Source: a phage. Taken from it: a stretch of DNA of 64,000 nucleotides. The notes under the pieces were generated by a model. It worked only from the letters and a program-made list of their open reading frames with translations, was not told the DNA's origin and ran no database searches. Below are positions 1 to 64,000 of this stretch, one piece after another. Made by a program: the position numbers and the translations under genes. Every line of letters begins with the position of its first letter. The first letter of the stretch is position 1. Location: sequence record NC_104726.1; one strand, 5' to 3'.

Positions 1-29
1 TTGCTACCGGGTTGTTCATTAAGCGCTCC

Positions 30-608
30 TCAGCGTTCATAGTAAATCTTATTTAACATTACCTCATCCTTTGCAGAAAGGATATCAAGATATGCATCAC
101 CAAATCTTCCTGCAACAACCTCTGCATGATACATCACTTCGTTAACATCGTCAAGAGTGATAACCGGATGACCATATCTTTCTGAATATTGTCTCAGGGT
201 GCGATGTAACGAGTCGTCATCATATGCAGACTTTTTAATATCACAAACACGACGAATAGCCTTGATGTCGAAAAAACCTGTGCGATACCACCCAAGAAAA
301 AGGTTTCGTGCAGTGTCAACATCTACATTGATACCATCAAGAACCTTATCTACAAGATAGCTGTCATCCTTTGGACCAGCGTCCTTAGTGCGAATGTAGT
401 TGCCATCTTTTCCAGGCGACATCTCCTTCTCATCCCCAACCTGCATGCCATCATTTGGCGGTGTTAGCCACTTATCCGGATGCTTACGATCACGAGCGTT
501 AGAATGATTACGCTGGAAACCGGGCTTCCACTTGAAAGTTTTCTCCATCTGTTCTTCATTCTGATAACGTTTTGCAATCTTTTCACGGTCATCTTTGCGT
601 GAACCCAT
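30..608 (-). CDS. hypothetical protein (192 aa)
   Basis: Long ORF on minus strand; no recognisable motif. Confidence 0.5.
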   Translation of the reverse strand: MGSRKDDREKIAKRYQNEEQMEKTFKWKPGFQRNHSNARDRKHPDKWLTPPNDGMQVGDEKEMSPGKDGNYIRTKDAGPKDDSYLVDKVLDGINVDVDTARNLFLGWYRTGFFDIKAIRRVCDIKKSAYDDDSLHRTLRQYSERYGHPVITLDDVNEVMYHAEVVAGRFGDAYLDILSAKDEVMLNKIYYER

Positions 609-1111
609 AGCTGCCTCCTCTTCAAGTTATAGAAAAACTCACTGTATCGCTTTGTAACGAGCTTTTCTATCAAACTGGTGCGATTGCATTACCTGGTATA
701 GTTTATATAGTTGTGGAGCGATTTAGGGGCCTTCTTGTCAGTTTCCACACATAAACTTCATCCAAGCTCGCGCGGGAGACTCTCAACCGACTCCTTACGG
801 CGCTGGCAAGCTTTCGTCGGTGGTCCACATCAGTGCTCGGCCTTTGGCCTGCGCTATCGCTTCGCTCCCACACATGTTAACAGACCTGCATGTATGAACT
901 TCTGTTATTGTGTGCACCAAGGAGGCCCGGCATCTCGCCCCTCGTAGGCGAGTGCCAATGAAGGGCCGACACTGCCCATAGTAAGTAATAAATTTAAAAC
1001 ATGGTACTTAGGATCTAGTATATTCTACATAAGTTAAGTATATGTACTTAGTACCATAAGTACTAGATCTTTTATTTTTTATTATTTAGTTATTTTAGTT
1101 ATATTCTTTAT

Positions 1112-1220
1112 GTGTCCGTATCACGGACAGTTAGTGTCCGTATTACGGGCAGATGTGTCCGCGTGACGGACAGTAGTGTCCGTATCACGGACAGTTAATA
1201 GTATCCGTTCCATGGCGAAC
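1112..1220. repeat. tandem array of four to five 22-bp-period palindromic units (GTGTCCGT-N3-ACGGACAG); operator-like
   Basis: Read directly: gtgtccgtatcacggacag repeated at about 1112, 1134, 1156, 1177, with a degenerate copy near 1201; each unit is an inverted repeat. Confidence 0.6.
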
Positions 1221-1268
1221 ATAAAACATACGAATCCTTATAGTACAGATATTTAAGTTTTTACTGGT

Positions 1269-1619
1269 CTAACCAGTTGTTGACATCCGAATAACTTCTT
1301 CTGGTGGCAAAACTTTGGAAAATGTGCATCTTTTACCTCTCCCTTGTGTGGATGTTTCAACCACTCCTGCACATTCTAAAGTTTTAACGCACGCTGCTGC
1401 TTTTGTTTTCTTTATCCCAACATCTGCTGCAATTTTCCTTGTGCTTGGTGTGAAGCGTGAATTTCCTCCAAGCTTATACCAGTTGTGCAGGTAGCAGTAT
1501 ACGATCTTGTCATACAAGTCAAGAACAACAACCTCCCCAGTTGTGTCATTCAAAACTTTTGACATAGATAGTATTTCAAGGGGGACTTTAAGATATAGCA
1601 GCTTATCCCCATCTTTCAT
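1269..1619 (-). CDS. hypothetical protein (116 aa), possibly DNA-binding
   Basis: ORF adjacent to the palindromic repeat array; basic C-terminus; no firm motif. Confidence 0.45.
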   Translation of the reverse strand: MKDGDKLLYLKVPLEILSMSKVLNDTTGEVVVLDLYDKIVYCYLHNWYKLGGNSRFTPSTRKIAADVGIKKTKAAACVKTLECAGVVETSTQGRGKRCTFSKVLPPEEVIRMSTTG

Positions 1620-1666
1620 ATCTCCTGATTCTCCTTGTGTGGCAATTTTCTTTAAAATAGCAGGGA

Positions 1667-2221
1667 TTACTCCCTGCTGTCAATATCAAAACTCATTGCA
1701 ATACGGTATGCCTCTTCTAATTGTAAGAGTCTCCCCCACACATCCCAACCGACATCAAGCTGCCTGCCAAACAACTGTTGTGTGGTTCCGTGAGCATGAC
1801 CGAACAGTTGGACTGATCCGTGAGGCTTTCTGTTCCACTTTGCAAACTGGTAATGGCTCATACAGATCAAATTCTTGTTGTGGCGAAGCTCGTAATAATC
1901 TACAACCTCATGACCGAACTCTTTCATAATTCTGACAGTCGTCCTTGTGTCATGGTTGCCACGAACAAGAATAATATGTCCGTTCAACATATTTAGAATA
2001 TCTGGAAGTAAGTTGTTGATATTCTTATCATTAGTGCACGCAATATCTCCCAAGTGGAACACAGTGTCTGCAGGTGACACAACAGAGTTCCACTCGGCGA
2101 TGATTCCCGCATTCATACTGTCAAGATTGTGATCATACTGAGATCTGTGTTTTTGACATGAATCAAACTCCATGACCCGCTGGTGGAGAAAGTGTGTGTC
2201 GCTTGTTACAAAGTATTTCAT
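1667..2221 (-). CDS. calcineurin-like metallophosphoesterase (putative RNA 3'-phosphatase / 2',3'-cyclic phosphodiesterase)
   Basis: Motifs D-T-H (SDTHF), GD (HLGDIA), GNHD, GHAHG; start moved to the internal ATG at MKYFVTSDTHF with GAGGA Shine-Dalgarno (SD); 7-nt gap after upstream kinase gene. Confidence 0.75.
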   Translation of the reverse strand: MKYFVTSDTHFLHQRVMEFDSCQKHRSQYDHNLDSMNAGIIAEWNSVVSPADTVFHLGDIACTNDKNINNLLPDILNMLNGHIILVRGNHDTRTTVRIMKEFGHEVVDYYELRHNKNLICMSHYQFAKWNRKPHGSVQLFGHAHGTTQQLFGRQLDVGWDVWGRLLQLEEAYRIAMSFDIDSRE

Positions 2222-2228
2222 ACATTCC

Positions 2229-2639
2229 TCATTTAAGTTTAATGCAGTTTTTAAGCTGGCGTTCCATACGATCCACAACCTTGTCTGGAACATCATGAAT
2301 GCTTTTATTACCGTGGCGGTTTTCAACCACGATCACGGTATAACTATACCCATGAGTGATTGCCATGTCAACATATTCCTGCACATGTTTTTCTTTTGTA
2401 AACGTATTACTTACCACGATACGGTCGTATCCCATACGCATCATATCTTCTACGTTATCTTTGCACCATTTTGCTGCGAGTGTTACTTTACTTGCATCCC
2501 AGTTGTAATTGCCGTCATCGTCATACCAGAACATGTCGTTCTCAAAATGTGGATACAGACCCTCTAAAGATAGCGCATTTGCCAGTGTTGATTTGCCAGA
2601 CCCTGGTAGACCACGCACGATATATAGCATTTTAGACAT
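2229..2639 (-). CDS. P-loop polynucleotide 5'-kinase-like protein (T4 Pnk kinase-domain-like)
   Basis: Walker A GLPGSGKST and VVSNT motif resembling T4 Pnk IGCPGSGKST / IISDTN; start at MSKMLYIV with GGAGG SD. Confidence 0.7.
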   Translation of the reverse strand: MSKMLYIVRGLPGSGKSTLANALSLEGLYPHFENDMFWYDDDGNYNWDASKVTLAAKWCKDNVEDMMRMGYDRIVVSNTFTKEKHVQEYVDMAITHGYSYTVIVVENRHGNKSIHDVPDKVVDRMERQLKNCIKLK

Positions 2640-2739
2640 AGCGACCCTCCGTTTTAATTTCAACGGTAGTATACCTAACTGTTTTGTTAATTTCAAGTGT
2701 TGACACTAAGTTATTTGTGTGGCAGGATAGACTGACAAA

Positions 2740-3675
2740 ATGACAAATGAGGAACATATAATGAAGTATTTTAATGCAGACGACCTAGTTGACAAAGGTC
2801 TTGCAACCAGTAGGTATTACCCAGATCTCGGGTTAAAGATCTATAAATATGCTAGAAAAGTATTTTACAACAATTTATGGCATTTGTCCCCTCGTTTACT
2901 GGAGTGCCGAGGCATTGTTGTAGGTAATGAAGGAAATGTTGTGGCATGGCCCTTCACAAAAGTGTTTAACTTGGGAGAAAACTCCACCAACCTGCCTGAC
3001 AATAAGCTTGTGACTGCGGTAGAGAAAAAGAACGGATTCCTTGGTGTGGTATCATCTCATAAAGGTGACCTATTGTTCTCAACAACCGGGTCTCTTGATT
3101 CTCCATATTGTAACCTTGCAAAGGAAACCATCCAAGAGCAATGTGGTAATTTAGATCTTATCAAGAAGGTTATGGGCAATGAAAACATGACATTCATGTT
3201 TGAAATTTGTCACCCTTCAGATCCGCATATTGTTCAAGAAGACCATGGCGCATATTTGATAGGTTGCAGATATAATGATTCTGGAATAATGCTACCAGAA
3301 GCAGCTTTAGATGGGATTGCCAAATACCTTGGTGCAAAACGTCCTAACACTGTGCGTGAAATTCCGTTCAGCTATGCAAAAGAATTAGCTGCAGAAACAA
3401 GAGGTGAAGGGTATATGATTCGTAAGCCTTACTACCCTTATGATCTGCAGCTGAAGATCAAGTCTCCATACTATCTGGCACGGAAGGCAGTAATGAGGGG
3501 TAAAGCTTGGAAGATTTGGGATGATGATATCTTTAAACGTGTTGACGAAGAGTTTTACGGTATGGTAAAATTTATTCGTAGCAACTATACAGAAGATGTG
3601 TGGAATTGCTTATTAGAGCAGGAGCGTCGTGAGATACTGGACTACTATTTCCACAACGAGGACTATATGCAATGA
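2740..3675 (+). CDS. RNA ligase (covalent nucleotidyltransferase, Rnl/Trl1-like)
   Basis: Motif I K-K-N-G (EKKNGFLG, compare Trl1 KANG), motif III FMFEI, motif IV EGYMIRK, motif V LKIKS; divergent from the kinase-phosphoesterase operon. Confidence 0.7.
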   Translation: MTNEEHIMKYFNADDLVDKGLATSRYYPDLGLKIYKYARKVFYNNLWHLSPRLLECRGIVVGNEGNVVAWPFTKVFNLGENSTNLPDNKLVTAVEKKNGFLGVVSSHKGDLLFSTTGSLDSPYCNLAKETIQEQCGNLDLIKKVMGNENMTFMFEICHPSDPHIVQEDHGAYLIGCRYNDSGIMLPEAALDGIAKYLGAKRPNTVREIPFSYAKELAAETRGEGYMIRKPYYPYDLQLKIKSPYYLARKAVMRGKAWKIWDDDIFKRVDEEFYGMVKFIRSNYTEDVWNCLLEQERREILDYYFHNEDYMQ

Positions 3676-4022
3676 AGAAGTGGATTGTGTGGCTTGATGA
3701 TTTTAGAGATCCGTCAGATTATGGACTCCCAGACGCTCTGTGGCTAAAGAATTCTTCTGAGTTTATGGATTTTCTTAATGATAAGAGAAAGCTCTACAGA
3801 CGCGTATCTGAGTGGTATTTTGACAATGATCTAGGTGAAGTGCTTGAAGGGTACGACTGCTTCTCTGCGCTAGAGGAGAAACTTGTATTCGGAAAGCCAC
3901 CACTTATTGACAACGTGATTATTTTCGTGCATACTTCTAATCCATCGGCAGCTCGTAAATTTATGCTTGCTGCTGACTCATTCAAGAAGTTTGGAATAGA
4001 GATTAAACAAAACATCTACTGA
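3672..4022 (+). CDS. hypothetical protein (116 aa)
   Basis: ORF overlapping upstream stop (ATGA); between RNA ligase and Sir2 genes. Confidence 0.5.
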   Translation: MKKWIVWLDDFRDPSDYGLPDALWLKNSSEFMDFLNDKRKLYRRVSEWYFDNDLGEVLEGYDCFSALEEKLVFGKPPLIDNVIIFVHTSNPSAARKFMLAADSFKKFGIEIKQNIY

Positions 4023-4030
4023 GGACACTT

Positions 4031-4792
4031 ATGCGACGACTGATTATTATCTCCGGTGCTGGTTTGAGCGCTGAATCTGGTATTCCCACTTTCCGATCTG
4101 GTAGCACTGCAATGTGGGAGAATTTCAGCATCGATGAGGTGTGCAACATCCACACCTTTGCCAAGAATTACTATAAGGTGCATGACTTTTACAATGCACG
4201 TCGTGTAGCTCTGGGCAGTGTTGATCCTAACCTTGCACATCTTCGGATCGCTGAGTGGTATTCCCGCTGGTCTGGTCGTGTGATCAACCTTACCACCAAT
4301 GTAGATGATTTGCTGGAGCGTGCTGGTGTAAAACATGAAGATATTTTACATGTCCACGGGTATTTGCCTGAAATCACCTACGAAGATGCTGAAGGTAATG
4401 ATGTAATTAAAAATATCGGATACACGGAGGTAGATACAGGCAAGTATACCTGGGTTAAGCCCAATGTAGTGTTATTCGGTGAGGTTGCTCCTAAGTATAC
4501 AGACATGTATGACCTGTTGACATCTCTCACAAGCAATGATATGGTGATCCTAGTAGGTTGTTCTAACACAGTTATTAATTTTAACTGGGAATTGTTTCCT
4601 GCTACTTGTAAAGGCACAAAACTGCTGATTGTAAACAAGTATGACTCGCAGAGTGCAGATGGAAGTGGCATTTCACGTAGCGACCTTTATCAATATGAGG
4701 ATCGCGGGATCCCTGTATGGTTTAACGGTGCTGTTGACGCTTTCTCTGATAAAGCATTTATTGAAACTGTAGAAAACTTTATGGAACTTTAA
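4031..4792 (+). CDS. Sir2 (sirtuin) family NAD-dependent protein
   Basis: Canonical sirtuin signature GAGLSAESGIPTFR, TTNVDDL (QNID-like), catalytic HG in LHVHGYL. Confidence 0.8.
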   Translation: MRRLIIISGAGLSAESGIPTFRSGSTAMWENFSIDEVCNIHTFAKNYYKVHDFYNARRVALGSVDPNLAHLRIAEWYSRWSGRVINLTTNVDDLLERAGVKHEDILHVHGYLPEITYEDAEGNDVIKNIGYTEVDTGKYTWVKPNVVLFGEVAPKYTDMYDLLTSLTSNDMVILVGCSNTVINFNWELFPATCKGTKLLIVNKYDSQSADGSGISRSDLYQYEDRGIPVWFNGAVDAFSDKAFIETVENFMEL

Positions 4793-4805
4793 AAGGAGAC
4801 CTTTA

Positions 4806-5519
4806 ATGCTGAATACTAAACTGATCGACAACCTGGAAAAACTGTCTCAGCCTGAAAACTACCTTTGGTCTGCCAACTGGGTGGAAAACTGGAACCGTGT
4901 GGCAGCTAAAGTGAAAAAATCATACACACCATTCGAATTACAGCTTAGCTTCATTGAGGAAGAGTTCAATGAGGTTTTGGAAGAGCTGGAGAAAGGTGAT
5001 GGTGGAGATCACCTGCTAAAAGAGGCCTGCGATCTTCACGTTGTCACAAGTTATGCCGCTTATCTTGTTAATGATAATCACGAAAAGTGGTCAAACCTGT
5101 TTGATAATCCACGAGGTCTTAAGTTCAAGATCGGTGAGTTCTATGATACACTGATCGCTGCGAAAAACACATCCAAGCAAAGAGCGTCAGCTTACCGCTT
5201 AGCGGAGTTGTCAACAGCTTTGCTGTTCCAGCTTCGCGGCGATGTGTGTGGGATGATGCGGAAGGTTCTCAAATCTAATGACAGCAAGTTTGCACGGATC
5301 AACCATCTACGATATTCTCACGGTGCCAGTGCAGATATGTCTACTGAATTGCTCATAGAGTTAGAGATTGAAGATCTTGAGCGTCGTTTTGGTGGTCGCT
5401 ACGAAGGTTTCGTTGCTAAAGAGGAGTTCTACAACGGTAATAAAGTTATTATATTCCTTGACAGTAAAGGTAAGATTATGAAGCCTTCGAGCTTCAAGGA
5501 TGTAACAGAGTATATTTAA
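4806..5519 (+). CDS. hypothetical protein, possible MazG-like all-alpha NTP pyrophosphohydrolase
   Basis: Acidic EEEFNEVLEELEKGD...KEACDL pattern resembling the MazG/HisE E-x-x-E metal motif; weak. Confidence 0.45.
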   Translation: MLNTKLIDNLEKLSQPENYLWSANWVENWNRVAAKVKKSYTPFELQLSFIEEEFNEVLEELEKGDGGDHLLKEACDLHVVTSYAAYLVNDNHEKWSNLFDNPRGLKFKIGEFYDTLIAAKNTSKQRASAYRLAELSTALLFQLRGDVCGMMRKVLKSNDSKFARINHLRYSHGASADMSTELLIELEIEDLERRFGGRYEGFVAKEEFYNGNKVIIFLDSKGKIMKPSSFKDVTEYI

Positions 5520-5525
5520 CAACAT

Positions 5526-5548
5526 AGCCGGGATTACCCGGCTTTACT
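5526..5548 (+). terminator. rho-independent terminator-like hairpin
   Basis: agccggg-atta-cccggct followed by a T-run, just after the stop at 5519. Confidence 0.5.
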
Positions 5549-5581
5549 TATTATGGAAAGTATGCAGTGAGGTAGTTAGTT

Positions 5582-5890
5582 ATGTACAAGCATTCCAGAG
5601 ATCTTGAAAAAGATGCTGTGTTTGGCGACCAGATGAAGGAGCTGATCAAACTTATAGGTAGAATGGAAGATAAGTTTGACACTAAAATCTACATCGATAG
5701 CAAGATCTTCAACCACAAAATATGGACAAATGTGTGTGTTGGGCTACATGGTGATAAAGATATTGTAAATTTGGTTGTAATAAAGTTCATAGTGTGGCAG
5801 AATAGGACTATACGTTATTCCGATCCACACTTACTTGTTTATCCTATAAAAGACCTACTACAGAAGGAGGACTGCAATGCCGTTATTTAA
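5582..5890 (+). CDS. hypothetical protein (102 aa)
   Basis: ORF with upstream SD-like sequence. Confidence 0.45.
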   Translation: MYKHSRDLEKDAVFGDQMKELIKLIGRMEDKFDTKIYIDSKIFNHKIWTNVCVGLHGDKDIVNLVVIKFIVWQNRTIRYSDPHLLVYPIKDLLQKEDCNAVI

Positions 5891-6146
5891 TCTTGCTAAA
5901 CCTGTAGAAGCACACCAGTTTGATGGAAGCTCTTCATCAGTATCTGATCTGCAACGGTGGATTGATACAGGTGTGTTTACATCGTCACCTGTTCGGACCA
6001 GAGATATTCGTCGCATGTGTGAGCTTGTTGAGCCGTTTGGCAACTTGGTTTTGTACCAGGGAGATTGGTTAGTTGACTTTATGGGAGACTGGTTGGTAAT
6101 GAGTAAAGAAGAGATGTTTAAAATTTTTAAGGAAGAGGCCGAGTAA
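5877..6146 (+). CDS. hypothetical protein (89 aa)
   Basis: ORF overlapping neighbours on both sides. Confidence 0.45.
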   Translation: MPLFNLAKPVEAHQFDGSSSSVSDLQRWIDTGVFTSSPVRTRDIRRMCELVEPFGNLVLYQGDWLVDFMGDWLVMSKEEMFKIFKEEAE

Positions 6147-7429
6147 TGCATCAAATCAAAACAACACTGTACGCACTGAACAAAGATGGCAGCTACCAAC
6201 AGTGGAAAGTATTCACTGATGGCGAAAAGGTTATCGTAGAGTTTGGCAAGCTTGACGGTAAATTGCAGTACAAAGAGACGGTATGCACACCTAAAAACGT
6301 AGGTCGTGCCAACGAGACTACAGCTGAGCAACAGGCCGAGCTTGAGGCTATCAGCAAGTGGGAAAAACAAGTCCGTCTGGGGTATGTTGAAAACATGGAA
6401 GATTGCGAGCAGGGTGTTGATCTTTTACCTATGCTGGTGCATGACTACCTGAAGCGTGGCAAGGCACTTAAATTACCTTGCTGGATCTTGCGTAAGTTAG
6501 ATGGCCTTCGTCTGCTTGTTGTTTTCCAAAATGGTGAGCCTAAATTTATTTCCCGTGGTAATAAGTCCTACCCTATTCAAGGAAAGCTTTTAGAGCAACT
6601 TCGTTCTTTCCATTCTACCACTGGGATTAAACAACTTGATGGGGAACTATACATTCATGGTCTTCCTTTGCAGAAAATAGTGTCTCTTGCTAAACGGTGG
6701 CGCACACAGGAAGAGATTCAGGCCGAGATCGATAAAGACTATGAGGCAGATAAAAAACGCCGTCATGCAGCAATTAAGGCAGGCTTATCAACATACAAAA
6801 ACTTCAACAAGGTAGATATTCCTGTCGATGTTGAGCCTGTTCGTGATGATTTGCGTTACGGTGGATACTGTAGCTACGATCTGGAGTATCACATTTTTGA
6901 TATTCCTAGCGACAAGGTGTGGTGGGATCCAGAAACAGAGTCTGGACGCTGCAAGGATCTTATGGATGCAGAGGATACCGTTACCACTCTGATGCTTGAT
7001 CATATCAAGGTTGTTGACGCAGAGCTTGCGTACACAGTTGATCATTGCGAAGAATCTGTTGGTATATTCATGTCCGAAGGATATGAAGGTACTATCATGC
7101 GTAATTTCTGCGGTAAATATGAGTATGGTCAGCGAACATCTGAAGCATTGAAATGGAAAAAGTTCAACGACGCAGAGGTGAAAGTTATTGACGTTGAGAA
7201 AGATAAGAATGATGAAGGTGTTCTTATCTGTGTTGACAAGGAAGGTATTGTTGTTAAAATGAAGATGAAAGGTACGCACGAGGAGCGTAGCTATGACAGA
7301 ATGCAGGAAATGATCGGCAAGTTTGTCACCTTCAAATATCAAGCAAGGACAGAAGACAACAACTACCAATTCCCTGTCGGTATCTGCGTCCGAAATGTTA
7401 ACCCAGATACTTGGGAGGTTCTGGAATGA
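6146..7429 (+). CDS. ATP-dependent DNA ligase
   Basis: Motif I KLDGLR (KxDGxR), motif IV EGTIMR, motif V KWKK; 427 aa. Confidence 0.8.
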   Translation: MHQIKTTLYALNKDGSYQQWKVFTDGEKVIVEFGKLDGKLQYKETVCTPKNVGRANETTAEQQAELEAISKWEKQVRLGYVENMEDCEQGVDLLPMLVHDYLKRGKALKLPCWILRKLDGLRLLVVFQNGEPKFISRGNKSYPIQGKLLEQLRSFHSTTGIKQLDGELYIHGLPLQKIVSLAKRWRTQEEIQAEIDKDYEADKKRRHAAIKAGLSTYKNFNKVDIPVDVEPVRDDLRYGGYCSYDLEYHIFDIPSDKVWWDPETESGRCKDLMDAEDTVTTLMLDHIKVVDAELAYTVDHCEESVGIFMSEGYEGTIMRNFCGKYEYGQRTSEALKWKKFNDAEVKVIDVEKDKNDEGVLICVDKEGIVVKMKMKGTHEERSYDRMQEMIGKFVTFKYQARTEDNNYQFPVGICVRNVNPDTWEVLE

Positions 7430-7554
7430 TGTAGGATGGTTTAGTAGGTAACGGTAGCCAATTGAATGATGGTTTTTCAATTGGCACCTACATAACCACA
7501 CCACACAGTGGTGCTGATCGGGGCTCGTTATGAGTGAACTGGAGAGTATGAAAA

Positions 7555-8052
7555 ATGAAACTTGATAAAAATATTCAACGAAAAGCTTTCTTGGATCTTA
7601 TTGGCTGGGCAGAGGGAACAACAACCCACCCTGCCACCAAATGTGGAGGATACGATGTTGTAGCATACGGGATGGACGGAAAACCTGAAATCTTTACAGA
7701 TTTTTCTACACACCCTTTTGCAAACGGTCGCCCTGGTAAAGTGTTTAACTCAAAAGGGCAAAGAACTACAGCCTGCGGTAAATATCAATTTCTTGTCAAA
7801 TACTGGGAACACTACAAAAAACAGCTTAAGTTGCCGGATTTTGGACCAGATAGCCAGGATAAGTGGGCAATCCAGTTGATCAGGGAACGTAAAGCACTTG
7901 AAGACATAGATAACGGTCATATTAAATCTGCTATACGTAAGACCTCAAATATTTGGGCTTCGTTCCCATACAACCAGTACGACCAAAATCCAAAAACCAT
8001 TGACAAGTTGCTTAAGAAATTTGTAGAGTTTGGAGGTGTTGTTCTGGATTAA
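7555..8052 (+). CDS. endolysin, phage lambda R-type lytic transglycosylase
   Basis: NIQRKAFLDLIGWAEGT...GKYQFL...SNIWAS closely parallels lambda R (NQRKAFLDMLAWSEGT...GRYQLL...SNIWAS). Confidence 0.9.
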   Translation: MKLDKNIQRKAFLDLIGWAEGTTTHPATKCGGYDVVAYGMDGKPEIFTDFSTHPFANGRPGKVFNSKGQRTTACGKYQFLVKYWEHYKKQLKLPDFGPDSQDKWAIQLIRERKALEDIDNGHIKSAIRKTSNIWASFPYNQYDQNPKTIDKLLKKFVEFGGVVLD

Positions 8053-8060
8053 TGATCAAA

Positions 8061-8086
8061 AGGTAGGCCACTCGCCTACCTTTCTA
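8061..8086 (+). terminator. terminator-like hairpin
   Basis: aggtaggc-cactc-gcctacct followed by a short T-run. Confidence 0.4.
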
Positions 8087-8106
8087 CACCAGAGGTGTGT
8101 TGAGAT

Positions 8107-8868
8107 ATGAAGATACATTTCTTTTTTAATGATCATTACCCTTATTGGTACAAGGATGGTGATCTAATCTTTTGGAAACCTGGCTACAGTAGGAATGGAA
8201 ATAGGGCTGGACACTACAACAAAAAGACTGGATATTTCCAAGTGTACAATAAGCTGACAAATGTTAAACGTGGCAGACATAGGGAAATTTTTGACATGTT
8301 TTACGGATGTGTCACAGATACTTGGCATATCGATCATATCGTATCTAAGAAAAATTCTACTAACGGAGTGCCTGTAGACAAGATAGAAAACCTTCAAATG
8401 TTGAAGCCATGGGATAACTACTGTAAGAGAGCCTTGGAAAATGTACAAAGCAATAATACCTCTACAGTGACTGGTGTGGTATGGCTGAAAAGAGAGGGTA
8501 AGTGGAGGGCAAGTAGAAGGATAAATAGGGTAAATGTTAGGTTGGGAGATTTTGACACTTTCGAAGAGGCTAAATCTAGGATTGAATGGTCGATAGCCAA
8601 CCCGGAAGAGGCTTTAAAGATAGTTCCAAACCCGCACAAGAATAATATCCTGCCCGGTATTGATTGGTCTAAGAAAGATACCTGTTGGAGGGCACGAGAT
8701 AACAAAGGAAGAAACTTAAGGTGCTTCAACGACAGGAAGTGGCTAAATCCGTGGTGGGAGGCAGTTTGTGCAAGAAAGTCTTGGGAAGTAAACTGTCTCT
8801 ACGGAGAGATGTCACTAACTGAGTGGAAGTTATCCAGAGGCTATCCAAGACCTTGTGTTAAGGATTGA
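8107..8868 (+). CDS. HNH homing endonuclease with AP2-like DNA-binding domain
   Basis: HNH core WHIDHIVSKKNSTNGVPVDKIENLQML; AP2-like GVVWLKREGKWRASRRINRVNVRLGDFDTFEEA. Confidence 0.8.
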   Translation: MKIHFFFNDHYPYWYKDGDLIFWKPGYSRNGNRAGHYNKKTGYFQVYNKLTNVKRGRHREIFDMFYGCVTDTWHIDHIVSKKNSTNGVPVDKIENLQMLKPWDNYCKRALENVQSNNTSTVTGVVWLKREGKWRASRRINRVNVRLGDFDTFEEAKSRIEWSIANPEEALKIVPNPHKNNILPGIDWSKKDTCWRARDNKGRNLRCFNDRKWLNPWWEAVCARKSWEVNCLYGEMSLTEWKLSRGYPRPCVKD

Positions 8869-8931
8869 TCATTGACATAACCACACGGACGTGGTATTGT
8901 TACCTCATAAAATGTTTAGGAGGGTTTAACC

Positions 8932-9138
8932 ATGAAAGATTTTCTGTTGGCAATTTTGTTCATGGCAGCATGTCTGGCCTGTGGTGTCGTGTTTGCAGGT
9001 GAAACAGCGTATCTTGTCGATGTATACCGGGACAATGGTAAACGTATTTGCCTTTATGAGACAAGTCAAGGTGAGCTCTACGAGCTTGTGAAACAAGGCG
9101 AGGCTGGATCTTGTCCTCGCACCCATTTCTTTGAATGA
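8932..9138 (+). CDS. small secreted/membrane protein (68 aa)
   Basis: N-terminal hydrophobic signal-like segment LLAILFMAACLACGVVFA; strong SD AGGAGGG. Confidence 0.5.
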   Translation: MKDFLLAILFMAACLACGVVFAGETAYLVDVYRDNGKRICLYETSQGELYELVKQGEAGSCPRTHFFE

Positions 9139-9147
9139 GGAGAATAC

Positions 9148-9612
9148 GTGGAAGACGGACGTTTAATGAAGTCTGAACGCAGGCTTATTGTGCAACTGAT
9201 CCCAGAAACAGCTTGGTATAATAACCTCCGAAACGCTGTAAAGAAGAGTGAGTGGGATAAGATCCGCAAGAAGTGCTATAGAGAAGCCAACTACACCTGT
9301 GAGGTGTGCGGCGGTAAAGGCAGCAAACACCCAGTGGAGTGTCATGAACTTTACACTTTCGAAGAGGGAGTGATCCGGCTTGTCGGACTGATAGCGTTGT
9401 GCCCAGATTGTCACACATCGGTGCATCCTGGGTTAGCAAATATCCGTGGAAAGTATGCTCAGGCAGTTAATCAGTTGGCTAAGGTGAATAAGATCACCAA
9501 AGGTATGGCAGAGGCGTATTACCGAGACTGCTTTGCAGAGTGGCGTGAGCTTAGTAAAGTTCCAGAATGGAAGACTGACTTTTCGTGGATAGAGGGGTAC
9601 CTTGATGGCTAA
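9148..9612 (+). CDS. hypothetical Cys/His-rich protein (zinc-binding, HNH-like fold possible)
   Basis: CEVCGG...HPVECHE...CPDCH cluster; GTG start with GAGGAG SD. Confidence 0.45.
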   Translation: MEDGRLMKSERRLIVQLIPETAWYNNLRNAVKKSEWDKIRKKCYREANYTCEVCGGKGSKHPVECHELYTFEEGVIRLVGLIALCPDCHTSVHPGLANIRGKYAQAVNQLAKVNKITKGMAEAYYRDCFAEWRELSKVPEWKTDFSWIEGYLDG

Positions 9613-9895
9613 GAGACCTGTAAAAGAGAAATTCGATAAGACAGCTTTTGTATTCGATACACCTCTGGACGATATCATCAGAGGTATGCAAGCCTTGTAT
9701 CGGAAGGCTGAATCTGAGCAGTTGTCTGAATCAGAACTTTACTGGCTTGGTTGGTGGGAGTTAAACCTGCCTAAAGCTGAAAGTTCTTGTCTGAGAACTG
9801 TTAAAACGTGCGCCCAAGAAAACGCTGCACTTGGAATCTACCACAAAAGGAAAAGATCAACAAAAAGCTCTCCAAGAAAGACTAAAAAGTCTTGA
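9602..9895 (+). CDS. hypothetical protein (97 aa), basic C-terminus
   Basis: ORF overlapping upstream stop. Confidence 0.45.
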   Translation: MMAKRPVKEKFDKTAFVFDTPLDDIIRGMQALYRKAESEQLSESELYWLGWWELNLPKAESSCLRTVKTCAQENAALGIYHKRKRSTKSSPRKTKKS

Positions 9896-9921
9896 CAAAA
9901 GTGTTATTAATCTGATATTAT
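9892..9921 (+). promoter_or_regulatory. sigma70-type promoter (TTGACA-18-TATTAT)
   Basis: Read directly: ttgacaaaagtgttattaatctgatattat, upstream of ORF at 9955. Confidence 0.55.
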
Positions 9922-9954
9922 CGGTCAGATATCTATAAACTAGGAGAACCAGAT

Positions 9955-10263
9955 ATGCTTAAAATTTTTATTATTGAAGATAAAGATATTGTCCAGTTGT
10001 ATGCAAACGAGAATCATAAAGGTATGATTCTGAAGAAGGCAAGTAACCTTCATGAAAACACAATTCAACCTGGTGATGTAATTAAGATCTGTGGTTATAT
10101 GATACCAGACTCCTTGATGAAAATAACCCACCACTGGGGGTCTAATCCGTTCCTTTTTGAAAAGTATTGGGATGTTGAGTCACTTATTGCAGAGAGTGAT
10201 GATGCATTCCATTACAGCATCCAACCATCTTGCAGAATAACTAACAGGAGGGTCTTTGAGTAG
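9955..10263 (+). CDS. hypothetical protein (102 aa)
   Basis: ORF with SD, downstream of the promoter. Confidence 0.5.
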   Translation: MLKIFIIEDKDIVQLYANENHKGMILKKASNLHENTIQPGDVIKICGYMIPDSLMKITHHWGSNPFLFEKYWDVESLIAESDDAFHYSIQPSCRITNRRVFE

Positions 10264-11395
10264 AGAATATCCACTTATTGAGTCCATAGATTGTCTGGCT
10301 GATCTTCTTGAACCTGACGCTATAGTTTATTATGACTTCGATCAGGTTGCATATCAAGCTGCAGCAAGTTGTGAAAAAAGGACAATTGAGGTAACACACA
10401 AAGCCTCCGGACGTAAGAAGATGTTTAAAACACGAACAGAGTTCTGGGGGCGGCAGAAGAACACCGTTGGTGGTTGGTTAAAAGCTGAGAATACCAACCG
10501 TGAAGCTGCATGTAAAAAGGCTGGCAAGGAGTTTATTCCGTGGACACGAGAAGATTTCGATGTCTTGGATATCCAAACCCCTGATCCTGTAGAGAATTGC
10601 TTGCACACAATTAAGTGTAAAGCTAATGCAGTCCTTAATTATCTCGGTATTCCGGAAGATCGGTGCGTGGGGGTACTTGGAGGCACAGGTAATTTCAGAC
10701 TAGATCTTCCCATGCCGGAAAGATATAAAGCCAACCGTAACAATACTCTTCGACCACTGCTGCTTGGAGATGCAAGACAGTATCTCCAAAAGCAGTATAA
10801 TGCTCAAGTGATCAACGGTATCGAGGCTGATGACTGGTTAGCTATCCAGCAATTTGAAGGTTGGAACCACTACCAAAAAACAGGTAAGTTCAACAAGTTT
10901 ATTATCTCTATTGATAAGGACCAAAGAACACTACCGGGGCTTGTGTTCGATCCCATGCGAAACGATAAGGGAGATTTTGTAAGGGAAACCCCTATGCTGA
11001 TCGATAACGGTATGGGGAACATCTTCATGAAGCCTAATGGAGAGGTTGGTGGTTACGGAATGCTGTTCTTCGGATACCAAATGCTGTGTGGTGACTCTGC
11101 TGACAACATCAAGCCGTATCAAGGACTTATCGGTAAGGGTAAGTTCGGGGATGCCTCAGCATTCTACCTACTGTCTCAGTGCAGCACTCCAAAGGAGATG
11201 TGGGCGGCTATTATTGATCAGTACAAGAAGTGGTTCCCGAAAGGTGTTGTTAAGTATACTGACTTCAATGGTATTGATCGTAGAATTTCCGTAGGTCAGT
11301 GGATGAGTATAATTTTTGACTGTTTGTATATGAAGCGAACATTCAATGATCGAACAAAACTTGTTAACGTTCTTAGAAATGTTGGAGCAATTTGA
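10256..11395 (+). CDS. 5'-3' exonuclease / RNase H (FEN family, T4 RNase H-like)
   Basis: FEN motifs YKANR, EADD, GDSADNI; TTG start after AGGAGG. Confidence 0.8.
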   Translation: MSREYPLIESIDCLADLLEPDAIVYYDFDQVAYQAAASCEKRTIEVTHKASGRKKMFKTRTEFWGRQKNTVGGWLKAENTNREAACKKAGKEFIPWTREDFDVLDIQTPDPVENCLHTIKCKANAVLNYLGIPEDRCVGVLGGTGNFRLDLPMPERYKANRNNTLRPLLLGDARQYLQKQYNAQVINGIEADDWLAIQQFEGWNHYQKTGKFNKFIISIDKDQRTLPGLVFDPMRNDKGDFVRETPMLIDNGMGNIFMKPNGEVGGYGMLFFGYQMLCGDSADNIKPYQGLIGKGKFGDASAFYLLSQCSTPKEMWAAIIDQYKKWFPKGVVKYTDFNGIDRRISVGQWMSIIFDCLYMKRTFNDRTKLVNVLRNVGAI

Positions 11396-11727
11396 TGACT
11401 AAAAATTCTGTAGATAATGCAATTATGGAAGCTGTTTTTGAGGATGATCATACAACAGGGACCATTAAAACAAAAAATACATTTATTGTTGCCACAGGTA
11501 TGTGGCGGTTGTATGAAGATGACACTATTTCATACATCCTGTACACAGATGATTACGCAGATGACCGTGTATGGTCTGCTGTTTTAAAAGAGGATTGTGA
11601 GTTGATTGAGGGCGAGCGGTTATGCATGTTCACCAGTGTGGAAACAGATGTTAAGCTTTGCTCTCTCGTCCTGTTCAAAGATAAGGCTTATGCTCCTGAT
11701 GAAGGAGAGGAGGATGAGGAAGCATGA
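11392..11727 (+). CDS. hypothetical acidic protein (111 aa)
   Basis: ORF overlapping upstream stop (ATGA); glutamate-rich C-terminus. Confidence 0.5.
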   Translation: MMTKNSVDNAIMEAVFEDDHTTGTIKTKNTFIVATGMWRLYEDDTISYILYTDDYADDRVWSAVLKEDCELIEGERLCMFTSVETDVKLCSLVLFKDKAYAPDEGEEDEEA

Positions 11728-12353
11728 GAGAGCGTCTATTATCCATAGACCAGTCGTTGACACACACAGCTTGCGTTGTATGGGACGATGGAAAGCCTGT
11801 TCATAAGGTTGTGTTACGAACTCAAAGCTCATCTGCAAAAGAGAAGAAACCAGGGACGGTTTCTTTTGCAACAGCTGCTGAGCGTATTGACTGGATCTGC
11901 AAACAGGTCAGATATTATATCCACACGCACGGCGTTGACACCGTGGTTATGGAAGGGCTTTCCTTTGGATCACGCGGGGATGCCACACGTGAACTGGCTG
12001 GGTTGTTTTACGGTCTTGAAGTTATGCTTTGGGATGCTTTGGCTGATTGTGAAAATGACGGCCTGTTTAAGGTCCACACAGTGACACCAACAACTGCCAA
12101 AAAGTTTGCTCGTAGTCATCTTCCTGAGGAACTTGCTTTTGAGGAGAAGAAAAAGCTTGACAAAAAGACAGGTAAAGAGCATACTGTGAAGAAACCTGTT
12201 ACGATGGATAAAAAGTTGATGGTTAAGGCCTGCGAAGTATCTGAACCAGGGTTCCTAGATGGGATCAATTTGGTACAAGGTAAGGCCGATCTCGCAGATG
12301 CTTATTGGATAGGCAGGGCGCATCTGGAGGGATTATCGCAAAGCGTAAAATAA
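11724..12353 (+). CDS. RuvC-like Holliday junction resolvase
   Basis: N-terminal SIDQSLTHTA (RuvC motif-I-like Asp), VVMEGLSFG, C-terminal DAYWIGRAHL. Confidence 0.55.
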   Translation: MRERLLSIDQSLTHTACVVWDDGKPVHKVVLRTQSSSAKEKKPGTVSFATAAERIDWICKQVRYYIHTHGVDTVVMEGLSFGSRGDATRELAGLFYGLEVMLWDALADCENDGLFKVHTVTPTTAKKFARSHLPEELAFEEKKKLDKKTGKEHTVKKPVTMDKKLMVKACEVSEPGFLDGINLVQGKADLADAYWIGRAHLEGLSQSVK

Positions 12354-12910
12354 GAAAGAAAGCTGTCAAAGCCCCAGTTCATAACGGGTGGTTAAAAGAT
12401 TCTAAGGACATAGCCAACTTTCGAAAAGAATTGTCAGAGGAGCAAGATGGTCTTGATCCGATCTTGTGCGAGCCACTTCGTAAGCCTTGTCTAGATCATG
12501 ATCATCTGACTGGTCGTTGCAGGGGTGTTTTGTCTCAGTGCACTAATACCTTTGAGGGGTATGTGCTTAAATACTGGATGAAATACTGTAACGAGTATAC
12601 AGATTGCAGTTTATCAGAGGCGTTGCGCCGGATGGCTGACTATCTGGAGAAAGACTACAGCGACTTCCCGCTCCACAAAAACTACAGAGATGATATGACA
12701 AAGTTCTTGAGGAGATGCTCTAAAGCTACGATCATTGCACGAGCAGAATCAGATCTCAATCTTGTCATTAATCCAGAGTGCACCAAGCATGAGGCTATTG
12801 AGTTCTACATGCAGGAGTTTATAAAGAAAACTGAGGAGAGAGATTTCTATGGGGATGAAAAAGGTATTCAATCCTTGCGATTCAGTTCTGATCAGGATGA
12901 AATACCGTAA
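12305..12910 (+). CDS. endonuclease VII-like recombination endonuclease
   Basis: CLDHDHLTGRCRGVLSQCTN matches the Endo VII zinc/catalytic signature (HxH-TG-RG-LC-xx-CN); start is TTG and uncertain. Confidence 0.7.
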   Translation: MDRQGASGGIIAKRKIRKKAVKAPVHNGWLKDSKDIANFRKELSEEQDGLDPILCEPLRKPCLDHDHLTGRCRGVLSQCTNTFEGYVLKYWMKYCNEYTDCSLSEALRRMADYLEKDYSDFPLHKNYRDDMTKFLRRCSKATIIARAESDLNLVINPECTKHEAIEFYMQEFIKKTEERDFYGDEKGIQSLRFSSDQDEIP

Positions 12911-13070
12911 CTGGAAAGGTGTTGTTGCAGATCGCTGCGTTACTGAGCCTAATTTATGGTTTGGCTCTACAGAATATCATAAAGAAGAGCAGTGGTTGAT
13001 GCATGCCTTCGATGTAGACAAGGGCGAATATCGTGACTTCGCTTTAAAAGACATTCTTCAGTTTTACTAA
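12897..13070 (+). CDS. hypothetical small protein
   Basis: Internal ATG (MKYRNWKG) chosen over the longer track ORF that overlaps Endo VII; weak SD. Confidence 0.35.
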   Translation: MKYRNWKGVVADRCVTEPNLWFGSTEYHKEEQWLMHAFDVDKGEYRDFALKDILQFY

Positions 13071-13076
13071 GGAATC

Positions 13077-14066
13077 TTGACGATGATGACAAAGTTAACT
13101 CTTGAGCAAATTTTAACACTAAAGCAACAGGGATACACTAATAGACAAATTGCTCGTGAATTTTTAGGCCGTGAGTCACGTGAGAGCTGGATCCGACTAC
13201 AGCTTAAACGTGCACAAGAGAATATGTCAGAGATTGTAGGAGAAGCAACGGAGCGCTTCCTTGAAGAGCACAAAGGCGCTAAAGTTTGGGTGTATGATAC
13301 AGAGACATCCCCAACAAACGGCTGGTTCTTTGGGCACTATAAGACCAACATTCAAACCTGTGGTATTGAAGTTATGCCTTATATGCTAACTTTCGCAGGT
13401 AAGTGGTTAGACAGTCCTAGTGTGGTTGACTGCGCTCTTCCCGATTACAAAATGTGGGATGAGGATATTCACAATGACCTCGAATTGATTCAGGACTTGT
13501 GGTATTATCTGGATAAATGTGATGTCGCAGTAGCCCACAATTCAGGTTTTGACTGTGGGTGGGCAAACCAACGATTTGCATTTCACGGGTTGCCTCCAAC
13601 AAGCCCATACAAAGAGGTTGACACCCTTAAAATGATCAAGAAGGCATTCCGTTTGAATGCAAACACTTTGGAGTATGCATGCAAATACTTCCAACTTGCC
13701 AGACAGAAACTGATTGACCACACATTTGAAATGTGGATCAAGTGTGTTCATGGTGATCTTGAGGCGTTTAAACAGATGCGGGAGTACAATGTTGGTGATA
13801 TCCTATCTCTGGAAGGCCTGTATTTGCTGGCACGCCCGTTTGCTAAGCAGCACCCCAACATGTCATTGTACTACCAGGATGAGGAGCCAAAAGTTCGTTG
13901 CCCACGCTGCGGTGGAGAACACCTTCACGAGGAAGAAGCTTTGGCGTATACTCAACTGAGTGCATTTAAAACATATCGCTGCGAAGGTTGTGGATCTGTT
14001 GTTCGTGACCGTAACAACATCCGTACCAGAGAAGAAATGAAAAACACCCTGATTCAGATAATCTAA
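13077..14066 (+). CDS. DnaQ-like (DEDD) 3'-5' exonuclease with C-terminal zinc ribbon
   Basis: Exo I VWVYDTET, Exo II VAHNSGFDCGW, Exo III YNVGD; CPRCGG...CEGCG. Confidence 0.7.
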   Translation: MTMMTKLTLEQILTLKQQGYTNRQIAREFLGRESRESWIRLQLKRAQENMSEIVGEATERFLEEHKGAKVWVYDTETSPTNGWFFGHYKTNIQTCGIEVMPYMLTFAGKWLDSPSVVDCALPDYKMWDEDIHNDLELIQDLWYYLDKCDVAVAHNSGFDCGWANQRFAFHGLPPTSPYKEVDTLKMIKKAFRLNANTLEYACKYFQLARQKLIDHTFEMWIKCVHGDLEAFKQMREYNVGDILSLEGLYLLARPFAKQHPNMSLYYQDEEPKVRCPRCGGEHLHEEEALAYTQLSAFKTYRCEGCGSVVRDRNNIRTREEMKNTLIQII

Positions 14067-14075
14067 TCAAGTATA

Positions 14076-14103
14076 GGGAGGCTTGCGCCTCCCTTTTCCT
14101 TTT
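14076..14103 (+). terminator. rho-independent terminator-like hairpin
   Basis: gggaggc-ttgc-gcctccc followed by ttttcctttt; lies inside the longest-ORF extension of the next gene. Confidence 0.55.
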
Positions 14104-14112
14104 GGAGGCACT

Positions 14113-14931
14113 TTGAGCAAGAAAGAGTCCAACGACAAATATTACACAAACCCTGAGTATGCAGAATATCTTGTTGGTAAAGTAAAAGATAAGTATGGAA
14201 ATTGTGCATACGTTGAGCCTTCTGCTGGAAGGGGTTCTTTTTCAAAACTATTTTCAGAGATACTGTCTTACGATCTAGTACCAGATCCTGAATTTGAAGG
14301 ACCAACACCGTGCATTCAGGCAAACTTCTTGGAGGTGCATCCCAAGGCAGATGTCTTCATAGGTAACCCACCATTTGGCAAGAATTCATCTTTAGCTTGC
14401 AAATTCTTTAACCATTGTGCATCATTGCTAGAGCTTGGAGGGGCTATAGCCTTCATCTTGCCACGGACATTTGAAAAAATATTTTTTGCAAACAAACTGG
14501 ACATGTCGATGCACCTTGTCTACAGTGAAAGGTGCCCTAAGAACTCGTTTCTACTTAATGGCAAACCTTATGACGTGCCGTGTGTTTTCCAAATTTGGGA
14601 GAAAAAGGCGTGCAACAGGGATCCTGTAGAGATTGGGGAGAATAAGTTATTTTCTTTTAGCACTCCAGATGACTACGACTTCTGTGTAAGACGTGTTGGG
14701 TATAATGCTGGAAAAGTATTGGGGGAGGATGACCCAAAATCTGAAGAATCTACATATTTCATAAAATCTTTAGTTGACGGTGTTGACAGAGTGTTTGCTG
14801 AATGCTATTCTTCTTTTCAAGAAGAAGCAGGTAAGACTGCTGGAATGAAGAGTATAGGCAAGAAAGAACTACAATACATTTTGGAGACCCGGTATGATCA
14901 AAAGCATAGACTTGACCAAAGAACTTACTGA
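14113..14931 (+). CDS. DNA N6-adenine methyltransferase (NPPF motif)
   Basis: Catalytic motif IV GNPPFG; start moved to the in-frame TTG after GGAGG and downstream of the hairpin; track ORF begins 14083. Confidence 0.7.
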   Translation: MSKKESNDKYYTNPEYAEYLVGKVKDKYGNCAYVEPSAGRGSFSKLFSEILSYDLVPDPEFEGPTPCIQANFLEVHPKADVFIGNPPFGKNSSLACKFFNHCASLLELGGAIAFILPRTFEKIFFANKLDMSMHLVYSERCPKNSFLLNGKPYDVPCVFQIWEKKACNRDPVEIGENKLFSFSTPDDYDFCVRRVGYNAGKVLGEDDPKSEESTYFIKSLVDGVDRVFAECYSSFQEEAGKTAGMKSIGKKELQYILETRYDQKHRLDQRTY

Positions 14932-15352
14932 TGCAAAAGCTTTTGGTGAGACAGCGGTACAAAGAGGCCAGGCTATGGGACTGGCACTACCTTTCGTCTT
15001 AAAAGAGCACTTTACAGATTTTCAACTTATCAAGGGTGATAAGGGAATTCTTATCCTGGAGCATAAGTTGAGTAAGAAACGCTATAAAGTTGTTTTTAAT
15101 TCTAAAGCTCCAACAAAACTGGGATTCAGAACTTACAATCTTAACCCATCCTACACTAAGGGTGTAGGAAGAGTAGAACAACAGCATTTCAGTGCCAGAG
15201 CTTCTTTAGCCCCTTTGATGCTAAATTTTTCAGGGGTGGCTTTAGGATACCTTGACAAGAAAAGAGTTCTTCATGTCCGTTTCACAGACTTTGTAACGCT
15301 TTTAGCTAACAATGAGGTAGATGAAAAGGGACGTGTAAAAACAAACTTCTAA
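14894..15352 (+). CDS. hypothetical protein (152 aa)
   Basis: ORF overlapping upstream gene end. Confidence 0.5.
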   Translation: MIKSIDLTKELTDAKAFGETAVQRGQAMGLALPFVLKEHFTDFQLIKGDKGILILEHKLSKKRYKVVFNSKAPTKLGFRTYNLNPSYTKGVGRVEQQHFSARASLAPLMLNFSGVALGYLDKKRVLHVRFTDFVTLLANNEVDEKGRVKTNF

Positions 15353-15367
15353 TAACGCATAGTATGA

Positions 15368-15571
15368 TTGGAGACAGCAATGACACTAAAGTTAACAGTT
15401 CCAGACAGCTTTTCAGAAAACTTTATCCCAGAAATGATGGATAAGATGCGATCATTGCTTGATCAGATTGAAGAGGCTGTTTGGGAAGACGATGCTGTAG
15501 TGGCTAACGAGCTGGTAGATAAGTGTAAAAGTATTATTGATGCAGTTGAAGAATACCACGGAGGTTTTTGA
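15368..15571 (+). CDS. hypothetical acidic protein (67 aa)
   Basis: ORF with SD GGAGACAGCA. Confidence 0.45.
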   Translation: METAMTLKLTVPDSFSENFIPEMMDKMRSLLDQIEEAVWEDDAVVANELVDKCKSIIDAVEEYHGGF

Positions 15572-16185
15572 TGGATATTATTGTTCTTAACGCCCCACCT
15601 AGTAGTGGTAAGGATCACATTGCAGATCTCTTGTTGGAAGCTATTCCTAACTCACACCATCATGAGGTTAAGGAGATGCTCTTCAGCGTGGCAATTAAGG
15701 CAGCTGGTGTAACTCCTCAACTCTGGAATGCACTTTATGACCGCCACTACAAAGAAGAGCCTTGCCCTTTCTTAATGATAGACGGTAAGCATGTTTCTCC
15801 GCGAGAGTGGATGATCCATTGTAGTGAAAATCTGATTAAACCTATCTTTGGTGAAGATGCTTTCGGTAAGGCCGCAGTCACATCCTTGAAGAAAGATTTC
15901 CCTAAAGGTAAAGGGGTTGTTGTTTACTCCGATGGTGGATTCAAAGAGGAGCTGGCATGCCTTAGTGAGTACGCATACAGCACAGGTGGAGATCTGTTGT
16001 TGTTCCGTATTCACCGTGTCGGATATGACTGGGGAAATGATTCCAGAACCTATCTAAGTCTGGAAAAGAACGGAATAAAAGGGATTGAGTTCGATGTTGT
16101 AAACCCTGAAGGTGCACCTTGGGAGTGTGCATCGGAGATTGTGTGCAAGTATATTGATGCTAAAGAGGCCCAAGAAGAATGTTAA
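15568..16185 (+). CDS. deoxynucleoside monophosphate kinase-like P-loop kinase
   Basis: N-terminal P-loop-like NAPPSSGKDHIAD resembling T4 gp1 SGVKRSGKDTTAD. Confidence 0.5.
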   Translation: MMDIIVLNAPPSSGKDHIADLLLEAIPNSHHHEVKEMLFSVAIKAAGVTPQLWNALYDRHYKEEPCPFLMIDGKHVSPREWMIHCSENLIKPIFGEDAFGKAAVTSLKKDFPKGKGVVVYSDGGFKEELACLSEYAYSTGGDLLLFRIHRVGYDWGNDSRTYLSLEKNGIKGIEFDVVNPEGAPWECASEIVCKYIDAKEAQEEC

Positions 16186-16772
16186 TCGGAATTGATGTAG
16201 ATTTGACACTGGTAGATTCAGGAACAGCATGGTGGGAGTGGTTGGAGCGTTTGTATGGTCCAGCCAGTAAGACAGTCGCTAAACCTTCTAATGGACTGAT
16301 GTATTACGATCTGTCAAAGTATTGGCCTGATCGCCCCAAAGAAAACATCATAGGGCCTTTTGATTTCTGGAGTGACCCATTCCTCTACGACTTTCTTAAG
16401 CCTGAAGAGGGGGCTATTGAGGTTATGAAAGATTTGGTGGCTCGTGGTCACAAGCTTGCATTTATCTCGGTATGCAAGAAAGGTCACCTTGCATCTAAAT
16501 CAAGGTTCTTAAAGCGTTGGACCAGTGATTTTATGGATCTGGACGATCACACCCAGGGTCACGGCTTCTACGCCACACATTTCAAAGGAAATGTGGCTGT
16601 AGATGTTATAATTGACGACAGGCATGAATACCTCAACCAATTCGCTTCACGACCTGAAGTTATTAAAATCCTAAAAGATACGCCTTATGAGCAATTCGAG
16701 GAGTTAAAGGTCAGTATTGACTATACCGCCAATAGCTGGTATAAAATAGGAAAGTTTTTAGAAGGTATTTGA
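16179..16772 (+). CDS. HAD-superfamily hydrolase (putative nucleotidase)
   Basis: HAD motif I GIDVDLTLVD (DxDxT); downstream DD motif. Confidence 0.55.
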   Translation: MLIGIDVDLTLVDSGTAWWEWLERLYGPASKTVAKPSNGLMYYDLSKYWPDRPKENIIGPFDFWSDPFLYDFLKPEEGAIEVMKDLVARGHKLAFISVCKKGHLASKSRFLKRWTSDFMDLDDHTQGHGFYATHFKGNVAVDVIIDDRHEYLNQFASRPEVIKILKDTPYEQFEELKVSIDYTANSWYKIGKFLEGI

Positions 16773-16773
16773 A

Positions 16774-16974
16774 ATGGGCAGATGTTCTAAAGGTGGCGAT
16801 CCTGTAGTCAGATACGGAGACTGGCTAGAGGTATATAATCTGGAGGGAAAGCTAGTGTATGCTTCCAGGATCACCCAGGATATGTGCTCTGATATGTTTA
16901 ACAGGTACCTTGCATTTAAGGCCAACATAAACCCAGACGAAATTTCCAAAATTAAAACAAGGAGAGCTAAATAA
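16774..16974 (+). CDS. hypothetical protein (66 aa)
   Basis: Short ORF tightly packed between neighbours. Confidence 0.4.
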   Translation: MGRCSKGGDPVVRYGDWLEVYNLEGKLVYASRITQDMCSDMFNRYLAFKANINPDEISKIKTRRAK

Positions 16975-17957
16975 TGCTAAAACTGTGCACTGCAAAGATT
17001 ATTGCTGACAGCATTTCCGAGAAAGGTAAGCGTATAACCACTTTTGAGCTAGAGTATCCTAGAATCATTCACTCTGAACTCATGACACACCGAGTTTTCA
17101 GCAGAAACGCCATGTCCTCTCGTGCAGTACCTGTTAACAAAATGCTGCAGCAGGTTGTGGAAAATCCTGCAATGCCAGTTCGTTTTGGTGTAAACCAGCG
17201 AGGTATGGAGGATGGTGGCGATCACGATCAGAAGATCCGTGTAGAGTATACTGATCTTGAGTTCTCTCCTGAAGAGTTCTGGAAAGAAGCTGCCAAAAAT
17301 GCAGCCTGGCATGCAGAGAAGTTCGCACTTGCTGGTTACCATAAGCAAGTGTGTAACCGCTTAGTGGAGCCTTTTCAACGCATGAAAACAGTTGTAACAA
17401 GCACAGAGTGGAATAATTTTTTCCATCTCCGTTGCTGGCACGATGCGGATCCTACGATTCAGATGTTGGCTAATTGTATGTGGGAAGCTCTTGTGAATAG
17501 CACTCCTGAAATCCTTAAACCAGGGCAATGGCACACTCCATATGTAGAGCACGTTTATTTGGACGGAGAGTTTAACTACGCTGTACTTGACACAGAAGGA
17601 AAGCTCTGCATTCTCGATACTAAAGAAGCTCTGTCTATCAGTGCTAGTTGCTGTGCACAAGTATCTTATCGAAATATTGACAGCACGTTTGAAAAGGCAG
17701 ACAGTGTGGCTAAAAAATTGATTGGTGGGGATCGTATCCATGCAAGCCCTTACGAGCACCAGGCAACACCTATGGATCACGATAACGCAATGGAACGTTT
17801 AAACTACTACCTGTCTTCATGTGAAATCACACAAGACAGCTGTGTTTGGCAGGAAGGTGTAACCCATCAAGACCGTGATGGTAAATTCTGGTCTGCCAAC
17901 TTTTGTGGGTGGGTTCAGCACAGACAACTGCTTAATAACCACTTCGTGAAATGTTAA
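16974..17957 (+). CDS. ThyX-like flavin-dependent thymidylate synthase family protein
   Basis: ThyX-like signature THRVFSRNAMSSR (RHR-X7-S pattern with first R replaced by T); 327 aa is longer than typical ThyX. Confidence 0.5.
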   Translation: MLKLCTAKIIADSISEKGKRITTFELEYPRIIHSELMTHRVFSRNAMSSRAVPVNKMLQQVVENPAMPVRFGVNQRGMEDGGDHDQKIRVEYTDLEFSPEEFWKEAAKNAAWHAEKFALAGYHKQVCNRLVEPFQRMKTVVTSTEWNNFFHLRCWHDADPTIQMLANCMWEALVNSTPEILKPGQWHTPYVEHVYLDGEFNYAVLDTEGKLCILDTKEALSISASCCAQVSYRNIDSTFEKADSVAKKLIGGDRIHASPYEHQATPMDHDNAMERLNYYLSSCEITQDSCVWQEGVTHQDRDGKFWSANFCGWVQHRQLLNNHFVKC

Positions 17958-17986
17958 TCCTATCACAGCGATAGGTAACTTTTGTG

Positions 17987-18015
17987 TTGACTAATAGTAT
18001 CAGATAATCTATAAT
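17987..18015 (+). promoter_or_regulatory. sigma70-type promoter (TTGACT-17-TATAAT)
   Basis: Read directly: ttgactaatagtatcagataatctataat. Confidence 0.6.
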
Positions 18016-18043
18016 AATGGCTCACTTTGTTGGTGAGCCAGAA

Positions 18044-18517
18044 ATGGAGACAGATATGAGTAATGTTATGATTCCTAAAAAGACATTTATTTCAGTTACT
18101 TTAGATTTCCTAGCTACCGTCCCTGGGTTTAACGTTCGCACACGAAACGGTCTCCGAGCTGCACTCTTTGCCGTAGGGTTTGATTTAAAAAGTATTGATG
18201 TTCTTCGTGGAAAAAACGTTCGATGCAAAAATAAGCCAACACATTATCGAAAGGCAGATGTATTTGCTGGTGTTATGCGTGCAGACTTTAGATACCCGCA
18301 AATGTATAACGGTGTAGATATTTTAGATGTGGATAAAGCACCTGGTGAGGCAATGCTTGTTCAAGATCTCCCGTATGATATCCCAGTAGAGGATCGTGTT
18401 AATGTAAGAAAGTATACAAAACAATCTGAAAAGGCTGAAGATATTCATATTGTTGATGAACCTTTCAATTTTGAAGATCTGCATCGCCTGGAAAAATTAT
18501 TCGGTATTGAAAGCTAA
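18044..18517 (+). CDS. hypothetical protein
   Basis: Start moved downstream of the promoter -10 (track start 18017 lies inside the promoter); alternative ATG at 18056. Confidence 0.5.
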   Translation: METDMSNVMIPKKTFISVTLDFLATVPGFNVRTRNGLRAALFAVGFDLKSIDVLRGKNVRCKNKPTHYRKADVFAGVMRADFRYPQMYNGVDILDVDKAPGEAMLVQDLPYDIPVEDRVNVRKYTKQSEKAEDIHIVDEPFNFEDLHRLEKLFGIES

Positions 18518-18527
18518 GGTGGTGAAG

Positions 18528-18758
18528 ATGAGTCATAACTCCAAGTGGAAGGATCTTGGTTTTGCAAGTCGGGCAGAATATGTTGGTTGGCTTTGGTTCA
18601 ACGGCCTGACAAACGATATTAAAATGTATGATGATGTTTATTATGACGAGTATACAGGCAAAATTATAAATATCTCTGTAGAAGAGGATACCTTTATCCA
18701 GCAAGATACTGATACCTGCCTTGATAAATACGTTAATGAAGTGGAGGAAGCAAATTGA
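18528..18758 (+). CDS. hypothetical protein (76 aa)
   Basis: ATG after AAGGTGGTGAAG SD; track ORF extended upstream into previous gene. Confidence 0.45.
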   Translation: MSHNSKWKDLGFASRAEYVGWLWFNGLTNDIKMYDDVYYDEYTGKIINISVEEDTFIQQDTDTCLDKYVNEVEEAN

Positions 18759-21070
18759 TCACCAAGGTAATTAAAAGCAACGGATGTGAAGTGGCATTCG
18801 ATCCAGAACGTTTAAATAAGGCAGCTATTTTCGGTGACGACGGTAACGGCAATTGGTCACATATTGCACTGGATGCATACAAACGACTGTATGATGGATG
18901 CACAACCAAAGAAGTTAACCAAGCTATTATAGACTCCTGTGTTAGCCGTAAAGACGAAGCACATTCCCGTATGGCTGGTCGTGTTCTTATTGGTCAGATT
19001 TATAAAGAGGCTTTTGGAGGGTTTACAAAGATCCCTTCCTTACCATCATTTTACAACGACATGGTTGAGAAAGGGTATTGGGAGGATATGGGTTATAGCT
19101 TTACCGAGTTAAACACTTTAGGCACTGTTATTGATCACAGTAAAGATCTCGGTTATGGCTATGCAGTCCTTAAACAGTTTCGCGACAAATACGGGATCAA
19201 GGATACTCTTAAAGACACCTTGTTTGAATCTCCTCAGATGATGTTTATGGGGATAGCAATGGCTGTCATGAAGAATATGCCGAAAGAACGTCGTATCAAC
19301 GATGTTGTAAAATTATACACTTATCTGTCCGACTTAAAGATCAATGCCCCGACACCGTACTTAAACGGTCTGCGCACAGGTAAGACAGGGTATGCATCTT
19401 GTTGTGTAATAAAAGCTGACGATACAGCAAAATCTATTGGTGTGGCACGTGAAGTTGCGTACACAATGACGGTTAACCAAGCAGGTATCGGCTACTACTT
19501 ATCCTCAAGATCTGCAGGCGATGGTGTTCGTGGTAACACTATTAAACATATGGGTAAGATTCCATATTATCGAGGTATTGATGCTGGGGTTAAGGAGAAC
19601 AGACAACAATCACGTGGTGGTTCTGCAACAGTATCATTCCTTGCACTGGACCCGCAGATTGATGAGCTAATCCGTTTGAGAAACCCTATGACTGTTGCTT
19701 CAAAAAGAATCAACACCATGGACTACTCCATCGGTATTAATAGGTCGTTTATCAACCGTGTGGCTAAGAATTTGGATTGGATGCTTGTTTCTTATAAGCA
19801 CGCGCCTCAACTGCATGAGGGTATCTTCACCATGTCTATGGAGGAGTTTGATGCAGAGGTTGATCGTATCGCTAAAGATGACAGTATTCCTAAAACATGG
19901 ATCCGAGCTAGAGATCTTGCTGTTGAGCTGATCACGCAGCGTACCGAGGTGGGAAGACTGTACGTATACTGGACAGATGAGATGAATAGACATACACCTT
20001 TTAAAGATGTGATCTATTCAAGTAACCTGTGTGCAGAAATAGCTCTCCCGACAAAAGGCTATTCAGATATGCGTAATATCTTCAAGCACGATGTTGATGA
20101 TGGCGAAGTTGCATTGTGCTTCCTGTCATCTCTTGTAGCTGGGAGGGTTACCCCAGAGGAGTATGAGGATGTTGCATACTACACGGTGCTTATGATTGAC
20201 AATGTTATGGAAATCATGACATATCCGTATGAAAATATGGAGAGCACTGTTAAAAAACGCAGATCCATCGGGGTTGGCCTTACCAATGTTGCACATTTTA
20301 TTGCCAGCCACAAGGTTACTTACGGATCTCCTGAAAGTAAACAGCTTGTTCACGATCTTGCAGAACTTCACAGCTACAGCTTGCATAAGGCAAGTTTACG
20401 GTTGGCAAAAGAGCGTGGTGTCTGCGAGTGGATGCATAAGACAAAATATCCAGAAGGTTGGTTACCAATCGACACCTATAACAAAGAGGTCGATAGCGTG
20501 GTGAAAGATCCTTCTCTTAAACAGGATTGGGAAGGGTTACGTAAAGAGATCATTGAAAATGGTGGGCTACGTAATAGCGTTCTTGAAGCATATATGCCTA
20601 ATGAAAGCTCTTCGCTGGCAACAAACACCACTAACGGGGTTTATCCTGTCCGTGAGCACATTATCTTTAAAAAGTCGCCACAAGGGCAGGTGCTGTTTAT
20701 CGTTCCTGACTATGATGAGTTGAAAGAGTATTACACTTCGGCTTGGGATGTTGATACTAACGACATGATCGATATGTATGCTGTGATTCAAAAATTCACA
20801 GGTCAGGCAATCAGCGCGGATTTGTACATAGACTACACCAAGTTGAAAGATGGTAAAATTTCAATGAAGGAGCAGCTAGGGTACCTTATCCGTGCCACTA
20901 AATTCGGAATGAAGACATGGTATTATTTAAACTCTAGGGTTGGTGCTGGCGACTCCTTGGCAGAGGAACTTCATGCCAAGAAACAGGCTGAAGATGAAAC
21001 CAGAAAGAACTATCCTTTGAATGCAGATAGTTCAGTTGAAGATCAGTATTGCGAAAGTTGTGCACTATAA
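18755..21070 (+). CDS. nrdA: ribonucleoside-diphosphate reductase large subunit
   Basis: N-terminal ATP-cone (VIKSNGCEVAFDPERL), class I active-site NLCAEIALPT; 771 aa. Confidence 0.9.
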   Translation: MITKVIKSNGCEVAFDPERLNKAAIFGDDGNGNWSHIALDAYKRLYDGCTTKEVNQAIIDSCVSRKDEAHSRMAGRVLIGQIYKEAFGGFTKIPSLPSFYNDMVEKGYWEDMGYSFTELNTLGTVIDHSKDLGYGYAVLKQFRDKYGIKDTLKDTLFESPQMMFMGIAMAVMKNMPKERRINDVVKLYTYLSDLKINAPTPYLNGLRTGKTGYASCCVIKADDTAKSIGVAREVAYTMTVNQAGIGYYLSSRSAGDGVRGNTIKHMGKIPYYRGIDAGVKENRQQSRGGSATVSFLALDPQIDELIRLRNPMTVASKRINTMDYSIGINRSFINRVAKNLDWMLVSYKHAPQLHEGIFTMSMEEFDAEVDRIAKDDSIPKTWIRARDLAVELITQRTEVGRLYVYWTDEMNRHTPFKDVIYSSNLCAEIALPTKGYSDMRNIFKHDVDDGEVALCFLSSLVAGRVTPEEYEDVAYYTVLMIDNVMEIMTYPYENMESTVKKRRSIGVGLTNVAHFIASHKVTYGSPESKQLVHDLAELHSYSLHKASLRLAKERGVCEWMHKTKYPEGWLPIDTYNKEVDSVVKDPSLKQDWEGLRKEIIENGGLRNSVLEAYMPNESSSLATNTTNGVYPVREHIIFKKSPQGQVLFIVPDYDELKEYYTSAWDVDTNDMIDMYAVIQKFTGQAISADLYIDYTKLKDGKISMKEQLGYLIRATKFGMKTWYYLNSRVGAGDSLAEELHAKKQAEDETRKNYPLNADSSVEDQYCESCAL

Positions 21071-21077
21071 TTTTAAA

Positions 21078-21097
21078 GGGGCTTCGGCCCCATTTTA
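21078..21097 (+). terminator. hairpin (attenuator/terminator-like) between nrdA and nrdB
   Basis: ggggc-ttcg-gcccc followed by attttag. Confidence 0.4.
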
Positions 21098-21109
21098 GAG
21101 GTTAGAATA

Positions 21110-22198
21110 ATGGCTGTATTTAATGCTGAGAACACCGCTCATAAAACTGGTGACTATCCGCTGTTTCTAGGACAGCAAATGGGTATGTACGACTCTATCA
21201 ACAAAAAATATCCACAACTGTTTGAACTATACAAAAAACAAAAAGAGCAAGATTGGGCAGAGGATGAAGTGGATTTGTCGCAATCTATTTCAGATTTTGT
21301 AACATGCTCAAAGTCAACTTATGACGTGATGGTGCAGACCTTGATGTGGCAATGGGAGGCTGATAGCGTTGCGGCAAGATCGATCATCTGCCTCTTTTCA
21401 CCATTCATCACTAATAGTGAGCTTTTCACTCTATTGATGAAACAGTCAGAGATTGAAGTTCTTCACGCACTAACTTACTCAGAGATTGTTAGACAATGCC
21501 TCCCCAATGCCCGTGAGATTATAGAAGAGATTCAGGAAAACCAAAACGTTCTGAGCAGATCCGGCGTTATTGTCAAATACATGCAAGAGCTTGAGGTTAT
21601 TGGTGCAAAATACCGCCTGGATCCTTCTAGTGTTGAAGAAGATATTGTGCGGAAATGCATTCTTAGAGCGCTTTTTGCACTTTTAGCCCTGGAAAGTATT
21701 GAGTTTATTGCAAGTTTTGCATGCACTTTCGCAGTAGCTGAACAGGGTATTTTTGTTCAGGTGGCGCAGCTTGTTCAAAAAATCATGCTTGACGAAATGC
21801 TACATTCGAAAGGTGATTTTGCCATCATTGATATCTTGCTTAACGATCCCGCATGGGAGAAAAGCTTCCTGGAGATAAAAGGGGAGTTAAAAGAGATTCT
21901 TGATGAAGTACGAACCAAAGAGTACGGTTGGAGTGACTATATTTTCAGCGAAGGAAGAGCGATTATAGGTCTTAACTCACCGTTGCTTAAAGAATGGGTT
22001 GACTATAACTGCTCACCGATTTATGATTACTACGACATCGACAAAGACTTTGTGCCGCCAACAAAGGACCCGCTACCGTTTATGCAGGTGTGGATGAAAC
22101 CTTCATTGCAACAGACGGCGAACCAAGAAATGTCGAACACTGACTACCGCGTCAACACAACTGTTAACGACGCTGAAGAAGAAATTTGGGAGTTTTAA
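21110..22198 (+). CDS. nrdB: ribonucleoside-diphosphate reductase small subunit
   Basis: Position directly after nrdA, 362 aa, ferritin-like helical composition with E/H-rich segments. Confidence 0.8.
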   Translation: MAVFNAENTAHKTGDYPLFLGQQMGMYDSINKKYPQLFELYKKQKEQDWAEDEVDLSQSISDFVTCSKSTYDVMVQTLMWQWEADSVAARSIICLFSPFITNSELFTLLMKQSEIEVLHALTYSEIVRQCLPNAREIIEEIQENQNVLSRSGVIVKYMQELEVIGAKYRLDPSSVEEDIVRKCILRALFALLALESIEFIASFACTFAVAEQGIFVQVAQLVQKIMLDEMLHSKGDFAIIDILLNDPAWEKSFLEIKGELKEILDEVRTKEYGWSDYIFSEGRAIIGLNSPLLKEWVDYNCSPIYDYYDIDKDFVPPTKDPLPFMQVWMKPSLQQTANQEMSNTDYRVNTTVNDAEEEIWEF

Positions 22199-22201
22199 TA
22201 T

Positions 22202-22480
22202 ATGAGCTGCGAAAAATCTTTTTTCATCATCATTTACGGTAAGGATAACTGCCCACATTGTGTCAGAGCAAAAGAATTTGCAATCAGCAAAGGTCTGCCT
22301 TTTGTATATAAGACACTTGGCGAGGGCTACACAAAAGAAGAGCTTATTGAGAAGTGTAGTCCAATCGTCCCCCGAACGTTGCCGCAGATCTTCTTAGAAA
22401 GCGATCTTGACAGTATCCATATAGGCGGTGCCGACGATTTCATCTCTTTTGTTAAGAATGGTTTTGGAGAGAAAAAGTGA
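22202..22480 (+). CDS. glutaredoxin/thioredoxin-like redoxin
   Basis: CPHC active-site motif near N-terminus, 92 aa, between nrdB and nrdD. Confidence 0.7.
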   Translation: MSCEKSFFIIIYGKDNCPHCVRAKEFAISKGLPFVYKTLGEGYTKEELIEKCSPIVPRTLPQIFLESDLDSIHIGGADDFISFVKNGFGEKK

Positions 22481-23337
22481 AAGTTGTAAAACGGGACGGT
22501 AGAGAAGAGTTCTATAACGGAATTAAGGTGATCAAGGCGGCAGAGTCCGCCTTACTTGAGTCTGGACATACTGAAGAAGAAGCTTACCGGATCGCTTGTG
22601 CGGTTAATGAAGTTGTTGCTAACAATCTGCCAACCGACCAGTGCACGATCTCTGTAAAAAATATCCATATCCTTGTTGAAGATGCTCTTATGGATATGGG
22701 TTTAAAATGTGCAGCCAGAGAATACATCCAGTATAGACAGACAAGAGATAATAACAGAGAGGCAGGTGGAAAACTGCTTGCAGATATTAGTGGCTTCTTG
22801 GATCGAACTTGTGATGAATTTACAAAAGAAAACGCAAATAAGCCTACTAATCATGTACACACTCATCGCGACCTGCTTGCAGGTATTCTTAGCAAACACC
22901 TTGCATCAACACAGATCCTGCCAGACCGTGTCTCCGAAGAGCACAATAAAGGCTTCATCCATGTGCATGATCTTGACTACTTGATCAGTCCGTTAACAAA
23001 CTGTTGCTTGGTAAATTATCCAGATATGTTGGAAAACGGATTCAACATTGGTAACGCCCATGTCAGTAAGCCGAAGTCAATAGGGGTTGCAACAACAATC
23101 CTTAGCCAAATCTCTAGTGCGGTAGCTAGTGCTCAATATGGTGGTCAGACTATGAGCCATATTGATCATTATCTGGCACAGTATGCTGAAGCGACCTATG
23201 AGAAGAACCTTAAATTTTGCCAGGAACATTGGTTGCCAGATGCTGAAACTGTTGCAATGCAAATGACAGATAAAGACGTGTTTGACAGCATGCAGACGTT
23301 GCTTTATCAGATCAACACACTAACCTCGGTAAACGGT
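22477..23337 (+). CDS. nrdD: anaerobic ribonucleoside-triphosphate reductase, exon 1
   Basis: ATP-cone N-terminus; ORF ends in stop TAA at the first three intron bases; T4 NrdD-like sequence continues in exon 2. Confidence 0.85.
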
Positions 23338-23594
23338 TAACAAACTGGCCGTTTTAAAACTCTGCTAACCTTAGTATGAGGGGTCAGCTGATCGCTGGCT
23401 AACGGGGAACGCTAAGGCGAAAGCTATGCCAATCCCGTGACTAGCTTCACAAGGAGTGAGGCGGTTGTAACGACTAACCTTTTGGTGTAGGGATTATGGA
23501 AGATTCCGAAACGCAGGGGTCTGATTAAGAATCACACGGTGTGATTTCAGGCAAGAGATAGTCTGGCCTTGTGGAAACATAAGGGTGGGGACCG
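23338..23594 (+). other. group I self-splicing intron (no internal ORF) in nrdD
   Basis: Exon 1 ends in U; internal guide gccguu pairs with exon end aacggu (U-G at splice site); intron ends in G; P/Q/S-like core elements; splicing restores ...SVNG|QTPF... in frame. Confidence 0.8.
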
Positions 23595-24857
23595 CAAACC
23601 CCTTTTATCACATTAAGTTTAGGACTGGATACCTCGGTCTTTGGTAGAATGATTACCAAAAATTACTTGAAAGTCCACAAAATGGGTCTTGGTGAAGAAC
23701 GGATCACACCTGTGTTCCCTAAAGTGCTGTTCTTCCTAGAAGAGGGTGTCAACATGAACCCTGAGGATCCTAACTATGATTTGAAACGATTAGCTCTGGA
23801 ATGCTGTGCAGAACGTATCTACCCTGACTTCGTATCTGTACCACTAAATAGAAAAGTGACAGGCTCGACAGATGGCAAAGTAACGAGCATGGGTTGCCGG
23901 AGTTTTCTTAGCAAATACAGTGACTTGGAAACAGGCGAGGAGAAATATCTTGGCAGATTTAACTTAGGCGTTGTTAGCCTTAACCTACCAATGATTGCGG
24001 CAAAAGCTAAGACGGAAGGTGTTGATTTCTTTGCAGTTCTTGACGAATACTTGGATCTTGCATACGAGGCTCACCTTGTAAGGGTTAACCGTCTAAAAGG
24101 AACAAAGGCAGGGCAGAACCCCATCATGTGGTGTGAAGGAGCTCTTGCTCGCCTGGATCCTGAAGAGAGTATTGATAAACTCTTCTATGACGGGTACGCT
24201 TCCATCAGCATTGGGTATATTGGTGTGTATGAAACCTGTCAGATTTTGGGTAGAGAGGGTGACAAGGCTTTAGCTCTTGGAATCCTTCAGCACATGAGAG
24301 ATGCTTGTGAGCGATACAAGAAGGAAAGTAGACTAGCGTTTAGCTTGTACGGCACTCCTTCTGAGAGTCTATGCTATAAAGCTGCAACCTGTCTGGATCG
24401 TGAATATCCGGAAGTGTTGAAGCACGAGCATGAATATCTCACCAACAGTTTCCATCAGCCAGTATGGATCAATAGCTCTCCTTTTGATAAGTGGGAGTAT
24501 GAGGAAGGTTTTGCTATGATCTCCTCCGGTGGCAACATCGGATACGTAGAGACACCTAACCTGAAAAACAACCTTGATGCTTTAGAGGCTCTTGTTGACT
24601 TCGGGTATAAACACATTATGTATTTTGGTATTAACCAACCTGTGGATAAATGTCTCAAGTGTGGTTTCTCTGGTGAGTTCAGTGCAACAGCTAAAGGGTT
24701 CTGCTGCCCTGCGTGCGGATGCCACGATGAACAATATATCTCAGTGATCCGAAGAGTGTCTGGATACCTTTCCAGTCCTAACTCCCGTCCTTACAATAAA
24801 GGTAAGCAAGCGGAAGTTATCGAGCGAGTTAAGCACTACGGAAGTTGTGGTTGCTGA
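23595..24857 (+). CDS. nrdD: anaerobic ribonucleoside-triphosphate reductase, exon 2
   Basis: Glycyl-radical motif RRVSGYL near C-terminus; zinc site CLKCGF...CPACGC; frame continuous with exon 1 after intron removal. Confidence 0.85.
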   Translation, partial: QTPFITLSLGLDTSVFGRMITKNYLKVHKMGLGEERITPVFPKVLFFLEEGVNMNPEDPNYDLKRLALECCAERIYPDFVSVPLNRKVTGSTDGKVTSMGCRSFLSKYSDLETGEEKYLGRFNLGVVSLNLPMIAAKAKTEGVDFFAVLDEYLDLAYEAHLVRVNRLKGTKAGQNPIMWCEGALARLDPEESIDKLFYDGYASISIGYIGVYETCQILGREGDKALALGILQHMRDACERYKKESRLAFSLYGTPSESLCYKAATCLDREYPEVLKHEHEYLTNSFHQPVWINSSPFDKWEYEEGFAMISSGGNIGYVETPNLKNNLDALEALVDFGYKHIMYFGINQPVDKCLKCGFSGEFSATAKGFCCPACGCHDEQYISVIRRVSGYLSSPNSRPYNKGKQAEVIERVKHYGSCGC

Positions 24858-24923
24858 TACTTGACAAAAGCCACAAGGATGTGGCACCCTTAGTTCAAAG
24901 ACGAGAACTAAGAGGATTCAGCA

Positions 24924-26084
24924 GTGAGAAAACTTACAACCGAAGATTTTATAGAGGGGGCGAAAGCAGTTCATGGTGATAAATATGATTATTCCAAAGT
25001 CAAATATGTGGGTGCACACACCAAGGTTGTAATTATATGCCCTGAGCATGGAGAATTTAAGAAAACTCTTGGAGATCACCTCCGTAAAAAACAGGGTTGC
25101 CCAAAATGTCAGATTGAAGCAGAAAGAGCGGCTTCTGCTGAAAAATTTAAAGCGGAGGCCGAGGCTAAGTATAATTATAAATATGATTACTCTAAGGTAG
25201 AGTATGTAAATGCTAAAACTAAAGTTGTGATTGTTTGTCCTGTTCACGGCGAGTTTGAGCAAAAGCCTGATAACCATCTCCGCGAGGGGGGTTGCCGTAA
25301 GTGTGGAGGAACTGAGAGAAAGACTACTGAAGAGTGGATCGCTGAGGCAAAAGCGCTTCATGGCGATAAGTATGATTACTCTCTTGTAAATTATAAAACC
25401 GGTAATGATAAAGTGGAGATAATCTGTAATACATGTGGTGCTCACTTCCCACAAAGACCTCATGACCATGCACCAAGTGGAAAAGGTTGCCCCGAGTGCG
25501 GGAAGAAGAAGGTGGCCGAGGTTAGTAGGAAGACGCAGAGAAAGAAAGCATCTGAGGTAGCTAAAAGGTTTGAGGCAAGAGCCAGAGCTATCCATAAAGA
25601 TAAATACGATTATTCCGGGGTGGAATATGTTAATAGGGAGACAGAGGTCACTATCATCTGTCCGATTCACGGGGAGTTCACACAAAAACCGTTTGTCCAC
25701 ATCAACCAAAAAGCTGGCTGTCAAAAATGTGCTAAAGTCGGCTTCTTATCTCATGAACATGGTAGCCTTTATATCATGGTTGACGATCTGGAAGTACCAA
25801 CTATGATGAAAATTGGTGTGAGTGTCCGGGTAGATGAACGAAGAAAAGATGTGTTAAAAAGAGCTAAAAAAGCTGGTGCTAGATTCTCTGATCTACATGT
25901 TATAAAAACTTGGGAAGGAACAACAGACGACATGCAAACTTTAGAAAAAGCTATGCACCAAGCCTTGAGCCAATACAAAATCAACTTCACAGAGAAGTTT
26001 GATGGCTGTCGAGAGTTCTTCTACTACAGACCGGAGGTATTCGAGCTAGTAGAAGAACATTTGAAGAAATTTGCTAATAAATAA
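24924..26084 (+). CDS. zinc-ribbon-repeat protein with C-terminal T5orf172/GIY-YIG-like domain (putative free-standing homing endonuclease)
   Basis: Four about 60-aa repeats of HGDKYDYSxVxY...KVxIICPxHGEF...GCPxC; C-terminal KIGVS...REFFYY; GTG start. Confidence 0.6.
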   Translation: MRKLTTEDFIEGAKAVHGDKYDYSKVKYVGAHTKVVIICPEHGEFKKTLGDHLRKKQGCPKCQIEAERAASAEKFKAEAEAKYNYKYDYSKVEYVNAKTKVVIVCPVHGEFEQKPDNHLREGGCRKCGGTERKTTEEWIAEAKALHGDKYDYSLVNYKTGNDKVEIICNTCGAHFPQRPHDHAPSGKGCPECGKKKVAEVSRKTQRKKASEVAKRFEARARAIHKDKYDYSGVEYVNRETEVTIICPIHGEFTQKPFVHINQKAGCQKCAKVGFLSHEHGSLYIMVDDLEVPTMMKIGVSVRVDERRKDVLKRAKKAGARFSDLHVIKTWEGTTDDMQTLEKAMHQALSQYKINFTEKFDGCREFFYYRPEVFELVEEHLKKFANK

Positions 26085-26145
26085 TAACACACAAAGGGCC
26101 AGCTTTATTCTAGCCCTTCAGTCCGTTGTAAATTAAGGAGTTGTT

Positions 26146-26271
26146 ATGTCATCTGGTGGCTTTAAAGTAAAAATTTGTAAACACTGCGGTTGTAAGTGCA
26201 ATCTTCGTTGGTGCAAGGCACTGGACGATTTTATTTGGCATTGCCCTAAATGTGATGCGGAGTATCTATGA
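26146..26271 (+). CDS. small zinc-ribbon protein (41 aa)
   Basis: CKHCGCKC...CPKCD; AAGGAG SD; stop overlaps nrdG start. Confidence 0.4.
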   Translation: MSSGGFKVKICKHCGCKCNLRWCKALDDFIWHCPKCDAEYL

Positions 26272-26741
26272 ATATTGCCGGATACACAGAAATATCTTAC
26301 ACCGAAGGGCCAGGTATTAGAACTGCCTTATGGGTATCTGGGTGCCCACACGCTTGCCCTGGTTGCTTTAATCAGGCATTTTGGTCAAAAGATAAGGGGA
26401 GAGAGTTTACTGAAGAAGACTTGCAAAAAATCTTGTCAGATTTAGATAACCCGTCTGTGTGCGGTATCTCTCTGCTGGGTGGAGAACCCTTAGCATACTA
26501 TAATGAGCCAGATATTATTAGCCTGATGGAGAAAATTAAGGAAAAATTTGGTGACAAGAAAACTATTCTTGTATATACTGGGTTCACATTTGACCATATC
26601 TCTAGTAATGTTCTTAAACTGGCTGATATCATCATTGACGGTAAGTATGTAAAAGATTTACCAACCAAGAAACCGTTCCGAGGTAGCGATAACCAAAGAA
26701 TGTTTAAAAAAGTAGCAGGCGGTTGGGTCCAGGTAGACTAG
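26268..26741 (+). CDS. nrdG: anaerobic ribonucleotide reductase activating protein (radical SAM)
   Basis: GCPHACPGC cysteine cluster near N-terminus; immediately follows nrdD region. Confidence 0.85.
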   Translation: MNIAGYTEISYTEGPGIRTALWVSGCPHACPGCFNQAFWSKDKGREFTEEDLQKILSDLDNPSVCGISLLGGEPLAYYNEPDIISLMEKIKEKFGDKKTILVYTGFTFDHISSNVLKLADIIIDGKYVKDLPTKKPFRGSDNQRMFKKVAGGWVQVD

Positions 26742-26744
26742 TTG

Positions 26745-26774
26745 TTGACAAAGCTTTGTTTAGATAGGTATAAT
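26745..26774 (+). promoter_or_regulatory. sigma70-type promoter (TTGACA-18-TATAAT)
   Basis: Read directly: ttgacaaagctttgtttagataggtataat. Confidence 0.55.
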
Positions 26775-26805
26775 TATCGTAAAATGAAAGCAGAGGAGGT
26801 GCCAA

Positions 26806-26919
26806 ATGGCTAAAAAAGCCTTGAAGAAGGCGTACAAGAAAGAGATTGCGCTTGAGCTTAAGAAAAAACACAAGCGTGAAAAGAAACATCATGAAGATGA
26901 AGAGGGGGTGCAACAGTGA
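26806..26919 (+). CDS. small lysine-rich protein (37 aa)
   Basis: GAGGAGG SD 6 nt upstream of ATG; stop overlaps next start. Confidence 0.4.
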   Translation: MAKKALKKAYKKEIALELKKKHKREKKHHEDEEGVQQ

Positions 26920-27266
26920 CACAAGAACGTATCGATTTGGCTAATAAGTTTGTAGATCTCATTTTGCCACGGTTAGTTACTCAACATGCAGATGCTATTT
27001 CTACTAATCTTGATGGCTTACGTCTAATGCTGAATCGCACAGATGACCCTCGTATTCGGGCTGATTTAGAAGCCTCTGCCAACAAACTGGAAAAGTTCTT
27101 GCAAGTAGGTACGCAAGAAGCCTTACACAAGATTATGGTGGAAGGTTTCTCTAAAGAATTTACCATTAAAGAGCTTAAGGAGCTGATCCACCAAGAAGAG
27201 ATGAATATCCGAGTTCAGGCTGTTGCAAGCAGCATGGAAGCGGCTATTGAAAAACTGTTGCAGTAA
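26916..27266 (+). CDS. hypothetical protein (116 aa)
   Basis: GTG start overlapping upstream stop. Confidence 0.45.
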   Translation: MTQERIDLANKFVDLILPRLVTQHADAISTNLDGLRLMLNRTDDPRIRADLEASANKLEKFLQVGTQEALHKIMVEGFSKEFTIKELKELIHQEEMNIRVQAVASSMEAAIEKLLQ

Positions 27267-27304
27267 AAGTTCCAGACACATCTCAATCTGAAAGGAGTCC
27301 CAAC

Positions 27305-28099
27305 ATGGGTCGAGCTAAAGAAACAAAACGCATGCGTGATGAAGCTAAAGAGGCTCGCAAATCTGATCGCCTGCGTAAAGCTGCTGAGAAATTTGCTGAA
27401 GAACGAGAGCACACAGCTCCAGCTCTCCGACCGATGAATAAAAAACAAGAGTATTATCTCCACCTTCTTAAAACTAAACAGTTAGTGATCGCAACAGGGC
27501 TGTTTGGCACAGGCAAGTCGTTTATGGCTGCAGCTTATGCTGCAGACCTGCTTCGTAAGAACGAGATTGATAGAATTATTGTTTGCCGCCCAAATGTTGA
27601 ATGTGGAAGCCATGGCACGGGGTTCAAACCTGGAGGTGTATTACAGAAAAACGAACCTTTCTTAAAATCAATTTTAGAAACTCTCAAAAAACGACTCGGA
27701 CCTGGTGCTTATAGTACGTTATTGGGAGACGGTCAGACTGGGCGCATCGAGGTGCAAGAGGTTGCAACAATCCGAGGTCGAGATTTCTCTGATCGTTGCA
27801 TCATCCTAGTTGATGAGTTTCAGTTGACAACCTGTGCAGAGGCTTTGGCAATTGCCACACGGCTTGGTGAGCATGCACAAATGATTTGCATGGGAGACTT
27901 ACGACAGAACGATCTCAAAGGCACCTCAGGACTTCAGTGGCTGATCGACTTTGTAACGAGGCACGAAATCAACGGTGTTGGTATCGTAGATTTTGACGAG
28001 CCAGAAGATGTGGTTCGCTCAGGTATTGGTAGACTGTTTGCACTAGGCCTTATGACTGACCGTAATAAAGGTGTGTGGACCCCTGAGGCAGGTTTATAA
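27305..28099 (+). CDS. phoH: PhoH-like ATPase
   Basis: Walker A GLFGTGKSF, Walker B ILVDEFQ, PhoH-like length and layout. Confidence 0.85.
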   Translation: MGRAKETKRMRDEAKEARKSDRLRKAAEKFAEEREHTAPALRPMNKKQEYYLHLLKTKQLVIATGLFGTGKSFMAAAYAADLLRKNEIDRIIVCRPNVECGSHGTGFKPGGVLQKNEPFLKSILETLKKRLGPGAYSTLLGDGQTGRIEVQEVATIRGRDFSDRCIILVDEFQLTTCAEALAIATRLGEHAQMICMGDLRQNDLKGTSGLQWLIDFVTRHEINGVGIVDFDEPEDVVRSGIGRLFALGLMTDRNKGVWTPEAGL

Positions 28100-28111
28100 T
28101 ATATATAGGAG

Positions 28112-28135
28112 AGAGGGTGATATTATTCACCCTCT
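28112..28135 (+). terminator. terminator-like hairpin
   Basis: agagggtga-loop-tcaccctct immediately after phoH stop. Confidence 0.4.
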
Positions 28136-28142
28136 ATTTAAG

Positions 28143-29072
28143 ATGCGTTTAGGAGAACAGTTATCACGAGAAGAAGTGTTTATCAAGAAAGCTACTGATA
28201 AGCATGGTGACAAGTATGATTACTCCAAAGTTGTATACAAAAACAACACAACACCTGTGAATATAGTGTGCAACAAGTGTGGTACAGTTTTTAGTAAAAC
28301 TCCTAAGTCTCACCTTATAGGCGCAGGATGCCCAGATTGTAAGAACAGGGAGTTAAGTGAGAGATTCCGAATGTCTAAGGAGGAGTTTGTAAAAAGGGCA
28401 ACAGAACTGCACAAGGGGAAGTATGACTACTCTCTTGTAAAAAGTTTTTCTAACAGGAACGACACTGTTACTATTATTTGCCCCATCCACGGAGAGTTCA
28501 AGCAGACAGTTGCAAATCATTTAGCTGGTGGGTGCTACAAGTGTGGAAAAAGAGCGACAGCTAAAAAGATGAGGAAGTCTAAAGATAGATTCATAGAGGA
28601 TGCTACTCAACTACACGGAGACATATATGACTATTCAGAAGTGAAGTATGTGAATACCCACACTCCTGTAACCATTATCTGCAAGTCTTGCGGGTGTAAG
28701 TTTCTTCAACAGCCTGCAAACCACCTGTGCGGTAACGGTTGCCCAGAATGCTCTACTTCAGGATTCAGGCAGAGTACTAAAGAGAGCTGTCTGTACCTTC
28801 TTGTTGATGATCTTACCATTCCCACGGTTATAAAAGTTGGGGTGACTATCAATCTACAGAGCAGACTATACAACATAAGAAGGAACACAAATTTTCCTGT
28901 TCACGTGCTTAAAGTATTTACTTTCGAGCAGGGGTGTGCTACCATGCAGATTGAAAAATTGGTGCATAAAGTCTTTGCAGATCGCAACTGCCACTTCGAA
29001 GGTTTCGACGGGGCAACGGAGTGGTTCTGGTACTCTCATGATATTGTAGAGTTTCTAGAAGACAATTGTTGA
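28143..29072 (+). CDS. zinc-ribbon-repeat protein with T5orf172/GIY-YIG-like domain (paralogue of 24924-26084)
   Basis: Three HGDKYDYS...CPxHGEF...GCPxC repeats plus C-terminal KVGVT...TEWFWY; start at internal ATG after the hairpin. Confidence 0.6.
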   Translation: MRLGEQLSREEVFIKKATDKHGDKYDYSKVVYKNNTTPVNIVCNKCGTVFSKTPKSHLIGAGCPDCKNRELSERFRMSKEEFVKRATELHKGKYDYSLVKSFSNRNDTVTIICPIHGEFKQTVANHLAGGCYKCGKRATAKKMRKSKDRFIEDATQLHGDIYDYSEVKYVNTHTPVTIICKSCGCKFLQQPANHLCGNGCPECSTSGFRQSTKESCLYLLVDDLTIPTVIKVGVTINLQSRLYNIRRNTNFPVHVLKVFTFEQGCATMQIEKLVHKVFADRNCHFEGFDGATEWFWYSHDIVEFLEDNC

Positions 29073-29097
29073 CAAACAGATAAGCTTTAGGTATTAT
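29069..29097 (+). promoter_or_regulatory. sigma70-type promoter (TTGACA-17-TATTAT)
   Basis: Read directly: ttgacaaacagataagctttaggtattat. Confidence 0.6.
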
Positions 29098-29127
29098 TAT
29101 CGGACAAAACAAGGAGAAGGAGATAGT

Positions 29128-29439
29128 ATGGCTACAATACAAGAGAGACTGAATAAAATATACTGCCTGTTTGTCTATAACGGCGAGACAATTTTGGCAA
29201 ATAAAGGATCCAAGAATGTGTGGATCAAGGACAGTGGTGGTAATATAATCAACTTAGCGTTGCTACGTGAGCGCCGACACAGATTCTTTATCGAGTCTCG
29301 GATTATTGAAAGCAGCACCTGCTACAGAACAGGCGATAAAGTAATTGTTGACAATGATACGTGGTATGTGGTAGACTGGCAATCATTGAGCTGTGATGCT
29401 TCTGACAATCGTAAGTATTCCCTAGTGATTGCTAAATAA
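29128..29439 (+). CDS. hypothetical protein (103 aa)
   Basis: GGAGAAGGAG SD upstream of ATG. Confidence 0.5.
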   Translation: MATIQERLNKIYCLFVYNGETILANKGSKNVWIKDSGGNIINLALLRERRHRFFIESRIIESSTCYRTGDKVIVDNDTWYVVDWQSLSCDASDNRKYSLVIAK

Positions 29440-29499
29440 AGGTAAATGTGAATCAGTTTTAAATAAATAGCTTTCAACTTCCAATATTAAGGATTTCTC

Positions 29500-30549
29500 A
29501 TGAATTTAACACCTCGCAGCACCATGGTACACGGCATGAAAGAAAAACAGAACGGTTTCGAACCTATGAGTAATAAAATGTTTGGTATGCCGGGTGGTAT
29601 TATGGAAACATACAGCTACCCAACACCTGTTGTTGACCACGTTCTTTATATCGACGATTTGGAAGACTTACAAGATCATATGTCTCGTCTGCAGACGATC
29701 CGTATGGCTCAGCCAGAAGAAAGTATCCGTGTAATCATTAACAGTCCTGGTGGTTGCGTTCACATTGCTATGGCGTATTTGCAGGCATTCCGCGAGTCTC
29801 AGGCAAGCGTTGTTGCACATGCTGAAGGGATGTGCTGCTCTGCTGGAACAATCTTATGGCTTGGTTGTAAAGAACGTACTGTGGCTCCGGACACAGAGTT
29901 TATGTTCCACTACTATCAAGGTGGCACTTATGGTAACGGTGTGAACATGAATACTCAGGTCAGCTACTGGAAAAAACGTTTTGAACGCCTGATCGAAAAA
30001 TACTACGGTGGGGTGCTGACAGAAGATGAGATCGCATCCATCACAGCTGGTGGCGAAGTGTGGTTGGACGGAGAAGAGCTGGCAGCACGCACTGGAGCTA
30101 TTATTCTGGATGAAGGCAACATACAACGCATCCAGAACGGACAAAAACCGAAAAAGCTTCTGGCAAAAGGTGATGAAGAAGGCGTGTTAGGTGAAGCAGG
30201 TCTTCCGGAGATTCACCAGTGCACATCTTTAGATGAGTTAGTTCATGCTGTTGAATCTGCAAAAGCGGGTGGTTCGAAAGGTGATGTTCACACTGTGTTC
30301 CTGAATCTGCAGATGGAGAGTGGCGAGACCGTCAGAATTGCCCTGGGTGAGATTACTTCAGAAGATCTGCAGAGATTCTCTGTCGTTGAACTTCAGGATA
30401 TTCTGTCTCAATTGAAGACTACTCTGAACGGCGGTGAAGAGGTTAAGGTGAAAGATAAGACTCGCAAGCGTCTGGTGGACAATATTATTAAAACAGCAAA
30501 AGAGCTCAATGAAAAAATCCTGGGTGCAGGAATTGTCGAAGAAGCTTAA
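29500..30549 (+). CDS. ClpP-like serine peptidase with C-terminal extension
   Basis: ClpP signature INSPGG, catalytic Ser context MCCSAGT, His in FMFH; 349 aa with acidic C-terminal half. Confidence 0.7.
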   Translation: MNLTPRSTMVHGMKEKQNGFEPMSNKMFGMPGGIMETYSYPTPVVDHVLYIDDLEDLQDHMSRLQTIRMAQPEESIRVIINSPGGCVHIAMAYLQAFRESQASVVAHAEGMCCSAGTILWLGCKERTVAPDTEFMFHYYQGGTYGNGVNMNTQVSYWKKRFERLIEKYYGGVLTEDEIASITAGGEVWLDGEELAARTGAIILDEGNIQRIQNGQKPKKLLAKGDEEGVLGEAGLPEIHQCTSLDELVHAVESAKAGGSKGDVHTVFLNLQMESGETVRIALGEITSEDLQRFSVVELQDILSQLKTTLNGGEEVKVKDKTRKRLVDNIIKTAKELNEKILGAGIVEEA

Positions 30550-30561
30550 ACATTAATTCTA

Positions 30562-30585
30562 AAGCCCTCTTCGGAGGGCTTTTAT
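30562..30585 (+). terminator. rho-independent terminator
   Basis: aagccctc-ttcg-gagggctt followed by tttat. Confidence 0.6.
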
Positions 30586-30600
30586 GATCTGGAGATTTGC

Positions 30601-31134
30601 ATGACTTGTGCTAGAAAACCTGATGAACAACGTAACGCCTACGATGAGTATGTGACACCGGAGTGGTGTGCAGAAGGGCTGTATGACCTTATTCCGTTCC
30701 CAGAAGACTGGACCTACTTAGAGCCTTGCAGGAATAGTGCCTCAGGTGTGTTCTACTCCCGTATGCCGTTAGGATCTGCATGGGGAGAAATACAAGAAGG
30801 TGTTGACTATCTGAATACAGAATACAACCATGTTGACTGTATTATCACCAACCCACCATACAGCCTGGCTCGTGAGTTTGTAGACAAGGCGTTGAAAGAT
30901 GCTGACGTAGTTATTATGCTTTTGCGTCTTAATTTTCTGGAAAGCAAAGCCAGATTTGAATGGTGGCTTGATAATGCACCTACTACTGTGATCACAATAT
31001 CTAAGCGTCCATCATTTCAATCAAACGGCAGAACTGACGGGCAAGCATATGCATATTTTGTGTGGGATAAGAAAAACCGTTTAGACTTGCCGCCGTTTAT
31101 GTGGTTGGCACCCCCAGAGGTAGACCTGAAATGA
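30601..31134 (+). CDS. DNA methyltransferase (NPPY motif; N6-adenine or N4-cytosine)
   Basis: Motif IV IITNPPYS; small 177-aa MTase. Confidence 0.65.
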   Translation: MTCARKPDEQRNAYDEYVTPEWCAEGLYDLIPFPEDWTYLEPCRNSASGVFYSRMPLGSAWGEIQEGVDYLNTEYNHVDCIITNPPYSLAREFVDKALKDADVVIMLLRLNFLESKARFEWWLDNAPTTVITISKRPSFQSNGRTDGQAYAYFVWDKKNRLDLPPFMWLAPPEVDLK

Positions 31135-31415
31135 AAATGAGTGCTAAGGACAAATTACACCATCTAGCGCTAAAACGCCCTGTAACGCTCCCTGACGAGC
31201 TTAACTCCATTTATGATGCGATTGTAGGGGAGATACAAAATAAAGCGTTAGCAGGCTTTCTGGGGTGCGGATTTTCGATAAATCTACCCTCGCATCTCTC
31301 AGATTACTTCCCGCACATTGTTGGAGATTTAAGGGCAGGAGGTCTGCAGGTAGATGTTGTTGGGATCTCCCCAGAGAAAAATAATACGGTTGCCTACTTG
31401 ACAGTAACCTGGTAG
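31131..31415 (+). CDS. hypothetical protein
   Basis: ATG overlapping upstream stop (ATGA); track ORF extends upstream into MTase. Confidence 0.45.
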   Translation: MKMSAKDKLHHLALKRPVTLPDELNSIYDAIVGEIQNKALAGFLGCGFSINLPSHLSDYFPHIVGDLRAGGLQVDVVGISPEKNNTVAYLTVTW

Positions 31416-31451
31416 TTGTGTATTGTTGTTTTCAACAAGAGGGGGTCATTT

Positions 31452-31691
31452 ATGTACAAGTCATTTTCAATCTACTCAAGACAGGCGAAACACTACACAG
31501 AGATCCTGATCACTCAGAAAAAATCTGTGGAAGGTGAGTGGGAATATCACCATAAAATGTTGCGTCCAGACTGGGTTTTTGATAGACTTATTGCTATGAT
31601 CCCTCTCGGAGAAGTATACCCTCTGACAGCCCATCGCGATGCTTGGGATTTAATTGATTACATAGATTCATTTAAGGAGCCTAGATTATGA
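31452..31691 (+). CDS. hypothetical protein
   Basis: Internal ATG with AGGGGG SD. Confidence 0.45.
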   Translation: MYKSFSIYSRQAKHYTEILITQKKSVEGEWEYHHKMLRPDWVFDRLIAMIPLGEVYPLTAHRDAWDLIDYIDSFKEPRL

Positions 31692-32086
31692 AGATTGAGA
31701 TTACTAAAGAAGGTAAGAAAGTGTCCGGCAACTATGCAACAGTAATTCGGGATTTAATGTTTGAAGCCACCAAGATCGGTACATCTAAAGTTGGTCAAAC
31801 TGTTAGTGTGAAAAGTAATATCTCCACAGGAGAGAAGGTATTCATTGTGGTCAAAGGGCAGGATCCCGTGGAAGGAACAGTGGGCCGAGGTGGCTACCTG
31901 TGCATTTCTGAAGAGCCGCGTATGTTAGTGGCTGACGCTACTATGGGTGGGAAACGTGTGTGCGAGGCGGATGAGGTAATGATTATCCAACCTGTTGATC
32001 CAGATGACCCAGCAACTTGGGTGGTAGGAAATGAAATCTTCTCTTTAGAAGAGTTATCCTTCCCAGCACCGCGCTCTGTTCAGTAA
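31688..32086 (+). CDS. hypothetical protein, possible distant member of small-protein family A
   Basis: MKIEIT N-terminus and VFIVVKG core similar to family A members. Confidence 0.5.
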   Translation: MKIEITKEGKKVSGNYATVIRDLMFEATKIGTSKVGQTVSVKSNISTGEKVFIVVKGQDPVEGTVGRGGYLCISEEPRMLVADATMGGKRVCEADEVMIIQPVDPDDPATWVVGNEIFSLEELSFPAPRSVQ

Positions 32087-32123
32087 TAATTTATCTTACC
32101 AGGGACGGTAGGTAGGAGGTAGC

Positions 32124-32357
32124 ATGAAAGTTAAATTTCTTACAGATTTAGGGTACCCTTCCTTGGTTGACTGTGTCGGTAAAATTGTGGAAGCAAAACG
32201 GCTATCTGCAAACGAGAATGTTGTCCTGGTTAAAGGGAAGGATTTACTAGCTGCAGGTGCAGAGTCTGGCAGGATCTCTCCTGATTATATGTATTACCTA
32301 TCTTTAAGTAATCTGCCAGAGCGAGGCGGTAAAGGCCTTGAAGTTGTGGAGGAGTGA
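32124..32357 (+). CDS. small acidic protein, paralogue family A
   Basis: MKVKFL...LVKGKDLLAAGA...EVVEE pattern shared with ORFs at 35686, 35900, 37416-40076. Confidence 0.55.
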   Translation: MKVKFLTDLGYPSLVDCVGKIVEAKRLSANENVVLVKGKDLLAAGAESGRISPDYMYYLSLSNLPERGGKGLEVVEE

Positions 32358-32887
32358 CAGGTATGCTTCTGATTAACTGGGAAGACCTCTATGGGGACAA
32401 AGACCCTGTTGCGTTTGTTGATCGTAGGTGGAGATACACTGAAGAACAACTGGCGGCAAAAAATTTAACTGCAAAACGCAGAAAGATCATCCAGTGCAAG
32501 TACAAATACGCACAGTTTGCTGCAAAAGTGTCTCCACAAATCGAGAGCTTTGTGCTTAAATTGTATGACGAGTACCTCAAATTCAAATTGGATTTTGTGC
32601 AGGTGTACCGTGCACAGGTACGACCAGATACCAACATATGTAGATGGAAGGTTGTTTGTGAAGGTAAAGATTTGCCGCTCAGCTTGACAATTGAGTGGCG
32701 TTATGGGTATCATGAGTGTGGTCTGTATGATATTTGGGATGTCATTGTAGATCCTGCTAAGCATCTGAACACAGAGGAGCTGGAATATATCAATAAGGTT
32801 ATTCTCGATATGTTTTTCAGCTACACACATGAAAACTCTGAGAAAGAACGGGATAATTTTCTTGACACCCTCAGCGACCATTTGTAG
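32354..32887 (+). CDS. hypothetical protein (177 aa)
   Basis: ORF overlapping upstream stop. Confidence 0.5.
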   Translation: MTGMLLINWEDLYGDKDPVAFVDRRWRYTEEQLAAKNLTAKRRKIIQCKYKYAQFAAKVSPQIESFVLKLYDEYLKFKLDFVQVYRAQVRPDTNICRWKVVCEGKDLPLSLTIEWRYGYHECGLYDIWDVIVDPAKHLNTEELEYINKVILDMFFSYTHENSEKERDNFLDTLSDHL

Positions 32888-32917
32888 TATACAATTTAAC
32901 CTACAAAGGGAGGACCA

Positions 32918-33145
32918 ATGAGTATAAATGTTGTGCTAATAGGTTACCTGGTAATGTCCGTTATAACAGCGGTATTCTTGACAGGTGTATGCATCGTGTC
33001 CAGACGAAGGGTGAAGTTTGATGATTTTATCACCATCATCACTGCTGCACCTTTTTGGCCTGTTGTTATCTTCATCGTAATAATGTGCCTAGTTGATTAC
33101 TACAAGAATATCAGGAAGGAGAGTAGGGATGGAGACCGCACCTAA
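32918..33145 (+). CDS. small membrane protein (two hydrophobic segments)
   Basis: Hydrophobic stretches VVLIGYLVMSVITAVFLTGV and FWPVVIFIVIMCLV. Confidence 0.45.
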   Translation: MSINVVLIGYLVMSVITAVFLTGVCIVSRRRVKFDDFITIITAAPFWPVVIFIVIMCLVDYYKNIRKESRDGDRT

Positions 33146-33281
33146 AACTATCTATACTGTTCTTAAAGAGATTGCGTTCTACGCAGATCTTAGCCAGGCA
33201 CCTTTATGGGAAAAGAGCATGTATTTAAAATGGTGCGTTAATTTAGGGAGACCTTCCAGTGTTTCAAGCCATGTTTATTGA
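33129..33281 (+). CDS. hypothetical small protein
   Basis: ATG after AAGGAGAG SD; overlaps neighbours. Confidence 0.35.
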   Translation: METAPKTIYTVLKEIAFYADLSQAPLWEKSMYLKWCVNLGRPSSVSSHVY

Positions 33282-33364
33282 GATGCTATCTGGGATATTG
33301 TTACTAGTAGCCATCTTAGGTGGTGCAGTTCTGATGTATAACTATCTTGAAAAAGGAGACAGCA

Positions 33365-33550
33365 ATGGTAAAAAATAAATCTTTAGAGCAGGCTGAAAAC
33401 CTTCTCCACGAGCTGGTAAAGGAGTGGAAAGTTGAATACTCAGATTTTAATGCACGAGAGGGTGAAGATTATTGGCCTACGGAGCGCTCAGAGGGCGAAT
33501 GGTATCAAGATTTTATAGAGTGGTTATATCAGACGTGCGATGAGGGGTGA
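33365..33550 (+). CDS. hypothetical small acidic protein
   Basis: ATG after AAAGGAGACAGCA SD. Confidence 0.45.
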   Translation: MVKNKSLEQAENLLHELVKEWKVEYSDFNAREGEDYWPTERSEGEWYQDFIEWLYQTCDEG

Positions 33551-34017
33551 CGATGTTTGTTAAATATGTAAAAACGTGCCTCAACAGTCTTGGCAGAGAG
33601 CATTGGTACACCTTGCTTGAAAAAGGGGAAATTTTAACAAAATCTGGAAAGATAACTTTGATACCTCTTGATAGTAAAGGTAAAGACCCGTCACGACTTG
33701 TTATAGATGATTACGTTACAGGTGTGACGTTCGAGGTCTCTGTGGAGAGGTTAATACGCAGAGCTGGCGGCCCTTATGACCGAAGAGAGTATGTTTTCGA
33801 TTCCGTTACAGAGATGGGGGAGCATCCGTCTTTAATGTTCAGGATGGTAATCAGAGATATGAGGTCATCTATAGATAGGATCGTAAAGGACATTAAGGAA
33901 CCTTTTAGAGTAAAAGTTAAGAAGTTTTTCGATTCTAAGATTAACATACTCGCCGTTGCACTAGGTGTAGTTCAACTTCTGTTAATTTTGCACTATTTTG
34001 AACTACTATTTAAGTAG
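33547..34017 (+). CDS. hypothetical protein with C-terminal transmembrane segment
   Basis: C-terminal ILAVALGVVQLLLILHYF hydrophobic helix. Confidence 0.5.
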   Translation: MTMFVKYVKTCLNSLGREHWYTLLEKGEILTKSGKITLIPLDSKGKDPSRLVIDDYVTGVTFEVSVERLIRRAGGPYDRREYVFDSVTEMGEHPSLMFRMVIRDMRSSIDRIVKDIKEPFRVKVKKFFDSKINILAVALGVVQLLLILHYFELLFK

Positions 34018-34079
34018 TAGTTGAGATATGGCACAAAGGATGTGCCATAGTGAAATAAACTAAGAAAGAGGTAGAGAGA

Positions 34080-34427
34080 ATGCCAAAGATTAAAACGTTA
34101 TTACTGTGGGTAGCTGTTTTAGCTTTTATAGGGTACTGGACTTGGGAAACTGAATTAAAAGATATCGGATATACCAGTCTTGAGAGCAAGGCGTGCATTG
34201 GCATAACCGATGCGTTCAGGCAAAATGCTATGGATCACGAATGTGTTGATGCAGATATAGATGAGAAACTGTCTAAGGACAAAGATTTTTACCATGGGCA
34301 TGCTTTACTTGATAGTGGTGACACTGTAGAGTTCTGGTCGTGGTTTCGTGAAGATGGAACAATAAAAACAGCAGTAAAGATCTCTAACAAAGAGTTAATG
34401 CTGTTGCAGCAAAAGGAGGCTCAATGA
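34080..34427 (+). CDS. hypothetical protein with N-terminal transmembrane/signal segment
   Basis: TLLLWVAVLAFIGYW N-terminal hydrophobic segment. Confidence 0.5.
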   Translation: MPKIKTLLLWVAVLAFIGYWTWETELKDIGYTSLESKACIGITDAFRQNAMDHECVDADIDEKLSKDKDFYHGHALLDSGDTVEFWSWFREDGTIKTAVKISNKELMLLQQKEAQ

Positions 34428-34711
34428 TCTGGATATCCTATGCTGATGGCACCATGCTGTATACTGCAGGTACTAGGTATGAAGTTCAGGAGGACGATAA
34501 AAAATTTATCGTAAAAACATTTGACAAGGACGACAACCTTTTGTTAGAATTGACTTACAAGGTTGGGGAGGTATCTAGCATCCAGTTGGATTGTGGTCAT
34601 AAAGATAATCCACTCAAAAAACCTGGAGTAGGTAAGGCTTCAGAAGAACGTCTGTCTCGTATTGCAGAAAGCGTTTCTCCCCAAAAATCTAAGAAGAGGA
34701 CTAGAAAATGA
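34424..34711 (+). CDS. hypothetical protein (95 aa)
   Basis: ORF, ATGA overlap with neighbours. Confidence 0.45.
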   Translation: MIWISYADGTMLYTAGTRYEVQEDDKKFIVKTFDKDDNLLLELTYKVGEVSSIQLDCGHKDNPLKKPGVGKASEERLSRIAESVSPQKSKKRTRK

Positions 34712-34902
34712 AAAACTTACGTTTTAACACTTATTACTACAACACATTGAATGATTTGTATTATATTGTTCGAAGTAAAAGTCCTGAAACAGTCCTATTC
34801 TGCCGCGAACCTTTCAAAGGGGAGGAAGTAGAGTCTGAGATGAATGTTAGCCAGATCACCTCTTTGTTGCTCTCAGGCGCAATGGAAGAAGCAATATTCT
34901 AA
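34708..34902 (+). CDS. hypothetical protein (64 aa)
   Basis: ORF, ATGA overlap. Confidence 0.4.
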   Translation: MKNLRFNTYYYNTLNDLYYIVRSKSPETVLFCREPFKGEEVESEMNVSQITSLLLSGAMEEAIF

Positions 34903-34920
34903 ACCAGGCAGGAGGGTTTT

Positions 34921-35109
34921 ATGAAGCACTATTGCCTGTCTGGTAGAATGGGTGCAGATTGTGATTGGGTTTTCTTAAAACTTGTCAGCATTCGAGAGTT
35001 CATCCCAGAGGAAGAGCAAGAAAGCGAGCTGATGTCATGGATCAACCATTACGGTAACACTTTTCGGCATGTTAAGGTAGAAGAGTTGCCAAGCGAGGCT
35101 GAATTATGA
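34921..35109 (+). CDS. hypothetical protein (62 aa)
   Basis: ORF with SD GGAGGG. Confidence 0.4.
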   Translation: MKHYCLSGRMGADCDWVFLKLVSIREFIPEEEQESELMSWINHYGNTFRHVKVEELPSEAEL

Positions 35110-35402
35110 AACTTTTTGAGTGGTTTAAAAAGTTTAAATATAAAGCTGTAGCCATCGTGCCGTGGTCCATTCAGTGGGTTGATGAAGGTGGTCTACCGAT
35201 ACCTGGTGACAAAGATACTGGGTACTGGATTATGATGGAGAACGGGTTTGGAAAGCGAAAGTATACGTGCACAAACTCTACTCGATCTGCACTTAATAGA
35301 GTGCCCGGTTACAAACTTATGGTTGTGTGGAAAATGTCAGGCGTGCCTCCAGCCAATGCTCAATTTCTTACTGACAATCCGACCACGGTAGAGGGAGATT
35401 GA
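35106..35402 (+). CDS. hypothetical protein (98 aa)
   Basis: ORF, ATGA overlap. Confidence 0.45.
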   Translation: MKLFEWFKKFKYKAVAIVPWSIQWVDEGGLPIPGDKDTGYWIMMENGFGKRKYTCTNSTRSALNRVPGYKLMVVWKMSGVPPANAQFLTDNPTTVEGD

Positions 35403-35686
35403 TAATGAAAAAGATTAACAGTAGTGAAGTAGAGTTTAAACTTGTCGGAAAAGGCACTTACTGGGAAGTTCGTCAAAAGGTATATTTGTTCGGTCTTATT
35501 CCCTACTGGTCTAAATTCTACTGGGGAGCTAACGAGTTGGGAAGATATGCCACCAAATCAATGGCACTTATTGGTATAGCAGAGTACATTGCAGCCCGAG
35601 ACAGGGTTGGAACCACTTATTACTACACTGCTGACGATATTCGTAACAGTGTTTACGTCCCACAACCACCTGATGGAGACCGTTGA
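35399..35686 (+). CDS. hypothetical protein (95 aa)
   Basis: ORF, overlap with neighbours. Confidence 0.45.
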   Translation: MIMKKINSSEVEFKLVGKGTYWEVRQKVYLFGLIPYWSKFYWGANELGRYATKSMALIGIAEYIAARDRVGTTYYYTADDIRNSVYVPQPPDGDR

Positions 35687-35910
35687 TGAAAGTTAAAGTT
35701 TTAGATTCAAGCTTCTATATTGGTCAGGAGCCTTTAGTAGGAAAAGTGTTTACTGCTGTCCCTAACGAAGATTACCCTGACCTTTTAAAAATAAAAGGAG
35801 CAGATCTTATTGCCGCTGGTGCATCTCAGGAATGCTTTGACAGTCAGTGGACCTATAACTTTGCCCTAGGTGAGGATGTAGAGGTAGTGGAGGACGATCA
35901 TGAAGGTTAA
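35686..35910 (+). CDS. small acidic protein, paralogue family A
   Basis: MKVKVLDSSFYIGQ...KGADLIAAGA...VEVVED. Confidence 0.55.
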   Translation: MKVKVLDSSFYIGQEPLVGKVFTAVPNEDYPDLLKIKGADLIAAGASQECFDSQWTYNFALGEDVEVVEDDHEG

Positions 35911-36154
35911 AATTCTTGATTCTAACGTCTACTTGGGACAATCCTTCCTGAATGGAAAGGTCGTTCCTGCGGTATACTTTGAAGGGTTGCCGTGGGATGA
36001 TCCTGTGCGGCAACATCACAGTTATGTAGGCCACAACGTGGTGTTTATCTTGGGATCAGACCTGATCACCGCTGGTGCACCTGAATATTATTTCGGGGAA
36101 GAGTCCTACTATGCCTTTGGGGTAGGGTCAGATGCAGATATTGTAGAGCTGTGA
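35900..36154 (+). CDS. small acidic protein, paralogue family A
   Basis: MKVKILDSNVYLGQ...GSDLITAGA...DIVEL. Confidence 0.55.
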   Translation: MKVKILDSNVYLGQSFLNGKVVPAVYFEGLPWDDPVRQHHSYVGHNVVFILGSDLITAGAPEYYFGEESYYAFGVGSDADIVEL

Positions 36155-36166
36155 TGGGTAACCGTT

Positions 36167-36565
36167 GTGAAAAATAAACTGTTTAAAGTTACAATGAAAA
36201 TTCGCGGGGCTTGGAGCGTAAAGCAAGGGCGTATTCCAGAATTTGAGAAAGACTTCTACGTAGTCTCCACCTCGGAGGAGGCTGCATGCTGGCAGGCTGG
36301 CTATGCCTATGCAAGAACCTGGTACGAAGGATACCAGACTGGGGGCTATGACGGAGAAATTATCAGCAAGGGTGTAGAAGAAATTAATGTGTTGACAAGT
36401 GAAAAAGTTTTTGTTATAGTGCATCCAGATTCCAGAGTGAAGCATTACTGGAATGCCAGAACAAAAACTTGGACACCGTTTGCAGATTCTGCTACGCCAC
36501 TTTTAAACCAGAAAGCTCTTGACTCTGCCCCAAGTTATGGGGTTGTTGAAGAAAAGCTAAACTGA
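36167..36565 (+). CDS. hypothetical protein, paralogue family B
   Basis: HPDSRVKHYWNARTKTWTP matches HPHSNIAYYWDVLNNEWTP in the ORF at 38377. Confidence 0.5.
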   Translation: MKNKLFKVTMKIRGAWSVKQGRIPEFEKDFYVVSTSEEAACWQAGYAYARTWYEGYQTGGYDGEIISKGVEEINVLTSEKVFVIVHPDSRVKHYWNARTKTWTPFADSATPLLNQKALDSAPSYGVVEEKLN

Positions 36566-36582
36566 AACAGTGAGGTGTCACC

Positions 36583-36873
36583 ATGATGGATTTAATTCTA
36601 AATATTGATAACGCAGGAGAGTTTAAAGACGATGGTGTAACAAGCATGGACAAACCCTGCTCTGCTAAGGTTGACTCAAAATGGACCTACAAGTTTGACG
36701 GAGAGACCTTCGCAAATGATGAGAAGGTTGTAGATGCTGCAGCCATTTTAAACGCTCTAGGGTACGACCCTGTGAATTCTTTGATCAAGGATCCTGTTGA
36801 GTTTGCAGAGTATGTTCGAAAAATGGCAGATCTTGCTGTGGATATTTTAAAAACTATCGACAACAAGCTGTAA
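36583..36873 (+). CDS. hypothetical protein (96 aa)
   Basis: ORF with SD GAGGTG. Confidence 0.45.
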   Translation: MMDLILNIDNAGEFKDDGVTSMDKPCSAKVDSKWTYKFDGETFANDEKVVDAAAILNALGYDPVNSLIKDPVEFAEYVRKMADLAVDILKTIDNKL

Positions 36874-36879
36874 AAACTG

Positions 36880-36908
36880 TTGACACAACGCTTCAGATTT
36901 AGTATCAT
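36880..36908 (+). promoter_or_regulatory. sigma70-type promoter (TTGACA-17-TATCAT)
   Basis: Read directly: ttgacacaacgcttcagatttagtatcat, upstream of the hpf-like gene. Confidence 0.5.
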
Positions 36909-36957
36909 TGTTTTCAAAGAGAGATAGTTATTCCCTCTTCCTTAAAAGGAACACGTT

Positions 36958-37278
36958 ATGCAAATTGAAATCACTGGCAACAATGTAGAAATCACAGAAG
37001 GTATGGTATCTTTTATTTCCCGCAAAATGTCCAAGCTGGAGCGTTTACATCCCTCTGTTAACTATGCACGTGTGAGTGTAAAAGTTGAAAATGATCACCA
37101 GGAAGTTATGGCGTTCATTTTTGACAATTCTGGAAAAGAAGTTATTGCCAAGGCTAAAGGCAGTGATGCTTACGAGGCAACTGACCGTATGGTAGATGTT
37201 GCAGCACGTCAGCTGGCTAAATGCGGTGGAAAGAAAGGTAAGGGGAAAGGCAAAGTAAAGATTGACTTTGGAGAATGA
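36958..37278 (+). CDS. hpf: ribosome hibernation promoting factor / ribosome-associated inhibitor (HPF/YfiA family)
   Basis: MQIEITGNNVEITEG...KAKGSDAYEATDRMVDVAARQLAK closely parallels E. coli HPF MQLNITGNNVEITEA...AEGQDMYAAIDGLIDKLARQLTK. Confidence 0.85.
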   Translation: MQIEITGNNVEITEGMVSFISRKMSKLERLHPSVNYARVSVKVENDHQEVMAFIFDNSGKEVIAKAKGSDAYEATDRMVDVAARQLAKCGGKKGKGKGKVKIDFGE

Positions 37279-37415
37279 GGTGCTACAATGGGTGTGATTA
37301 AGAAATTAGTCCCAAATGTAGAGATTGCATGCTTTGAAATTATGTTTGCAATCGCAGTTGTAGTTAATGTGTTAGGTTACGGCTATTAATATCAAATAAT
37401 TGAGGAGACCTCTAA

Positions 37416-37685
37416 ATGAAAATTAAATTATTCCAAACTGAGCTGGCAGACAAAAATTGTGGACTGGTTGAAGGCATGATTGTTGAAGCACAACCAGTGG
37501 ACTATATGAAGGTGGTTCGTGATGCCCTAGGTGAAGGTTTTGATCTGATGGAGCCAGCTCTGCGAGAAGATGTTATCGAGATGGCTAAAAAGCACACACC
37601 TGAAGGTTTGGTGGTGTTTGTTGCACCGGGTAACGGAGAAGAGTTGATTGTAACTCCTGATGTGTATGAGATTGTAGAGGAATAA
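37416..37685 (+). CDS. small acidic protein, paralogue family A
   Basis: MKIKLFQ...VVFVAPGNGEELIVTPDVYEIVEE. Confidence 0.5.
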   Translation: MKIKLFQTELADKNCGLVEGMIVEAQPVDYMKVVRDALGEGFDLMEPALREDVIEMAKKHTPEGLVVFVAPGNGEELIVTPDVYEIVEE

Positions 37686-37776
37686 TCCTGCTTGGATTAG
37701 CATACTTCCTCGCTAAGGAAGATTTGTAATTATTTGTGGGAAAGGAGTCCCAATCTCTTACCAGAGGTGATACTAT

Positions 37777-38040
37777 ATGATTGTTTATTTTAAAACTTCA
37801 GGTGGATACCCTGATTCTCAAAGCTTGATCGGAAAAACGTGCACAGCATACTCACCTCTTGATGAGGAGGTAAGCGATATTTTACGAAATATGTATCGGA
37901 TTGACCCCCAAGAAGCCTTTGATCAAAACCTTGTATTTGTCAAGGGCTCAGATATGAAGTCTTTGGGAGCATTCCCTGAAGCAGATGATGATGCCGTTTA
38001 TTCGTTCATGACTCCTTTTGAAGCTATGGTTGTTGGGTGA
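37777..38040 (+). CDS. small acidic protein, paralogue family A
   Basis: LVFVKGSDMKSLGA...EAMVVG. Confidence 0.5.
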   Translation: MIVYFKTSGGYPDSQSLIGKTCTAYSPLDEEVSDILRNMYRIDPQEAFDQNLVFVKGSDMKSLGAFPEADDDAVYSFMTPFEAMVVG

Positions 38041-38044
38041 TAAT

Positions 38045-38377
38045 ATGAAAGTACGCTTTATTGGTGAAACAATTCCTGTGCATCTCCGGTCGCCTGAGGA
38101 TTCTGCAGATCTTGCATCTCAAAAGGCGAGAGGTTATGATAAGAAAGTAACCTCAACCGATGTAGTGCTTGAGGCTACTAGTCTACCTGACCCTGCTGCA
38201 TTCTTTAATCATTATGGGTACTATTTCAGCAATCTGATGAATATCGGTGAGCTTGTGTTTATTAGTGGTGGAGAAATTGTTAGCAAGCTTGGCGGCGATC
38301 CGGATATCTTTCATGAAACCTGTCCTTTTGCATTTGTGGTAGGTTCAGATGTGGAAGTTATTGAGGAGGTGCGGTAA
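38045..38377 (+). CDS. small acidic protein, paralogue family A
   Basis: MKVRFIG...LVFISGGEIVSKLGG...DVEVIEEV; start at internal ATG. Confidence 0.5.
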   Translation: MKVRFIGETIPVHLRSPEDSADLASQKARGYDKKVTSTDVVLEATSLPDPAAFFNHYGYYFSNLMNIGELVFISGGEIVSKLGGDPDIFHETCPFAFVVGSDVEVIEEVR

Positions 38378-38772
38378 TGGTAAGCCTATACCGTGTTGAG
38401 TATAGCTCAGATACTGTATACAACGTAAGAAGCAAAGATCGCAGCGACAGAGTGCAAGAAATGTATGTTCTTGCCGACAGTCCGTTATCTGCAGCGTTCA
38501 AGGCAGGGGCTCTTGCATCTCGTTGGAAATTTGAAGGTGGATCTTTCTATGAAGAAACCCTTGAAGATTCTGTTGTTATTTCTTCTGTAGAGGTTTCAGA
38601 TGACTACGAAGGGAAAAAGTTCGTAATGCGGCACCCACACAGCAACATTGCGTACTACTGGGATGTTCTGAACAACGAGTGGACCCCAGATCTTCAGAAG
38701 GCTACTGTGCTAACACCGTTTTTGGCAGATAAGTTCCCACCAGAAGGTAATTTATCCGCACTGTTTCAGTAA
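38377..38772 (+). CDS. hypothetical protein, paralogue family B
   Basis: Shares the HP-x-S...YW...W-TP block with the ORF at 36167. Confidence 0.5.
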   Translation: MVSLYRVEYSSDTVYNVRSKDRSDRVQEMYVLADSPLSAAFKAGALASRWKFEGGSFYEETLEDSVVISSVEVSDDYEGKKFVMRHPHSNIAYYWDVLNNEWTPDLQKATVLTPFLADKFPPEGNLSALFQ

Positions 38773-38790
38773 TTTTCTTGCACACAGGTG

Positions 38791-38819
38791 TTGACAACGC
38801 CAACCCTGTGTGAAATAAT
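38791..38819 (+). promoter_or_regulatory. sigma70-type promoter (TTGACA-17-AATAAT)
   Basis: Read directly: ttgacaacgccaaccctgtgtgaaataat. Confidence 0.45.
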
Positions 38820-38851
38820 ACCTTCATCTTAACAAGACAGGGGACCGATTG

Positions 38852-39109
38852 ATGAAGATTAAATTGAAAAACCTTGAAACGGCAGAGATTCAGGACGGTG
38901 TTGATTTCCGTTCTAAAGATGGTGACATCTTAGAGGTAAATATTCCAACCTACGAGCTGATTAAAGGTTTTGGCAACGTTCCGGAAGAGGATATTACAGA
39001 AATTCTTATGATGTTGATTCTTGACGGAACTGTGTTTGTAGGTGAAGGTGAGAACGCTATTGCAATCCCAGGCCATTTTTATGAAGTAGTTGACGAAGAG
39101 GTGCTGTAA
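38852..39109 (+). CDS. small acidic protein, paralogue family A
   Basis: MKIKLKNL...TVFVGEGENAIAIPGHFYEVVDEEV. Confidence 0.5.
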   Translation: MKIKLKNLETAEIQDGVDFRSKDGDILEVNIPTYELIKGFGNVPEEDITEILMMLILDGTVFVGEGENAIAIPGHFYEVVDEEVL

Positions 39110-39460
39110 ATGAAAGTAGAAATTACCGGTTTTGATGTGAATGTGGTTCCGGAAGATATTTTAGCTAAACTTCCAGAAGGTTTTGGTAACGGCGTTGTGG
39201 TGGATGCTGTTCCTCCTACCAAAGACATTCTGCTGCAGTATGGTGTAGCAGAGGAAGATGTCGATAAAGTTCTTACAATGATGGCAATCGATCGTGTTGT
39301 CGTTGTTAAAGGTCTCGATAATTTTGAGAGTGATCCCCTGATTATTCGTGGAGATGACTACAAAATCATCGATAATGAAGGCCAAGAGTTCTATGAACCT
39401 TGTGCAGAAGATATTCTTAACTTATTACTGGAAGCAGGTACCGAAGAGGAGGACGAATAA
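39110..39460 (+). CDS. small acidic protein, paralogue family A
   Basis: MKVEITGFD...VVVVKGLD...; highly acidic C-terminus. Confidence 0.5.
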   Translation: MKVEITGFDVNVVPEDILAKLPEGFGNGVVVDAVPPTKDILLQYGVAEEDVDKVLTMMAIDRVVVVKGLDNFESDPLIIRGDDYKIIDNEGQEFYEPCAEDILNLLLEAGTEEEDE

Positions 39461-39789
39461 TGAAGATTGACCCGTTACTGAAGGCTCGTGCAGAAAAAGC
39501 GTACACCATTAAGCTGACCAACCTGGTTCCTACTTGTCATCCAGATGTAGGTTGGCCTGAAGGTCTGGTAGAGGGGACTGTAACAGCTGCATACCTCCCT
39601 AACATCAAATACCTTATGGAAATCTTGGAGCTGGATGAGGAAACGGCAGAAGAGTTACAGTTGGACATGAAACAAAGTGGGACTCTGGTTATTCACGGGT
39701 GGTATAATACTAAAGACGCAGAAGACCCTCTTGTAACTTCTAATCTGGCATATGAAATCTTAGGACCTTTGAACCTGGGGGAAGACTAA
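39460..39789 (+). CDS. small acidic protein, paralogue family A
   Basis: MKIDPLL...LVIHG...YEILGPL; ATGA overlap. Confidence 0.5.
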   Translation: MKIDPLLKARAEKAYTIKLTNLVPTCHPDVGWPEGLVEGTVTAAYLPNIKYLMEILELDEETAEELQLDMKQSGTLVIHGWYNTKDAEDPLVTSNLAYEILGPLNLGED

Positions 39790-40076
39790 TGAAAGATCTG
39801 GTTAAGATTAAGATTAAAGATACCAACGGCGAACTCAGCCATTTTGGAATTAATGATGGTGACGAGCTGATCGCACACCTGCCTACCAAGGAAGTTGTAA
39901 GCAAAGCAGTTGCCGGAGAAGAAGATGCAATGCAGGCTGCAGGTGTGGATGAAAACTATGTAGCCATGTGCATGTGCCGAGACCAGGTTGTTCTGTATAA
40001 AGCGTATCGACCAAACGGAGCCACGGAGTGGCTTGTATTCCGACCCGAAGGATATGAAATCTTAGAGGCACTATGA
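39789..40076 (+). CDS. small acidic protein, paralogue family A
   Basis: MKDLVKIKIKD...PEGYEILEAL; ATGA overlap. Confidence 0.5.
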   Translation: MKDLVKIKIKDTNGELSHFGINDGDELIAHLPTKEVVSKAVAGEEDAMQAAGVDENYVAMCMCRDQVVLYKAYRPNGATEWLVFRPEGYEILEAL

Positions 40077-40165
40077 TAAATCTTGCCAAGGTTGCAACGG
40101 CACTGTTAATTATTTGCTGGTCAGTAACCTTAACACTGTGTCTTGTATTTCGGTAAGGTGCTTAT

Positions 40166-40429
40166 ATGAACATCCTGATGTGGGTTGTAGCAGTGGCGTT
40201 TGTTGCATGTTTTTGCTGCTGGGTTGCGGTGAGGATTTCTGTAGCTACCCTTCGGAAGTTGGGGTTCTCAGAGTGGGATATTAATATCCTTTCTTTTCGC
40301 AATGAAACAATCTCAGCCGCCCTGCTCTGTAAGAAATTCAAGTGGGAACCTTGCGAGGTCATGAACTATCTAAGAACGGGAGATATCCCTGAAAGATTTA
40401 AAAAAGTTCTTGACGACAAGGATAAATGA
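40166..40429 (+). CDS. hypothetical membrane-anchored protein (87 aa)
   Basis: N-terminal hydrophobic segment ILMWVVAVAFVACFCCWVAV. Confidence 0.45.
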   Translation: MNILMWVVAVAFVACFCCWVAVRISVATLRKLGFSEWDINILSFRNETISAALLCKKFKWEPCEVMNYLRTGDIPERFKKVLDDKDK

Positions 40430-40457
40430 TAGTATAGTGACTAACAAGAGGTGAGGA

Positions 40458-40598
40458 ATGACTGATTTTACTGAAGCTTTAATGATGGCCTTGTCTGTTT
40501 TAGCGCTATCGGTGTGTTTTGGGGCGTTATTCACATCTCTGGTTAAAGTTTTACATACAGTATTATTACCCAAGGAGCGCAGTAATGACGAAGATTGA
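40458..40598 (+). CDS. small membrane peptide (46 aa)
   Basis: AAGAGGTGAGGA SD 3 nt upstream of ATG; hydrophobic core; not in ORF track (under 60 aa). Confidence 0.4.
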   Translation: MTDFTEALMMALSVLALSVCFGALFTSLVKVLHTVLLPKERSNDED

Positions 40599-40836
40599 CT
40601 TAAATGCTGGAGACCATGTTGTTGTCAAATGCATCGGAGATTATCTTGGATTCACAATCGGCAATACTTACGAGGCGGTAGTGGCGAAGGTTTACCATGA
40701 TAAAGTCCTCAGTCTTGTATTTGACTGCGATGATGATGGGGATGACCGATACGTCTGTGAGGTGCTGGCACGAGACGATAGTGAAGACCAGAAATTCCTG
40801 GTTATTGAACTGAACGGTATTTTTGTAGAACGTTAA
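40585..40836 (+). CDS. hypothetical acidic protein
   Basis: ATG after AAGGAGCGCAGTA; overlaps upstream peptide gene. Confidence 0.45.
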   Translation: MTKIDLNAGDHVVVKCIGDYLGFTIGNTYEAVVAKVYHDKVLSLVFDCDDDGDDRYVCEVLARDDSEDQKFLVIELNGIFVER

Positions 40837-40864
40837 TTTAAAACAACATAAGGAGACTCTCACT

Positions 40865-41170
40865 ATGGCTAAATCTAAAGTTGAACTGTTCACCTCTCTT
40901 CCTTCTGACACTGCAGAGCGTGATCGCCTTCGCAAAACAATCGAAGAACTGGTAGAACTCCAACTTCAGATTAAAGATCTGAAAGATGCCATTAAGGATA
41001 TCATTCTCGTTGAGAAGCAGGATCACCTGTATTCTCCTAAATTCATCAAATCTCTGGTGGCTACCGAGTTCGATATTCGCTATGAGGCTGAAAAACGTCG
41101 CGCTAAAATCGAAGAAGAGGTTGAGCACATGTCTGAGGCAGACATTCTGTTCAAACGCTCTGTAGAATAA
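40865..41170 (+). CDS. hypothetical coiled-coil protein (101 aa)
   Basis: AAGGAGACTCTCACT SD; heptad-like charged sequence. Confidence 0.5.
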   Translation: MAKSKVELFTSLPSDTAERDRLRKTIEELVELQLQIKDLKDAIKDIILVEKQDHLYSPKFIKSLVATEFDIRYEAEKRRAKIEEEVEHMSEADILFKRSVE

Positions 41171-41176
41171 TGACAA

Positions 41177-41203
41177 AGAGGGGGGCTTGGGCCCCTCTTT
41201 TTA
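41177..41203 (+). terminator. rho-independent terminator
   Basis: agaggggggcttgggcccctct followed by ttttt. Confidence 0.6.
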
Positions 41204-41225
41204 CTATCTATGAAGGAGATTTGAG

Positions 41226-41552
41226 ATGGGTATACCGATTACTGTAAAAGAGCTAAATGAACGTGATGCAGGTGGTCTATGGCCTGCACGAAAAATCCGC
41301 TGCGTCTATATGAAAGAGAATCTTGAACATCTTGATCAACAGATAAAGGTCGGCGATATTTTCGAGGTCTTCTATTCCAATCGGCGCAACTGGGAAACCA
41401 TTCAGCCTTCTGGTTTTGTTCTTGCCAAACTTGACACTGGAGAAGTGATTATCCCTGGGTTGGATATTGTCTTCGAAATTATCCAAGAGTGGGATCCGGA
41501 TAAGATTAGATACGAAGAATTATTCGGTAAAGGTATTATCAAACCTGTGTGA
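41226..41552 (+). CDS. hypothetical protein (108 aa)
   Basis: ORF with GAAGGAGA SD. Confidence 0.5.
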   Translation: MGIPITVKELNERDAGGLWPARKIRCVYMKENLEHLDQQIKVGDIFEVFYSNRRNWETIQPSGFVLAKLDTGEVIIPGLDIVFEIIQEWDPDKIRYEELFGKGIIKPV

Positions 41553-41863
41553 GGTGGATTATGTCTACAAAGGCGGCTAAATACTCCTATATGCCATCAA
41601 CCTCTGCAGAGGTAGACTTTAGTTTCGATGTGTTTCCACTGTTTGAGGTGATTCTGGCATACCCAACAATACTATCTACTCCTGAATCACTTGTACCTGT
41701 TAAGTTGCAGAACGCTATGCATTCTATGCACTACAACAATAATAAATGTAGGCACAGATGGTGTCAGGACGAGGAAAAAGATTTGGATAGTTTGAGGGAT
41801 TTTGACAGTCACCTTTTGACACCTTTCAGCTACTCCAACCTTGATAAGCCCTCATGGGTATAG
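41549..41863 (+). CDS. hypothetical protein (104 aa)
   Basis: ORF, ATGA-type overlap. Confidence 0.45.
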   Translation: MRWIMSTKAAKYSYMPSTSAEVDFSFDVFPLFEVILAYPTILSTPESLVPVKLQNAMHSMHYNNNKCRHRWCQDEEKDLDSLRDFDSHLLTPFSYSNLDKPSWV

Positions 41864-41887
41864 CAAAATATCAAATTTAAGACACCT

Positions 41888-41914
41888 AGGACGCTCTGTG
41901 GCGTCCTTTTCTTT
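41888..41914 (+). terminator. rho-independent terminator
   Basis: aggacgc-tctgtg-gcgtcct followed by tttcttt. Confidence 0.55.
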
Positions 41915-42076
41915 ATCTGGTGCACGATTGCATACCTTGGACAGATAATCTCGTTACAGAGCGTTTAAGAGCTTTCTACAAACAAGTCTCTCTTTCGAGC
42001 GTAGCGAGAACGCACGTCCGTTTTGACCAAAATCACCATACGCTCGGATTTTAACCAAACCCTCGCGGCGTTTCTG

Positions 42077-42105
42077 TTGACACATTGCCGCTCCAGTGAT
42101 AGTAT
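42077..42105 (+). promoter_or_regulatory. sigma70-type promoter (TTGACA-17-TAGTAT)
   Basis: Read directly: ttgacacattgccgctccagtgatagtat. Confidence 0.55.
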
Positions 42106-42223
42106 CCACACATCGTTTGGAGAATATGGGATACACAATGAAAACATTGTCAGAGGTTTTGGTGGTGATCCTGATGATCATTACGTCCATAGTGGCTGTT
42201 GCCGGAATACTCACGGGTGGAAC

Positions 42224-42436
42224 ATGATCAACACACATGCATCTGAAGAGACATCCGAAGGAGTGACCATATGTCCCTTGGATGAGCCAGTTAAAGAGGA
42301 AAACTTAGATTCTGAGGACTATTCATCTTCGTCCCAGACAGATCCTGAGGCTGATGACCTAACGTGGGAAGACATCGTAGACATCTGGTTCTCCATTATG
42401 CCTGAGCACGAAGAGTTCAGAGGTGGTAGACTATGA
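42224..42436 (+). CDS. hypothetical acidic protein
   Basis: Internal ATG of track ORF 42023-42436, downstream of the promoter; preceded by a 33-aa hydrophobic peptide ORF (about 42126-42227) overlapping by ATGA. Confidence 0.35.
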   Translation: MINTHASEETSEGVTICPLDEPVKEENLDSEDYSSSSQTDPEADDLTWEDIVDIWFSIMPEHEEFRGGRL

Positions 42437-42556
42437 AGCACCGAGCCCACACAGGTTCCTCATGCTAAAGCATGGCCTGAAGAGGCAAACGTGCATAATT
42501 CCTGTGCATTGTGACGTATAAAACCCGTTCACACTCTCATTTCCAGAGGAGATTTC

Positions 42557-42772
42557 ATGAAGATAGAAATATTTGGTGGAGCTGACAACACTCGTGGCCT
42601 GATTTACCTTGAATTCGATGAATCATACCTGCCAGAGGTGTTAAATATAGGCTCTGTTGCTGAGGCTTTGGGAGTAAACCCTAAAGAACTCCACTCTTGT
42701 GCTGAGATCGATGGTTGGGAAGAGACCATGAACATTGATTTCAGTGAAGTAGAGGATGAACCGCTTGACTGA
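42557..42772 (+). CDS. hypothetical acidic protein (71 aa)
   Basis: AGAGGAG SD; last plus-strand gene before the non-coding region. Confidence 0.5.
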   Translation: MKIEIFGGADNTRGLIYLEFDESYLPEVLNIGSVAEALGVNPKELHSCAEIDGWEETMNIDFSEVEDEPLD

Positions 42773-44235
42773 CACACAATTAGCTGCCCGGCTAAAGTGC
42801 TGGAAGCACCTATAACACATCTTTCAACTAAATTTCCTACCACCACAATCACTTACCTCCCACACATGACTGTTTGCTTGTTTAGTGAGCAGTCATGCCT
42901 TGACATTCTTGCCTATCCTGATAAAATTAAGTTCTTCTCTTTTCTTTTACCGAGTAATTCGGGTTTTCTGTTCTCTTCGGTTTGAAGGGGTATGGAGATA
43001 CACCTGAGTGAACAGGGTGAACAACCGAACATTTGGCTATGGCATTAGCATGGCGAAGCGGACGGGTGACGAAAGAGGGGCCGGAGGACACCAGTCACTG
43101 CCATATGATATATGGGTGATAACCTGAAGAGTCTGAATAAGTGTTTAAGTACCAGTCAGAGGAAAAGGTGAATGGTAGCCGAAGGGGGAGGGGGGTTTCT
43201 TGTATCTTTAATTTGTATATTATGTATACACTCGTAAACCAATCTCATCTGAATCTGTTTACCACACAAAGTAGATAGGGACAAATATCACCTATTAAAC
43301 TTGAATTATTTATAGAAAATACCACAACACCACTTAAGTCTTTGATTTTACACACAAATCCTACAGATATTCAACCTCTATATTTAACATATTCATAACA
43401 TATTCCATACTCTACCTGTCTGATCAATTTACCCAACCACATCCTCCATATTTTCCCTGTCTGTACTACCCCTGCCCCGCCGGGAGTCCCGTCATATCTG
43501 GCTTTCCAGCAAATATCACACCCACAAATATCATTACCTGAAGAGGGTTTCATCCCATAATACCTGCCTTACCTGAAGAGCGCTTCATATACCCCGTAAA
43601 TTTTTTAATTGACCCCCTCCCCGCCGCCGGAGGGGTCGGCTTTTCCCACACAGGCCTGAAGAGTCAGCCAGAAATATCTGAACAGGTCCAGTTATACCAC
43701 GATTTTGACCTGACCGACAGGAGTGCTGCCAGGCGGACGAAATGGGAATCATTCTCATTCTTATAACAATTCTCAAATATCGAGGCAGTGAGGCAAATTA
43801 ATAGGTGAGGCCGTTCACACAATGGCACAACATTTGCAACCTATCTTGTGGGAGTGAATGAGAATACCTATCATTGTGAGAATAGTTATCATTACGGGCA
43901 ATTTAACATAATACCCATTATGCGCACCACTGGCGATCCATACAGGGATTGATAACATGAGTTACCGTTTACGCACATAACAATTATATTTCTTACTATT
44001 TGTGTGGGATATAGTTAGCAGCCAATAGATTAGATATTAACCTGCGGACTTCTGACCGTCCAGACGTCTAAACGCCCACACAACAAGGGTTATACATACA
44101 CAACTGAATGTAAACAGGGCCGCAAAAATGCTACCATACCAGTTTGTAAATTTTCATGCAGCACTTGACAAAGAGGAGAAAAACTTGTCTGACACCTTAT
44201 ACACTTTCGACACAATAACGACTGTTATTATTTCA

Positions 44236-44315
44236 TGTTTCACTGTTCACGTATAGATTGTTCCCGCATAGACTGTTTACGCCTGGATAGTTTACACCTT
44301 AACTGTTTACACAGA
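44236..44315. repeat. iteron-like direct repeats of (C)TGTTTAC-type motif
   Basis: ctgttcac, ttgttccc, ctgtttac, tagtttac, ctgtttac spaced about 11-14 bp apart. Confidence 0.45.
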
Positions 44316-44384
44316 TAGGATAAGCCATGACATTCGTTTGCATGAAAACAATTAGCAAGTTAACAATTAACAAGTTAATAATAT

Positions 44385-44580
44385 ATGACATAATATAAAA
44401 GCAGGGCAACTATTAGCAGATCTATAGTTGCCTTGCTTGTTATGTCATGATTAACTGAATACAAGGCAACTATGATCTGATTAATAGATTGCAGACAAAC
44501 TATCACGGGGGTGATGGTTACTGCTTTTATATTATGTCGCGACTCCGTCGCGCCATGCCATTCGTTTGCATAGTTGCCTT
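44385..44580. repeat. nested inverted/direct repeat structure (18-bp perfect inverted repeat flanking GGCAACTAT repeats)
   Basis: gacataatataaaagcag at about 44387 and its reverse complement at about 44521; ggcaactat four times in both orientations; ccattcgtttgcat direct repeat. Confidence 0.55.
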
Positions 44581-45185
44581 ATTGTTACGAATAAAACAAT
44601 TGCATTGTTAATGATTTCTTATCTTTCTCTTAGTCATCTAATGATTACAGTCAGTATAGTTATGTACAGTAAACATTAGACGACTAAAGATTTCTCTGTT
44701 TATTATAACTTACCATTACAATTTCGGACTGTTTACCAAGAATGTTGACACATAAGCTGATTTATGTTATGCAGTTTACACGAATAATTATTTTATGCAG
44801 GTATTGACTATTCCGTTATTCTATGGTTGGAATAAATACTTAGCAGACTATAGAATGGTGAGCGTACGTAAATTCTGAGATCTGGCGGCTATAGTTATAC
44901 TCGATTTTTCACGTAGAACACGCTTTTGTGGTTGTGTAAGTGTATGACTTATAAAGATTTTTAGTTGTTGACAAGACACTGAAGATATGCATCAGGTTAA
45001 ATTTTGTGCAATAGCTGCATTACGTGCACTTTTGGGAGAGAAAACGGGTAAAAATGGGCCTGCTACCACACAATGAAAGATTATGCAATAGTTATTTTCC
45101 ATGTATATTTGTACAGTATGTGGAATTGATGGCTAGTCAATTATTCCACTTGCCAGGTAGGGCCGTTTATGGTAGGAGAAGAGCA

Positions 45186-45215
45186 GACAAAAAGAAAGGG
45201 GCCTTTAAGCCCCTT
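45186..45215 (-). terminator. rho-independent terminator (minus strand)
   Basis: aaggggc-cttta-gcccctt hairpin; on minus strand followed by tctttttgtc; just downstream of the stop at 45234. Confidence 0.6.
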
Positions 45216-45233
45216 GATAATTCAGTTAAGAAA

Positions 45234-45653
45234 TTATAATGATTCGTATATTTCAAAAATCCGATTTGCCAGGTCGTTACGGTAGCGGAATTTTTCCTCA
45301 CGTTTGATCATCAGATCTTTAAAGCCATATTCTTTAAGCACTTCATTAACTTTATGGCGGCATACCTTCATATTATCTTGAGCGTCACCAATAAACTTGT
45401 TGCTGTGGTGCATTGCTTTAATTTCTTCTTCCAGGACCAGGGCAACCACCCGGACCGGATCAAGCTGGTAGGCGGTAACATCGATGCGGCATTGTAGACG
45501 GCTTTTAACGTCTGCCACCGGATATACTGCAACCTCTTCCCCGTCAACATTGACAATAACTAGTTTACCATCGATTTCGAATCCTTTCGCCGCCGGACCG
45601 TGACAAAAAGCGTTATCAAAGCTATATGCCGGATTATTAGATTTAATGTTCAT
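45234..45653 (-). CDS. hypothetical protein (139 aa)
   Basis: ORF with SD on minus strand. Confidence 0.5.
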   Translation of the reverse strand: MNIKSNNPAYSFDNAFCHGPAAKGFEIDGKLVIVNVDGEEVAVYPVADVKSRLQCRIDVTAYQLDPVRVVALVLEEEIKAMHHSNKFIGDAQDNMKVCRHKVNEVLKEYGFKDLMIKREEKFRYRNDLANRIFEIYESL

Positions 45654-45797
45654 GGTGTTTTTACCTCTTAGTTAATTTTCTTACAACTTCCCTTCAAAAA
45701 GAATATAGCAAAACTGCCGATCCTTGTCAACCAAGGATAGCATAATTTTTATGTGATCAAGGGGCTTTATTGCCCCCTGATCGTGCAACTTGTTGTA

Positions 45798-46061
45798 TTA
45801 TTTGTTGCTCATCCAGTTTTCCCAGGCTGCCTGATAATCTGCCTCACTGCGGCGGATCTCTTCTTGCTCTTCAAGTCGGATCTCTTCTTCCAGGTACCCC
45901 AGTATATCGGCTTTTTTGGTCTGGCGTAACATCCAATCATCTTTTTTACGGGTAAAGATCTTATATGCTTTCTCGCAAACCTCTTTTTTGCTACCTTTTT
46001 GGACTTCAAGAACTTTGTAGGCCATGTACTGAACTAGTTTGAGCTGATCAAGACGTTTCAT
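45798..46061 (-). CDS. hypothetical protein (87 aa)
   Basis: AGAGG SD upstream of ATG at 46061. Confidence 0.5.
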   Translation of the reverse strand: MKRLDQLKLVQYMAYKVLEVQKGSKKEVCEKAYKIFTRKKDDWMLRQTKKADILGYLEEEIRLEEQEEIRRSEADYQAAWENWMSNK

Positions 46062-46121
46062 GATGTTTACCTCTTTATGCGGTTCTGATTAGTGGGCCTT
46101 TTGGCCCGTGTCATTATCTTA

Positions 46122-46394
46122 TTACTTATGGCGGCAGAATTCAAGCGTTTTTAATTGATAATCTTCCTCAGCCTGGAGTACGACCGCCTCGATCATTTCG
46201 TTGGCATTGTTAAAGCCATAACCTTTAGCGAAATCATCCGCGCCACCTTCGTGATCATGTTCTGCGTTCATCGCTTCCACAAAATGGAATTCAAGATTAT
46301 TGAGGTAAGGGCTTGATGTTCCGTCCTCTTTTTCGATGAGATCCCAAATAGCATTAAAACGTGATTCGACTTCTTGATTAATCCAGCTTGACAT
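46122..46394 (-). CDS. hypothetical acidic protein (90 aa)
   Basis: GGGAGGAAAA SD; leader hairpin upstream. Confidence 0.5.
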   Translation of the reverse strand: MSSWINQEVESRFNAIWDLIEKEDGTSSPYLNNLEFHFVEAMNAEHDHEGGADDFAKGYGFNNANEMIEAVVLQAEEDYQLKTLEFCRHK

Positions 46395-46604
46395 AATGTT
46401 TTCCTCCCTTCTGGTTGTTGTGTGGGCACTTTTGCCCCTTCAAGATAATGTTACCCCACCCCCTGGCAGATGTCAACGGTTTTTATAGTTCTTATATGAT
46501 AGGCAGGCCCGGTGATTGTCTCCCCCCGTCGCCAGGTGCCTGCCGTGTAATAAGTATAACAAAAAACAGGACCATTGCAAGCCCTGTTTTGTAGTTTATA
46601 AATA

Positions 46605-46796
46605 TTATATTTTTTCGCCTATGTAGTCCGGTCGGTTTTTCTCTGTCATGCGCTTAAGCAATTCTTGCATGTTGCTTATGGCTTGTAGTGTATCCTCTTC
46701 AAGGGATGAATCAAGATAATCAGGATCATTCTTCACCTTGCAATGATTATGATAACGCAGTACCGCCAGTACTTTTTTAACTTCTTCCGCTGTCAT
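46605..46796 (-). CDS. hypothetical protein (63 aa)
   Basis: ORF immediately downstream of small membrane peptide gene. Confidence 0.4.
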   Translation of the reverse strand: MTAEEVKKVLAVLRYHNHCKVKNDPDYLDSSLEEDTLQAISNMQELLKRMTEKNRPDYIGEKI

Positions 46797-46804
46797 TATC
46801 GCGC

Positions 46805-46939
46805 CTAAAACAATGAGTTAATATATAACACCAGATCGCTGACTACCAGGACAACATTAATCAGCACATACCTAACCATAAAGGGAAAGATCGCCAACAT
46901 TGCCGCCACGATCCCCATGGTAATAATTATCTTTCTCAT
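46805..46939 (-). CDS. small membrane peptide (about 44 aa)
   Basis: Read directly: ATG two bases after upstream stop; hydrophobic; not in track (under 60 aa). Confidence 0.35.
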   Translation of the reverse strand: MRKIIITMGIVAAMLAIFPFMVRYVLINVVLVVSDLVLYINSLF

Positions 46940-46941
46940 GG

Positions 46942-47226
46942 TTAACGGTTCACGTAAGTTTTCCCGTTCACGGTTATGGGCAGATCCTCCAGGTCTGGAT
47001 CTTCCTTAAGGTCGCGAGCAAGCTCACCGCACCGGATACCCTCGAATCCGTAGTACTCTGTTGTGCCGTCCTTAAAAGTTTTAGCGGCAAGGCATAAGCG
47101 ATAAGTAACCCCGATTTGATTGACGGCATGAATATCCGTTAGATTAACCTCTTTTGCCAGCTCTTTAGCCATTACAGGCGCATTAAGTCCAACAACCAGG
47201 GTAACCACTGCGATCATCTTTTTCAT
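46942..47226 (-). CDS. secreted/periplasmic protein with signal peptide (94 aa)
   Basis: N-terminal MKKMIAVVTLVVGLNAPVMA signal-like sequence; AGAGGATAGACA SD. Confidence 0.5.
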   Translation of the reverse strand: MKKMIAVVTLVVGLNAPVMAKELAKEVNLTDIHAVNQIGVTYRLCLAAKTFKDGTTEYYGFEGIRCGELARDLKEDPDLEDLPITVNGKTYVNR

Positions 47227-47317
47227 TGTGTCTATCCTCTTTCTGCTACGTTTAAGGCGGCGGTAACCGCCTGTTTATGCTTTGTTGGTTAATTTTCAGG
47301 TATCTGTGTAAATTAAA

Positions 47318-47533
47318 CTATGCTGTACGCTCAACTATAACAACGGTTTGGGGGATCTCCCCTTCCACCACTAGTAAGGCCTTTTTCTGCGTGATAGATA
47401 TCTTTACCCGTTGCAGCGTGGCGGTGAAGTCTTTCATTTCGTCACGCGGTGTTTTAGTGCAGTACCAGATCTCAGGCTTGCCGATCTGTAAGTTGCGTAA
47501 AAATTCCGTTTTGCCTGTTTTGTTAGTGATCAT
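47318..47533 (-). CDS. hypothetical protein (71 aa)
   Basis: ORF with SD GAGGTTGG. Confidence 0.45.
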   Translation of the reverse strand: MITNKTGKTEFLRNLQIGKPEIWYCTKTPRDEMKDFTATLQRVKISITQKKALLVVEGEIPQTVVIVERTA

Positions 47534-47542
47534 TTGCCAACC

Positions 47543-47647
47543 TCACCCGATACCGTTGGAAGACAAGATCATATTAGACATGGTTGCAATCAGGCCAATA
47601 CCCAGGGCAATAACCAAGATCACTGCATCGATTAATTTCTGTTTCAT
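47543..47647 (-). CDS. small membrane peptide (about 34 aa)
   Basis: Read directly: MKQKLIDAVILVIALGIGLIA...; AGAGAATAAACACC upstream; not in track. Confidence 0.3.
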   Translation of the reverse strand: MKQKLIDAVILVIALGIGLIATMSNMILSSNGIG

Positions 47648-47724
47648 GGTGTTTATTCTCTTCTGTTAGTAACCTTATTCATGGGGCCGCTACCACAGCC
47701 CCAGGGTAAGGCAGCTATGTGCTT

Positions 47725-48051
47725 TTAGTGTTTCATTCCAACCATCGCGGCACGGATCGCCGTAGTGCTGTACTTGAAGCCGTCCGGGGTCTTATCTTGT
47801 CCGGTTAGCTCCAGAAAAAGCATCATATCCCGCGCCGCATCATTACGATTAGCATTGGCGTTAATAAAGCCTTGGGCCAACCGGTACAATGACTCATCGT
47901 TATTAATCCAAAGGCTTACATTCCAATGAGTTTTGTTTTTGTAACCGTTATAACCTTTATTGCTTTTCATGATGTTTACCTCTTCTTTGTTCCAGGTGGC
48001 GGACCATTCCACCGCCTTATGTATTATGCTTTGTAAGATGGCTGTTGTCAA
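47725..48051 (-). CDS. hypothetical protein (108 aa)
   Basis: ORF with AGAGGTAAACATC SD. Confidence 0.5.
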   Translation of the reverse strand: MTTAILQSIIHKAVEWSATWNKEEVNIMKSNKGYNGYKNKTHWNVSLWINNDESLYRLAQGFINANANRNDAARDMMLFLELTGQDKTPDGFKYSTTAIRAAMVGMKH

Positions 48052-48057
48052 ACTATT

Positions 48058-48237
48058 TTAACGATAATCATCGTACGCTTTATTAACCTGGCGGATATAA
48101 CATTCAAAAGCCAGATCAATAGATTTATATTCACGGATATACTCACCATAGGAAACCACATACATTTCTATAGCTTCCTCATATGCGAGGAGAATAGAAT
48201 CTAAGCCTACGATCTCAGTCTTTGCAATAATAGCCAT
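48058..48237 (-). CDS. hypothetical small protein (about 59 aa)
   Basis: Read directly: MAIIAKTEIVGLD..., N-terminus similar to ORF at 48602-48886; AGAGGATAAAA SD; not in track. Confidence 0.35.
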   Translation of the reverse strand: MAIIAKTEIVGLDSILLAYEEAIEMYVVSYGEYIREYKSIDLAFECYIRQVNKAYDDYR

Positions 48238-48312
48238 GATTTTTATCCTCTTTGTAGTTGGTGGGGTTCGTTGCCCCCTCTGATTTATATATTACAGTCT
48301 TATATGGTCATG

Positions 48313-48546
48313 TCAACTATTTTCAAAAAATTTTTCTGCTGTGATATTCTTCCCGGTAGGGTTCGCTACTTTCAAAATTTTATCATGCACTGGACGCCCA
48401 AAAGAATAAGCGCCGTACACAGTAAACCAATAATCGCCGTCAGGTTGTACTATTACTGCCGCATATGGTACGCCTTTTTCGTTTTTGCTGACAAAATAGA
48501 TCACGTTGCCATTAATAGCCTCGGCGCGTTTAATTTGTTCCATCAT
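48313..48546 (-). CDS. hypothetical protein (77 aa)
   Basis: ORF with AGAGAGGCAAATC SD. Confidence 0.45.
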   Translation of the reverse strand: MMEQIKRAEAINGNVIYFVSKNEKGVPYAAVIVQPDGDYWFTVYGAYSFGRPVHDKILKVANPTGKNITAEKFFENS

Positions 48547-48601
48547 GATGATTTGCCTCTCTTTATTTTCATAATTGGGGGCCTTTTCGGCCCCGCCAGG
48601 T

Positions 48602-48886
48602 TTATTTATTGATAGCGTGCAGCGGGAAAGCTACGCCAGGTTGATAAATAACCTTTACAACCTCATCAGGACAAAAGAAGTTGCAGAACTCACCGCAATA
48701 GGCCTCATCCTCTTTCAACTCTTCATCAACATACTCAAAAAAGTAGTCGATGCTTGGATAATCCTGGCCGTGATTATAGTCAACCATCGTTAATAATAAC
48801 TCTTGATCATTCCGTAGGATGTGCATACCCGCTTTTAAGTATTTTGCTTCCATTTCTACTACATCGCCAGCGGTAATAATAGCCAT
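48602..48886 (-). CDS. hypothetical acidic protein (94 aa)
   Basis: ORF with AGGAGTTAAAATC SD. Confidence 0.5.
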   Translation of the reverse strand: MAIITAGDVVEMEAKYLKAGMHILRNDQELLLTMVDYNHGQDYPSIDYFFEYVDEELKEDEAYCGEFCNFFCPDEVVKVIYQPGVAFPLHAINK

Positions 48887-49088
48887 GATTTTAACTCCTA
48901 TCTATCTGGTCAACGATTGGGGGCCTCCCCCTCGACAACTCTTATTATCCATATTGTCGGGAATGATGCAAGTACTTCTTTAAAAATTTTTTAAGCGCCC
49001 CGTATGCCGTTGTAACGCCAAAATAATAAAGGCCATGCAACCGCATGGCCTTTATGTGATTATATTGCTGCAGGCCCTGCTAGGGGCC

Positions 49089-49439
49089 TTATTTTGCATT
49101 CTTGCCTGTATTGCCGCCACGGTACCAGCGTTTGCGGTGAAAATGGTAATAATCACCCTCGGCATTAAACATCAGATGATTTTCAATAACCAGCTTACGA
49201 AGGTGGGCCGGATCTTGTTCCATTCTTGCCAGATTCCGGCGGCTGTTACGTAAGCGTATAAATTCCATATTCAGGCCGTTGATTGCAGCATGGATGTCAA
49301 AGTAACCGCCTTTGAGACGTTCACGCATGGCGTTAAGCTCAACACAATATACAGATTTCTCACAAATCAAGGCATTAGCTAGGGCGCGGACCTGGGCAAG
49401 GGGGTTAAGCTCATTAAGGTAATATAGTTTGACTTTCAT
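49089..49439 (-). CDS. hypothetical protein (116 aa)
   Basis: ORF, basic C-terminus. Confidence 0.5.
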   Translation of the reverse strand: MKVKLYYLNELNPLAQVRALANALICEKSVYCVELNAMRERLKGGYFDIHAAINGLNMEFIRLRNSRRNLARMEQDPAHLRKLVIENHLMFNAEGDYYHFHRKRWYRGGNTGKNAK

Positions 49440-49456
49440 AAAATCGCCTGCTGAAA

Positions 49457-49756
49457 TTAGTTTGAGAAAACATCGTTCACAATAGCGATCACAATGCCGC
49501 CCACCTTGTCACGGTCAACAATGCACAAATCACCATGGATCATGCGGTAGTCTGGATGATCTTTCACAGAATAGTCAATAAGTGTTTTCTTGTCGTCCAG
49601 CTTCGTAACTTCCATTCTCATAACGATATGAGAATCATCAAAGGCATTATTCCGAAAAGTCATAGCCTGACCGCCAGGGCACCCGGTGATCTCCACTTCC
49701 ACACCATCTACGATCTGACCATCAAAGAAATAAAGATTATTAGCCTGGATAAACAT
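49457..49756 (-). CDS. hypothetical protein
   Basis: Start set to ATG (MFIQANN) 6 nt after AAGGAGTG SD. Confidence 0.5.
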   Translation of the reverse strand: MFIQANNLYFFDGQIVDGVEVEITGCPGGQAMTFRNNAFDDSHIVMRMEVTKLDDKKTLIDYSVKDHPDYRMIHGDLCIVDRDKVGGIVIAIVNDVFSN

Positions 49757-49802
49757 GTCTATCACTCCTTGTTAACTGCGTAGTATTTTAACAGGGTTTA
49801 AA

Positions 49803-49846
49803 TTTACTTTATTGATGGCCCTGGAGTCAAGGCCATCTAAAAATAA
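49803..49846. repeat. 44-bp repeated intergenic element, copy 1 (palindrome GATGGCC-N10-GGCCATC with embedded TTGACT on minus strand)
   Basis: tttactttattgatggccctggagtcaaggccatctaaaaataaa; near-identical copies at about 53544 and 54163. Confidence 0.7.
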
Positions 49847-49849
49847 ATT

Positions 49850-50050
49850 TTACAGGCCTACAATCTCTTTGATTCGTTTTACTGCTGCCTCAGCGCCTTG
49901 GGGGTAGAAATTATGGTAACCGATCACGCGAGTGATACTAATCGCAGTTTGATGATCTTCATAATAGCCCTTGAAGATTTCTTGACCGTCAATCAGCACG
50001 GCAATTTTTTCTTCTTTTTTGAAGTTAATAACGCGGATATTGTTGCTCAT
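49850..50050 (-). CDS. hypothetical protein (66 aa)
   Basis: AAAGGAGAAACAAA SD. Confidence 0.5.
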   Translation of the reverse strand: MSNNIRVINFKKEEKIAVLIDGQEIFKGYYEDHQTAISITRVIGYHNFYPQGAEAAVKRIKEIVGL

Positions 50051-50191
50051 TTTGTTTCTCCTTTCTGGTTTTTGTGTTGGTGGGGATTAGCTCCCCGTTG
50101 ATTATTATTATCCATATTTCGGACCGGATTGCAACACCCCGGAAGAAAAATTTTTTGAAAAAGTTAGGCCCCCAGGGATCGGGGGCCGTTA

Positions 50192-50311
50192 TCAGTTACT
50201 TACAGCGATAAAATACATCCCTACGCCTAACAATATTTCAAGGGCGATGATCTCAAGCCATACCATAACCCGGCGCACCTTATCGGTGCGGGGCTTATCC
50301 TTGGTTGTCAT
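50192..50311 (-). CDS. small membrane peptide (about 39 aa)
   Basis: Read directly: MTTKDKPRTDKVRRVMVWLEIIALEILLGVGMYFIAV; AGGGGGAG SD; start overlaps upstream stop (ATGA); not in track. Confidence 0.35.
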   Translation of the reverse strand: MTTKDKPRTDKVRRVMVWLEIIALEILLGVGMYFIAVSN

Positions 50312-50553
50312 CGTCTCCCCCTTTCATCCTGGTAGTAGTGACGTGGTTTACAATGGCCCCCAGGAGTACCATCACCACGCACATCACAAGAAAAATTATC
50401 TCTGTCGTTGTTCGATCCATTGTTATAAAATTCCTTAAGATCAGGCCTGAAAATAAAGCGTTCGTTATTGAATCCATCACGCCAGGCGGCTGGCTTCAAA
50501 TCTTCATCAAAGGGATTAATTAACGTGGTATTATTTAAACGGCTGGCCCACAT
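50308..50553 (-). CDS. hypothetical protein (start uncertain)
   Basis: ATG after GAGGAA SD; an alternative overlapping frame (50295-50420) encodes a hydrophobic 41-aa peptide with its own SD. Confidence 0.35.
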   Translation of the reverse strand: MWASRLNNTTLINPFDEDLKPAAWRDGFNNERFIFRPDLKEFYNNGSNNDRDNFSCDVRGDGTPGGHCKPRHYYQDERGRR

Positions 50554-50902
50554 ATTTTCTATTCCTCTCAAATAGGCGATCCGCCTCAGTTAAACAAATC
50601 TCATGGGCGTGATCTCTGGTTTTAGCTTCATCGAAAACCTGTTGTGCAAGGCTGCAGCGTAGGGAGACTGGAAGATCACTATAATAGGCGTTGACAAATG
50701 TTTGCGCGTCATACAGGTCGGAAAATACTTTACCCTTTCTATTATCGCCTTTGTCAACAATTGCAAGGATAACAAGTACAATAGTTGCAACCACCCCCAG
50801 GAAAATAGATATAATAAACCATAAAAAGGCGGATCTACCCATCTTGCCAGCGATCCAGGCGTTAAACAAGGCAACTAATACGGCCAAAATAATAAATTCC
50901 AT
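50531..50902 (-). CDS. membrane protein with two N-terminal transmembrane helices
   Basis: Start at ATG (MEFIILAVLVALF) after AAGAGG SD; second helix FLWFIISIFLGVVATIVLVILAIV. Confidence 0.5.
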   Translation of the reverse strand: MEFIILAVLVALFNAWIAGKMGRSAFLWFIISIFLGVVATIVLVILAIVDKGDNRKGKVFSDLYDAQTFVNAYYSDLPVSLRCSLAQQVFDEAKTRDHAHEICLTEADRLFERNRKYVGQPFK

Positions 50903-50966
50903 TCTATGTACCTCTTTTGCAGTTCTGTTTAACAATAAGGCGGCAAATATGCCGCCTGTTACCTGA

Positions 50967-51347
50967 TTAAAAATTATCGCCGTAAATCTTTCCGCTTTCT
51001 GCCCACACCACCACGCGGGGCATACTATCCCACACGTCTTGTTTTAGATTGAGCGCGTGCAATTCTTCAGTGGTGCCCATACCAGGCACGGGCTGATTGT
51101 ATACTGCAAAACGACCACCTGCATAATCATAGGCCAGGGTTAAATCACACTGAATCATCTTTTTGATCATGGCGTTGAGCATAGCGTTAGCCGCATACTG
51201 GTCACGTTTTAAAGGCAACTCTTTGATTAGTTTGCGATAGTTTTCAATGTGATCGCACACTGTTTCACGTGGAAGATCTTTCATATCCTCGCGAAAGGTA
51301 ACCAGGTTAAACATAACGGTGTCAATAGCTTTAGTAGTGTTTTTCAT
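50967..51347 (-). CDS. hypothetical protein (126 aa)
   Basis: AGAGGAAAACATT SD; leader hairpin. Confidence 0.5.
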   Translation of the reverse strand: MKNTTKAIDTVMFNLVTFREDMKDLPRETVCDHIENYRKLIKELPLKRDQYAANAMLNAMIKKMIQCDLTLAYDYAGGRFAVYNQPVPGMGTTEELHALNLKQDVWDSMPRVVVWAESGKIYGDNF

Positions 51348-51437
51348 AATGTTTTCCTCTTTGTTTTGTGTGGGGCAAACGTCTTGCCCCCCTTGAGTTT
51401 TAATATAGCAGGTTTTTAGATTATTGCAACACTTTAT

Positions 51438-52061
51438 TTATGAAAAACTCATCTCTCCATATTCATCCACATCAAACCGCCAATCATTGGCCTCAATAAG
51501 GCCGATCAGGTTTTCGGTAGTGAACTGTTCTAGATAGGCCTCCTCCAGGTCTACGTAAACCTTGCGGGATAGCTCCCGTACCGTCTCGGTGATCAGCTCT
51601 TCCAGGTCTTCCACTTTGTTTTCTTGTTTGGCGGTCAGATCTAGCCAGGTGGTATCAATGTATCCGCTTACAGTGTTTTCATGGCTGTAATGGCTGTACT
51701 TGTCGCGTTCAACACTGGCTGATAACTCGCCATCGTGCATTGTGCCGAACAAGTGACGAATTGATCGGAACTTGGTCAGGGCCTTTACTTTACGCAAAAA
51801 TTTTTCTAAATCCACGTTTTCAGCACTGATTGACGCGCCGTCACCCTGGCACCAAAAGCCGGACCAATGTACTTTGGTATCTTCAAGGCCGTACTCTGGA
51901 AAGATATATTCTTTGTAGTGTTCAATTACACTTTCTGCAAAAAAGTCATCCCCGCTGTGTTCTTCTCTTTCGCGTACCATTTCAATGGCTTTTTCTTTTT
52001 GTTCGTCGGTCAGCACGTCGAAAGATAAATTGTAACCTGTGGTAATGTTAACGGTGGTCAT
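51438..52061 (-). CDS. hypothetical acidic protein (207 aa)
   Basis: AGGAGAAAATATC SD; promoter and leader hairpin upstream; HWSGFWCQGDGA segment. Confidence 0.55.
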   Translation of the reverse strand: MTTVNITTGYNLSFDVLTDEQKEKAIEMVREREEHSGDDFFAESVIEHYKEYIFPEYGLEDTKVHWSGFWCQGDGASISAENVDLEKFLRKVKALTKFRSIRHLFGTMHDGELSASVERDKYSHYSHENTVSGYIDTTWLDLTAKQENKVEDLEELITETVRELSRKVYVDLEEAYLEQFTTENLIGLIEANDWRFDVDEYGEMSFS

Positions 52062-52118
52062 GATATTTTCTCCTGTTTTCTTTGTTAGTGGCGGTAAGTT
52101 TTCCCGCCTGTGTGTTTA

Positions 52119-52146
52119 ATTATACTTATTGAGATTTACTTGTCAA
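52119..52146 (-). promoter_or_regulatory. sigma70-type promoter on minus strand (TTGACA-16-TATAAT)
   Basis: Reverse complement reads ttgacaagtaaatctcaataagtataat; drives gene 51438-52061. Confidence 0.6.
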
Positions 52147-52396
52147 CACTATTTTTTAAATTATTGTGGCGCAAAATGTTTAAAATCTCCTCAACGTCAT
52201 CAACACGGCGGCAATTTTTAAACGCTACCAATTGCCCCATGATTTTAATCACTGGGCGGCCTTGCCAGTGCCCCTGGAGAAAGCGCGCCTTGACTTTATC
52301 GGTGGAACTATCACGCCACCAAATGGCCTTGTTGTTGCAGTAGTAAAAATTATTCAGGACAACATCAACTTTATCAAAATTTTTTAATTTACGCAT
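52136..52396 (-). CDS. hypothetical protein (86 aa)
   Basis: ORF downstream of the minus-strand promoter at about 52429-52456. Confidence 0.45.
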   Translation of the reverse strand: MRKLKNFDKVDVVLNNFYYCNNKAIWWRDSSTDKVKARFLQGHWQGRPVIKIMGQLVAFKNCRRVDDVEEILNILRHNNLKNSVDK

Positions 52397-52428
52397 GGCG
52401 TTTACGCCTTTCTCTCTTTGATGTGGTT

Positions 52429-52456
52429 AGTATAGCTAACCTGTTTAAGATGTCAA
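52429..52456 (-). promoter_or_regulatory. sigma70-type promoter on minus strand (TTGACA-16-TATACT)
   Basis: Reverse complement reads ttgacatcttaaacaggttagctatact. Confidence 0.55.
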
Positions 52457-52600
52457 GCTTTAAATAAAATCACTGTCAATGATATTTTTAACGCCATAAA
52501 ACGGCCCTAAGCGATGTTTTCAGGTTAAAGGGGGGCGATTGCATAGGTGGGGCCTTTTTGGCGCTTACAGGGCCAACCAGGGGCGCTATTCGTAGGATAG

Positions 52601-52629
52601 AAATAAAAAGCCCCGCACAATGGCGGGGC
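52601..52629 (-). terminator. rho-independent terminator (minus strand)
   Basis: gccccgc-acaatg-gcggggc hairpin followed on minus strand by tttttattt; just after the stop at 52638. Confidence 0.6.
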
Positions 52630-52637
52630 GTTGGTTG

Positions 52638-52859
52638 TTATTTGTCTTTATGGCGGTATCGTTCTGCCTGTCGTTCACGTTCCAAAAGTAGGCCAGGCAA
52701 TTTACGATCATAATGATTTCGCCAGATCTTTCCAAATCTTTTTGGCTTATTCAGTTTATTGTTACGCTGGCGTCGTTCCGGCAGCTCTTCGGAATCATGA
52801 GATCGCTTTACAATCTTCTCAAAATTAATCTTCATATATTCCCCCCTTGCTAACTTCAA
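52638..52859 (-). CDS. hypothetical basic protein (73 aa)
   Basis: ORF; Arg/Lys-rich. Confidence 0.45.
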   Translation of the reverse strand: MKLARGEYMKINFEKIVKRSHDSEELPERRQRNNKLNKPKRFGKIWRNHYDRKLPGLLLERERQAERYRHKDK

Positions 52860-53178
52860 TATTGGCCTGAATCGCCCGGATACGCCGTTTTATAACCTCC
52901 TGATCCTTGCAATCATATCCCCAAAAGTCTACGATTTTTGCGCCTCCAGCCTTTAGGCGGTATAGTGTTTCTTGCATCTTGTAAGCCGGGATCGGTCGCG
53001 GTGTTACCTGGTCTCCTTTCTCATCCTTGTACTTGATAATATAGTCTTCATTGTCGTTGAATACCCAAAATGGGTATTCTGTGAGCGCGTTGCTCTCTTT
53101 CTCGTTTTTAGATTGGATCTTGTTTACAATTAAAGCCGTAGCAATAGCGCCAATAATAAAACTAGCCCCGCTGATCAT
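52825..53178 (-). CDS. membrane-anchored protein (N-terminal TM)
   Basis: Start at ATG (MISGASFIIGAIATALIV) after AAGGAG SD. Confidence 0.5.
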   Translation of the reverse strand: MISGASFIIGAIATALIVNKIQSKNEKESNALTEYPFWVFNDNEDYIIKYKDEKGDQVTPRPIPAYKMQETLYRLKAGGAKIVDFWGYDCKDQEVIKRRIRAIQANIEVSKGGIYED

Positions 53179-53254
53179 GTTACTTTCTCCTTTCATGGTG
53201 TTAATAAACTATCTTTATAGATGGCCCTGCCACCAGGGCCACCGAAAAAACAGC

Positions 53255-53500
53255 TTATTTGACAATACCGACAAAACAGATCCCACCTTCCCCAACATAG
53301 GCGATGTCGGTAACCTTATAATTGGTTAAGATCTGCTTATTTAGTTCATTAATAAAATCGGTCATCGCGTTGGTGTAGTTGTCTTCCATGTCTAGGGAAT
53401 AATCCCAGGTGTAAACCTTTTTACGTCCGAAGCCTTTTACCATGATACGGGCGCTTTTGGTGTTGGTAGGGGCGTAATATTTGGTAATTAGTGCGGCCAT
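53255..53500 (-). CDS. hypothetical protein (81 aa)
   Basis: AGGAGTTAAAACC SD. Confidence 0.5.
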   Translation of the reverse strand: MAALITKYYAPTNTKSARIMVKGFGRKKVYTWDYSLDMEDNYTNAMTDFINELNKQILTNYKVTDIAYVGEGGICFVGIVK

Positions 53501-53543
53501 GGTTTTAACTCCTATGCATTAGTTCAGTGTTAACAGTATAAAG

Positions 53544-53587
53544 TTTACTTTATTGATGGCCCTGGTGTCAAGGCCATCTAAAAATAA
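53544..53587. repeat. 44-bp repeated intergenic element, copy 2
   Basis: tttactttattgatggccctggtgtcaaggccatctaaaaataa. Confidence 0.7.
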
Positions 53588-53589
53588 TC

Positions 53590-53931
53590 TTACTCGTTTT
53601 CTTCCAGCTCCGCAAGCTCTTCTTTTGCTTCTTCCAACTCTGTCTGTAATTCCTGGTATTCTTCATCGTCCTCAATATCCAGGCTGTCGATGTAGTCGCT
53701 AAATCCGCAGCGGTAAGCGATAGGATCTAGCTCCTTGAGGATACGCGACGGAAGAAAAGAAATGTTTCCGATCATAATTTCGCCGTAGATCTCGTCTAAC
53801 CATTCATCATAGTTTTCGTCGTACTTGTCCTCGTCGATTTCAAAGTTATCGATCTTGTTCTCAAGGTCTGCGATCTGTTTTTTCAGCGCGGCGATCTGCA
53901 TAGCTTTATCTGCGGCGGTCATAGTAGTCAT
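53590..53931 (-). CDS. hypothetical acidic coiled-coil protein (113 aa)
   Basis: AAGGAGAAAACACC SD; D/E-rich. Confidence 0.5.
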   Translation of the reverse strand: MTTMTAADKAMQIAALKKQIADLENKIDNFEIDEDKYDENYDEWLDEIYGEIMIGNISFLPSRILKELDPIAYRCGFSDYIDSLDIEDDEEYQELQTELEEAKEELAELEENE

Positions 53932-53981
53932 GGTGTTTTCTCCTTTTGTGTGTTCTGGGAAGTTTTCCCGTTTATGTGGTT

Positions 53982-54009
53982 AGTATACTGATCTAAGTTA
54001 GCTTGTCAA
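53982..54009 (-). promoter_or_regulatory. sigma70-type promoter on minus strand (TTGACA-16-TATACT)
   Basis: Reverse complement reads ttgacaagctaacttagatcagtatact. Confidence 0.55.
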
Positions 54010-54129
54010 TTAAAAGTTTAAGAAAAATTTTGCGATACCGTTGGCGCTACCCATCAACATTTGCGCCAGGATGTAACCAATGATGCAAACGATAATAGTT
54101 ACCTTTGTGTGCTGGCGTGTAGTACTCAT
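54010..54129 (-). CDS. small membrane peptide (about 39 aa)
   Basis: Read directly: MSTTRQHTKVTIIVCIIGYILAQMLMG...; AAGGGGG SD; not in track. Confidence 0.35.
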   Translation of the reverse strand: MSTTRQHTKVTIIVCIIGYILAQMLMGSANGIAKFFLNF

Positions 54130-54162
54130 CTTTAAGCCCCCTTTCCGCTCAACTGTGGTTAG

Positions 54163-54207
54163 TTTACTTTATTGATGGCCCTGGAGTCAAGGCCATCTAA
54201 AAATAAA
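54163..54207. repeat. 44-bp repeated intergenic element, copy 3
   Basis: tttactttattgatggccctggagtcaaggccatctaaaaataaa. Confidence 0.7.
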
Positions 54208-54208
54208 C

Positions 54209-54604
54209 TCAGTAAGTTTTCAGTACTTTCCCGTCCAATCTGTCAAGCTGGATCTCGATAGCTGCAGAAAACCTATTATAAACCACATCGCCCATGGAGT
54301 CCAGCCAATCTATGACGTTATACACCTGCTCTTTATTCTTGCAAGTCCGGATCCGTTTCATTACGTAAGACGGATCAATATTAGTGCTCTCGTTGTTGTG
54401 GTCATGCGCCTGGCCTGCTGCATTAGCTATAGATTTTACAACCACCTGAAAGGGCTTTAAGGTGCCTTTTGCGTTCATCTCACGCGCTTTTGCGGCGCGG
54501 TTGTTATATGTTACACAACGGCGGCAAATGTTGACCAAATGCATATCAATAATTTTTTCATCGTTTGCCAGTTCGTTCATGATGCGGCGTACGTTCTTAT
54601 TCAT
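54209..54604 (-). CDS. hypothetical protein (131 aa)
   Basis: AAGGAAAAAGATC SD; leader hairpin ggcgggaa...ttcccgcc upstream. Confidence 0.5.
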   Translation of the reverse strand: MNKNVRRIMNELANDEKIIDMHLVNICRRCVTYNNRAAKAREMNAKGTLKPFQVVVKSIANAAGQAHDHNNESTNIDPSYVMKRIRTCKNKEQVYNVIDWLDSMGDVVYNRFSAAIEIQLDRLDGKVLKTY

Positions 54605-54688
54605 GATCTTTTTCCTTTGTGTTGGCGGGAAACATTCCCGCCTTTTGTGTCTAGTTTACTTTAATTTTGCAGCGTGTCAATAATTTTT

Positions 54689-55087
54689 TTATTCGTGGGC
54701 ACATGTTACAATGTGCTTTTTATAGCCTAGGTGGTTAGCAAGTGCCGACAAAAACTCTTCTTCATAGATCCAGCCGTTGGCAGTGATCCCCATAGCATTT
54801 AATGCGCTCTCAAGTGCTGCGTTAGCTTTATCATAACCGTGACCGCTCGCCTTGCCGCCAGTATAACCGTACTTATTGTTCTTGTTGTCGTGCATCCAAA
54901 AAACGCAGTAGTTAGTGTTACCGCTGGCGGCGGCATAGTACCGGATCTCCGCTACTTCGTGCAAATTATTATCATCGTCCAGGCCAACCAGATTATAAGC
55001 CTTGTAAAATCCACGATCACGGCGGCAGTTCTTGACATCAGAAAAAGAGAAGTCGGCATTATCAAAATTAAAGGTAGTGGTTTTCAT
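54689..55087 (-). CDS. hypothetical protein (132 aa)
   Basis: AAGAGGATAAAATC SD; promoter upstream. Confidence 0.5.
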   Translation of the reverse strand: MKTTTFNFDNADFSFSDVKNCRRDRGFYKAYNLVGLDDDNNLHEVAEIRYYAAASGNTNYCVFWMHDNKNNKYGYTGGKASGHGYDKANAALESALNAMGITANGWIYEEEFLSALANHLGYKKHIVTCAHE

Positions 55088-55119
55088 GATTTTATCCTCT
55101 TAGTGTCTTTTGCGATTTC

Positions 55120-55148
55120 AGTATATTTTGTGTCAGACCATATGTCAA
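55120..55148 (-). promoter_or_regulatory. sigma70-type promoter on minus strand (TTGACA-17-TATACT)
   Basis: Reverse complement reads ttgacatatggtctgacacaaaatatact. Confidence 0.6.
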
Positions 55149-55150
55149 CA

Positions 55151-55348
55151 TTATTTTTTATTAAACCAGTGGTTGATCTGACCTTTTGTCAGGGCGCAAC
55201 GGTTAAGCTGTTGCAGGGTATAGCTATGACCGCGACGAAATTTATAAAGGCCTTGCCCGTTGTTGATGGTTACATCCACCCGGCAAATCACTTGATTGGT
55301 GACCACCTGGCGAGTGTTGCGACGTACTTTAATTCCGTAGGCGTTCAT
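55151..55348 (-). CDS. hypothetical protein (65 aa)
   Basis: GAGAGGATAAAAAATC SD. Confidence 0.45.
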   Translation of the reverse strand: MNAYGIKVRRNTRQVVTNQVICRVDVTINNGQGLYKFRRGHSYTLQQLNRCALTKGQINHWFNKK

Positions 55349-55426
55349 GATTTTTTATCCTCTCTGTTAATTGGTGTGGTGTTGTTCACCTTGCGAGGAT
55401 AAGAATAACAAGAACTGTCCGAGCTG

Positions 55427-55609
55427 TCAACCATTAGTTAAAATTATTTTTGGGTAGAATTCTCCAGCCGCCGCCCCTGCCAGGTTAACCATCATTTTTT
55501 CGTACTCTTCTTTATGTTCCAACGCTCCCGCCATAGCCTTTTCAACCAGGGCGATAGCCTCAGCGTCATTAATAGCTACATTTTCCAGGGGGATCATATT
55601 ACCTTCCAT
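55427..55609 (-). CDS. hypothetical protein (60 aa)
   Basis: GAGGAGGTACAAAA SD. Confidence 0.45.
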   Translation of the reverse strand: MEGNMIPLENVAINDAEAIALVEKAMAGALEHKEEYEKMMVNLAGAAAGEFYPKIILTNG

Positions 55610-55869
55610 TTTTGTACCTCCTCTTCAATTGTTACCTATCCTATAGCATAGGCCCACCAGGTTTGCAAGCCTTCATTATCTCCTACCTGGTCAGTTAGGC
55701 CCTGCCAGGCTGGCCCCGCCAGGTTGCAGCGGTCAGCGCATCAGGTTAGAATTTTTTTTTTGAAAAGTGTTGACAGCGGCCCCGCCAGGTGGCAAAATAT
55801 ACCTATCGAAAGGACGGCAGGCACCGGTGACGGGGGAGACAACCACCGGGGATGGGCGCTGCATGAAAT

Positions 55870-55889
55870 GAGAACGATTATCATTATCG
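55870..55889. promoter_or_regulatory. Fur-box-like palindrome (GAGAACGATTATCATTATCG)
   Basis: Hexamer-repeat structure close to the GATAATGATAATCATTATC iron-box consensus, downstream of a GC-rich hairpin. Confidence 0.4.
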
Positions 55890-56005
55890 TCTAAAAATTT
55901 ATGCAAAAACTTCTTGCTTTCTTTGTCCTGTGTGTTACTATAATAACAAGCCGGGGCAGTAGGGGCCGGGAGACAATCACCGGGCCTGCCCGTTATTCTG
56001 CAAAC

Positions 56006-56022
56006 GAGAATGATTATCATTC
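56006..56022. promoter_or_regulatory. Fur-box-like palindrome (GAGAATGATTATCATTC)
   Basis: Second copy in an imperfect about 90-bp direct repeat of the preceding element. Confidence 0.4.
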
Positions 56023-56135
56023 AAAATTCTAAATGAGAACTCCTCGCATTTAATAAATTTAATTAGCACGCTAATTACCCTCCGTAACAATTTCCTATAA
56101 AATAGTATCCACTAAAATATTCCCATATAGAAATT

Positions 56136-56320
56136 TTAAAAATCCATTTCTGAAAACGAAAAATCGATTTCGTCCCCAAAAATTTCAGGCCAAGAGCCGG
56201 AGCGATTTCCAGAAAATCCGATTCAGAAAACGAAAAACAGATCAAGTACTGAGAAATTTATCGAGAAAAATTTTCAGAAAATCCAAGCCCTGAAATGAAA
56301 AGTAGATCGAGTACCTGGAA
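56136..56320. repeat. three imperfect about 40-bp A-rich direct repeats (AGAAAATCC...TGAAAACGAAAAA...GAT...)
   Basis: Units starting near 56139, 56212 and 56277 with 65-73 bp periodicity. Confidence 0.55.
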
Positions 56321-56626
56321 AGCTGCACCGCAACTTCAAGATAGTGGTTAGATTGTTACCATAGAAGGTCAAGGGTAAGTGGAGGAAGTTCTAGTAGAGG
56401 GAGGTTAGCATGTGTGGGAAATCTATAATGGTGGCCTGGAATATGGTGCAAACGATAGGATGAGTTATTCAGCTTGTCGCGCCTACTCTGAAAAATCCAT
56501 TTTAGTTTTCGATCCATTTTCTGATTTTCTAAGAATTTTAAAATATCTGGCCCGGTGAAATATCAAAAGGAGGAAATCCATTTTAGAAATCCCCCTTATA
56601 CTTGATATGCCAGGAATTTTCAAGTA

Positions 56627-56956
56627 TCAGCTGTCTTTGTTTTTAGGTTTGTACATGCGCAGAGGTATGGTCTTTGTAACATTCCATTTCCTCAACCCTT
56701 CCCAGCTCCAGTTGTGGGCGTGATACCCGGTTATGCATGCACTGCTGGCGTGATCATAAGCATAAGAGAACGCTATGTGCACCAGGTGGGGCCAGTCCTT
56801 CCACGGCTGTGGACCGTAAGCCTTTCTCCAACACCGACACAAACTAATTGTCTCAAGAATAGGGAGAATAACAATTCCATATACCACCACCAGAATGGTC
56901 AGTGCAATGATTGTCAGGAACACATACCCTGCAGTTGAAATGATGATCTCTGTCAT
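56627..56956 (-). CDS. membrane protein (109 aa)
   Basis: Two N-terminal hydrophobic helices; AAAGGGGA SD. Confidence 0.5.
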   Translation of the reverse strand: MTEIIISTAGYVFLTIIALTILVVVYGIVILPILETISLCRCWRKAYGPQPWKDWPHLVHIAFSYAYDHASSACITGYHAHNWSWEGLRKWNVTKTIPLRMYKPKNKDS

Positions 56957-57156
56957 TTGTCGTCCCCTTTCTTACGAATATAGATGTGAGAGCCTGCCTG
57001 TATATAAATTTCTCGACCATCCTCTGCAAAGATATGAAATACACGATCACCTTCGTACTCGATACGAGATATCTTCATAATGGTCTTTCCACCTGGGATA
57101 CGGATCTCGTCCCCCACAGCGATGTTCCATGCAGATTTAAGCTTAAACATCTGCAC
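56953..57156 (-). CDS. hypothetical protein (67 aa)
   Basis: AAGGAGGGTGCAG SD; ATGA overlap with downstream gene. Confidence 0.5.
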   Translation of the reverse strand: MQMFKLKSAWNIAVGDEIRIPGGKTIMKISRIEYEGDRVFHIFAEDGREIYIQAGSHIYIRKKGDDK

Positions 57157-57388
57157 CCTCCTTTGGGAACTTGAACTCTGGCATAGCCATATACGCTACA
57201 ACAGGGTTGTGATCAAAGTAGAACTGACCGTTAATTATCCCGGTTTTGTCCACATAGTTACCAGATCCTGCAAGAACAACCTCGCAAGCTCCGAAATCCA
57301 CATTGCCATCCTCATCAGCCATGGCTACGATATACTTTCCAAGAGGCATGTTTTTAACGCCGTCTACAAATGTCCACTCTGTGTTCAT
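57143..57388 (-). CDS. hypothetical protein (81 aa)
   Basis: ORF in tightly packed operon. Confidence 0.45.
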   Translation of the reverse strand: MNTEWTFVDGVKNMPLGKYIVAMADEDGNVDFGACEVVLAGSGNYVDKTGIINGQFYFDHNPVVAYMAMPEFKFPKEGADV

Positions 57389-57397
57389 ACTTTACCC

Positions 57398-57730
57398 TTA
57401 AGGTAGCCAGTAAACAATCTCGCCTTTCAGCTTCATATCGTTTCCAACATAAATTTCCCAGCCATCCATCTTAGCAACTGTAGGCCCAAAGTCATCCGCA
57501 CCCCTTACCTCTTTCCAGGCTCCGTAGTCAGGTTGCCAGATATAGAATCCACCTTCTTTGTCCCATGCTCCGTACACTACGTTTAACAGGTTTCCCATTG
57601 CAACAATGGTGGGCCGTGGGAATAATACATCTACAGATGCGCCACAATTTCGGGTATCTTTTAAGTTGCAATCCCAAAAGATGTCTGCCAGTGTGGCGGC
57701 GATAGCTTTACGTCTTTCCAAAGTTACCAT
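57398..57730 (-). CDS. hypothetical protein (110 aa)
   Basis: ORF in tightly packed operon. Confidence 0.5.
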   Translation of the reverse strand: MVTLERRKAIAATLADIFWDCNLKDTRNCGASVDVLFPRPTIVAMGNLLNVVYGAWDKEGGFYIWQPDYGAWKEVRGADDFGPTVAKMDGWEIYVGNDMKLKGEIVYWLP

Positions 57731-57740
57731 GGCACGATAC

Positions 57741-57932
57741 TCACTTGTTGTTAAGAAGTTCTAAAACTTTCTGTTTTACTTTATCAAGATCTGTTGATTC
57801 AAAAACTGTGCGATATCCCCAACTTTGCCCGTAGGAGTGACTGCAATCCCCGTAGCACCATTGCTCAATTTGATAGTATTCAAGGAAGGGGTGCTGTCTA
57901 ACTATGATACCATCCCGGTTAAAAATTACCAT
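57741..57932 (-). CDS. hypothetical protein (63 aa)
   Basis: ORF in tightly packed operon. Confidence 0.4.
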   Translation of the reverse strand: MVIFNRDGIIVRQHPFLEYYQIEQWCYGDCSHSYGQSWGYRTVFESTDLDKVKQKVLELLNNK

Positions 57933-57995
57933 AATACATCACTCTCTGTTAGTTTATGCATATATTATACACTGCAGTTTTCAGATGTCAATCTT

Positions 57996-58247
57996 TTACA
58001 GGTTACTCCAGTATAATCGGCATTTACATTTTGGGCAATGAGGTTCTTTTATGTAATAACCATCAGTCTTTGGAACACTTTTTGGTGCAGTTTTAAGATT
58101 GTACCGAGTAAAACACCGGAAGCAGGTTACCTCTCCAACCTGTTGATCGTTTATCCACTCGCCAGAGTAAAGCTCTCTCTTGTTTCTCATAATTCTCTCC
58201 CAAATCCTCTGCAATCTTATACCAAAATCTCCAGCCAGAAAGCACAC
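57996..58247 (-). CDS. small zinc-ribbon protein
   Basis: CFRC...CPKCKC cysteine pairs. Confidence 0.45.
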   Translation of the reverse strand: MCFLAGDFGIRLQRIWERIMRNKRELYSGEWINDQQVGEVTCFRCFTRYNLKTAPKSVPKTDGYYIKEPHCPKCKCRLYWSNL

Positions 58248-58441
58248 GGGAACATTTTGATGATTGAATCTTTACCTGGTTCAGTAGTTCTTTTTCCGTA
58301 TGGTAGGTAGAAATACACTCCTGCAGATTCGAACACAGCCCCTTCGGTCGTATCTATCACAGCCAGAATTAAGATTTTAGTCTCCACAGCGCTCTCCTCT
58401 CTTAGTCGTTGTGGAAACTATATCACCTCAGAAGATGGTCG

Positions 58442-58900
58442 TCAACACTTTTTATACTCTACTACAACCACATCAATATCTGCAGTTGCAAGATTAATTA
58501 CATCTTCTACGTGTTCCCACTTTAGACCGCCAATACCGCATCCGATTTTAGGAATGTAGAACGGCAATGACACACCTTTGAATACCTCGTTGACTCGCTC
58601 AAAACCTTTCATTATTGAGAAGTATTCAGCATTGGGCCCTGGGTAGAACTGGGTATACAGGTTGATTCCATATACGACCCTGTTCTTGGCAAAATGCTCC
58701 CAACAAGAAAACATACCCAGCTTGTCCAGATTACCATAGGCAGTCTCTTTGTCGGCTGCCAGTGCTTGAGGGAACTCACGGGCAATATCTTTCGCTATGC
58801 CTGCACCCATTGTATGAAAGCAGTTACAACCGTGGATCAGGTGACCAGCACCGCTCTTAAAAAGGGAGATTAAATCTCCACCTACAGTATCAATAATCAC
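58442..58900 (-). CDS. Macro-domain protein (ADP-ribose binding/processing)
   Basis: Macro signatures HGCNCFHTMGAGIAKDI and IPKIGCGIGGL (compare N-x-x-G-G-G-V and G-x-G-x-x-G blocks). Confidence 0.7.
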   Translation of the reverse strand: MIIDTVGGDLISLFKSGAGHLIHGCNCFHTMGAGIAKDIAREFPQALAADKETAYGNLDKLGMFSCWEHFAKNRVVYGINLYTQFYPGPNAEYFSIMKGFERVNEVFKGVSLPFYIPKIGCGIGGLKWEHVEDVINLATADIDVVVVEYKKC

Positions 58901-59315
58901 GGTATGTCAGCTCCTCTTCCGCAATTTCAAAAAACTCATCCCAACCTTGTGGCATATTTGAGTTGCCGAAGTGGCTTTCATAGTAAAGGTTCTCACCACT
59001 TGGGAGATAGAAATCTGTTACCTCGTAGAATCCACAATCGTCGCACTCGCCTTCTTCAAACTTGGCCTCAACCTTAATACCTAGGAAGGTGAAAAGTTTA
59101 TGGATATCTTCAGTTTCGAACTCCCAGCAGATATTGTTTTCCGCATCGGTGTAGAACTGGATCAGCAGACCATTATCCAGTTTACCAAAATATTCTGTGA
59201 AGTAACTACCTTCCCAGAAATCTTTATGACAAATAATATCCATGCGCTTGCCCATGATAAAGGTGTGGGCGTTTTGGGCATCGTCACGAATCAGTTTTGG
59301 CATTTCATAGATCAT
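58890..59315 (-). CDS. hypothetical protein (141 aa)
   Basis: ORF overlapping downstream gene start. Confidence 0.5.
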   Translation of the reverse strand: MIYEMPKLIRDDAQNAHTFIMGKRMDIICHKDFWEGSYFTEYFGKLDNGLLIQFYTDAENNICWEFETEDIHKLFTFLGIKVEAKFEEGECDDCGFYEVTDFYLPSGENLYYESHFGNSNMPQGWDEFFEIAEEELTYRDY

Positions 59316-59383
59316 CTTAGTTCTCCGGGTTCAACAGGTGGTGGTGCTACAGGAAGATCATAAAACATGGCTATCACAGTCTC

Positions 59384-59581
59384 TTACACAGGAATTGCTT
59401 CAAATAGACCGTTATCTATACCGTCCTTCAGATAGAGATTATATTCTATGTCGGTATCTGTATAAAGGGCAGCATCCAGCATTCTATCTGTGAGTCCATC
59501 CATTGGGTGGAGAAACCACCACCCACGCCAGTCAAAGTAACAGCCTGGTGCATCTTCTCTTACACGGATTCGATAAATCAT
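59384..59581 (-). CDS. hypothetical protein (65 aa)
   Basis: ORF. Confidence 0.4.
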   Translation of the reverse strand: MIYRIRVREDAPGCYFDWRGWWFLHPMDGLTDRMLDAALYTDTDIEYNLYLKDGIDNGLFEAIPV

Positions 59582-59677
59582 GGGCAGTGGTCTCCTGTTA
59601 GTTATACATCCCAGTTTTCTTCGTTCATCGCGTCCTCCCGTTTTATGAAGTTATAATTGCACACCTTTCAACCTGTG

Positions 59678-60094
59678 TCAACAGAAAACTTCAACAAATT
59701 CTTCCACAGTTTTAATGTCATGGGAAAAAGGTTTACGGCTATAACGGGCAATAGCACTATCAACCACCGCCCGATACTCAAGATCTTCAGAATATTTCAT
59801 GAAGCATTGCAGCGTCTCTGGGCAGATAGCTAAATAGCTCCACCACCCTTCTTCAGATTGGTAGTCGAATCCCATACTTTCCAACCATGAAGCATATACT
59901 CCTGCACCCTCAAGCCAGTGAGTATTTTCATCCAGAAACTTGTTAATAGACATGTGAGCTTCTAAGCATTTATCCAGCTCTTTTCCGTTAACCAGCCACG
60001 CACTGACCGTGGCGCATCCAAGGTCTACAGATTGAGTTGACAGGTTGTATTGGTCATAGTTCTCAGGTTTAACAATGATATCTTCTAATGTCAT
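59678..60094 (-). CDS. hypothetical protein (138 aa)
   Basis: AAGGAGATCTGAAAA SD. Confidence 0.5.
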   Translation of the reverse strand: MTLEDIIVKPENYDQYNLSTQSVDLGCATVSAWLVNGKELDKCLEAHMSINKFLDENTHWLEGAGVYASWLESMGFDYQSEEGWWSYLAICPETLQCFMKYSEDLEYRAVVDSAIARYSRKPFSHDIKTVEEFVEVFC

Positions 60095-60156
60095 TTTTCA
60101 GATCTCCTTATACAAAAATGCCCCACCCTTTCGGGCAGGGCTATGTTAACTAGGTG

Positions 60157-60780
60157 CTAAAAGTATTCGTAGAGGTATCCATCGGGGGCTGGAATTTTTT
60201 CATGAATGTAGTAATCAACACATATTCCGGTTTCTCTTCTACAAGAATTGTGGGATACCCATTCTTTAAGAACGTTTCCATTCATGTCCAGCCTCCTTAC
60301 ATTTTTACACCGTCTACCGCTGGTGCTTCTATGCAATAGAATATCCTCCGTCTGCTTGTCTTTATTTTCTCCCCAGGTCGTTAAACGGATATTATCAAAA
60401 GAGTACCCTTTGAAATCATCTATCCTGTCACAAGAAGGCTTTTTCCTTTTGTCGTATCCGCTGGCTACCCACTGATCATACAACTCTTTGTAACCGTTCA
60501 GGTATAGCCACTCCTTAAACTCTTTTTTGGTGTAAGTCGGAGGCGGGTGACCTCTTTGCTTGCTGTTGCACTTTTGAGCCTTGTACAGCACGCGTATTAC
60601 ACCTTTTTCTGAAGAGTCGTGGGAAAATTGGTCAGCCTCCCTGCTGGCCTTCTTGCAACACTCTTTGCACTTATTAAGATGACCGTCAGACATCTTTGGG
60701 TGTTTGTAGAACTCGGAGAGGTTTTTCACCTCTCCGCACTTGATGCACCTCTTACAATGCGTGGATTCTACTTTTGCCAT
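60157..60780 (-). CDS. putative homing endonuclease-like protein (zinc finger plus degenerate HNH-like block)
   Basis: N-terminal CKRCIKCG...C-x-x-C zinc finger; [23 protein letters not shown] resembles an HNH_3-type core with substitutions; start at internal ATG (MAKVESTHC). Confidence 0.45.
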
Positions 60781-62023
60781 ATTGCAAACCCACCGGAGCG
60801 AAAGGTATGTCATCACAGAACTCATACTGTGCTGGATTCTGATCCATTGGGTCATCTTCCTCATCATTTACAGGAGGAGCGTCTACAGTGTTTTGCTGTG
60901 GAGCTGCTTCCTGTTTGGCAGCCTGAGGTTCTTGATGGTCAGTGGACTCAGCACCGTTCTTGATCCAATCGTACAACGGCTCAGCCAGATTAGTCAAGAC
61001 ATCTTTTGCTTCTGCAGTAATTGCCGCTGCAAAATCATCAACTTTCGTTTTCTTGTCAATACGGCGACAAGCGTTCAACACCGCATTACCGACACTGGCA
61101 CCTACTTCATCTTCAGTTCGGTTGGTGGCTTGAGCATACTCTTTCTTAAGCTCAATAGTGACTACGTGTAGTGTTTTAGCCACTCCTAGTGGGTCGTCTA
61201 CCTTAAACCCGCGATCCAGGATGATTTGCAACGCATTGATGCTATGCCCCGTTTCCACACCGATAGGGTCGTAAGAGGATTTACGCTTGCCACCAGAGCC
61301 TTGAGTACCGTTCTCTGCCTTAGGAGGATAGGCTTTGAAACCACTGATAATGTTTCCGGTGTCTTTGTCAACAATGGCTGCAACACGACCACCTACCACC
61401 AGGTCTTTAAGCTGCTCATCAGTTACAACCATAGCACCTTCGCCAATCTTGTGGTCATTAACAGTAACCACGTTGCCAACAATCTGAGTCACATCACCAT
61501 AGATGCGTAAAACGTCCTGATTGGCATTCTGCTGAGGTTTCTGCTTCTGGCCTTGTGATTGTGCACCTTGTTGCTGTTTTTGCTGCTGAGTCGCTGCTGG
61601 AGCCTCTCCTGCACCCAGCTTAACCATCTTAGCCAGTGAGCCTTTGTAGTAGGTCTTACCGTTATGCTCGTTTGCCTTCAAAGGGATATTTACGATCCAT
61701 CCTGGCGTTACGGTTTCCCACTTGTCATCAATTTTAACAGAGACAGAGTCTTGATGACCCGGTTTAAGCAGCTTATCGCCCATACTGATCCAAACTTCTT
61801 CACCACCTTGAAGTAGGTTATCAGAGGAATCCAGTTCAGAAATCAGTAAAGAGATGGTGTGGCTGGACTCAATTTTCTTACCTTGCCACACAGTGGTTTT
61901 AATACCTGTTGTAGGATCAGCACCTTTGATAGGCTTGATGCTGACGCGTTTAATCATGCCGTGAGCCAGTAAAACAGTTTCACGCGGATTCATCGGGTTA
62001 GCGAATTGTTGAATAACGCTCAT
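60752..62023 (-). CDS. putative single-stranded DNA-binding protein (OB-fold N-domain, Gln-rich linker, acidic tail with DDIPF)
   Basis: Acidic C-terminal region [21 protein letters not shown] resembling the SSB tip motif DDDIPF, followed by 16 extra residues that overlap the next gene. Confidence 0.45.
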
Positions 62024-62388
62024 TCTTTGTCTCCTTGTTCTTCGTTAGTGTTTGCCGTGTGTGCAAACCCTGCTTGAATTAATTTGTCCTGAACTTGAGC
62101 CAACAGGCCCATTGCAAAACTTGTGGTCCCAGAGAGGGCCATCAACATATCTCGTTGTTGAGCTACCCAACCTAAGGCATAGTCCAAACGACGATATTTT
62201 TCTTCTTCACGCAGAGCCTGAAATAATTGTTCAGCCTCCGGTTGTTGTGTGAGCTCCTGAAGTCTTCCCATGAAAGAAGAAAGCACTAGCAAAAGAGACA
62301 CTTGATCTTTACTTAACCCTAAGAAAAATTCTTGAGGTTGTTCTTGCTCGTTCATCGCAACCGACTCTTGATCGTTCATTTGTTCCAT
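62020..62388 (-). CDS. hypothetical acidic protein (122 aa)
   Basis: ORF, ATGA overlap. Confidence 0.5.
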   Translation of the reverse strand: MEQMNDQESVAMNEQEQPQEFFLGLSKDQVSLLLVLSSFMGRLQELTQQPEAEQLFQALREEEKYRRLDYALGWVAQQRDMLMALSGTTSFAMGLLAQVQDKLIQAGFAHTANTNEEQGDKE

Positions 62389-62471
62389 TATGGAATCTCC
62401 GATTTTATTTGAACAACATAGAAGGAGACACTATTTTAGCATCCCCTTCTGTAAATTACAATAGGTATTTG

Positions 62472-62717
62472 TTAGCCAATCACTTCGAAAGTTCCCCAAT
62501 TCCCGTCCAGCAGGCAGGTGATCGGATCCCCATCGTCGTCAAAGATTTCAAAGTTTTCAGCATCCAGGATGTGGCCCTCGAACACAATACTTTCGTCGCC
62601 ACCGCCAGAGATAACAGCATATTCCTTGCCTTGAGTCAAGTTTTGACACCCTTTGCCACCAAAACCTACTTCAACACAACGTACTTTCTGTCCTGCGCGA
62701 GCAACTGCTTCAGTCAT
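62472..62717 (-). CDS. hypothetical protein (81 aa)
   Basis: AGGAGACC SD. Confidence 0.5.
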   Translation of the reverse strand: MTEAVARAGQKVRCVEVGFGGKGCQNLTQGKEYAVISGGGDESIVFEGHILDAENFEIFDDDGDPITCLLDGNWGTFEVIG

Positions 62718-62734
62718 CTTAAGGTCTCCTGATA

Positions 62735-63055
62735 TTAATCGTCAAGTTCAAAATAGATTTTAACAGCTTCATCAAAGATTGGAATCCCGATGTTGTTGAT
62801 AAGCTGCCAAACTACCATATCTTTACCTGGGTCTGGGAGAATGTCAACCTTTCTCCATGCGCTGTATATCCAGTTTGGACCACCTTCTGCACTAACTGGC
62901 AGATTTTCACCAGCCTCCTGCAGATACTTATACAGCAAAAGATATTCTGGATACTCTAGAACACTGTCCTCTGTAGTATATAGCAGTTCACGGTATACTT
63001 TTAAGAACCCTGCTGGGGTGATGTTTTCAGTCTTCATTTGCTGCTTCTCCTGCAT
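62735..63055 (-). CDS. hypothetical protein (106 aa)
   Basis: ORF. Confidence 0.5.
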   Translation of the reverse strand: MQEKQQMKTENITPAGFLKVYRELLYTTEDSVLEYPEYLLLYKYLQEAGENLPVSAEGGPNWIYSAWRKVDILPDPGKDMVVWQLINNIGIPIFDEAVKIYFELDD

Positions 63056-63419
63056 TCATCAGATCTGCCATAGCGTCACCCACGAAGAGAACAACCACAT
63101 CGTTGACCGCGTCAGCATCATCTTTGTTGACGTTGCTGAATTTAGGACACACAGCAATAATCATATAGACACCGTTACCAACCTGAACTGTCCGTGTGGT
63201 GCACATCATGGCTGTATTTGTACCTTCTTTGAAAGCGAATCCTTGAAGACGCTCCTCCAAAGTGTTACCGGTAGATTTCAGAAGCGCCAGCTCGTCCAAG
63301 GCATAGATGATATCTCCGGAAGTTAGTGTTGCCTTGCCATCAGACACCATAATCACTCCATCAGCACCGTCAAGCTTAGAGGCTTCAAAGATATCGATAT
63401 CCCAAATATTTTTCATCAC
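63027..63419 (-). CDS. hypothetical protein (130 aa)
   Basis: ORF overlapping neighbours. Confidence 0.5.
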   Translation of the reverse strand: MMKNIWDIDIFEASKLDGADGVIMVSDGKATLTSGDIIYALDELALLKSTGNTLEERLQGFAFKEGTNTAMMCTTRTVQVGNGVYMIIAVCPKFSNVNKDDADAVNDVVVLFVGDAMADLMNAGEAANED

Positions 63420-63736
63420 GCTTCCTCGTCGTCTAAGGAGTTGAAGATTTCACCGAAATATTCTAAGACTTCTAGCTCTCGTGTGGTGCAGAAAACACAG
63501 TCACCGTTGTCATCCTCGATAACGGCCTCTTTACCCAGCACATCTACTTCAAGTTTATCGTTCAACAGGACGGCCCCTGTGTAAACTTTGTCAGCTGTGC
63601 AGTCCCGAAAAGCAGAGTCCTTCTCTAGATAGTCTGGCTTAACCTTGGCTTTAATTCGTTGATATTGTTTGGTCATTGCTGTGGTCCCCTTTCGTTTTGA
63701 TAGGACCATTGTATTAGGTCCTATCGCTGTTGTCAA
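63416..63736 (-). CDS. hypothetical protein, paralogue of 63740-63994
   Basis: Shared DSAFRDCT / DRAFKDCT block and Cys spacing. Confidence 0.5.
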   Translation of the reverse strand: MTTAIGPNTMVLSKRKGTTAMTKQYQRIKAKVKPDYLEKDSAFRDCTADKVYTGAVLLNDKLEVDVLGKEAVIEDDNGDCVFCTTRELEVLEYFGEIFNSLDDEEA

Positions 63737-63739
63737 GTA

Positions 63740-63994
63740 TTAATGTTCAGTTTTTACAAAAACTACTTCGTTAACAGTGCACCAGACAGAGTCTCCTTCA
63801 TCATCTTTAAAGGTAAGGCACTGTGCTGAGTTTTCCAGCTCATCAAGCTCTTCTTGTGATAGAGGGGCCCCTTCTTCCAAAAGGGCTTTTACCAAAGGGT
63901 TCTCACAAAACTCTGCTTCATAAGTAGCGCCAAGTGTGCAATCTTTAAAAGCTCGGTCGTTTGCAACGCATTCTGGTTTCAACATGATTTTCAT
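63740..63994 (-). CDS. hypothetical protein, paralogue of 63416-63736
   Basis: Shared D-x-AF-x-DCT block; acidic. Confidence 0.5.
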   Translation of the reverse strand: MKIMLKPECVANDRAFKDCTLGATYEAEFCENPLVKALLEEGAPLSQEELDELENSAQCLTFKDDEGDSVWCTVNEVVFVKTEH

Positions 63995-64000
63995 CTTAGA

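Follow-up and report, generated by a model that had tools for sequence, protein, structure and literature searches.

The non-coding gap at positions 42773–45233 of the 64,000-nucleotide stretch of phage DNA that we analyzed (the 64-kb window) is most likely the place where the linear DNA of an rV5-like phage starts and ends, with a 458-bp repeat predicted at both ends and further signals flanking it. Judging from sequence comparison, we consider it probable, with good confidence, that this phage packages linear, non-permuted DNA bounded by a short exact direct terminal repeat (DTR), and that the gap is its concatemer junction. The phage itself is an rV5-like coliphage (Vequintavirus), matched by 121 phage records at 91–95%. 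In the rV5 map the gap corresponds to a box labeled 'non-coding', with no function given (Kropinski 2013, PMC3606486); in the relative Bas54 it corresponds to a homologous ~2-kb intergenic region without transposon insertions, which was credited with an 'important functional role' in the HIDEN-SEQ preprint (10.1101/2025.11.20.689424), where no function is assigned to it and termini are nowhere mentioned. Genome ends within the gap would account for the conservation of the region and for the absent insertions in Bas54, and they offer a testable explanation for a locus described in such terms in 2013 and in the 2025 transposon screen of therapeutic coliphages, from a group that has been little studied. 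The ~2-kb insertion-free zone, however, exceeds the needs of a minimal packaging signal, which counts against this reading, and poor expression of the selection marker in untranscribed DNA could be an alternative explanation for the missing insertions.

As the initial annotation had proposed, gene blocks on opposite strands converge on the gap, the plus-strand block ending at 42772 and the minus-strand block at 45234, and no credible open reading frame (ORF) lies between them. The longest gap ORFs encode 40–71 amino acids, none matched Pfam or PHROGs, and nearly all are disrupted across 15 aligned relatives in which both flanking genes are intact (15/15). Searches for tRNA and tmRNA genes found none. 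The motifs listed in that annotation are all present in the gap and are non-random; they distribute over three compartments, namely a right arm (42773–43731), the repeat and a left arm (44190–45233) (Table 1).

Table 1. Features of the gap, in window coordinates
Position	Feature	Strand	Remarks
42865–42897	Stable 14-bp hairpin at the 3′ end of the plus-strand gene block, just 5′ of the promoter	+	
42900–42927	Near-consensus sigma-70 promoter, TTGACA-16-TAAAAT, with TG before the −10 element (TGATAAAAT)	+	11/12 matches
42931–43197	Near-invariant non-coding unit, ~270 nt	+	10 variable columns in 300 nt
43200–43600	G-poor stretch, C/G = 2.6	+	Nearly unstructured on + strand
43609–43639	C-rich GC hairpin followed by CTTTT, weak intrinsic terminator	+	−16 kcal/mol
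43655–43731	Pre-cut segment with the last CCTGAAGAG copy, within CCTGAAGAGTCAGCC (KPP-1: CCTGAAGTGTCAGCC)	+	
43732–44189	Direct terminal repeat		458 bp here; at both virion DNA ends in relatives
44190–44385	Hypervariable short direct-repeat arrays abutting the right edge of the repeat	+	
44324–44343	20-nt direct repeat GCCATGACATTCGTTTGCAT, copy 1, bracketing the hairpin element	+	Conserved
44387–44538	Multi-hairpin element with a perfect 18-bp closing stem	+	Folds better on + strand
44552–44580	20-nt direct repeat, copy 2 (44552–44571), overlapping the fourth GGCAACTAT site (44570–44578, −)	+	
44581–45195	AT-rich rest of the left arm: scattered TTGACA boxes, CTGTTTAC copies (44729), weak promoter-like sites		
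45196–45215	Intrinsic terminator closing the minus-strand gene block	−	

The termini were transferred to the window phage by homology with relatives whose start-of-record regions are 87–91% identical to it over the repeat and left arm. The Gotham record annotates repeat regions at 1–459 and 136567–137025 with identical copies, and the HdK5 record begins and ends with the same 459 bp; the repeats of both records align to window positions 43732–44189. The ends of these two records match the window only once, record end and start joining seamlessly at the repeat. In the bov10K2 record, the first base corresponds to 43732 and the last to 43731. Three independent Vequintavirus records share an identical first base, and two of them have exact repeats of equal length. 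Terminal repeats of 459 bp have been published for Gotham, together with a coverage analysis in which one start sequence is common to all virions (PMC7471380). Among the four functions initially suggested for the gap (replication origin, packaging region of pac or cos type, genome terminus and non-coding RNA locus), a genome terminus or packaging region is supported by the 459-bp repeats of Gotham and HdK5, as far as sequence can tell, whereas pac or cos in the strict sense is inapplicable because the ends are fixed and carry a short exact terminal repeat.

The layout is kept in the related genera Mydovirus and Phapecoctavirus and is predicted for Seunavirus. A 514-bp DTR was derived from coverage and PhageTerm for KPP-1 (Mydovirus; PMC9862379); it sits inside a convergent, gene-poor gap, and the KP12 and DP records begin at its boundary. 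The record of Mt1B1_P17 (Phapecoctavirus) begins and ends with an exact repeat of 328 bp, situated in a gap adjoining a homologue of the window's 139-aa gene. The context of the left cut in the three genera with independently determined ends includes GTGCT at −9/−6/−6 and AAATATC at +43/+43/+44 (+43, or 43775, in the window), and PVP-SE1 also has both motifs at corresponding positions. In the window, the conserved cut-site context GGAGTGCTGCCA ends at 43731. The right end of the repeat is marked by TTTGTAAATTT (44143–44153) and then CTTGACAAAGAGGAGAAAAACTTGTC (44164–44189), in common with KPP-1, and positional motifs of the repeat are common to KPP-1 and Mt1B1_P17. Hypervariable patches adjoin both boundaries of the repeat; the boundary motifs themselves are conserved. 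A protein-anchored search of IMG/VR yielded three loci only, and the PVP-SE1 gp115 homologue, which lies 36 kb away from the repeat in KPP-1, was discarded as an unreliable synteny anchor.

The feature is of a known kind, and the repeat itself has already been published for relatives: that of Gotham (PMC7471380) is homologous to 43732–44189, and KPP-1 (PMC9862379) shares its boundary motifs and layout. Those two papers report the existence and length of the repeat only; arms, motifs, hairpin element and transcription unit are undescribed there. New in our analysis are the near-invariant, promoter-driven ~270-nt unit of the right arm, which ends in a G5-A-G6 tract and has a diverged homologue in a sister clade (clade B), and the hairpin element of the left arm.

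The right arm is populated by same-strand motifs. Exact copies of CCTGAAGAG occur at 43123, 43537, 43572 and 43655, so the four copies noted initially are all there, the one placed at 43565 being at 43572. A fifth copy lies at 42476, and the window holds eight, all on the plus strand, versus 0.54 expected; three copies elsewhere in the window were rejected as motif sites, being plain in-frame Pro-Glu-Glu codons. The copies at 43537 and 43572 are invariant in 15 genomes. AAATATC occurs on the same strand at 43283, 43511 and 43526, within the G-poor stretch that also contains the 43537 and 43572 copies of CCTGAAGAG, and at 43672 in the pre-cut segment, which includes an indel-rich hypervariable patch (~43700–43720). 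Being poor in G and almost free of structure on the plus strand, the G-poor stretch is rut-like. The GC hairpin initially described as having a T-run is found at 43609–43639, but its run is only four T; it precedes the left cut by ~95–120 bp, and KPP-1 and PVP-SE1 have similar C-run hairpins at a distance of 70–150 bp ahead of their cuts. The hairpin behind the plus-strand gene block (−19.1 kcal/mol, z = −5.3) has no T-run and is kept in 15 genomes, with a different hairpin at its position in clade B. We also considered CUGAAGAG as a hammerhead core and rejected it: by eye, the 43537 and 43572 copies lack GAAA and stem II context downstream, the 43123 copy would require a non-canonical G-G pair, and Rfam gave no match.

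The left arm, with 35% G+C as a whole, combines variable arrays with a conserved structure. The arrays are built of GACAC-type, ~15-nt (A)CTGTTTAC and CAAGTTAACAATTAA units, and their copy number and sequence vary among relatives that are 91–95% identical over the region. The TGTTTAC repeats that had been called iteron-like (44236–44315, period ~15 nt) are genuine, CTGTTTAC occurring five times in the gap versus once in the other 61.5 kb, and they too are hypervariable in relatives. Also confirmed were the perfect 18-bp inverted repeat (44387–44404 and 44521–44538) and the GGCAACTAT sites in both orientations (44405 and 44465 on the plus strand, 44424 and 44570 on the minus strand). The interior of the resulting multi-hairpin element contains GGCAACTAT sites and a terminal hairpin, AACTATCACGGGGGTGATGGTT, and its folding z-scores reach −8. 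Within-genus substitutions in 44387–44538 include no compensatory changes; covariation is seen in seven Mydo- and Seunaviruses. KPP-1, phAPEC8 and clade B each have an analogous element at this location, built on other stem sequences; clade B also has repeats equivalent to the 20-nt direct repeat, and a multi-hairpin element with compensatory-change support is present in the left arm of all four genera.

The packaging mechanism that we propose starts from what these comparisons demonstrate: in relatives the repeat has been located and identified, the boundary motifs are conserved, so is the architecture over four genera, and the gap has no genes. The virion chromosome would start at 43732, run through the left arm, the minus-strand genes and the remaining genome, return via the plus-strand genes and right arm and end at 44189, so that the segment 43732–44189 would stand at both ends. 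In replicating concatemers, as in circularized assemblies such as this window, the repeat would be single. Terminase and end-processing factors would recognize the flanking arms and cut both repeat boundaries, and the repeat would be duplicated by strand-displacement synthesis, with T7-type packaging as the model. The large terminase gene appears, from the rV5 gene layout, to lie outside the 64-kb window. Sites for recognition or positioning may be provided by the AAATATC and CCTGAAGAG repeats, all on one strand, and by the GTGCT context of the cut, and the hypervariable arrays may be unconstrained by-products of end processing or else spacers. The left-arm element might act as folded single-stranded DNA that primes duplication of the repeat or starts replication. 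Terminators, hairpins and the G-poor tract would hold both converging transcription units outside the repeat, and the promoter-driven unit may yield an RNA or R-loop required nearby. Together, the cut-site context, the AAATATC and CCTGAAGAG repeats, the hairpin element and the conserved transcription unit are candidate cis elements for packaging or replication.

The T7/T3 concatemer junction, reportedly described by Dunn & Studier in 1983 and by Chung, Nardone & Hinkle in 1990, is said to carry a short direct terminal repeat, and in T7 an inverted repeat near the junction has reportedly been proposed to give a hairpin intermediate. By analogy, the gap resembles that junction in its exact short repeat, fixed ends and one copy per junction, as well as in the short-repeat arrays that flank the repeat, the inverted repeat nearby and the promoter directed to the junction. 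In contrast to T7/T3, the phage here is a 137-kb myovirus that has sigma-70-type promoters and no phage RNA polymerase. Its repeat has ~3 times the length, transcription of both flanking gene blocks proceeds toward the ends, and the left arm, not the right, contains the large hairpin element.

The promoter at 42900 is directed toward the right genome end and is of the TGnTAAAAT type, like the rV5 promoters in Table S4 of PMC3606486; clade B has a promoter at the equivalent position (TTGCAA-17-TGnTATAAT). The unit downstream of it has 10 variable columns in 300 nt, versus ~10 per 50 nt in the flanking genes, and contains a 5′ polypyrimidine tract, the exact cores CTGAGTGAACAGGGTGAACAACCGAA and GTTTAAGTACCAG, the 43123 copy of CCTGAAGAG and the G5-A-G6 tract (43184–43195); in its diverged clade-B homologue the hairpins are replaced. 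Searches of the conserved block against 5,426 E. coli genomes and GTDB genomes found no similarity. Another possibility, which we regard as doubtful, is that the gap functions mainly as a locus for non-coding RNA, with one gene or several. The best candidate would be a ~270-nt early RNA made from this promoter and acting in trans, with host factors or packaging as conceivable targets. Such an RNA is suggested by the promoter, which is near-consensus and of the class that the phage itself uses, by conservation exceeding that of neighboring genes and by clade-B homologues: in these the promoter is in the equivalent position, the cores are retained, the 5′ hairpin is replaced by another, one helix is compensated (UAUGGCA/UGCCAUA versus UAUCGCA/UGCGAUG) and the 5′ and 3′ ends pair. 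However, the Rfam scan suggested as a check in the initial annotation matched no family, its covariance models giving only chance-level matches at permissive thresholds (E ~0.6 to 7), and the z-scores for folding reach only −1.9 to −2.3. Because the underlying alignment has slipped out of register in part, its 12 'compensatory' pairs are an overcount; they effectively represent two lineages only, and clade B lacks a clear terminator. An RNA would also leave the repeat and left arm unexplained, and we consider a non-coding RNA plausible only for the sub-block 42931–43197.

Similarly doubtful is the possibility that the gap, or part of it, is a replication origin, which could coexist with the termini. 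One form would be primed by transcription, the 42900 promoter yielding a G-rich RNA whose G5-A-G6 tract would form a persistent R-loop beside AT-rich DNA; the other would use the AT-rich left arm with its repeat arrays and multi-hairpin element. ColE1 RNA II and mitochondrial CSB II combine a promoter, a structured RNA, a G5-6-N-G5-6 tract and then AT-rich DNA, and the 42900 unit is analogous to them in sequence only. Consistent with an origin are the strong conserved promoter, the G-run conserved in two clades and followed by AT-rich DNA, the base composition of the left arm and a hairpin element that is strand-biased and covarying. In clade-B relatives the homologous region contains three DnaA boxes, perfect and in tandem, and a T7-like primase-helicase and PolA-type polymerase are reported in the rV5 paper (PMC3606486). 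Against it, the exact DnaA box TTATNCACA is absent from the gap, no initiator gene adjoins it (the neighboring genes have no Pfam domain), and the iteron-like arrays are hypervariable between near-identical phages, unlike initiator-bound iterons; phased conserved repeats next to an initiator gene, as expected of an iteron origin, were not found. On a linear template, a leading strand begun at the 42900 unit would run out of DNA at the right end within ~1.3 kb. A GC-skew switch was set aside as evidence because gene orientation explains it.

It is unlikely, in our estimate, that the ~270-nt sigma-70-driven RNA and the strand-specific left-arm element constitute an undescribed essential junction machinery. 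Such machinery would pair the 5′ pyrimidine tract of the RNA with its conserved 3′ G5-N-G5-6 tract, and the RNA could be an R-loop primer (ColE1- or CSB II-like) or else function in packaging or regulation next to the end of the genome. The hairpin element would fold in single-stranded DNA and prime repeat duplication or initiate replication, and through the Fur-box-like palindromes a repressor, encoded by the host or the phage, might be involved as well.

Headful packaging from a pac site in the gap, giving circularly permuted genomes, is very improbable. It has been stated for relatives: rV5 was described as circularly permuted (2013, PMC3606486) and BpE1AUH as headful by PhageTerm (2026), and most records are deposited in arbitrary permutations. 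Permuted records are nonetheless expected when assemblies circularize through a short DTR. Tagmentation libraries, moreover, hide termini from PhageTerm. Exact, equal-length repeats at both ends of independent records, the identical first base of three Vequintavirus records and boundary motifs conserved between genera argue against headful packaging with its circularly permuted ends. Our analysis instead argues for fixed ends and short terminal repeats in Vequintavirinae and Phapecoctavirus, which bears on genome deposition, on engineering (insertions in the gap are likely lethal) and on the assessment of transduction risk. That the gap is a functionless buffer of terminators and decaying sequence between converging operons is hardly credible: terminator-like elements at both edges and hypervariable patches fit it, but some gap blocks are conserved beyond coding sequence, the hairpin element covaries, motif positions are conserved between genera and Bas54 has no transposon insertions in the homologous region.

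Within the terminal repeat, the Fur-box-like tandem reported initially is borne out at 43859–43875 and 43877–43893, with 13–14/19 matches to the E. coli consensus. TGAGAAT-type half-sites occur at 43751 and 43769 (minus strand) and at 43859–43893 (plus strand). For the 7-1-7 motif the matches number 12/14. The 458-bp repeat holds seven overlapping hits versus 38 in the remaining 63.5 kb. The resemblance to the E. coli Fur box (GATAATGATAATCATTATC; 7-1-7 form TGATAATNATTATCA) lies in TGAGAAT-N-ATTATCA palindromes, with up to 17/19 matches at 55870; however, the phage palindromes consistently depart from the consensus by their G at position 4, and in Mydo- and Seunaviruses one copy forms one of the stems in the hairpin element. 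The palindromes would be explained equally well by a phage protein or by structure alone. Fur-box-like palindromes are found in all three known repeats, those of KPP-1 and Mt1B1_P17 included.

The gap (42773–45233) lies where, as the initial annotation held, the plus- and minus-strand gene blocks converge, its last flanking genes being at 42557–42772 (plus) and 45234–45653 (minus). The absence of any credible open reading frame was likewise upheld: the longest spans at most 71 aa, none matches Pfam or PHROGs, and nearly all are broken in a 15-genome alignment in which both flanking genes are intact throughout (15/15). Over 2.8 kb around the gap, 121 phage records match at 91–95% identity, essentially all of them rV5-like Vequintavirus coliphages. 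The gap is the 'non-coding' box of the rV5 genome paper. Its authors anticipated bidirectional terminators in the interval from gene 163 to gene 164 but saw none there, and they reported a skew switch that follows gene orientation (PMC3606486). The homologous region of Bas54 received zero transposon insertions in a saturated library; those authors conclude only that it must play 'an important functional role', and termini are nowhere mentioned in the preprint (10.1101/2025.11.20.689424). About 18 records (MG0656xx) named 'Campylobacter phage', host C. jejuni, are ~98–99% identical to the coliphage region (95–100% over all matches) and look like Vequintaviruses, so their host labels are probably wrong.

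The start or end of several deposited genomes falls within the gap. The Gotham record annotates identical repeat regions at 1–459 and 136567–137025, HdK5 carries a repeat of identical length at each record end, and both repeats map onto window 43732–44189. This mapping sets the left cut between GGAGTGCTGCCA and GGCGGACG and the right cut between AAAAACTTGTC and TGACACC; the bov10K2 record, from a third laboratory, opens exactly at GGCGGACG and closes exactly at GCTGCCA. The ends of all three records support the proposed genome-terminus or packaging role and divide the gap into a right-end arm, a direct terminal repeat (DTR) and a left-end arm. By this comparison of records, the gap is most probably a concatemer junction of the T7 type carrying a DTR of 458 bp; on this best-supported reading, DTR ends occur in a group of myoviruses that is often called circularly permuted. 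Such a junction is a known kind of feature, since the repeat itself has been published for relatives. What is new is that the 2013 'non-coding' box, the 2020–2023 repeat reports and the 2025 insertion-free zone are linked as one locus, together with its cross-genus positional motifs, covarying hairpin element and conserved promoter-driven unit. Sub-elements of the gap may also act as a replication origin or encode a non-coding RNA. In the 15-genome alignment, indel-rich hypervariable patches adjoin both DTR boundaries (43700–43720 and 44190–44385), and the boundary motifs are themselves conserved.

Features of the gap, its counterparts in relatives and the second gene-free stretch
Feature	Position	Strand	Details
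Right-end arm	42773–43731		43% G+C
Terminal repeat	43732–44189		458 bp, 40% G+C
Left-end arm	44190–45233		35% G+C
Strong hairpin after plus block	42865–42897		z = −5.3
G-poor, nearly structure-free stretch, rut-like	43200–43600		C/G = 2.6
C-rich hairpin and short T-run	43609–43639
Clean terminator ending minus block	45196–45215
TGAGAAT-N-ATTATCA-type sites in DTR	43751, 43769	−
TGAGAAT-N-ATTATCA-type sites in DTR	43859, 43877	+
Hairpin element, window	44387–44538
Hairpin element, KPP-1	L019 4139–4344
Hairpin element, phAPEC8	left arm		same layout
Hairpin element, clade B			same layout
Fur-box-like palindrome GAGAACGATTATCATTATC	55870	+ (unit)	17/19 to consensus
Fur-box-like palindrome GAGAATGATTATCATTC	56006	+ (unit)

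The DTR layout is conserved beyond Vequintavirus. In the Klebsiella phage KPP-1 (Mydovirus), coverage and PhageTerm revealed a repeat of 514 bp (PMC9862379); it sits within a convergent, gene-poor gap, and the KP12 and DP records begin at its boundary. Mt1B1_P17 (Phapecoctavirus, a different subfamily) has an exact 328-bp repeat at each record end, in a 1.5-kb gap adjoining a homologue (91% identical) of the window's 139-aa gene. Measured from the left cuts of Vequintavirus, KPP-1 and Mt1B1_P17, each determined independently, GTGCT lies at −9, −6 and −6 and AAATATC at +43, +43 and +44, with more same-strand copies of the latter upstream. PVP-SE1 (Seunavirus) has a convergent gene-free gap of 2.27 kb with GTGCTA|GACGGAC (bar, predicted cut) and AAATATC at +43, and the window and KPP-1 share the right-end motif TTTGTAAATTT-N-CTTGACAArGAGrAGA...TTGT. 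Gotham and HdK5 lack the 139-aa gene (45234–45653, minus strand) that adjoins the left arm; their records pass directly from ~45220 to ~45760–45790. The gene product, without a domain in a Pfam search, is 91% identical in Phapecoctavirus, where the gene again lies beside a terminal repeat; it resembles an accessory gene that can be exchanged at the genome end.

Of the repeats first annotated, the analysis confirmed the Fur-box-like tandem (43859–43893), the CTGTTTAC repeats and the four GGCAACTAT sites, each of them enriched. The window has eight copies of CCTGAAGAG, all on the plus strand (0.54 expected); three are in-frame Pro-Glu-Glu codons and five lie at 42476, 43123, 43537, 43572 and 43655. 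The four Fur-box-like sites of the DTR agree with the E. coli Fur consensus at 13–14 of 19 positions, at a match density ~25 times that of the remaining window. Sites of this type also occur within the KPP-1 and Mt1B1_P17 repeats, and in Mydoviruses and Seunaviruses one copy contributes a stem to the hairpin element. These sites may serve Fur or a phage protein, or may be structural. The same type of palindrome appears in a second gene-free stretch (55610–56355) with two tandem plus-strand units, each made up of a sigma-70-like promoter, a GC-rich segment of ~55 nt that is prone to form hairpins, and the palindrome; after them comes a tract rich in repeats that includes a 16-bp hairpin (56146–56183).

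The perfect 18-bp inverted repeat was also found as claimed (44387–44404/44521–44538), and its element is the sole very strongly structured segment (folding z to −8; a few other windows, ~−3 to −4). Left-arm hairpin elements span 134–211 nt, with perfect closing stems of 15–21 bp unrelated in sequence, and lie 200–310 bp beyond the right DTR edge in the window and KPP-1. The evidence for selection on fold-back pairing, or at the least on strict symmetry, is good: across seven Mydo- and Seunavirus sequences, 97.9% of cells in 55 pairs are paired and six pairs (13 cells) changed on both sides; 0 of 500 shuffles attained the covariation score, and slid controls had 0–1 double-changed pairs. Substitutions within Vequintavirus are few and uninformative on pairing. 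In each of the genomes that were folded (window, KPP-1 and phAPEC8), the plus strand (window orientation) is 8–14 kcal/mol better than the minus, a predicted bias that favours a single-stranded form. A hairpin intermediate has been proposed in T7 concatemer processing; by analogy with it, we infer that the element may act in repeat duplication or priming. Four relatives (L006, L008, L010 and L012) carry a 47–49-nt hairpin-rich insertion (CTTTCACTGGCTATGCCAGGTGACC...CACCCCTTCGGGTG) before the homologue of 44385, and phita32 (L006) a 33-nt insertion at the element's apex; such insertions could be small modules that are mobile or arose by duplication.

In the right arm, the 300 nt at 42900–43199 vary in 10 alignment columns, whereas the flanking genes vary in ~10 columns of every 50 nt. 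This unit begins with a near-consensus promoter, TTGACA-16-TGATAAAAT, of the kind given for the promoters of rV5 itself (PMC3606486), and its 3' end is a G5-A-G6 tract followed by AT-rich DNA. A coding explanation fails, with the few substitutions mostly non-synonymous in every frame checked and no fitting open reading frame. A pattern search of IMG/VR and metagenomes yielded a sister clade, clade B (L024, L036, L037, L039, L040 and L044), ~77% identical in the first 115 nt and more divergent thereafter, which retains the promoter position, 5' pyrimidine tract, two exact cores and 3' G-tract pair; the unit's internal CCUGAAGAG copy is deleted in four of its sequences. Between the clades, effectively two lineages, the 5' hairpin is replaced (CCGA/UCGG versus CCAGAA/UUCUGG) and a helix compensated (UAUGGCA/UGCCAUA versus UAUCGCA/UGCGAUG); a count of 12 'compensatory' pairs is too high because parts of the MAFFT alignment are out of register. 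Predicted folds in both clades pair the 5' tract with the 3' G tract, at folding z-scores of only −1.9 to −2.3. A functional transcript or transcription-dependent DNA element is plausible but unproven. In L024, an inserted HNH_3 homing endonuclease gene (6716–7486; Pfam E = 1.3e-18), which the window lacks, separates the C-rich hairpin from the unit. Perfect tandem DnaA boxes (TTATCCACA) number three in L024 (reverse complement, 2534–2573), L036 and L037 and two in L040, ~360–390 bp right of the predicted left repeat boundary; the window's gap holds no exact copy.

C-run hairpins similar to that of the window lie upstream of the left cut in KPP-1 and PVP-SE1. The G-tract GGGGAGGGGG at the unit's end (43185–43194) is exactly complementary to 43613–43622, which lies 418 nt downstream in the 5' arm of the C-rich terminator hairpin. 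If the two pair, they could compete with formation of the hairpin in the manner of an antiterminator.

Follow-up and report, generated by a model that had tools for sequence, protein, structure and literature searches.

A block of minus-strand genes at 46.0-54.7 kb of the window, i.e. the whole 64,000-nucleotide stretch that was analysed, which is an rV5-like (Vequintavirus) coliphage genome, carries a compact GC hairpin downstream of ten sigma70-type promoters, of which nine are strong and one is weak. The best explanation of these modules as a whole, which we hold with moderate confidence, is that each of them forms the joint of an early single-gene cassette of the PeSL (promoter-early stem-loop) type, in which the hairpin would serve as a clamp and boundary in RNA and the repeated module as homology in DNA.

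A repeated promoter and hairpin module in the minus-strand block

The region from 45234 to 55609 holds 30 minus-strand genes, about 17-19 of which have their own sigma70-like promoter. Nine strong promoters with a hairpin in the leader (-35 positions 54680, 54009, 52146, 51429, 50134, 48971, 48316, 48051 and 46476) are followed in order by the GC hairpin, an A/C-rich and T-poor spacer, an SD and an ATG, and the weak-promoter module at 46144 has the same layout (Table 1). The module promoters match TTGACA-16/17-TATAAT at 9-12 of 12 positions (8 of 12 in the weak module 10), and the AT-rich stretch upstream of the promoter holds the upstream stop codon, as read by eye from module sequences such as gaataaaaaaatta and taaaaaatagtg, each directly preceding TTGACA. 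In the ten window modules the hairpin starts 5-12 nt past the -10 element and has a free energy of -4 to -13 kcal/mol; the first 8 nt after it are 57% A, 28% C and 9% T, and the gap between hairpin and ATG is 19-32 nt. Modules 2 and 3 are paired by a repeat (D4). All ten proteins encoded downstream of the modules belong to PHROGs of unknown function, one of them being DUF7249.

Table 1. Modules, other hairpins and indel junctions in and around the block
Feature	Position (strand)	Promoter	Hairpin	Spacer and other details
Module 1	54602..54680 (-)	TTGACA-16-TAAACT	54642-54624 (ggcgggaatgtttcccgcc, -13.1 kcal/mol)	spacer aacacaaagg..; ATG 54604
Module 2	53929..54009 (-)	TTGACA-16-TATACT	53969-53957 (gggaaaacttccc), weak	spacer agaacacacaaaaggag; ATG 53931
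Module 3	52059..52146 (-)	TTGACA-16-TATAAT (12/12)	52108-52090 (ggcgggaaaacttaccgcc; relatives ..cttcccgcc, -13.1)	ATG 52061
Module 4	51345..51429 (-)	TTGCAA-16-TATATT	51390-51372 (ggggcaagacgtttgcccc)	spacer acacaaaacaaagagg; ATG 51347
Module 5	50048..50134 (-)	TTGCAA-16-GATAAT	50096-50082 (ggggagctaatcccc)	spacer accaacacaaaaaccagaaaggag; ATG 50050
Module 6	48884..48971 (-)	TTGCAT-16-GATAAT	48931-48919 (gggggaggccccc)	ATG 48886
Module 7	48235..48316 (-)	TTGACA-16-TAATAT	48278-48263 (gggggcaacgaacccc; relatives ggggcaacaagcccc)	ATG 48237
Module 8	47968..48051 (-)	TTGACA-17-CATAAT	48017-47994 (aggcggtggaatggtccgccacct), start 5 nt past -10	ATG 47970
Module 9	46392..46476 (-)	TTGACA-17-TAACAT	46437-46424 (gggcaaaagtgccc)	spacer acacaacaaccagaagggagg; ATG 46394
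Module 10	46059..46144 (-)	TTGAAT-17-TAAGAT (8/12), weak	46107-46094 (gggccaaaaggccc)	ATG 46061
Second module type, copy 1 of 49-nt repeat (family D1)	54161..54209 (-)	-10 = TAAACT	gatggccTTGACTccagggccatc, -35 in loop	
Second module type, copy 2	53542..53590 (-)			49-nt repeat
Second module type, degenerate copy	53207..53255 (-)			69% identity, without TTGAC
Second module type, copy 4	49801..49849 (-)	TTGACT-18-TAAATT		
Terminator-like hairpin	46563..46590 (-)	TTGCAA-16-TATACT	aaaacagggcTTGCAAtggtcctgtttt, -35 in loop	
Two hairpins	45715..45782 (-)	45730	45782-45755 (no T run); 45742-45715, over -35 of promoter	
Promoter-less intergenic GC hairpin	48578..48594 (-)		ggggccgaaaaggcccc	ATG 48546 is 31 nt on
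Other promoter-less intergenic GC hairpins	47703-47682, 47272-47255, 50957-50938 (-)			
Indel junction	53590/54161			between two copies of 49-nt repeat
Indel junction	45214/45759			between two GC hairpins
Indel junction	47664/47956			between two SD/ATG leaders
Indel junction	48043			in promoter spacer

The first-pass annotation had described a recurring architecture of promoter, leader hairpin, CA-rich spacer and SD at many of the minus-strand genes. This layout is real in the nine strong modules and the weak one, and the two hairpins that had been quoted as examples, those of modules 3 and 4, are found on the minus strand where they had been placed. The description does not extend to the promoters at 55430, 55148, 52456 and 45730, at which the leader hairpin is absent, or to those at 54190, 53571 and 49830, at which a hairpin lies over the -35 element instead of in the leader, so that the architecture is not universal. 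A form with the hairpin over the -10 element is also present in the window. Because similar hairpins lie over -35 elements and in promoter-less gaps of the block, a location at the 5' end is not required in every case. The hairpins at these other places had not been part of the earlier description, nor had membership of the PeSL class or a role of the modules as recombination joints.

When each leader was shuffled with its dinucleotides preserved, the hairpin of each of the ten modules surpassed 96-100% of the shuffled versions (p 0-0.04). Random genome positions yield such a hairpin in 2.6-8.6% of cases. The claim that hairpin placement is conserved and non-random was borne out. A strict automated count confined to the window, which missed four hand-verified modules, gave 6/14 in the block versus 4/24 elsewhere (Fisher p=0.06). 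The recurrence of the modules in three genera removes doubt over chance. A search of 44-64 kb with Rfam covariance models returned a single chance-level match (E=0.29; 34 bits versus a gathering score of 94).

Conservation among relatives and likeness to PeSLs

The same module occurs about 10-20 times in Phapecoctavirus and Justusliebigvirus, and each genome has it in a single ORFan block only: in the bin from 50 to 60 kb of Vequintavirus D#, at 80-90 kb of Justusliebigvirus alia, where 10 of the 17 promoter units carry it, and at 140-149 kb of one Phapecoctavirus genome (11 of 12 units). Other, equally strong promoters of these genomes have bare leaders of 20-30 nt. Across four genomes, the stem starts 10-11 nt past the -10 element in 37 of 50 modules, a fixed spacing that may partly stem from common descent of the copies, and the distance from hairpin to ATG is 14-32 nt. 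The G:C counts of 35 distinct hairpins are 166:41 in the 5' arm and 42:156 in the 3' arm, i.e. a G-run and then a C-run. When the ten modules were aligned with up to seven relatives, the proportion of variable columns was 0.08 in the -35 and 0.07 in the -10 element, 0.10 and 0.19 in the two stem arms, 0.29 in the 5' tail and 0.48 in the loops, and orthologous variants keep the hairpin despite changes in the loop and inner stem. Among relatives the stems are about as well conserved as the two promoter hexamers, and the loops vary freely; these alignments support purifying selection on the stems but not on the loops.

The closest known system is the PeSL cassette of the T4-like phages RB49 and phi1, of which the window elements are a variant. 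PeSLs are known from RB49/phi1, PST and nt-1 (Arbiol et al. 2010, PMC2839356; Comeau et al. 2014, PMC4122927), and those of RB49/phi1 combine promoter activity and stem-loops with a role in ORFan shuffling and with mini-circles (PMC2839356, PMC4122927). Common to PeSLs and the window elements are a strong promoter of the sigma70 consensus, preceded by AT-rich sequence in which the upstream stop codon lies; a stem-loop made of a G-run and then a C-run (GN-loop-CN); an A/C-rich leader with SD and ATG; many copies clustered in small-ORFan (hyperplastic) blocks; indel junctions between close relatives that fall in the motifs; and several positional subclasses per genome, which in the window include hairpins over the -35 and the -10. 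The lineages, however, differ, the window belonging to Vequintavirinae/Stephanstirmvirinae and the PeSL phages to Straboviridae. A blastn-short comparison with the RB49/phi1 PeSLs gave nothing beyond matches of 13-19 nt, which cover the AT-rich region and the -35 element. As judged from sequence, the window elements would be analogous to the PeSLs of RB49/phi1, not demonstrably homologous. In RB49, the sequence of which was checked directly, the stem-loop in most cases separates the -35 from the -10 or covers the -10, and hence is absent from the RNA of its own cassette, whereas the dominant hairpin of the window lies 10-11 nt downstream of the -10, is transcribed and lacks a U tract. A rarer "downstream of -10" subclass is listed in the PeSL paper.

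The phAPEC8 record (NC_020079) contains the same element as the leader hairpin module under the label "putative promoter determined with PHIRE". Its annotated 20-mer, catagggcggcaatggtgcc, comprises the 5' tail and most of the leader hairpin and lies directly past a MEME-defined sigma70 promoter; the record leaves the palindrome and its fixed place after that promoter unmentioned. Early promoters of coliphage N4 carry a DNA hairpin that is recognised by the virion RNA polymerase; in that phage the hairpin constitutes the promoter and precedes the start site. Both N4 and the window have a short GC hairpin at early promoters of a lytic coliphage, but that of the window follows canonical -35/-10 boxes.

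The leader hairpin in RNA

In the transcript of its own cassette the stem-loop would occupy about +3 to +25, and it would also lie within read-through RNA from upstream cassettes, its stem having a predicted pair probability of 0.78-1.00 in both alike. The start site, taken as the 7th nt (+/-1) after the -10, is only predicted, as the searchable literature holds no transcript data for these phages. Each cassette is very probably a single-gene early joint, composed of an AT-rich stretch with the stop codon, a strong sigma70 promoter, the stem-loop, an unstructured A/C spacer, the SD and the ATG, and we propose that the hairpin in RNA would function as a 5'-proximal clamp and a cistron boundary. 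The clamp would lessen 5'-end-dependent decay, and the hairpin would prevent base pairing between upstream RNA and the ribosome-binding region, which is open and poor in U, with the outcome that early expression of each ORFan would be uniformly high and independent of context. This specific role as RNA stabiliser or insulator we put forward tentatively. RNase E is slowed by base-paired 5' ends, and the ompA and papA mRNAs are stabilised by 5' stem-loops (reviewed in PMC3997798); like the window modules, ompA hp1 and papA (Belasco lab, PMC3997798) have a stable hairpin near the mRNA 5' end and an accessible ribosome-binding site after it. Their hairpins lie about 0-2 nt from the 5' end, whereas a stem that begins 10-11 nt past the -10 and a start at the 7th nt give a predicted unpaired tail of about 3-5 nt (0 nt in module 8). 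Such a tail should still admit RppH and RNase E, for which at least 2 unpaired nt suffice and at least 3 are preferred (PMC8833179), and a simple stem-loop is readily bypassed by scanning RNase E (PMC9943677). The predicted tail would be borderline for blocking the two enzymes, which weakens the idea of a stabiliser.

Under the original reading of PeSLs, the stem-loop is an attenuator or terminator that damps upstream transcription, leaving each gene mainly on its own promoter. One RB49 stem-loop reduced a lacZ placed after it to about the same extent as rrnB T1 (PMC2839356), a GC hairpin lies 5-60 nt past the upstream stop codon in nearly every intergenic gap of the block, and the 49-nt repeat element is annotated as a terminator in relatives (the Murica record). 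The window hairpins also resemble intrinsic terminators in their GC-rich stem of 5-9 bp and loop of 3-9 nt, but they are followed by A/C-rich sequence and lie between promoter and SD, not at the end of a transcript. None of the ten window modules has a U tract after the leader hairpin, with 0-2 T in the following 8 nt of each (9% T in the window versus 15% overall in four genomes). Moreover, a terminator scan of the minus strand called no leader hairpin terminator-like, although it did call the block terminators at 52629, 50187, 49055 and 45215. An efficient terminator placed after its own promoter would cut short the RNA made from it at about +25; for this reason, and because the U tract is lacking, the sequence speaks against the leader hairpin as a strong terminator of the RNA that it heads. 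An attenuator seems unlikely to us.

Modules as sites of exchange and further readings of the hairpin

At the DNA level, genome comparison shows that the repeated module offers homology for deletion, insertion, replacement and gene conversion of cassettes between related phages. Indel junctions between relatives lie inside modules, three of them sequence-resolved in the window, as expected from PeSL-mediated shuffling. Crossover between copies 1 and 2 of the 49-nt repeat accounts for the deletion of 54161-53590 in an IMG/VR contig (L002). The cassette with its left junction at 45715..45782 (promoter, gene 45653-45234 and terminator 45215-45196) is missing from A142 and L002, and Murica and D# carry an insertion of about 355 bp at the 46563..46590 site. 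In Phapecoctavirus, a 3.9-kb indel segment has a module at each end, and in phage C5 the module-9 hairpin is swapped for the module-4 type. Gene conversion between modules is seen, as are loop inversions typical of palindrome-mediated template switching. The modules mark sites of gene gain and loss in related phages, and very probably are PeSL-like cassettes with a role in recombination.

One could envision that the palindromes have no function in RNA and are kept and spread only as DNA recombination joints or promoter hitch-hikers, as the ends of mobile cassettes. The junctions, gene conversion and loop inversions just described would fit, as would the fact that the hairpins fold equally on both strands. 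Homologous recombination, however, needs similarity and not a hairpin; the stems are conserved and the loops are not in otherwise diverged sequences, and the ten window hairpins differ in sequence yet retain pairing and position. We regard this explanation as rather improbable.

Another scenario is that the hairpin is a recognition site for a phage-encoded regulator (an RNA-binding protein, an endonuclease or a DNA-binding repressor) by which the ORFan regulon as a whole is turned off or on together. The position from +3 to +25 is the classic one of an operator or roadblock, the 20-mer of phAPEC8 was found by PHIRE as a putative promoter, and in about 20 Phapecoctavirus and Justusliebigvirus copies conservation extends over the 11 nt ahead of the stem (gtatCAC(A/G)TAG) and the GGCGG at the base of the stem, but not over the promoter spacer. 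Yet the loops, tails and inner stems of the window hairpins have no sequence in common, the loops evolve fastest and can even invert, and the distance from GGCGG to CCGCC ranges from 8 to 13 nt, a poor fit to a rigid dimeric DNA binder; a regulator site appears quite improbable. A more far-reaching idea, and a very unlikely one, is that the leader hairpin is the handle of a dedicated system, either a site through which a phage factor controls or protects the whole ORFan regulon in a co-ordinated way, or an attC-like single-stranded DNA hairpin for excision and re-insertion of cassette circles. If the attC-like form were true, the blocks would be an integron-like gene-exchange platform common to rV5-, phAPEC8- and phi92-like phages.

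That the hairpins terminate antisense (plus-strand) transcription and thereby shield strong promoters from head-on RNA polymerase is hardly credible: several leader hairpins do score as terminator-like on the plus strand (e.g. GGCGGGAAACATTCCCGCC TTTTGTGTCT at 54624-54642), where the A-rich start region reads as T-rich sequence, but the block has no plus-strand genes or strong plus-strand promoters, and the antisense tail in Phapecoctavirus (TACGTAATAC) is not U-rich. The palindromes fold about alike on the two strands, which tells against the role in RNA proposed above; the count of sense versus antisense was 17 versus 5 overall, among non-independent copies, and 4 versus 2 in the window.

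A recurring promoter-hairpin module in the early block

The minus-strand block at 45234-55609 is 93-97% identical to Vequintavirus rV5-like E. coli myophages (among them A6-1, inoa, FFH2, Murica and the rV5_ev isolates), and it is the distal part of the long minus-strand transcription unit known from the description of rV5. Reading of the minus strand and tabulation of the genes with their leaders gave 30 genes, approximately 17-19 of which have their own sigma70-like promoter. Essentially all of them are called hypothetical in the annotations of the relatives, and the ten proteins that we checked were all placed in PHROGs of unknown function, one of them being DUF7249. A consensus scan of 44-57 kb identified 50 promoter-like sites, compared with 30.8 +/- 5.3 in shuffled sequences, and nearly all of the best-scoring sites were on the minus strand. 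The paper describing rV5 lists 33 sigma70-type promoters and leaves leader hairpins unmentioned (PMC3606486).

At nine strong promoters of the block, a compact GC hairpin begins 5-12 nt past the -10 hexamer, and one weak promoter shows the same arrangement. The hairpin is followed by an A/C-rich spacer, the first 8 nt of which are 57% A, 28% C, 6% G and 9% T in the window modules, and then by the SD sequence, with 19-32 nt between hairpin and ATG. The order of promoter, hairpin, spacer and SD noticed in the first-pass annotation was thus confirmed, and both hairpins that it had offered as examples were located (see table). Each leader hairpin outranked 96-100% of the dinucleotide shuffles of its own leader. 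At the same offset from random positions of a related genome, hairpins of -7 kcal/mol or better occurred in 8.6% of cases, and those of -9 kcal/mol or better in 2.6%. A strict automated count in the window alone, which missed four hand-verified modules, gave 6 of 14 in the block versus 4 of 24 elsewhere, only a borderline difference (p=0.06). Stem pairing was predicted with a probability of 0.78-1.00, whether the fold covered the transcript of the cassette alone or took in a further 200 nt of RNA upstream. A search of Rfam gave no match, and a MAFFT/RNAalifold consensus over 28 paralogous hairpins yielded no structure, the unequal stem lengths having been misaligned.

The inventory of intergenic hairpins in the block comprised four kinds, as listed in the table. 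The 49-nt repeat is the second kind, and the elements at 46590 and 45742 resemble it in construction. The architecture of the leader module was also seen outside the block, on the plus strand, where a strong promoter (TTGACT-17-TATAAT) is followed after 3 nt by the hairpin GGCTCACTTTGTTGGTGAGCC (-12.8 kcal/mol), an SD sequence and ATG; this element is conserved in phage D#.

Positions of promoters, hairpins and repeats in the window
Feature	Position	Strand	Remarks
Modules 1-9 (kind 1)	54680, 54009, 52146, 51429, 50134, 48971, 48316, 48051, 46476	minus	-35 of strong promoters; leader hairpin 3' of -10
Module 10 (kind 1)	46144	minus	-35 of weak promoter; same arrangement
Strong promoters lacking a leader hairpin	55430, 55148, 52456, 45730	minus	
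Example hairpins of first-pass annotation	52108-52090, 51390-51372		
Hairpins with inverted loop	54642-54624, 51390-51372		versus loci L003 and L015
49-nt repeat (kind 2)	49801, 53207, 53542, 54161		hairpin gatggccTTGACNccagggccatc, -35 in loop
Canonical terminators (kind 3)	52629, 50187, 49055, 45215, 50957		T runs
Promoter-less hairpins (kind 4)	48594, 47703, 47272		no T runs; 28-34 nt upstream of ATG
Module-like element outside block	17987-18060	plus	
Hairpin over -10, outside block	63699-63736	minus	
Direct repeats of ~52 nt	56131-56321		three copies
17-mer CCGGTGATTGTCTCCCC	46509-46525 (+), 55833-55849 (-), 55967-55983 (-)		
13-mer ACCTGGCGGGGCC and near variants	55473-55790, 48589-48601		six copies

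Distribution, conservation and recombination of the modules

In D#, a complete close relative of 137 kb, compact leader hairpins were found only in this block, and the many other strong promoters have bare leaders of 20-30 nt. Phapecoctavirus EP57 carries about 20 module copies within 12 kb, far more regular than those of the window, in the order TTGACA-16-TAAACT, gtattacgtag, GGCGGCAATGGTGCCGCC or GGCGGGAATAGTTCCCGCC, tcacaacagaagagag and ATG. The module is present at 11 of 12 promoter units between 140 and 149 kb of a second Phapecoctavirus, and at 10 of 17 between 80 and 90 kb of Justusliebigvirus alia. Pooling gave 50 modules, with 35 distinct hairpins among them, and in 37 modules the stem begins 10-11 nt past the -10. 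Across the set, G predominates in the 5' arm (166 G, 41 C) and C in the 3' arm (42 G, 156 C), and only 15% of the 8 nt past the hairpin are T. A single module used as a BLAST query matched 155 phage records of these groups. Two database labels are corrected by this anatomy. In the phAPEC8 record, the 20-mer catagggcggcaatggtgcc (2536-2555), labelled 'putative promoter determined with PHIRE', is the tail plus most of a leader hairpin, directly 3' of a MEME-defined host promoter, and in Murica the 49-nt promoter-in-hairpin element (13772-13816 and 17159-17203) is labelled a terminator.

The comparison genomes were mainly GenBank records, with two close relatives coming from IMG/VR. Twenty-three unverified and unannotated GenBank records (MG0656xx; loci L010-L015) titled 'Campylobacter phage' contain coliphage genomes, rV5-like or phi92-like, with 93-96% identity to the window, and their host label is probably wrong.

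The fraction of variable columns was determined in alignments of the ten modules against as many as seven relatives (83-97% identity). The -10 and -35 hexamers (0.07 and 0.08) and the 5' arm of the stem (0.10) varied least, followed by the 3' arm (0.19), the promoter spacer (0.20), the stretch between -10 and stem (0.29) and the loop (0.48). The hairpin is retained in orthologous variants, for example ggggagctaatcccc versus ggggagacactcccc. Module 4 of phage C5 has a G.U pair in place of an A-U pair and one extra pair, the positions mismatched in modules 3 and 8 of the window are paired in most relatives, and module 9 of C5 carries a hairpin of the module-4 type in place of its own. As judged from these alignments, selection targets pairing and not loops. 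In two modules the loop of one relative is the exact reverse complement of the loop in another (TGT versus ACA, and GACGT versus ACGTC), while the arms do not differ; this is the hallmark of palindrome-mediated template switching or inversion.

Sequence comparison showed that homology breakpoints between the window and its relatives coincide with modules, three of them being resolved at the sequence level. The IMG/VR contig L002 lacks 54161-53590, and the junction is a single chimeric copy of the 49-nt repeat. Both A142 and L002 lack promoter 45730 with gene 45653-45234, the junction lying within the GC hairpins 45782-45755 and 45215-45196. Gene 47970-47725 is missing from D# and C5, with the junction in the two SD/ATG leaders, so that gene 47647 has come under the control of promoter 48051 and its hairpin. 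Precisely at 48042/48043, a point within promoter 48051, the match of several relatives to the window breaks off. Two Phapecoctavirus genomes differ by a 3.9-kb stretch of about nine cassettes that is flanked by two modules, and single genes common to the window and Phapecoctavirus are ordered differently, each accompanied by a module of its own. Gene content thus changes at cassette ends, which explains the mosaic differences between isolates.

How the leader hairpin may work

The first-pass annotation proposed that the hairpin has a post-transcriptional role. The proposal is supported in part: structure and placement were upheld, the function itself is hypothetical, and the version in which the hairpin protects the 5' end is borderline. 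The most economical hypothesis, although not a secure one, is that the hairpin serves at the RNA level as a 5'-proximal clamp and cistron boundary. Such a clamp would favour stable expression irrespective of context, and would act jointly with the U-poor, unstructured ribosome-binding region. Several points weigh against it. Scanning RNase E bypasses simple stem-loops (PMC9943677). If the start site is the usual one, an unpaired 5' tail of 3-5 nt is predicted, which would satisfy RppH and RNase E, enzymes that need at least 2 unpaired nt and prefer at least 3 (PMC8833179). The palindromes, moreover, fold equally well on both strands, and similar hairpins occur elsewhere in intergenic gaps. Two comparisons, of sense with antisense stability and of G.U pairs with A.C mismatches (11 versus 3), did not point to either strand as the one under selection, the copies being non-independent and the hairpins ascertained on the sense strand. 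No transcriptomes or transcript mapping for Vequintavirus or Phapecoctavirus were found in the literature searched.

Conservation in Phapecoctavirus and Justusliebigvirus leaves room for a factor that binds the tail and stem base, given that these are conserved in sequence and the promoter spacer is not; the selection of pairing and not of loops argues against loop-specific recognition by a protein. We rejected a DNA operator as the principal explanation: the gap between the conserved GGCGG and CCGCC varies from 8 to 13 nt, which argues against a rigid operator. The idea of an obstacle to scanning RNase E was dropped, since the enzyme readily bypasses simple stem-loops (PMC9943677). The hairpin is also unlikely to be an efficient terminator, which, lying 3' of its own promoter, would abort that promoter's RNA; no U tract follows the leader hairpins, and a minus-strand terminator scan never called them. 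Two further readings, a hairpin promoter of the N4 type and a boxB-like site for antitermination, were set aside: the -35 and -10 boxes are canonical, and no motif is common to the loops.

Relation to PeSLs, and other repeats in the window

The closest described entity is the promoter-early stem-loop cassette (PeSL) of the T4-like phages RB49 and phi1, in which an AT-rich region lies upstream of a strong sigma70 promoter and the cassette is completed by a G-run/C-run stem-loop, an SD sequence and an ORFan (PMC2839356, PMC4122927). PeSLs cluster in hyperplastic regions, attenuation of upstream transcription has been proposed for them, and their recombination into mini-circles has been demonstrated (PMC2839356, PMC4122927). 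The window modules share most of the features that define a PeSL. The RB49 stem-loops that we checked in sequence, however, occupy the spacer between the two promoter hexamers or cover the -10 (e.g., TTGACAggggatcggtgatccccTATAAT), with an A/C-rich leader coming next, whereas the window hairpins lie 3' of both the -10 and the predicted start, and hence in the cassette's own mRNA, a mechanistically relevant difference. We detected no sequence similarity between RB49 PeSLs and window modules beyond the promoter consensus. In the literature searched, the term PeSL was applied only to T4-like phages, and no prior description of the leader hairpins was found. We would class the element with the PeSLs, as a similar joint of early cassettes whose hairpin is transcribed and probably does not terminate; its occurrence in Vequintavirinae and Stephanstirmvirinae extends the PeSL concept past the T4-like phages. 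The typical RB49 arrangement was also observed outside the block, where the hairpin gataggacctaaTACAATggtcctatc covers the -10 of a minus-strand promoter (TTGACA-17-TACAAT).

The rV5-, phAPEC8- and phi92-like phages are common candidates for therapy and biocontrol, and small early ORFans make up about one-fifth of their genes. The analysis shows that these ORFans, which likely have host-takeover and anti-defence functions, are packaged in uniform promoter-hairpin-RBS cassettes. The module offers a compact candidate design from nature for strong, insulated expression, and is testable as such.

Further repeats were also seen. The direct repeats of about 52 nt, spaced 65-74 nt apart in an ORF-poor stretch (~55.65-56.4 kb), look iteron-like and may be the 'non-coding' box of the rV5 map. 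The three copies of the 17-mer (0.06 expected), which sits in a GC-rich imperfect palindrome of about 40 nt, are found at either end of the block of hairpin modules, and one copy has the opposite orientation to the others. Of the six copies of the 13-mer and its near variants (0.5 expected in the window), four form a cluster upstream of gene 55609.

Follow-up and report, generated by a model that had tools for sequence, protein, structure and literature searches.

The closest described counterparts of the intergenic element analysed here are the promoter-early stem-loops (PeSLs) of the T4-like myoviruses RB49/phi1, PST/T4 and nt-1/KVP40 (Arbiol et al. 2010, PMC2839356; Comeau et al. 2014, PMC4122927). 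As defined there, PeSLs have an AT-rich region that holds the stop codon of the preceding gene, sigma-70 boxes, and a Shine-Dalgarno sequence with a start codon. Their stem-loop may overlap the -35 box and may contain G-T pairs, and they are set in hyperplastic ORFan regions with indels at the motifs (PMC2839356, PMC4122927). For phage rV5, only host-type promoters have been reported, including the early promoters P192 and P194 (Kropinski et al. 2013, PMC3606486).

The window, a stretch of 64,000 nucleotides analysed as a whole, belongs to an rV5-like coliphage (Vequintavirus) with 95–97% identity to rV5-like phages. A first-pass annotation had described three near-identical copies of a 44-bp element, each directly after a minus-strand stop codon, and both statements were confirmed. 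The 44-mer (TTTACTTTATTGATGGCCCTGGAGTCAAGGCCATCTAAAAATAA) was exact at 49803–49846 and 54163–54206 and had one mismatch at 53544–53587; with 0 occurrences in 100 dinucleotide shuffles, no chance copies are expected. Each copy begins 1–3 nt past the stop codon. The distance to the next start had been given as 40–80 bp and proved shorter (33–46 nt from the end of the 44-mer). The genes around the copies are all on the minus strand, the sense strand here. A degenerate fourth copy proposed at about 54653 was rejected: this site (54653–54680, minus strand) is an ordinary sigma-70-type TTGACA-16-TAAACT promoter with neither palindrome nor fold, shares only TTGAC and the -10 region AAAGTAAACT with E1–E3, and is listed as P194 in Table S4 of the rV5 paper (PMC3606486). 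The true fourth copy, E4, had been missed, as had the long bipartite hairpin (Table 1). The genome-wide count proposed as a check found the element four times in the window; the complete relative MH752840 likewise has exactly four copies, all of them on the sense strand within the early ORFan region. About 120 phage records carried the element, mostly with three near-identical copies each. It was absent from the 185,579 bacterial and archaeal genomes searched, and Rfam contained no matching family.

Table 1. Element copies, embedded hexamers and neighbouring features in the window, with predicted folding energy, z-score and bit score for each copy.
Feature	Position	Strand	Details
Stretch of small early ORFan genes holding all four copies	49457–54604	minus	
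99-aa ORF	49457–49756	minus	downstream of E1
E1	49797–49852	minus	-23.6 kcal/mol, z -6.5; 81.9 bits
E1 -10-like hexamer	49801–49806	minus	TAAATT
E1 -35-like hexamer	49825–49830	minus	TTGACT
66-aa ORF	49850–50050	minus	upstream of E1
123-aa ORF	52825–53196	minus	downstream of E4
E4, diverged hairpin-only relative	53203–53258	minus	-29.4 kcal/mol, z -6.8; 70.9 bits
81-aa ORF	53255–53500	minus	between E2 and E4
E2	53538–53593	minus	-21.1 kcal/mol, z -5.8; 80.3 bits
E2 -10-like hexamer	53542–53547	minus	TAAACT
E2 -35-like hexamer	53566–53571	minus	TTGACA
Cassette: P192 spacer and -10, 5'UTR, 113-aa ORF, E2	53538–54010	minus	94% identical to KKE7M
619-bp unit: one element copy, 39-aa ORF, P192, 113-aa ORF	53588–54206	minus	
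113-aa acidic ORF	53590–53931	minus	upstream of E2
Promoter P192 of rV5	53982–54009	minus	TTGACA-16-TATACT; left border of KKE7M-shared cassette
39-aa ORF	54010–54129	minus	downstream of E3
E3, full bipartite hairpin with embedded promoter	54157–54212	minus	-25.1 kcal/mol, z -6.1; 79.8 bits
E3 -10-like hexamer	54161–54166	minus	TAAACT, in 3' strand of lower helix; TTGACT-18-TAAACT
E3 -35-like hexamer	54185–54190	minus	TTGACT
131-aa ORF	54209–54604	minus	upstream of E3; stop codon 54209–54211

The sense-strand order of features is a stop codon, a T-rich tract (between about -45 and -53), TTGACW, 18 bp, TAAACT or TAAATT and, after ~30–45 nt, a start codon. TTGACT/TTGACA-18-TAAACT was picked up by a consensus scan, with a match of only 9/12 (18-bp spacer, -10 hexamer 4/6). 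Across 33 copies of E1–E3 from 14 sources, TTGAC was invariant, even in its two loop bases (A and C); position six of the -35 and the loop base after it varied freely. The loop of the promoterless E4 was variable at almost every position. In MT682716, the copy orthologous to E2 carries a PhagePromoter annotation as a promoter, and in KKE7M the element stands, by natural replacement, where the downstream gene had its own TTGACA-16-TAAACT promoter. Based on these features, we infer that the element is probably a host-type sigma-70 early promoter. The earlier label of a regulated promoter was accordingly retained in its promoter part, on the TTGACW-18-TAAACT arrangement, the TTGAC invariance and the KKE7M replacement; the regulated part found no support. 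The element sites are not among the 33 promoters listed for rV5 (Table S4, PMC3606486). They resemble the rV5 early promoters P192 and P194 in strand, intergenic position before small early genes, TTGAC -35 and A/T-rich upstream tract, but differ in having an 18-bp instead of a 16–17-bp spacer and a palindrome that encloses the -35 (PMC3606486). The AAAGTAAACT -10 region is shared with P194 and with phi92-like promoters at the orthologous slot.

As sense-strand RNA, the copies are predicted to form a bipartite hairpin of ~20 bp (about -21 to -30 kcal/mol, z -5.8 to -6.8). The palindrome noted in the first pass is real, but instead of a 7-bp stem with TTGACT in a 10-nt loop, the upper helix is a 10-bp stem (GAUGGCCUUG/CAGGGCCAUC, one U.G pair) with a 4-nt loop, and the hexamer is split between stem (TTG) and loop (ACT). 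Below it, the T-rich and A-rich flanks form a second helix of 7–10 A/U pairs, the base of which is imperfect in some copies; in E3, the stop codon of the 131-aa ORF is located in this base. E4 has no -35 hexamer and retains the same two-helix architecture through compensatory changes, with GGUGGCCCUG-GUGG-CAGGGCCAUC atop a 12-bp lower helix. The antisense strand folds far worse (-15 to -17 kcal/mol). In 31 distinct copies, 98.1% of cells were paired on the sense strand (99.7% in the upper helix) and 86.5% on the antisense strand, a difference due to G.U pairs, which are used at six pair positions on the sense strand. Every departure in the upper helix gives a G.U pair in the sense strand but would give an A.C mismatch in the antisense strand, although this bias (~6 positions vs 2) is only suggestive. 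Four pairs of the lower helix were changed on both sides; the covariation reflects few independent events, mainly E4 versus E1–E3 plus a few changes within E4.

Element identity (94.4–99.5%) was higher than that of the adjacent coding sequence (86–94%) at all four slots; gene conversion, not selection, could be the source of this high conservation. In the Gotham genome, a 5-nt deletion destroys E3, so either a single copy is dispensable or the assembly is wrong. Like intrinsic terminators, including t177, t181 and t184 of rV5, the element has a GC-rich stem-loop right after a stop codon. Unlike them, it has no U-tract after either helix on either strand, and its sense-strand T-run precedes the stem, with an A-rich run after it. 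The hairpin is thus not an intrinsic terminator, as the first-pass annotation had rightly stated for both strands. Canonical terminators are also present in the same region.

The gene-order comparison that had been proposed revealed cassette loss and transfer at the element. The 619-bp unit from E3 to E2 was missing in three relatives (ECP26, magaca and one IMG/VR contig). The single element of each is a chimera whose upstream flank is of the E3 type and whose downstream flank is of the E2 type; the deletion is bounded exactly by two copies, with the breakpoint placeable no more precisely than within the repeat. A cassette of promoter, 113-aa gene and element was also present in KKE7M, a phi92-like phage (Justusliebigvirus) of another subfamily. 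The homology to KKE7M ends in promoter sequences on both sides, on the left in the promoter spacer/-10 and on the right in the element's AATAAAGTAAA. At the cassette slot, the relative muut has an undivided promoter and PD114 a different ORF cassette. The cassette occurred in 114 records, compared with 120 for the element. Some variants were common to copies of one genome (E3 and E2 in V18, E2 and E1 in rV5), which suggests gene conversion. Judged from these genome comparisons, recombination at the element has led to the loss and transfer of gene cassettes, and the recombination hotspot considered in the first pass is directly supported by the chimeric 619-bp deletion and the cassette moved into KKE7M.

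Like PeSLs, the element is intergenic, starts in an AT-rich tract with the stop codon of the preceding gene, and has sigma-70-like -35/-10 boxes and a stem-loop followed by a Shine-Dalgarno sequence and a start codon. It likewise is present several times among the small early ORFans of a hyperplastic region, where indels or replacements at the motifs distinguish close relatives and the junctions carry chimeric motifs. PeSLs were found in T4-like phages and follow a loose consensus with a G(n)/C(n) stem, whereas the present element is from Vequintavirus, has three copies near-identical over ~50 bp and a GAUGGCC.../...GGCCAUC stem. In addition, its AT-rich tract and -10 region themselves pair, so that the whole promoter lies inside one ~20-bp bipartite hairpin. 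For PeSLs, in contrast, terminator activity, promoter strength and mini-circles have been demonstrated (PMC2839356, PMC4122927). The type of motif is previously known, and the element would be a further instance in Vequintavirus.

We consider it probable (roughly 0.6) that the element is a PeSL-like composite of promoter and stem-loop that also serves as a recombination linker. As duplex DNA, it would act as a host sigma-70 early promoter, and transcription of the small early gene downstream would start just past the hairpin. Read-through transcripts from an upstream promoter would fold into the two-helix hairpin beginning at the stop codon, which may delimit or insulate the upstream message at its 3' end, through attenuation of read-through and/or a block to 3' exonucleases after cleavage. 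Attenuation is the weakest step, since the U-tract is lacking and canonical terminators are present in the same region. The copies are near-identical direct repeats of ~50 bp, and their -10 region is common to other rV5-like and phi92-like early promoters; they therefore act, as the genome comparisons show, as homology linkers by which single-gene cassettes are deleted, inserted or transferred with their own expression signals.

Among the alternatives, the least improbable, though still unlikely, is a site for RNase III or another endoribonuclease in a polycistronic early RNA, as in the T7 early region. The cistrons would be cut apart, the upstream message would keep a hairpin that protects its 3' end, and the hexamers would be secondary or incidental. 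The RNase III hairpins of T7 early genes consist of two helices and an internal loop, without U-tracts and without promoters inside. The element resembles them in being intercistronic and conserved, in its early polycistronic setting and in its two coaxial helices with a small asymmetric 2x3 internal loop on the sense strand. With ~20 bp, it reaches the minimal length known for substrates of E. coli RNase III; the hairpin lies exactly between cistrons, and E4 has it without a promoter. The sequences are unrelated, however, and the T7 sites have no promoters. A processing signal leaves the TTGAC invariance of E1–E3, loop bases included and not seen in E4, unexplained; no Rfam family matched, and RNase III recognition is not reliably predictable from sequence. 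This alternative overlaps partly with the proposed role of the hairpin at the message 3' end.

Somewhat less probable is a duplex operator, GATGGCC-N10-GGCCATC over the -35, through which a dimeric phage or host regulator would switch three early promoters together off (or on). Three near-identical promoters each have their -35 at the centre of a perfect 7-bp inverted repeat, and the stem is strongly conserved in ~120 genomes. Yet one strand is far more symmetrical than the other, the A/T flanks extend the symmetry by a second helix that shows compensatory changes, and E4 kept its palindrome with no promoter to regulate. The sense-strand G.U pairing and the E4 changes thus point to a single-strand (RNA) structure rather than a duplex operator. 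With 14–17 bp between half-site centres, the spacing would match neither one helical turn nor two. A cognate regulator was not identified, and none of the neighbouring ORFs has a DNA-binding domain. The protein-binding site suggested in the first pass found no support. We are equally doubtful that the element is an ordinary early promoter, palindromic by chance and copied with gene cassettes, whose copies were kept alike by recent duplication and gene conversion, with the hairpin as a by-product. The family is shallow (one genus and one transfer, four copies in 4.4 kb), signs of gene conversion exist, and Gotham tolerates a broken E3. Such a promoter is difficult to reconcile with E4, which diverged in both helices, lost the -35 and kept pairing through double and G.U changes, with the excess of intergenic over coding conservation at all slots, or with an unrelated promoter that also lies in a hairpin (63699–63736). 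A promoter for a phage-encoded RNA polymerase as in N4, or a supercoil-dependent cruciform promoter, is very improbable despite the promoter-like sequence embedded in a palindrome. In N4, the early promoter hairpins form on the template strand, with stems of 5–7 bp and loops of 3 nt, whereas the element folds better on the non-template strand, where its stem has 10 bp. Moreover, the hexamers are of the host sigma-70 type, the annotation of the complete relative contains no RNA polymerase gene, and the promoters given for rV5 are host-type only (PMC3606486).

The second, unrelated hairpin promoter (63699–63736), also early, showed a compensatory change from GGGCC/GGCCC to GGACC/GGTCC between two genomes.

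Over positions 49000-55500, the window shared 95–97% identity with upwards of 100 coliphages of the rV5-like group (Vequintavirus), and the element copies sat in a long run of small minus-strand early ORFs. The 44-mer repeat described in the first-pass annotation was recovered at three places (E1–E3), and no match was found in 100 shuffles. As had been stated, the copies directly follow a minus-strand stop codon (at 1–3 nt), but the distance to the next start, given as 40–80 bp, was 33–46 nt, where GGAG or AGGGGG and then ATG of the next gene followed. The stop codon was TGA or TAA at all four copies and lay 1–3 nt before, or inside, a T-rich tract. The degenerate fourth copy proposed at about 54653 had only TTGAC and the AAAGTAAACT -10 region in common with the copies; with neither palindrome nor fold, it was rejected as a family member. 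This site is P194 in the rV5 promoter table, from which E1–E3 are absent (PMC3606486, Table S4). A search for GGCC-N10-GGCC yielded a genuine fourth relative, E4. All ORFs adjoining the element belonged to PHROGs of unknown function, and a search for clues to a regulator found no Pfam domain in any of them.

Positions in the window of the element copies and of other early-region features
Feature	Position	Strand	44-mer match	Dcm/EcoRII site (sense strand)	Description
E1	49797-49852	minus	49803-49846	49821-49825 (CCAGG)	promoter-in-hairpin copy
E2	53538-53593	minus	53544-53587 (1 mismatch)	53562-53566 (CCAGG)	promoter-in-hairpin copy
E3	54157-54212	minus	54163-54206	54181-54185 (CCAGG)	promoter-in-hairpin copy
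E4	53203-53258	minus		53226-53230 (CCTGG)	diverged hairpin-only copy
P192	53982-54009				ordinary sigma-70-type promoter
Deleted unit	53588-54206				619 bp
Cassette	53538-54010				part of P192, 113-aa ORF, E2
Second block shared with KKE7M	48056-48249				one ORF between two promoters
Gene-size indel	49099-49449
116-aa ORF	49089-49439				absent from V18
Gene-size indel	47664-47956				about 290 bp, absent from ECP26, V18 and WalterGehring
Larger overlapping loss	47598-48043				about 445 bp, magaca
Second promoter-in-hairpin	63699-63736	minus			TTGACA-17-TACAAT
GC-rich 5'UTR hairpins	54624-54642; 53956-53970
17-nt motif, four copies	55651-55794				within 150 bp
Stretch without convincing ORF	55800-56650				about 850 bp
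Three repeats of about 52 nt	56131-56321				spacing 65–74 nt
Other repeats	55866/56002/56031; 55834/55968

On the sense (minus) strand, the order was stop codon, T-rich tract, GATGGCCTTG-ACTC-CAGGGCCATC and AATAAAGTAAACT. Instead of the 7-bp palindrome with a 10-nt loop initially described, this sequence formed a 10-bp stem with one U·G pair and a tetraloop. The upper stem encloses the -35, and the T-rich flank pairs with the A-rich flank across a 2×3 internal loop to form a second helix of 7–10 bp. Sense RNA of E1–E3 folded at -21.1 to -25.1 kcal/mol (z -5.8 to -6.5), and that of E4, which shared this architecture but differed in lower-helix sequence, at -29.4 kcal/mol (z -6.8). On the antisense strand the wobble pairs turn into A·C mismatches, and folding therefore went no further than -15 to -17 kcal/mol. 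Every upper stem also contained a Dcm/EcoRII site, which is probably not essential since it was lost in some relatives (with the loop variant ACTT, the site reads TCAGG). The terminator scan was silent at the sites on both strands, in line with the earlier statement that the element is no canonical terminator. The upper stem was followed by AAUAAAG and the lower helix by AACCAC, UUUAUAC or UUAAAC, and an intrinsic terminator on either strand was ruled out because a U-tract was missing. The Rfam 15 covariance models, run over 47000-58000 at E ≤ 1, gave no match at the elements. A transcript from the embedded promoter would start past the hairpin, so that the hairpin would be present only in read-through RNA from upstream.

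To assess conservation of the structure, 45 copies taken from the window and from 13 loci were aligned; 31 of them were distinct. In the 31 distinct copies, standard pairs occupied 98.1% of the pair cells (99.7% in the upper helix), and pairing dropped to 33–58% when the 3' partners were slid by 1–3 columns; counted on the antisense strand, it was 86.5%. Four pairs of the lower helix were altered on both sides (e.g. A-U to U-A, U-A to C-G), and three pairs of the upper helix varied, solely via G·U. In the sense strand, G·U was used at six pair positions, with A·C at two helix-base positions in some copies. Together, these patterns point to a structure of the single strand that has the polarity of the transcript; this evidence is good but not conclusive because independent covariation events were few, mainly E4 versus E1–E3 plus a few changes within E4. 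The covariation evidence is shallow since tblastn with the 131-aa flanking protein found no relatives outside Vequintavirus and a pattern scan of IMG/VR returned two contigs only, both rV5-like. In all four slots, conservation of the element among genomes was 94.4–99.5%, compared with 86–94% for the 160 nt flanking it on each side, which are mostly coding. In the E3 orthologue of Gotham (MT682716, positions 1146-1222 of locus L014), a 5-nt deletion in the 3' arm (TTGACTCCA-ATCAATAAAG) wrecks the hairpin and cuts the spacer to 13 bp; either this copy is dispensable, or the hairpin was misassembled.

The consensus scan detected TTGACT/TTGACA-18-TAAACT (TAAATT in E1), matching the sigma-70 consensus at 9–10 of 12 positions. 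TTGAC was invariant in 33 copies of E1–E3, including the loop bases A and C, while any of the four bases could occupy the sixth -35 position, and C or T the loop position after it. The loop of E4, which has no -35, was variable at nearly every position among genomes; this contrast is expected if the -35 of E1–E3 and the hairpin are selected independently. The AAAGTAAACT -10 region was also present in P194 of rV5 and in promoters at the orthologous slot of phi92-like phages, and PhagePromoter had annotated the E2 orthologue as a promoter in the GenBank record MT682716. Judged from these sequence features, E1–E3 probably drive transcription; a literature search found no transcript map for rV5-like phages.

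A covariance model built from the four copies and run with filters off found only these four in the 64-kb window. In the complete 134.6-kb genome MH752840, the model found exactly four sites, which all lay on the sense strand in a 4.4-kb span of the same early ORFan region. About 120 phage records carried the element, usually as three near-identical copies. A pattern scan of representative genomes of bacteria and archaea, 185,579 in all, gave no occurrences, which rules out a host origin or a MITE-like element. Seventeen records labelled "Campylobacter phage" (MG0656xx), UNVERIFIED and unannotated, were 93–97% identical to rV5-like coliphages, and other "Campylobacter phage" records matched phi92-like coliphages; the host labels of these records look doubtful.

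The recombination hotspot suggested in the first-pass annotation gained support from gene order in relatives, as three sources carried a 619-bp E3–E2 deletion. In ECP26 (MK883717), magaca (MN850612) and the IMG/VR contig 2051223002_000007, the 131-aa gene was directly joined to the 81-aa gene, and the missing unit comprised one copy, a 39-aa ORF, P192 and the 113-aa ORF. The alignment blocks of the carriers overlapped within the element, and their single element was chimeric, being flanked upstream by E3-type and downstream by E2-type sequence. More than one deletion event is possible because flank and loop variants differed between the carriers. The cassette was found in 114 records, versus 120 with the element. 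Within single genomes, E3 and E2 of V18 shared two variants and E2 and E1 of rV5 shared one, possibly reflecting gene conversion between copies. Further gene-size indels among relatives are listed in the table.

The cassette was also found in KKE7M (PQ356295; Justusliebigvirus, Stephanstirmvirinae), a phi92-like phage that carries window positions 54010-53538 at 94% identity and whose relatives cover just 79% of the cassette neighbourhood. At the same slot, muut has a single undivided promoter, TTGACAagataactaaaatcagTAAACT, ahead of the downstream gene, and PD114 has a different ORF cassette followed by TTGCAA-16-TAAACT. In KKE7M, the junction on the left falls within the spacer and -10 of the promoter, and that on the right within AATAAAGTAAA of the element. 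Transfer of the cassette was thus from one -10 to another, with conserved promoter sequence as the homology. In KKE7M, the element now supplies a putative -35 to the downstream phi92-type gene. The second block shared with the window consisted of exactly one ORF. ORF-sized blocks with 74–93% identity to the rV5-like early region were also present at 3754-4087, 5271-5464, 5995-6086 and 11114-11393 of the KKE7M locus (L009), and these further shared blocks suggest that the two subfamilies have exchanged early ORFan cassettes repeatedly. The depositors of rV5 (DQ832317) note that its ORFs 205, 206, 209 and 210 resemble hypothetical RB49 proteins; RB49 is the T4-like phage from which PeSLs (promoter-early stem-loops) were first described. 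The similarity would fit a common pool of early ORFan cassettes.

PeSLs are defined by the stop codon of the preceding gene within an AT-rich tract, sigma-70-like boxes, a stem-loop, and a Shine-Dalgarno sequence with a start codon; the stem-loop falls into five subclasses, includes G-T pairs and may overlap the -35 or -10 (PMC2839356, PMC4122927). They are concentrated in hyperplastic ORFan regions, where indels and replacements occur at them. Experiments have demonstrated their terminator and promoter activity as well as mini-circles, which arise by recombination between neighbouring motifs (PMC2839356, PMC4122927). In reporter fusions (lacZ or gfp), the stem-loop lowered downstream transcription and the motif drove strong expression (PMC2839356). 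All sequence-level features of PeSLs were found in the rV5-like element. The element is likewise multi-copy in a hyperplastic region of small early ORFans, and indels and replacements with chimeric motifs are represented by the E3–E2 deletion and by the KKE7M junctions in promoter sequences. In contrast to PeSLs, the rV5-like copies are near-identical and have a different stem sequence, and their T-tract, -35 and -10 all lie inside one bipartite hairpin. PeSLs were described from T4-like myoviruses, whereas the phage studied here is a Vequintavirus; we treated the T4-like host as the scope of that description and not as a feature of the mechanism. In the literature searched, PeSLs came up only in connection with T4-like phages and with cyanophages.

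In sum, this is a real, non-random element that very probably has a function, and a PeSL-like promoter/stem-loop cassette linker is the best explanation. The repeat, its conserved structure, its restriction to the early ORFan region across the genome and the recombination and transfer junctions located at it are established; promoter activity and the part that the hairpin plays in RNA are inferred. Less likely rivals are an RNase III processing site and a repressor operator. The 10 + 10 bp around the 2×3 internal loop provide the roughly 20 bp of interrupted dsRNA that an RNase III site requires, a length that is necessary but far from sufficient. The dyad symmetry would also suit a repressor operator, a duplex dyad bound by a cognate DNA-binding regulator; however, the symmetry is strand-biased, reaches into the second helix and is retained in the promoterless copy E4, and PHROGs and Pfam identified no regulator among the adjoining ORFs. 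An N4-type hairpin promoter was ruled out by the stem/loop geometry, the strand and the lack of an annotated phage RNA polymerase. We consider it quite unlikely that the hairpin, instead of being a passive insulator or linker, is a specific recognition structure (for example, the target of a phage nuclease, a recombinase or an RNA-binding early-shutoff factor) or an extrusion-dependent promoter (cruciform or hairpin), in which case a single structured element would link promoter activity to the fate of the RNA and to targeted mobility of cassettes. A specific recognition structure would imply dedicated site-directed cassette exchange in rV5-like and phi92-like phages, as opposed to chance homologous recombination.

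Phages of the rV5-like group are widely used in phage typing, biocontrol and therapy, and approximately one third of their genome consists of small early ORFs of unknown function, the content of which depends on the isolate. The reading as a PeSL-like linker suggests that PeSL-type linkers operate beyond T4-like phages and that they mediate cassette loss in the genus as well as transfer from Vequintavirinae to Stephanstirmvirinae, which would give a concrete mechanism for the variation between isolates. Such linkers would be natural insertion points, where genes could be introduced or deleted along with the signals for their expression. The analysis also supplies three unlisted candidate early promoters and a conserved predicted RNA structure for rV5-like phages.

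Many early intergenic regions shared the layout stop, TTGACA-16/17-TAxxxT, GC-rich 5'UTR hairpin, Shine-Dalgarno sequence and ATG. In a second promoter-in-hairpin, the -10 was looped out by a 9-bp hairpin (GATAGGACC/GGTCCTATC); its equivalent in Pr121LW, GATAGGGCC/GGCCCTATC, differed by a compensatory double change between the genomes (GGGCC/GGCCC to GGACC/GGTCC). Composite promoter-hairpin motifs are therefore general in this region, and the element studied here is a subclass of them with three near-identical copies. The GC-rich 5'UTR hairpins (e.g. GGCGGGAATGTTTCCCGCC), also seen in intergenic regions of locus L005, may be 5'-end stabilisers or another PeSL subclass, and the same early promoters had a conserved ACAAAG(A/G)GG ribosome-binding context. 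A 17-nt motif, GGCCC(N)GCCAGGT(T/G)GCA, was repeated beside the divergent edge of the early region, and the hairpin element has a stem similar to the GGCCCTG part of this motif. The stretch without a convincing ORF had no match in Rfam and is probably the "non-coding" box of the rV5 paper. In addition to the repeats listed in the table, it contained long-range inverted repeats, and it could be an origin of replication or contain non-coding RNA genes.
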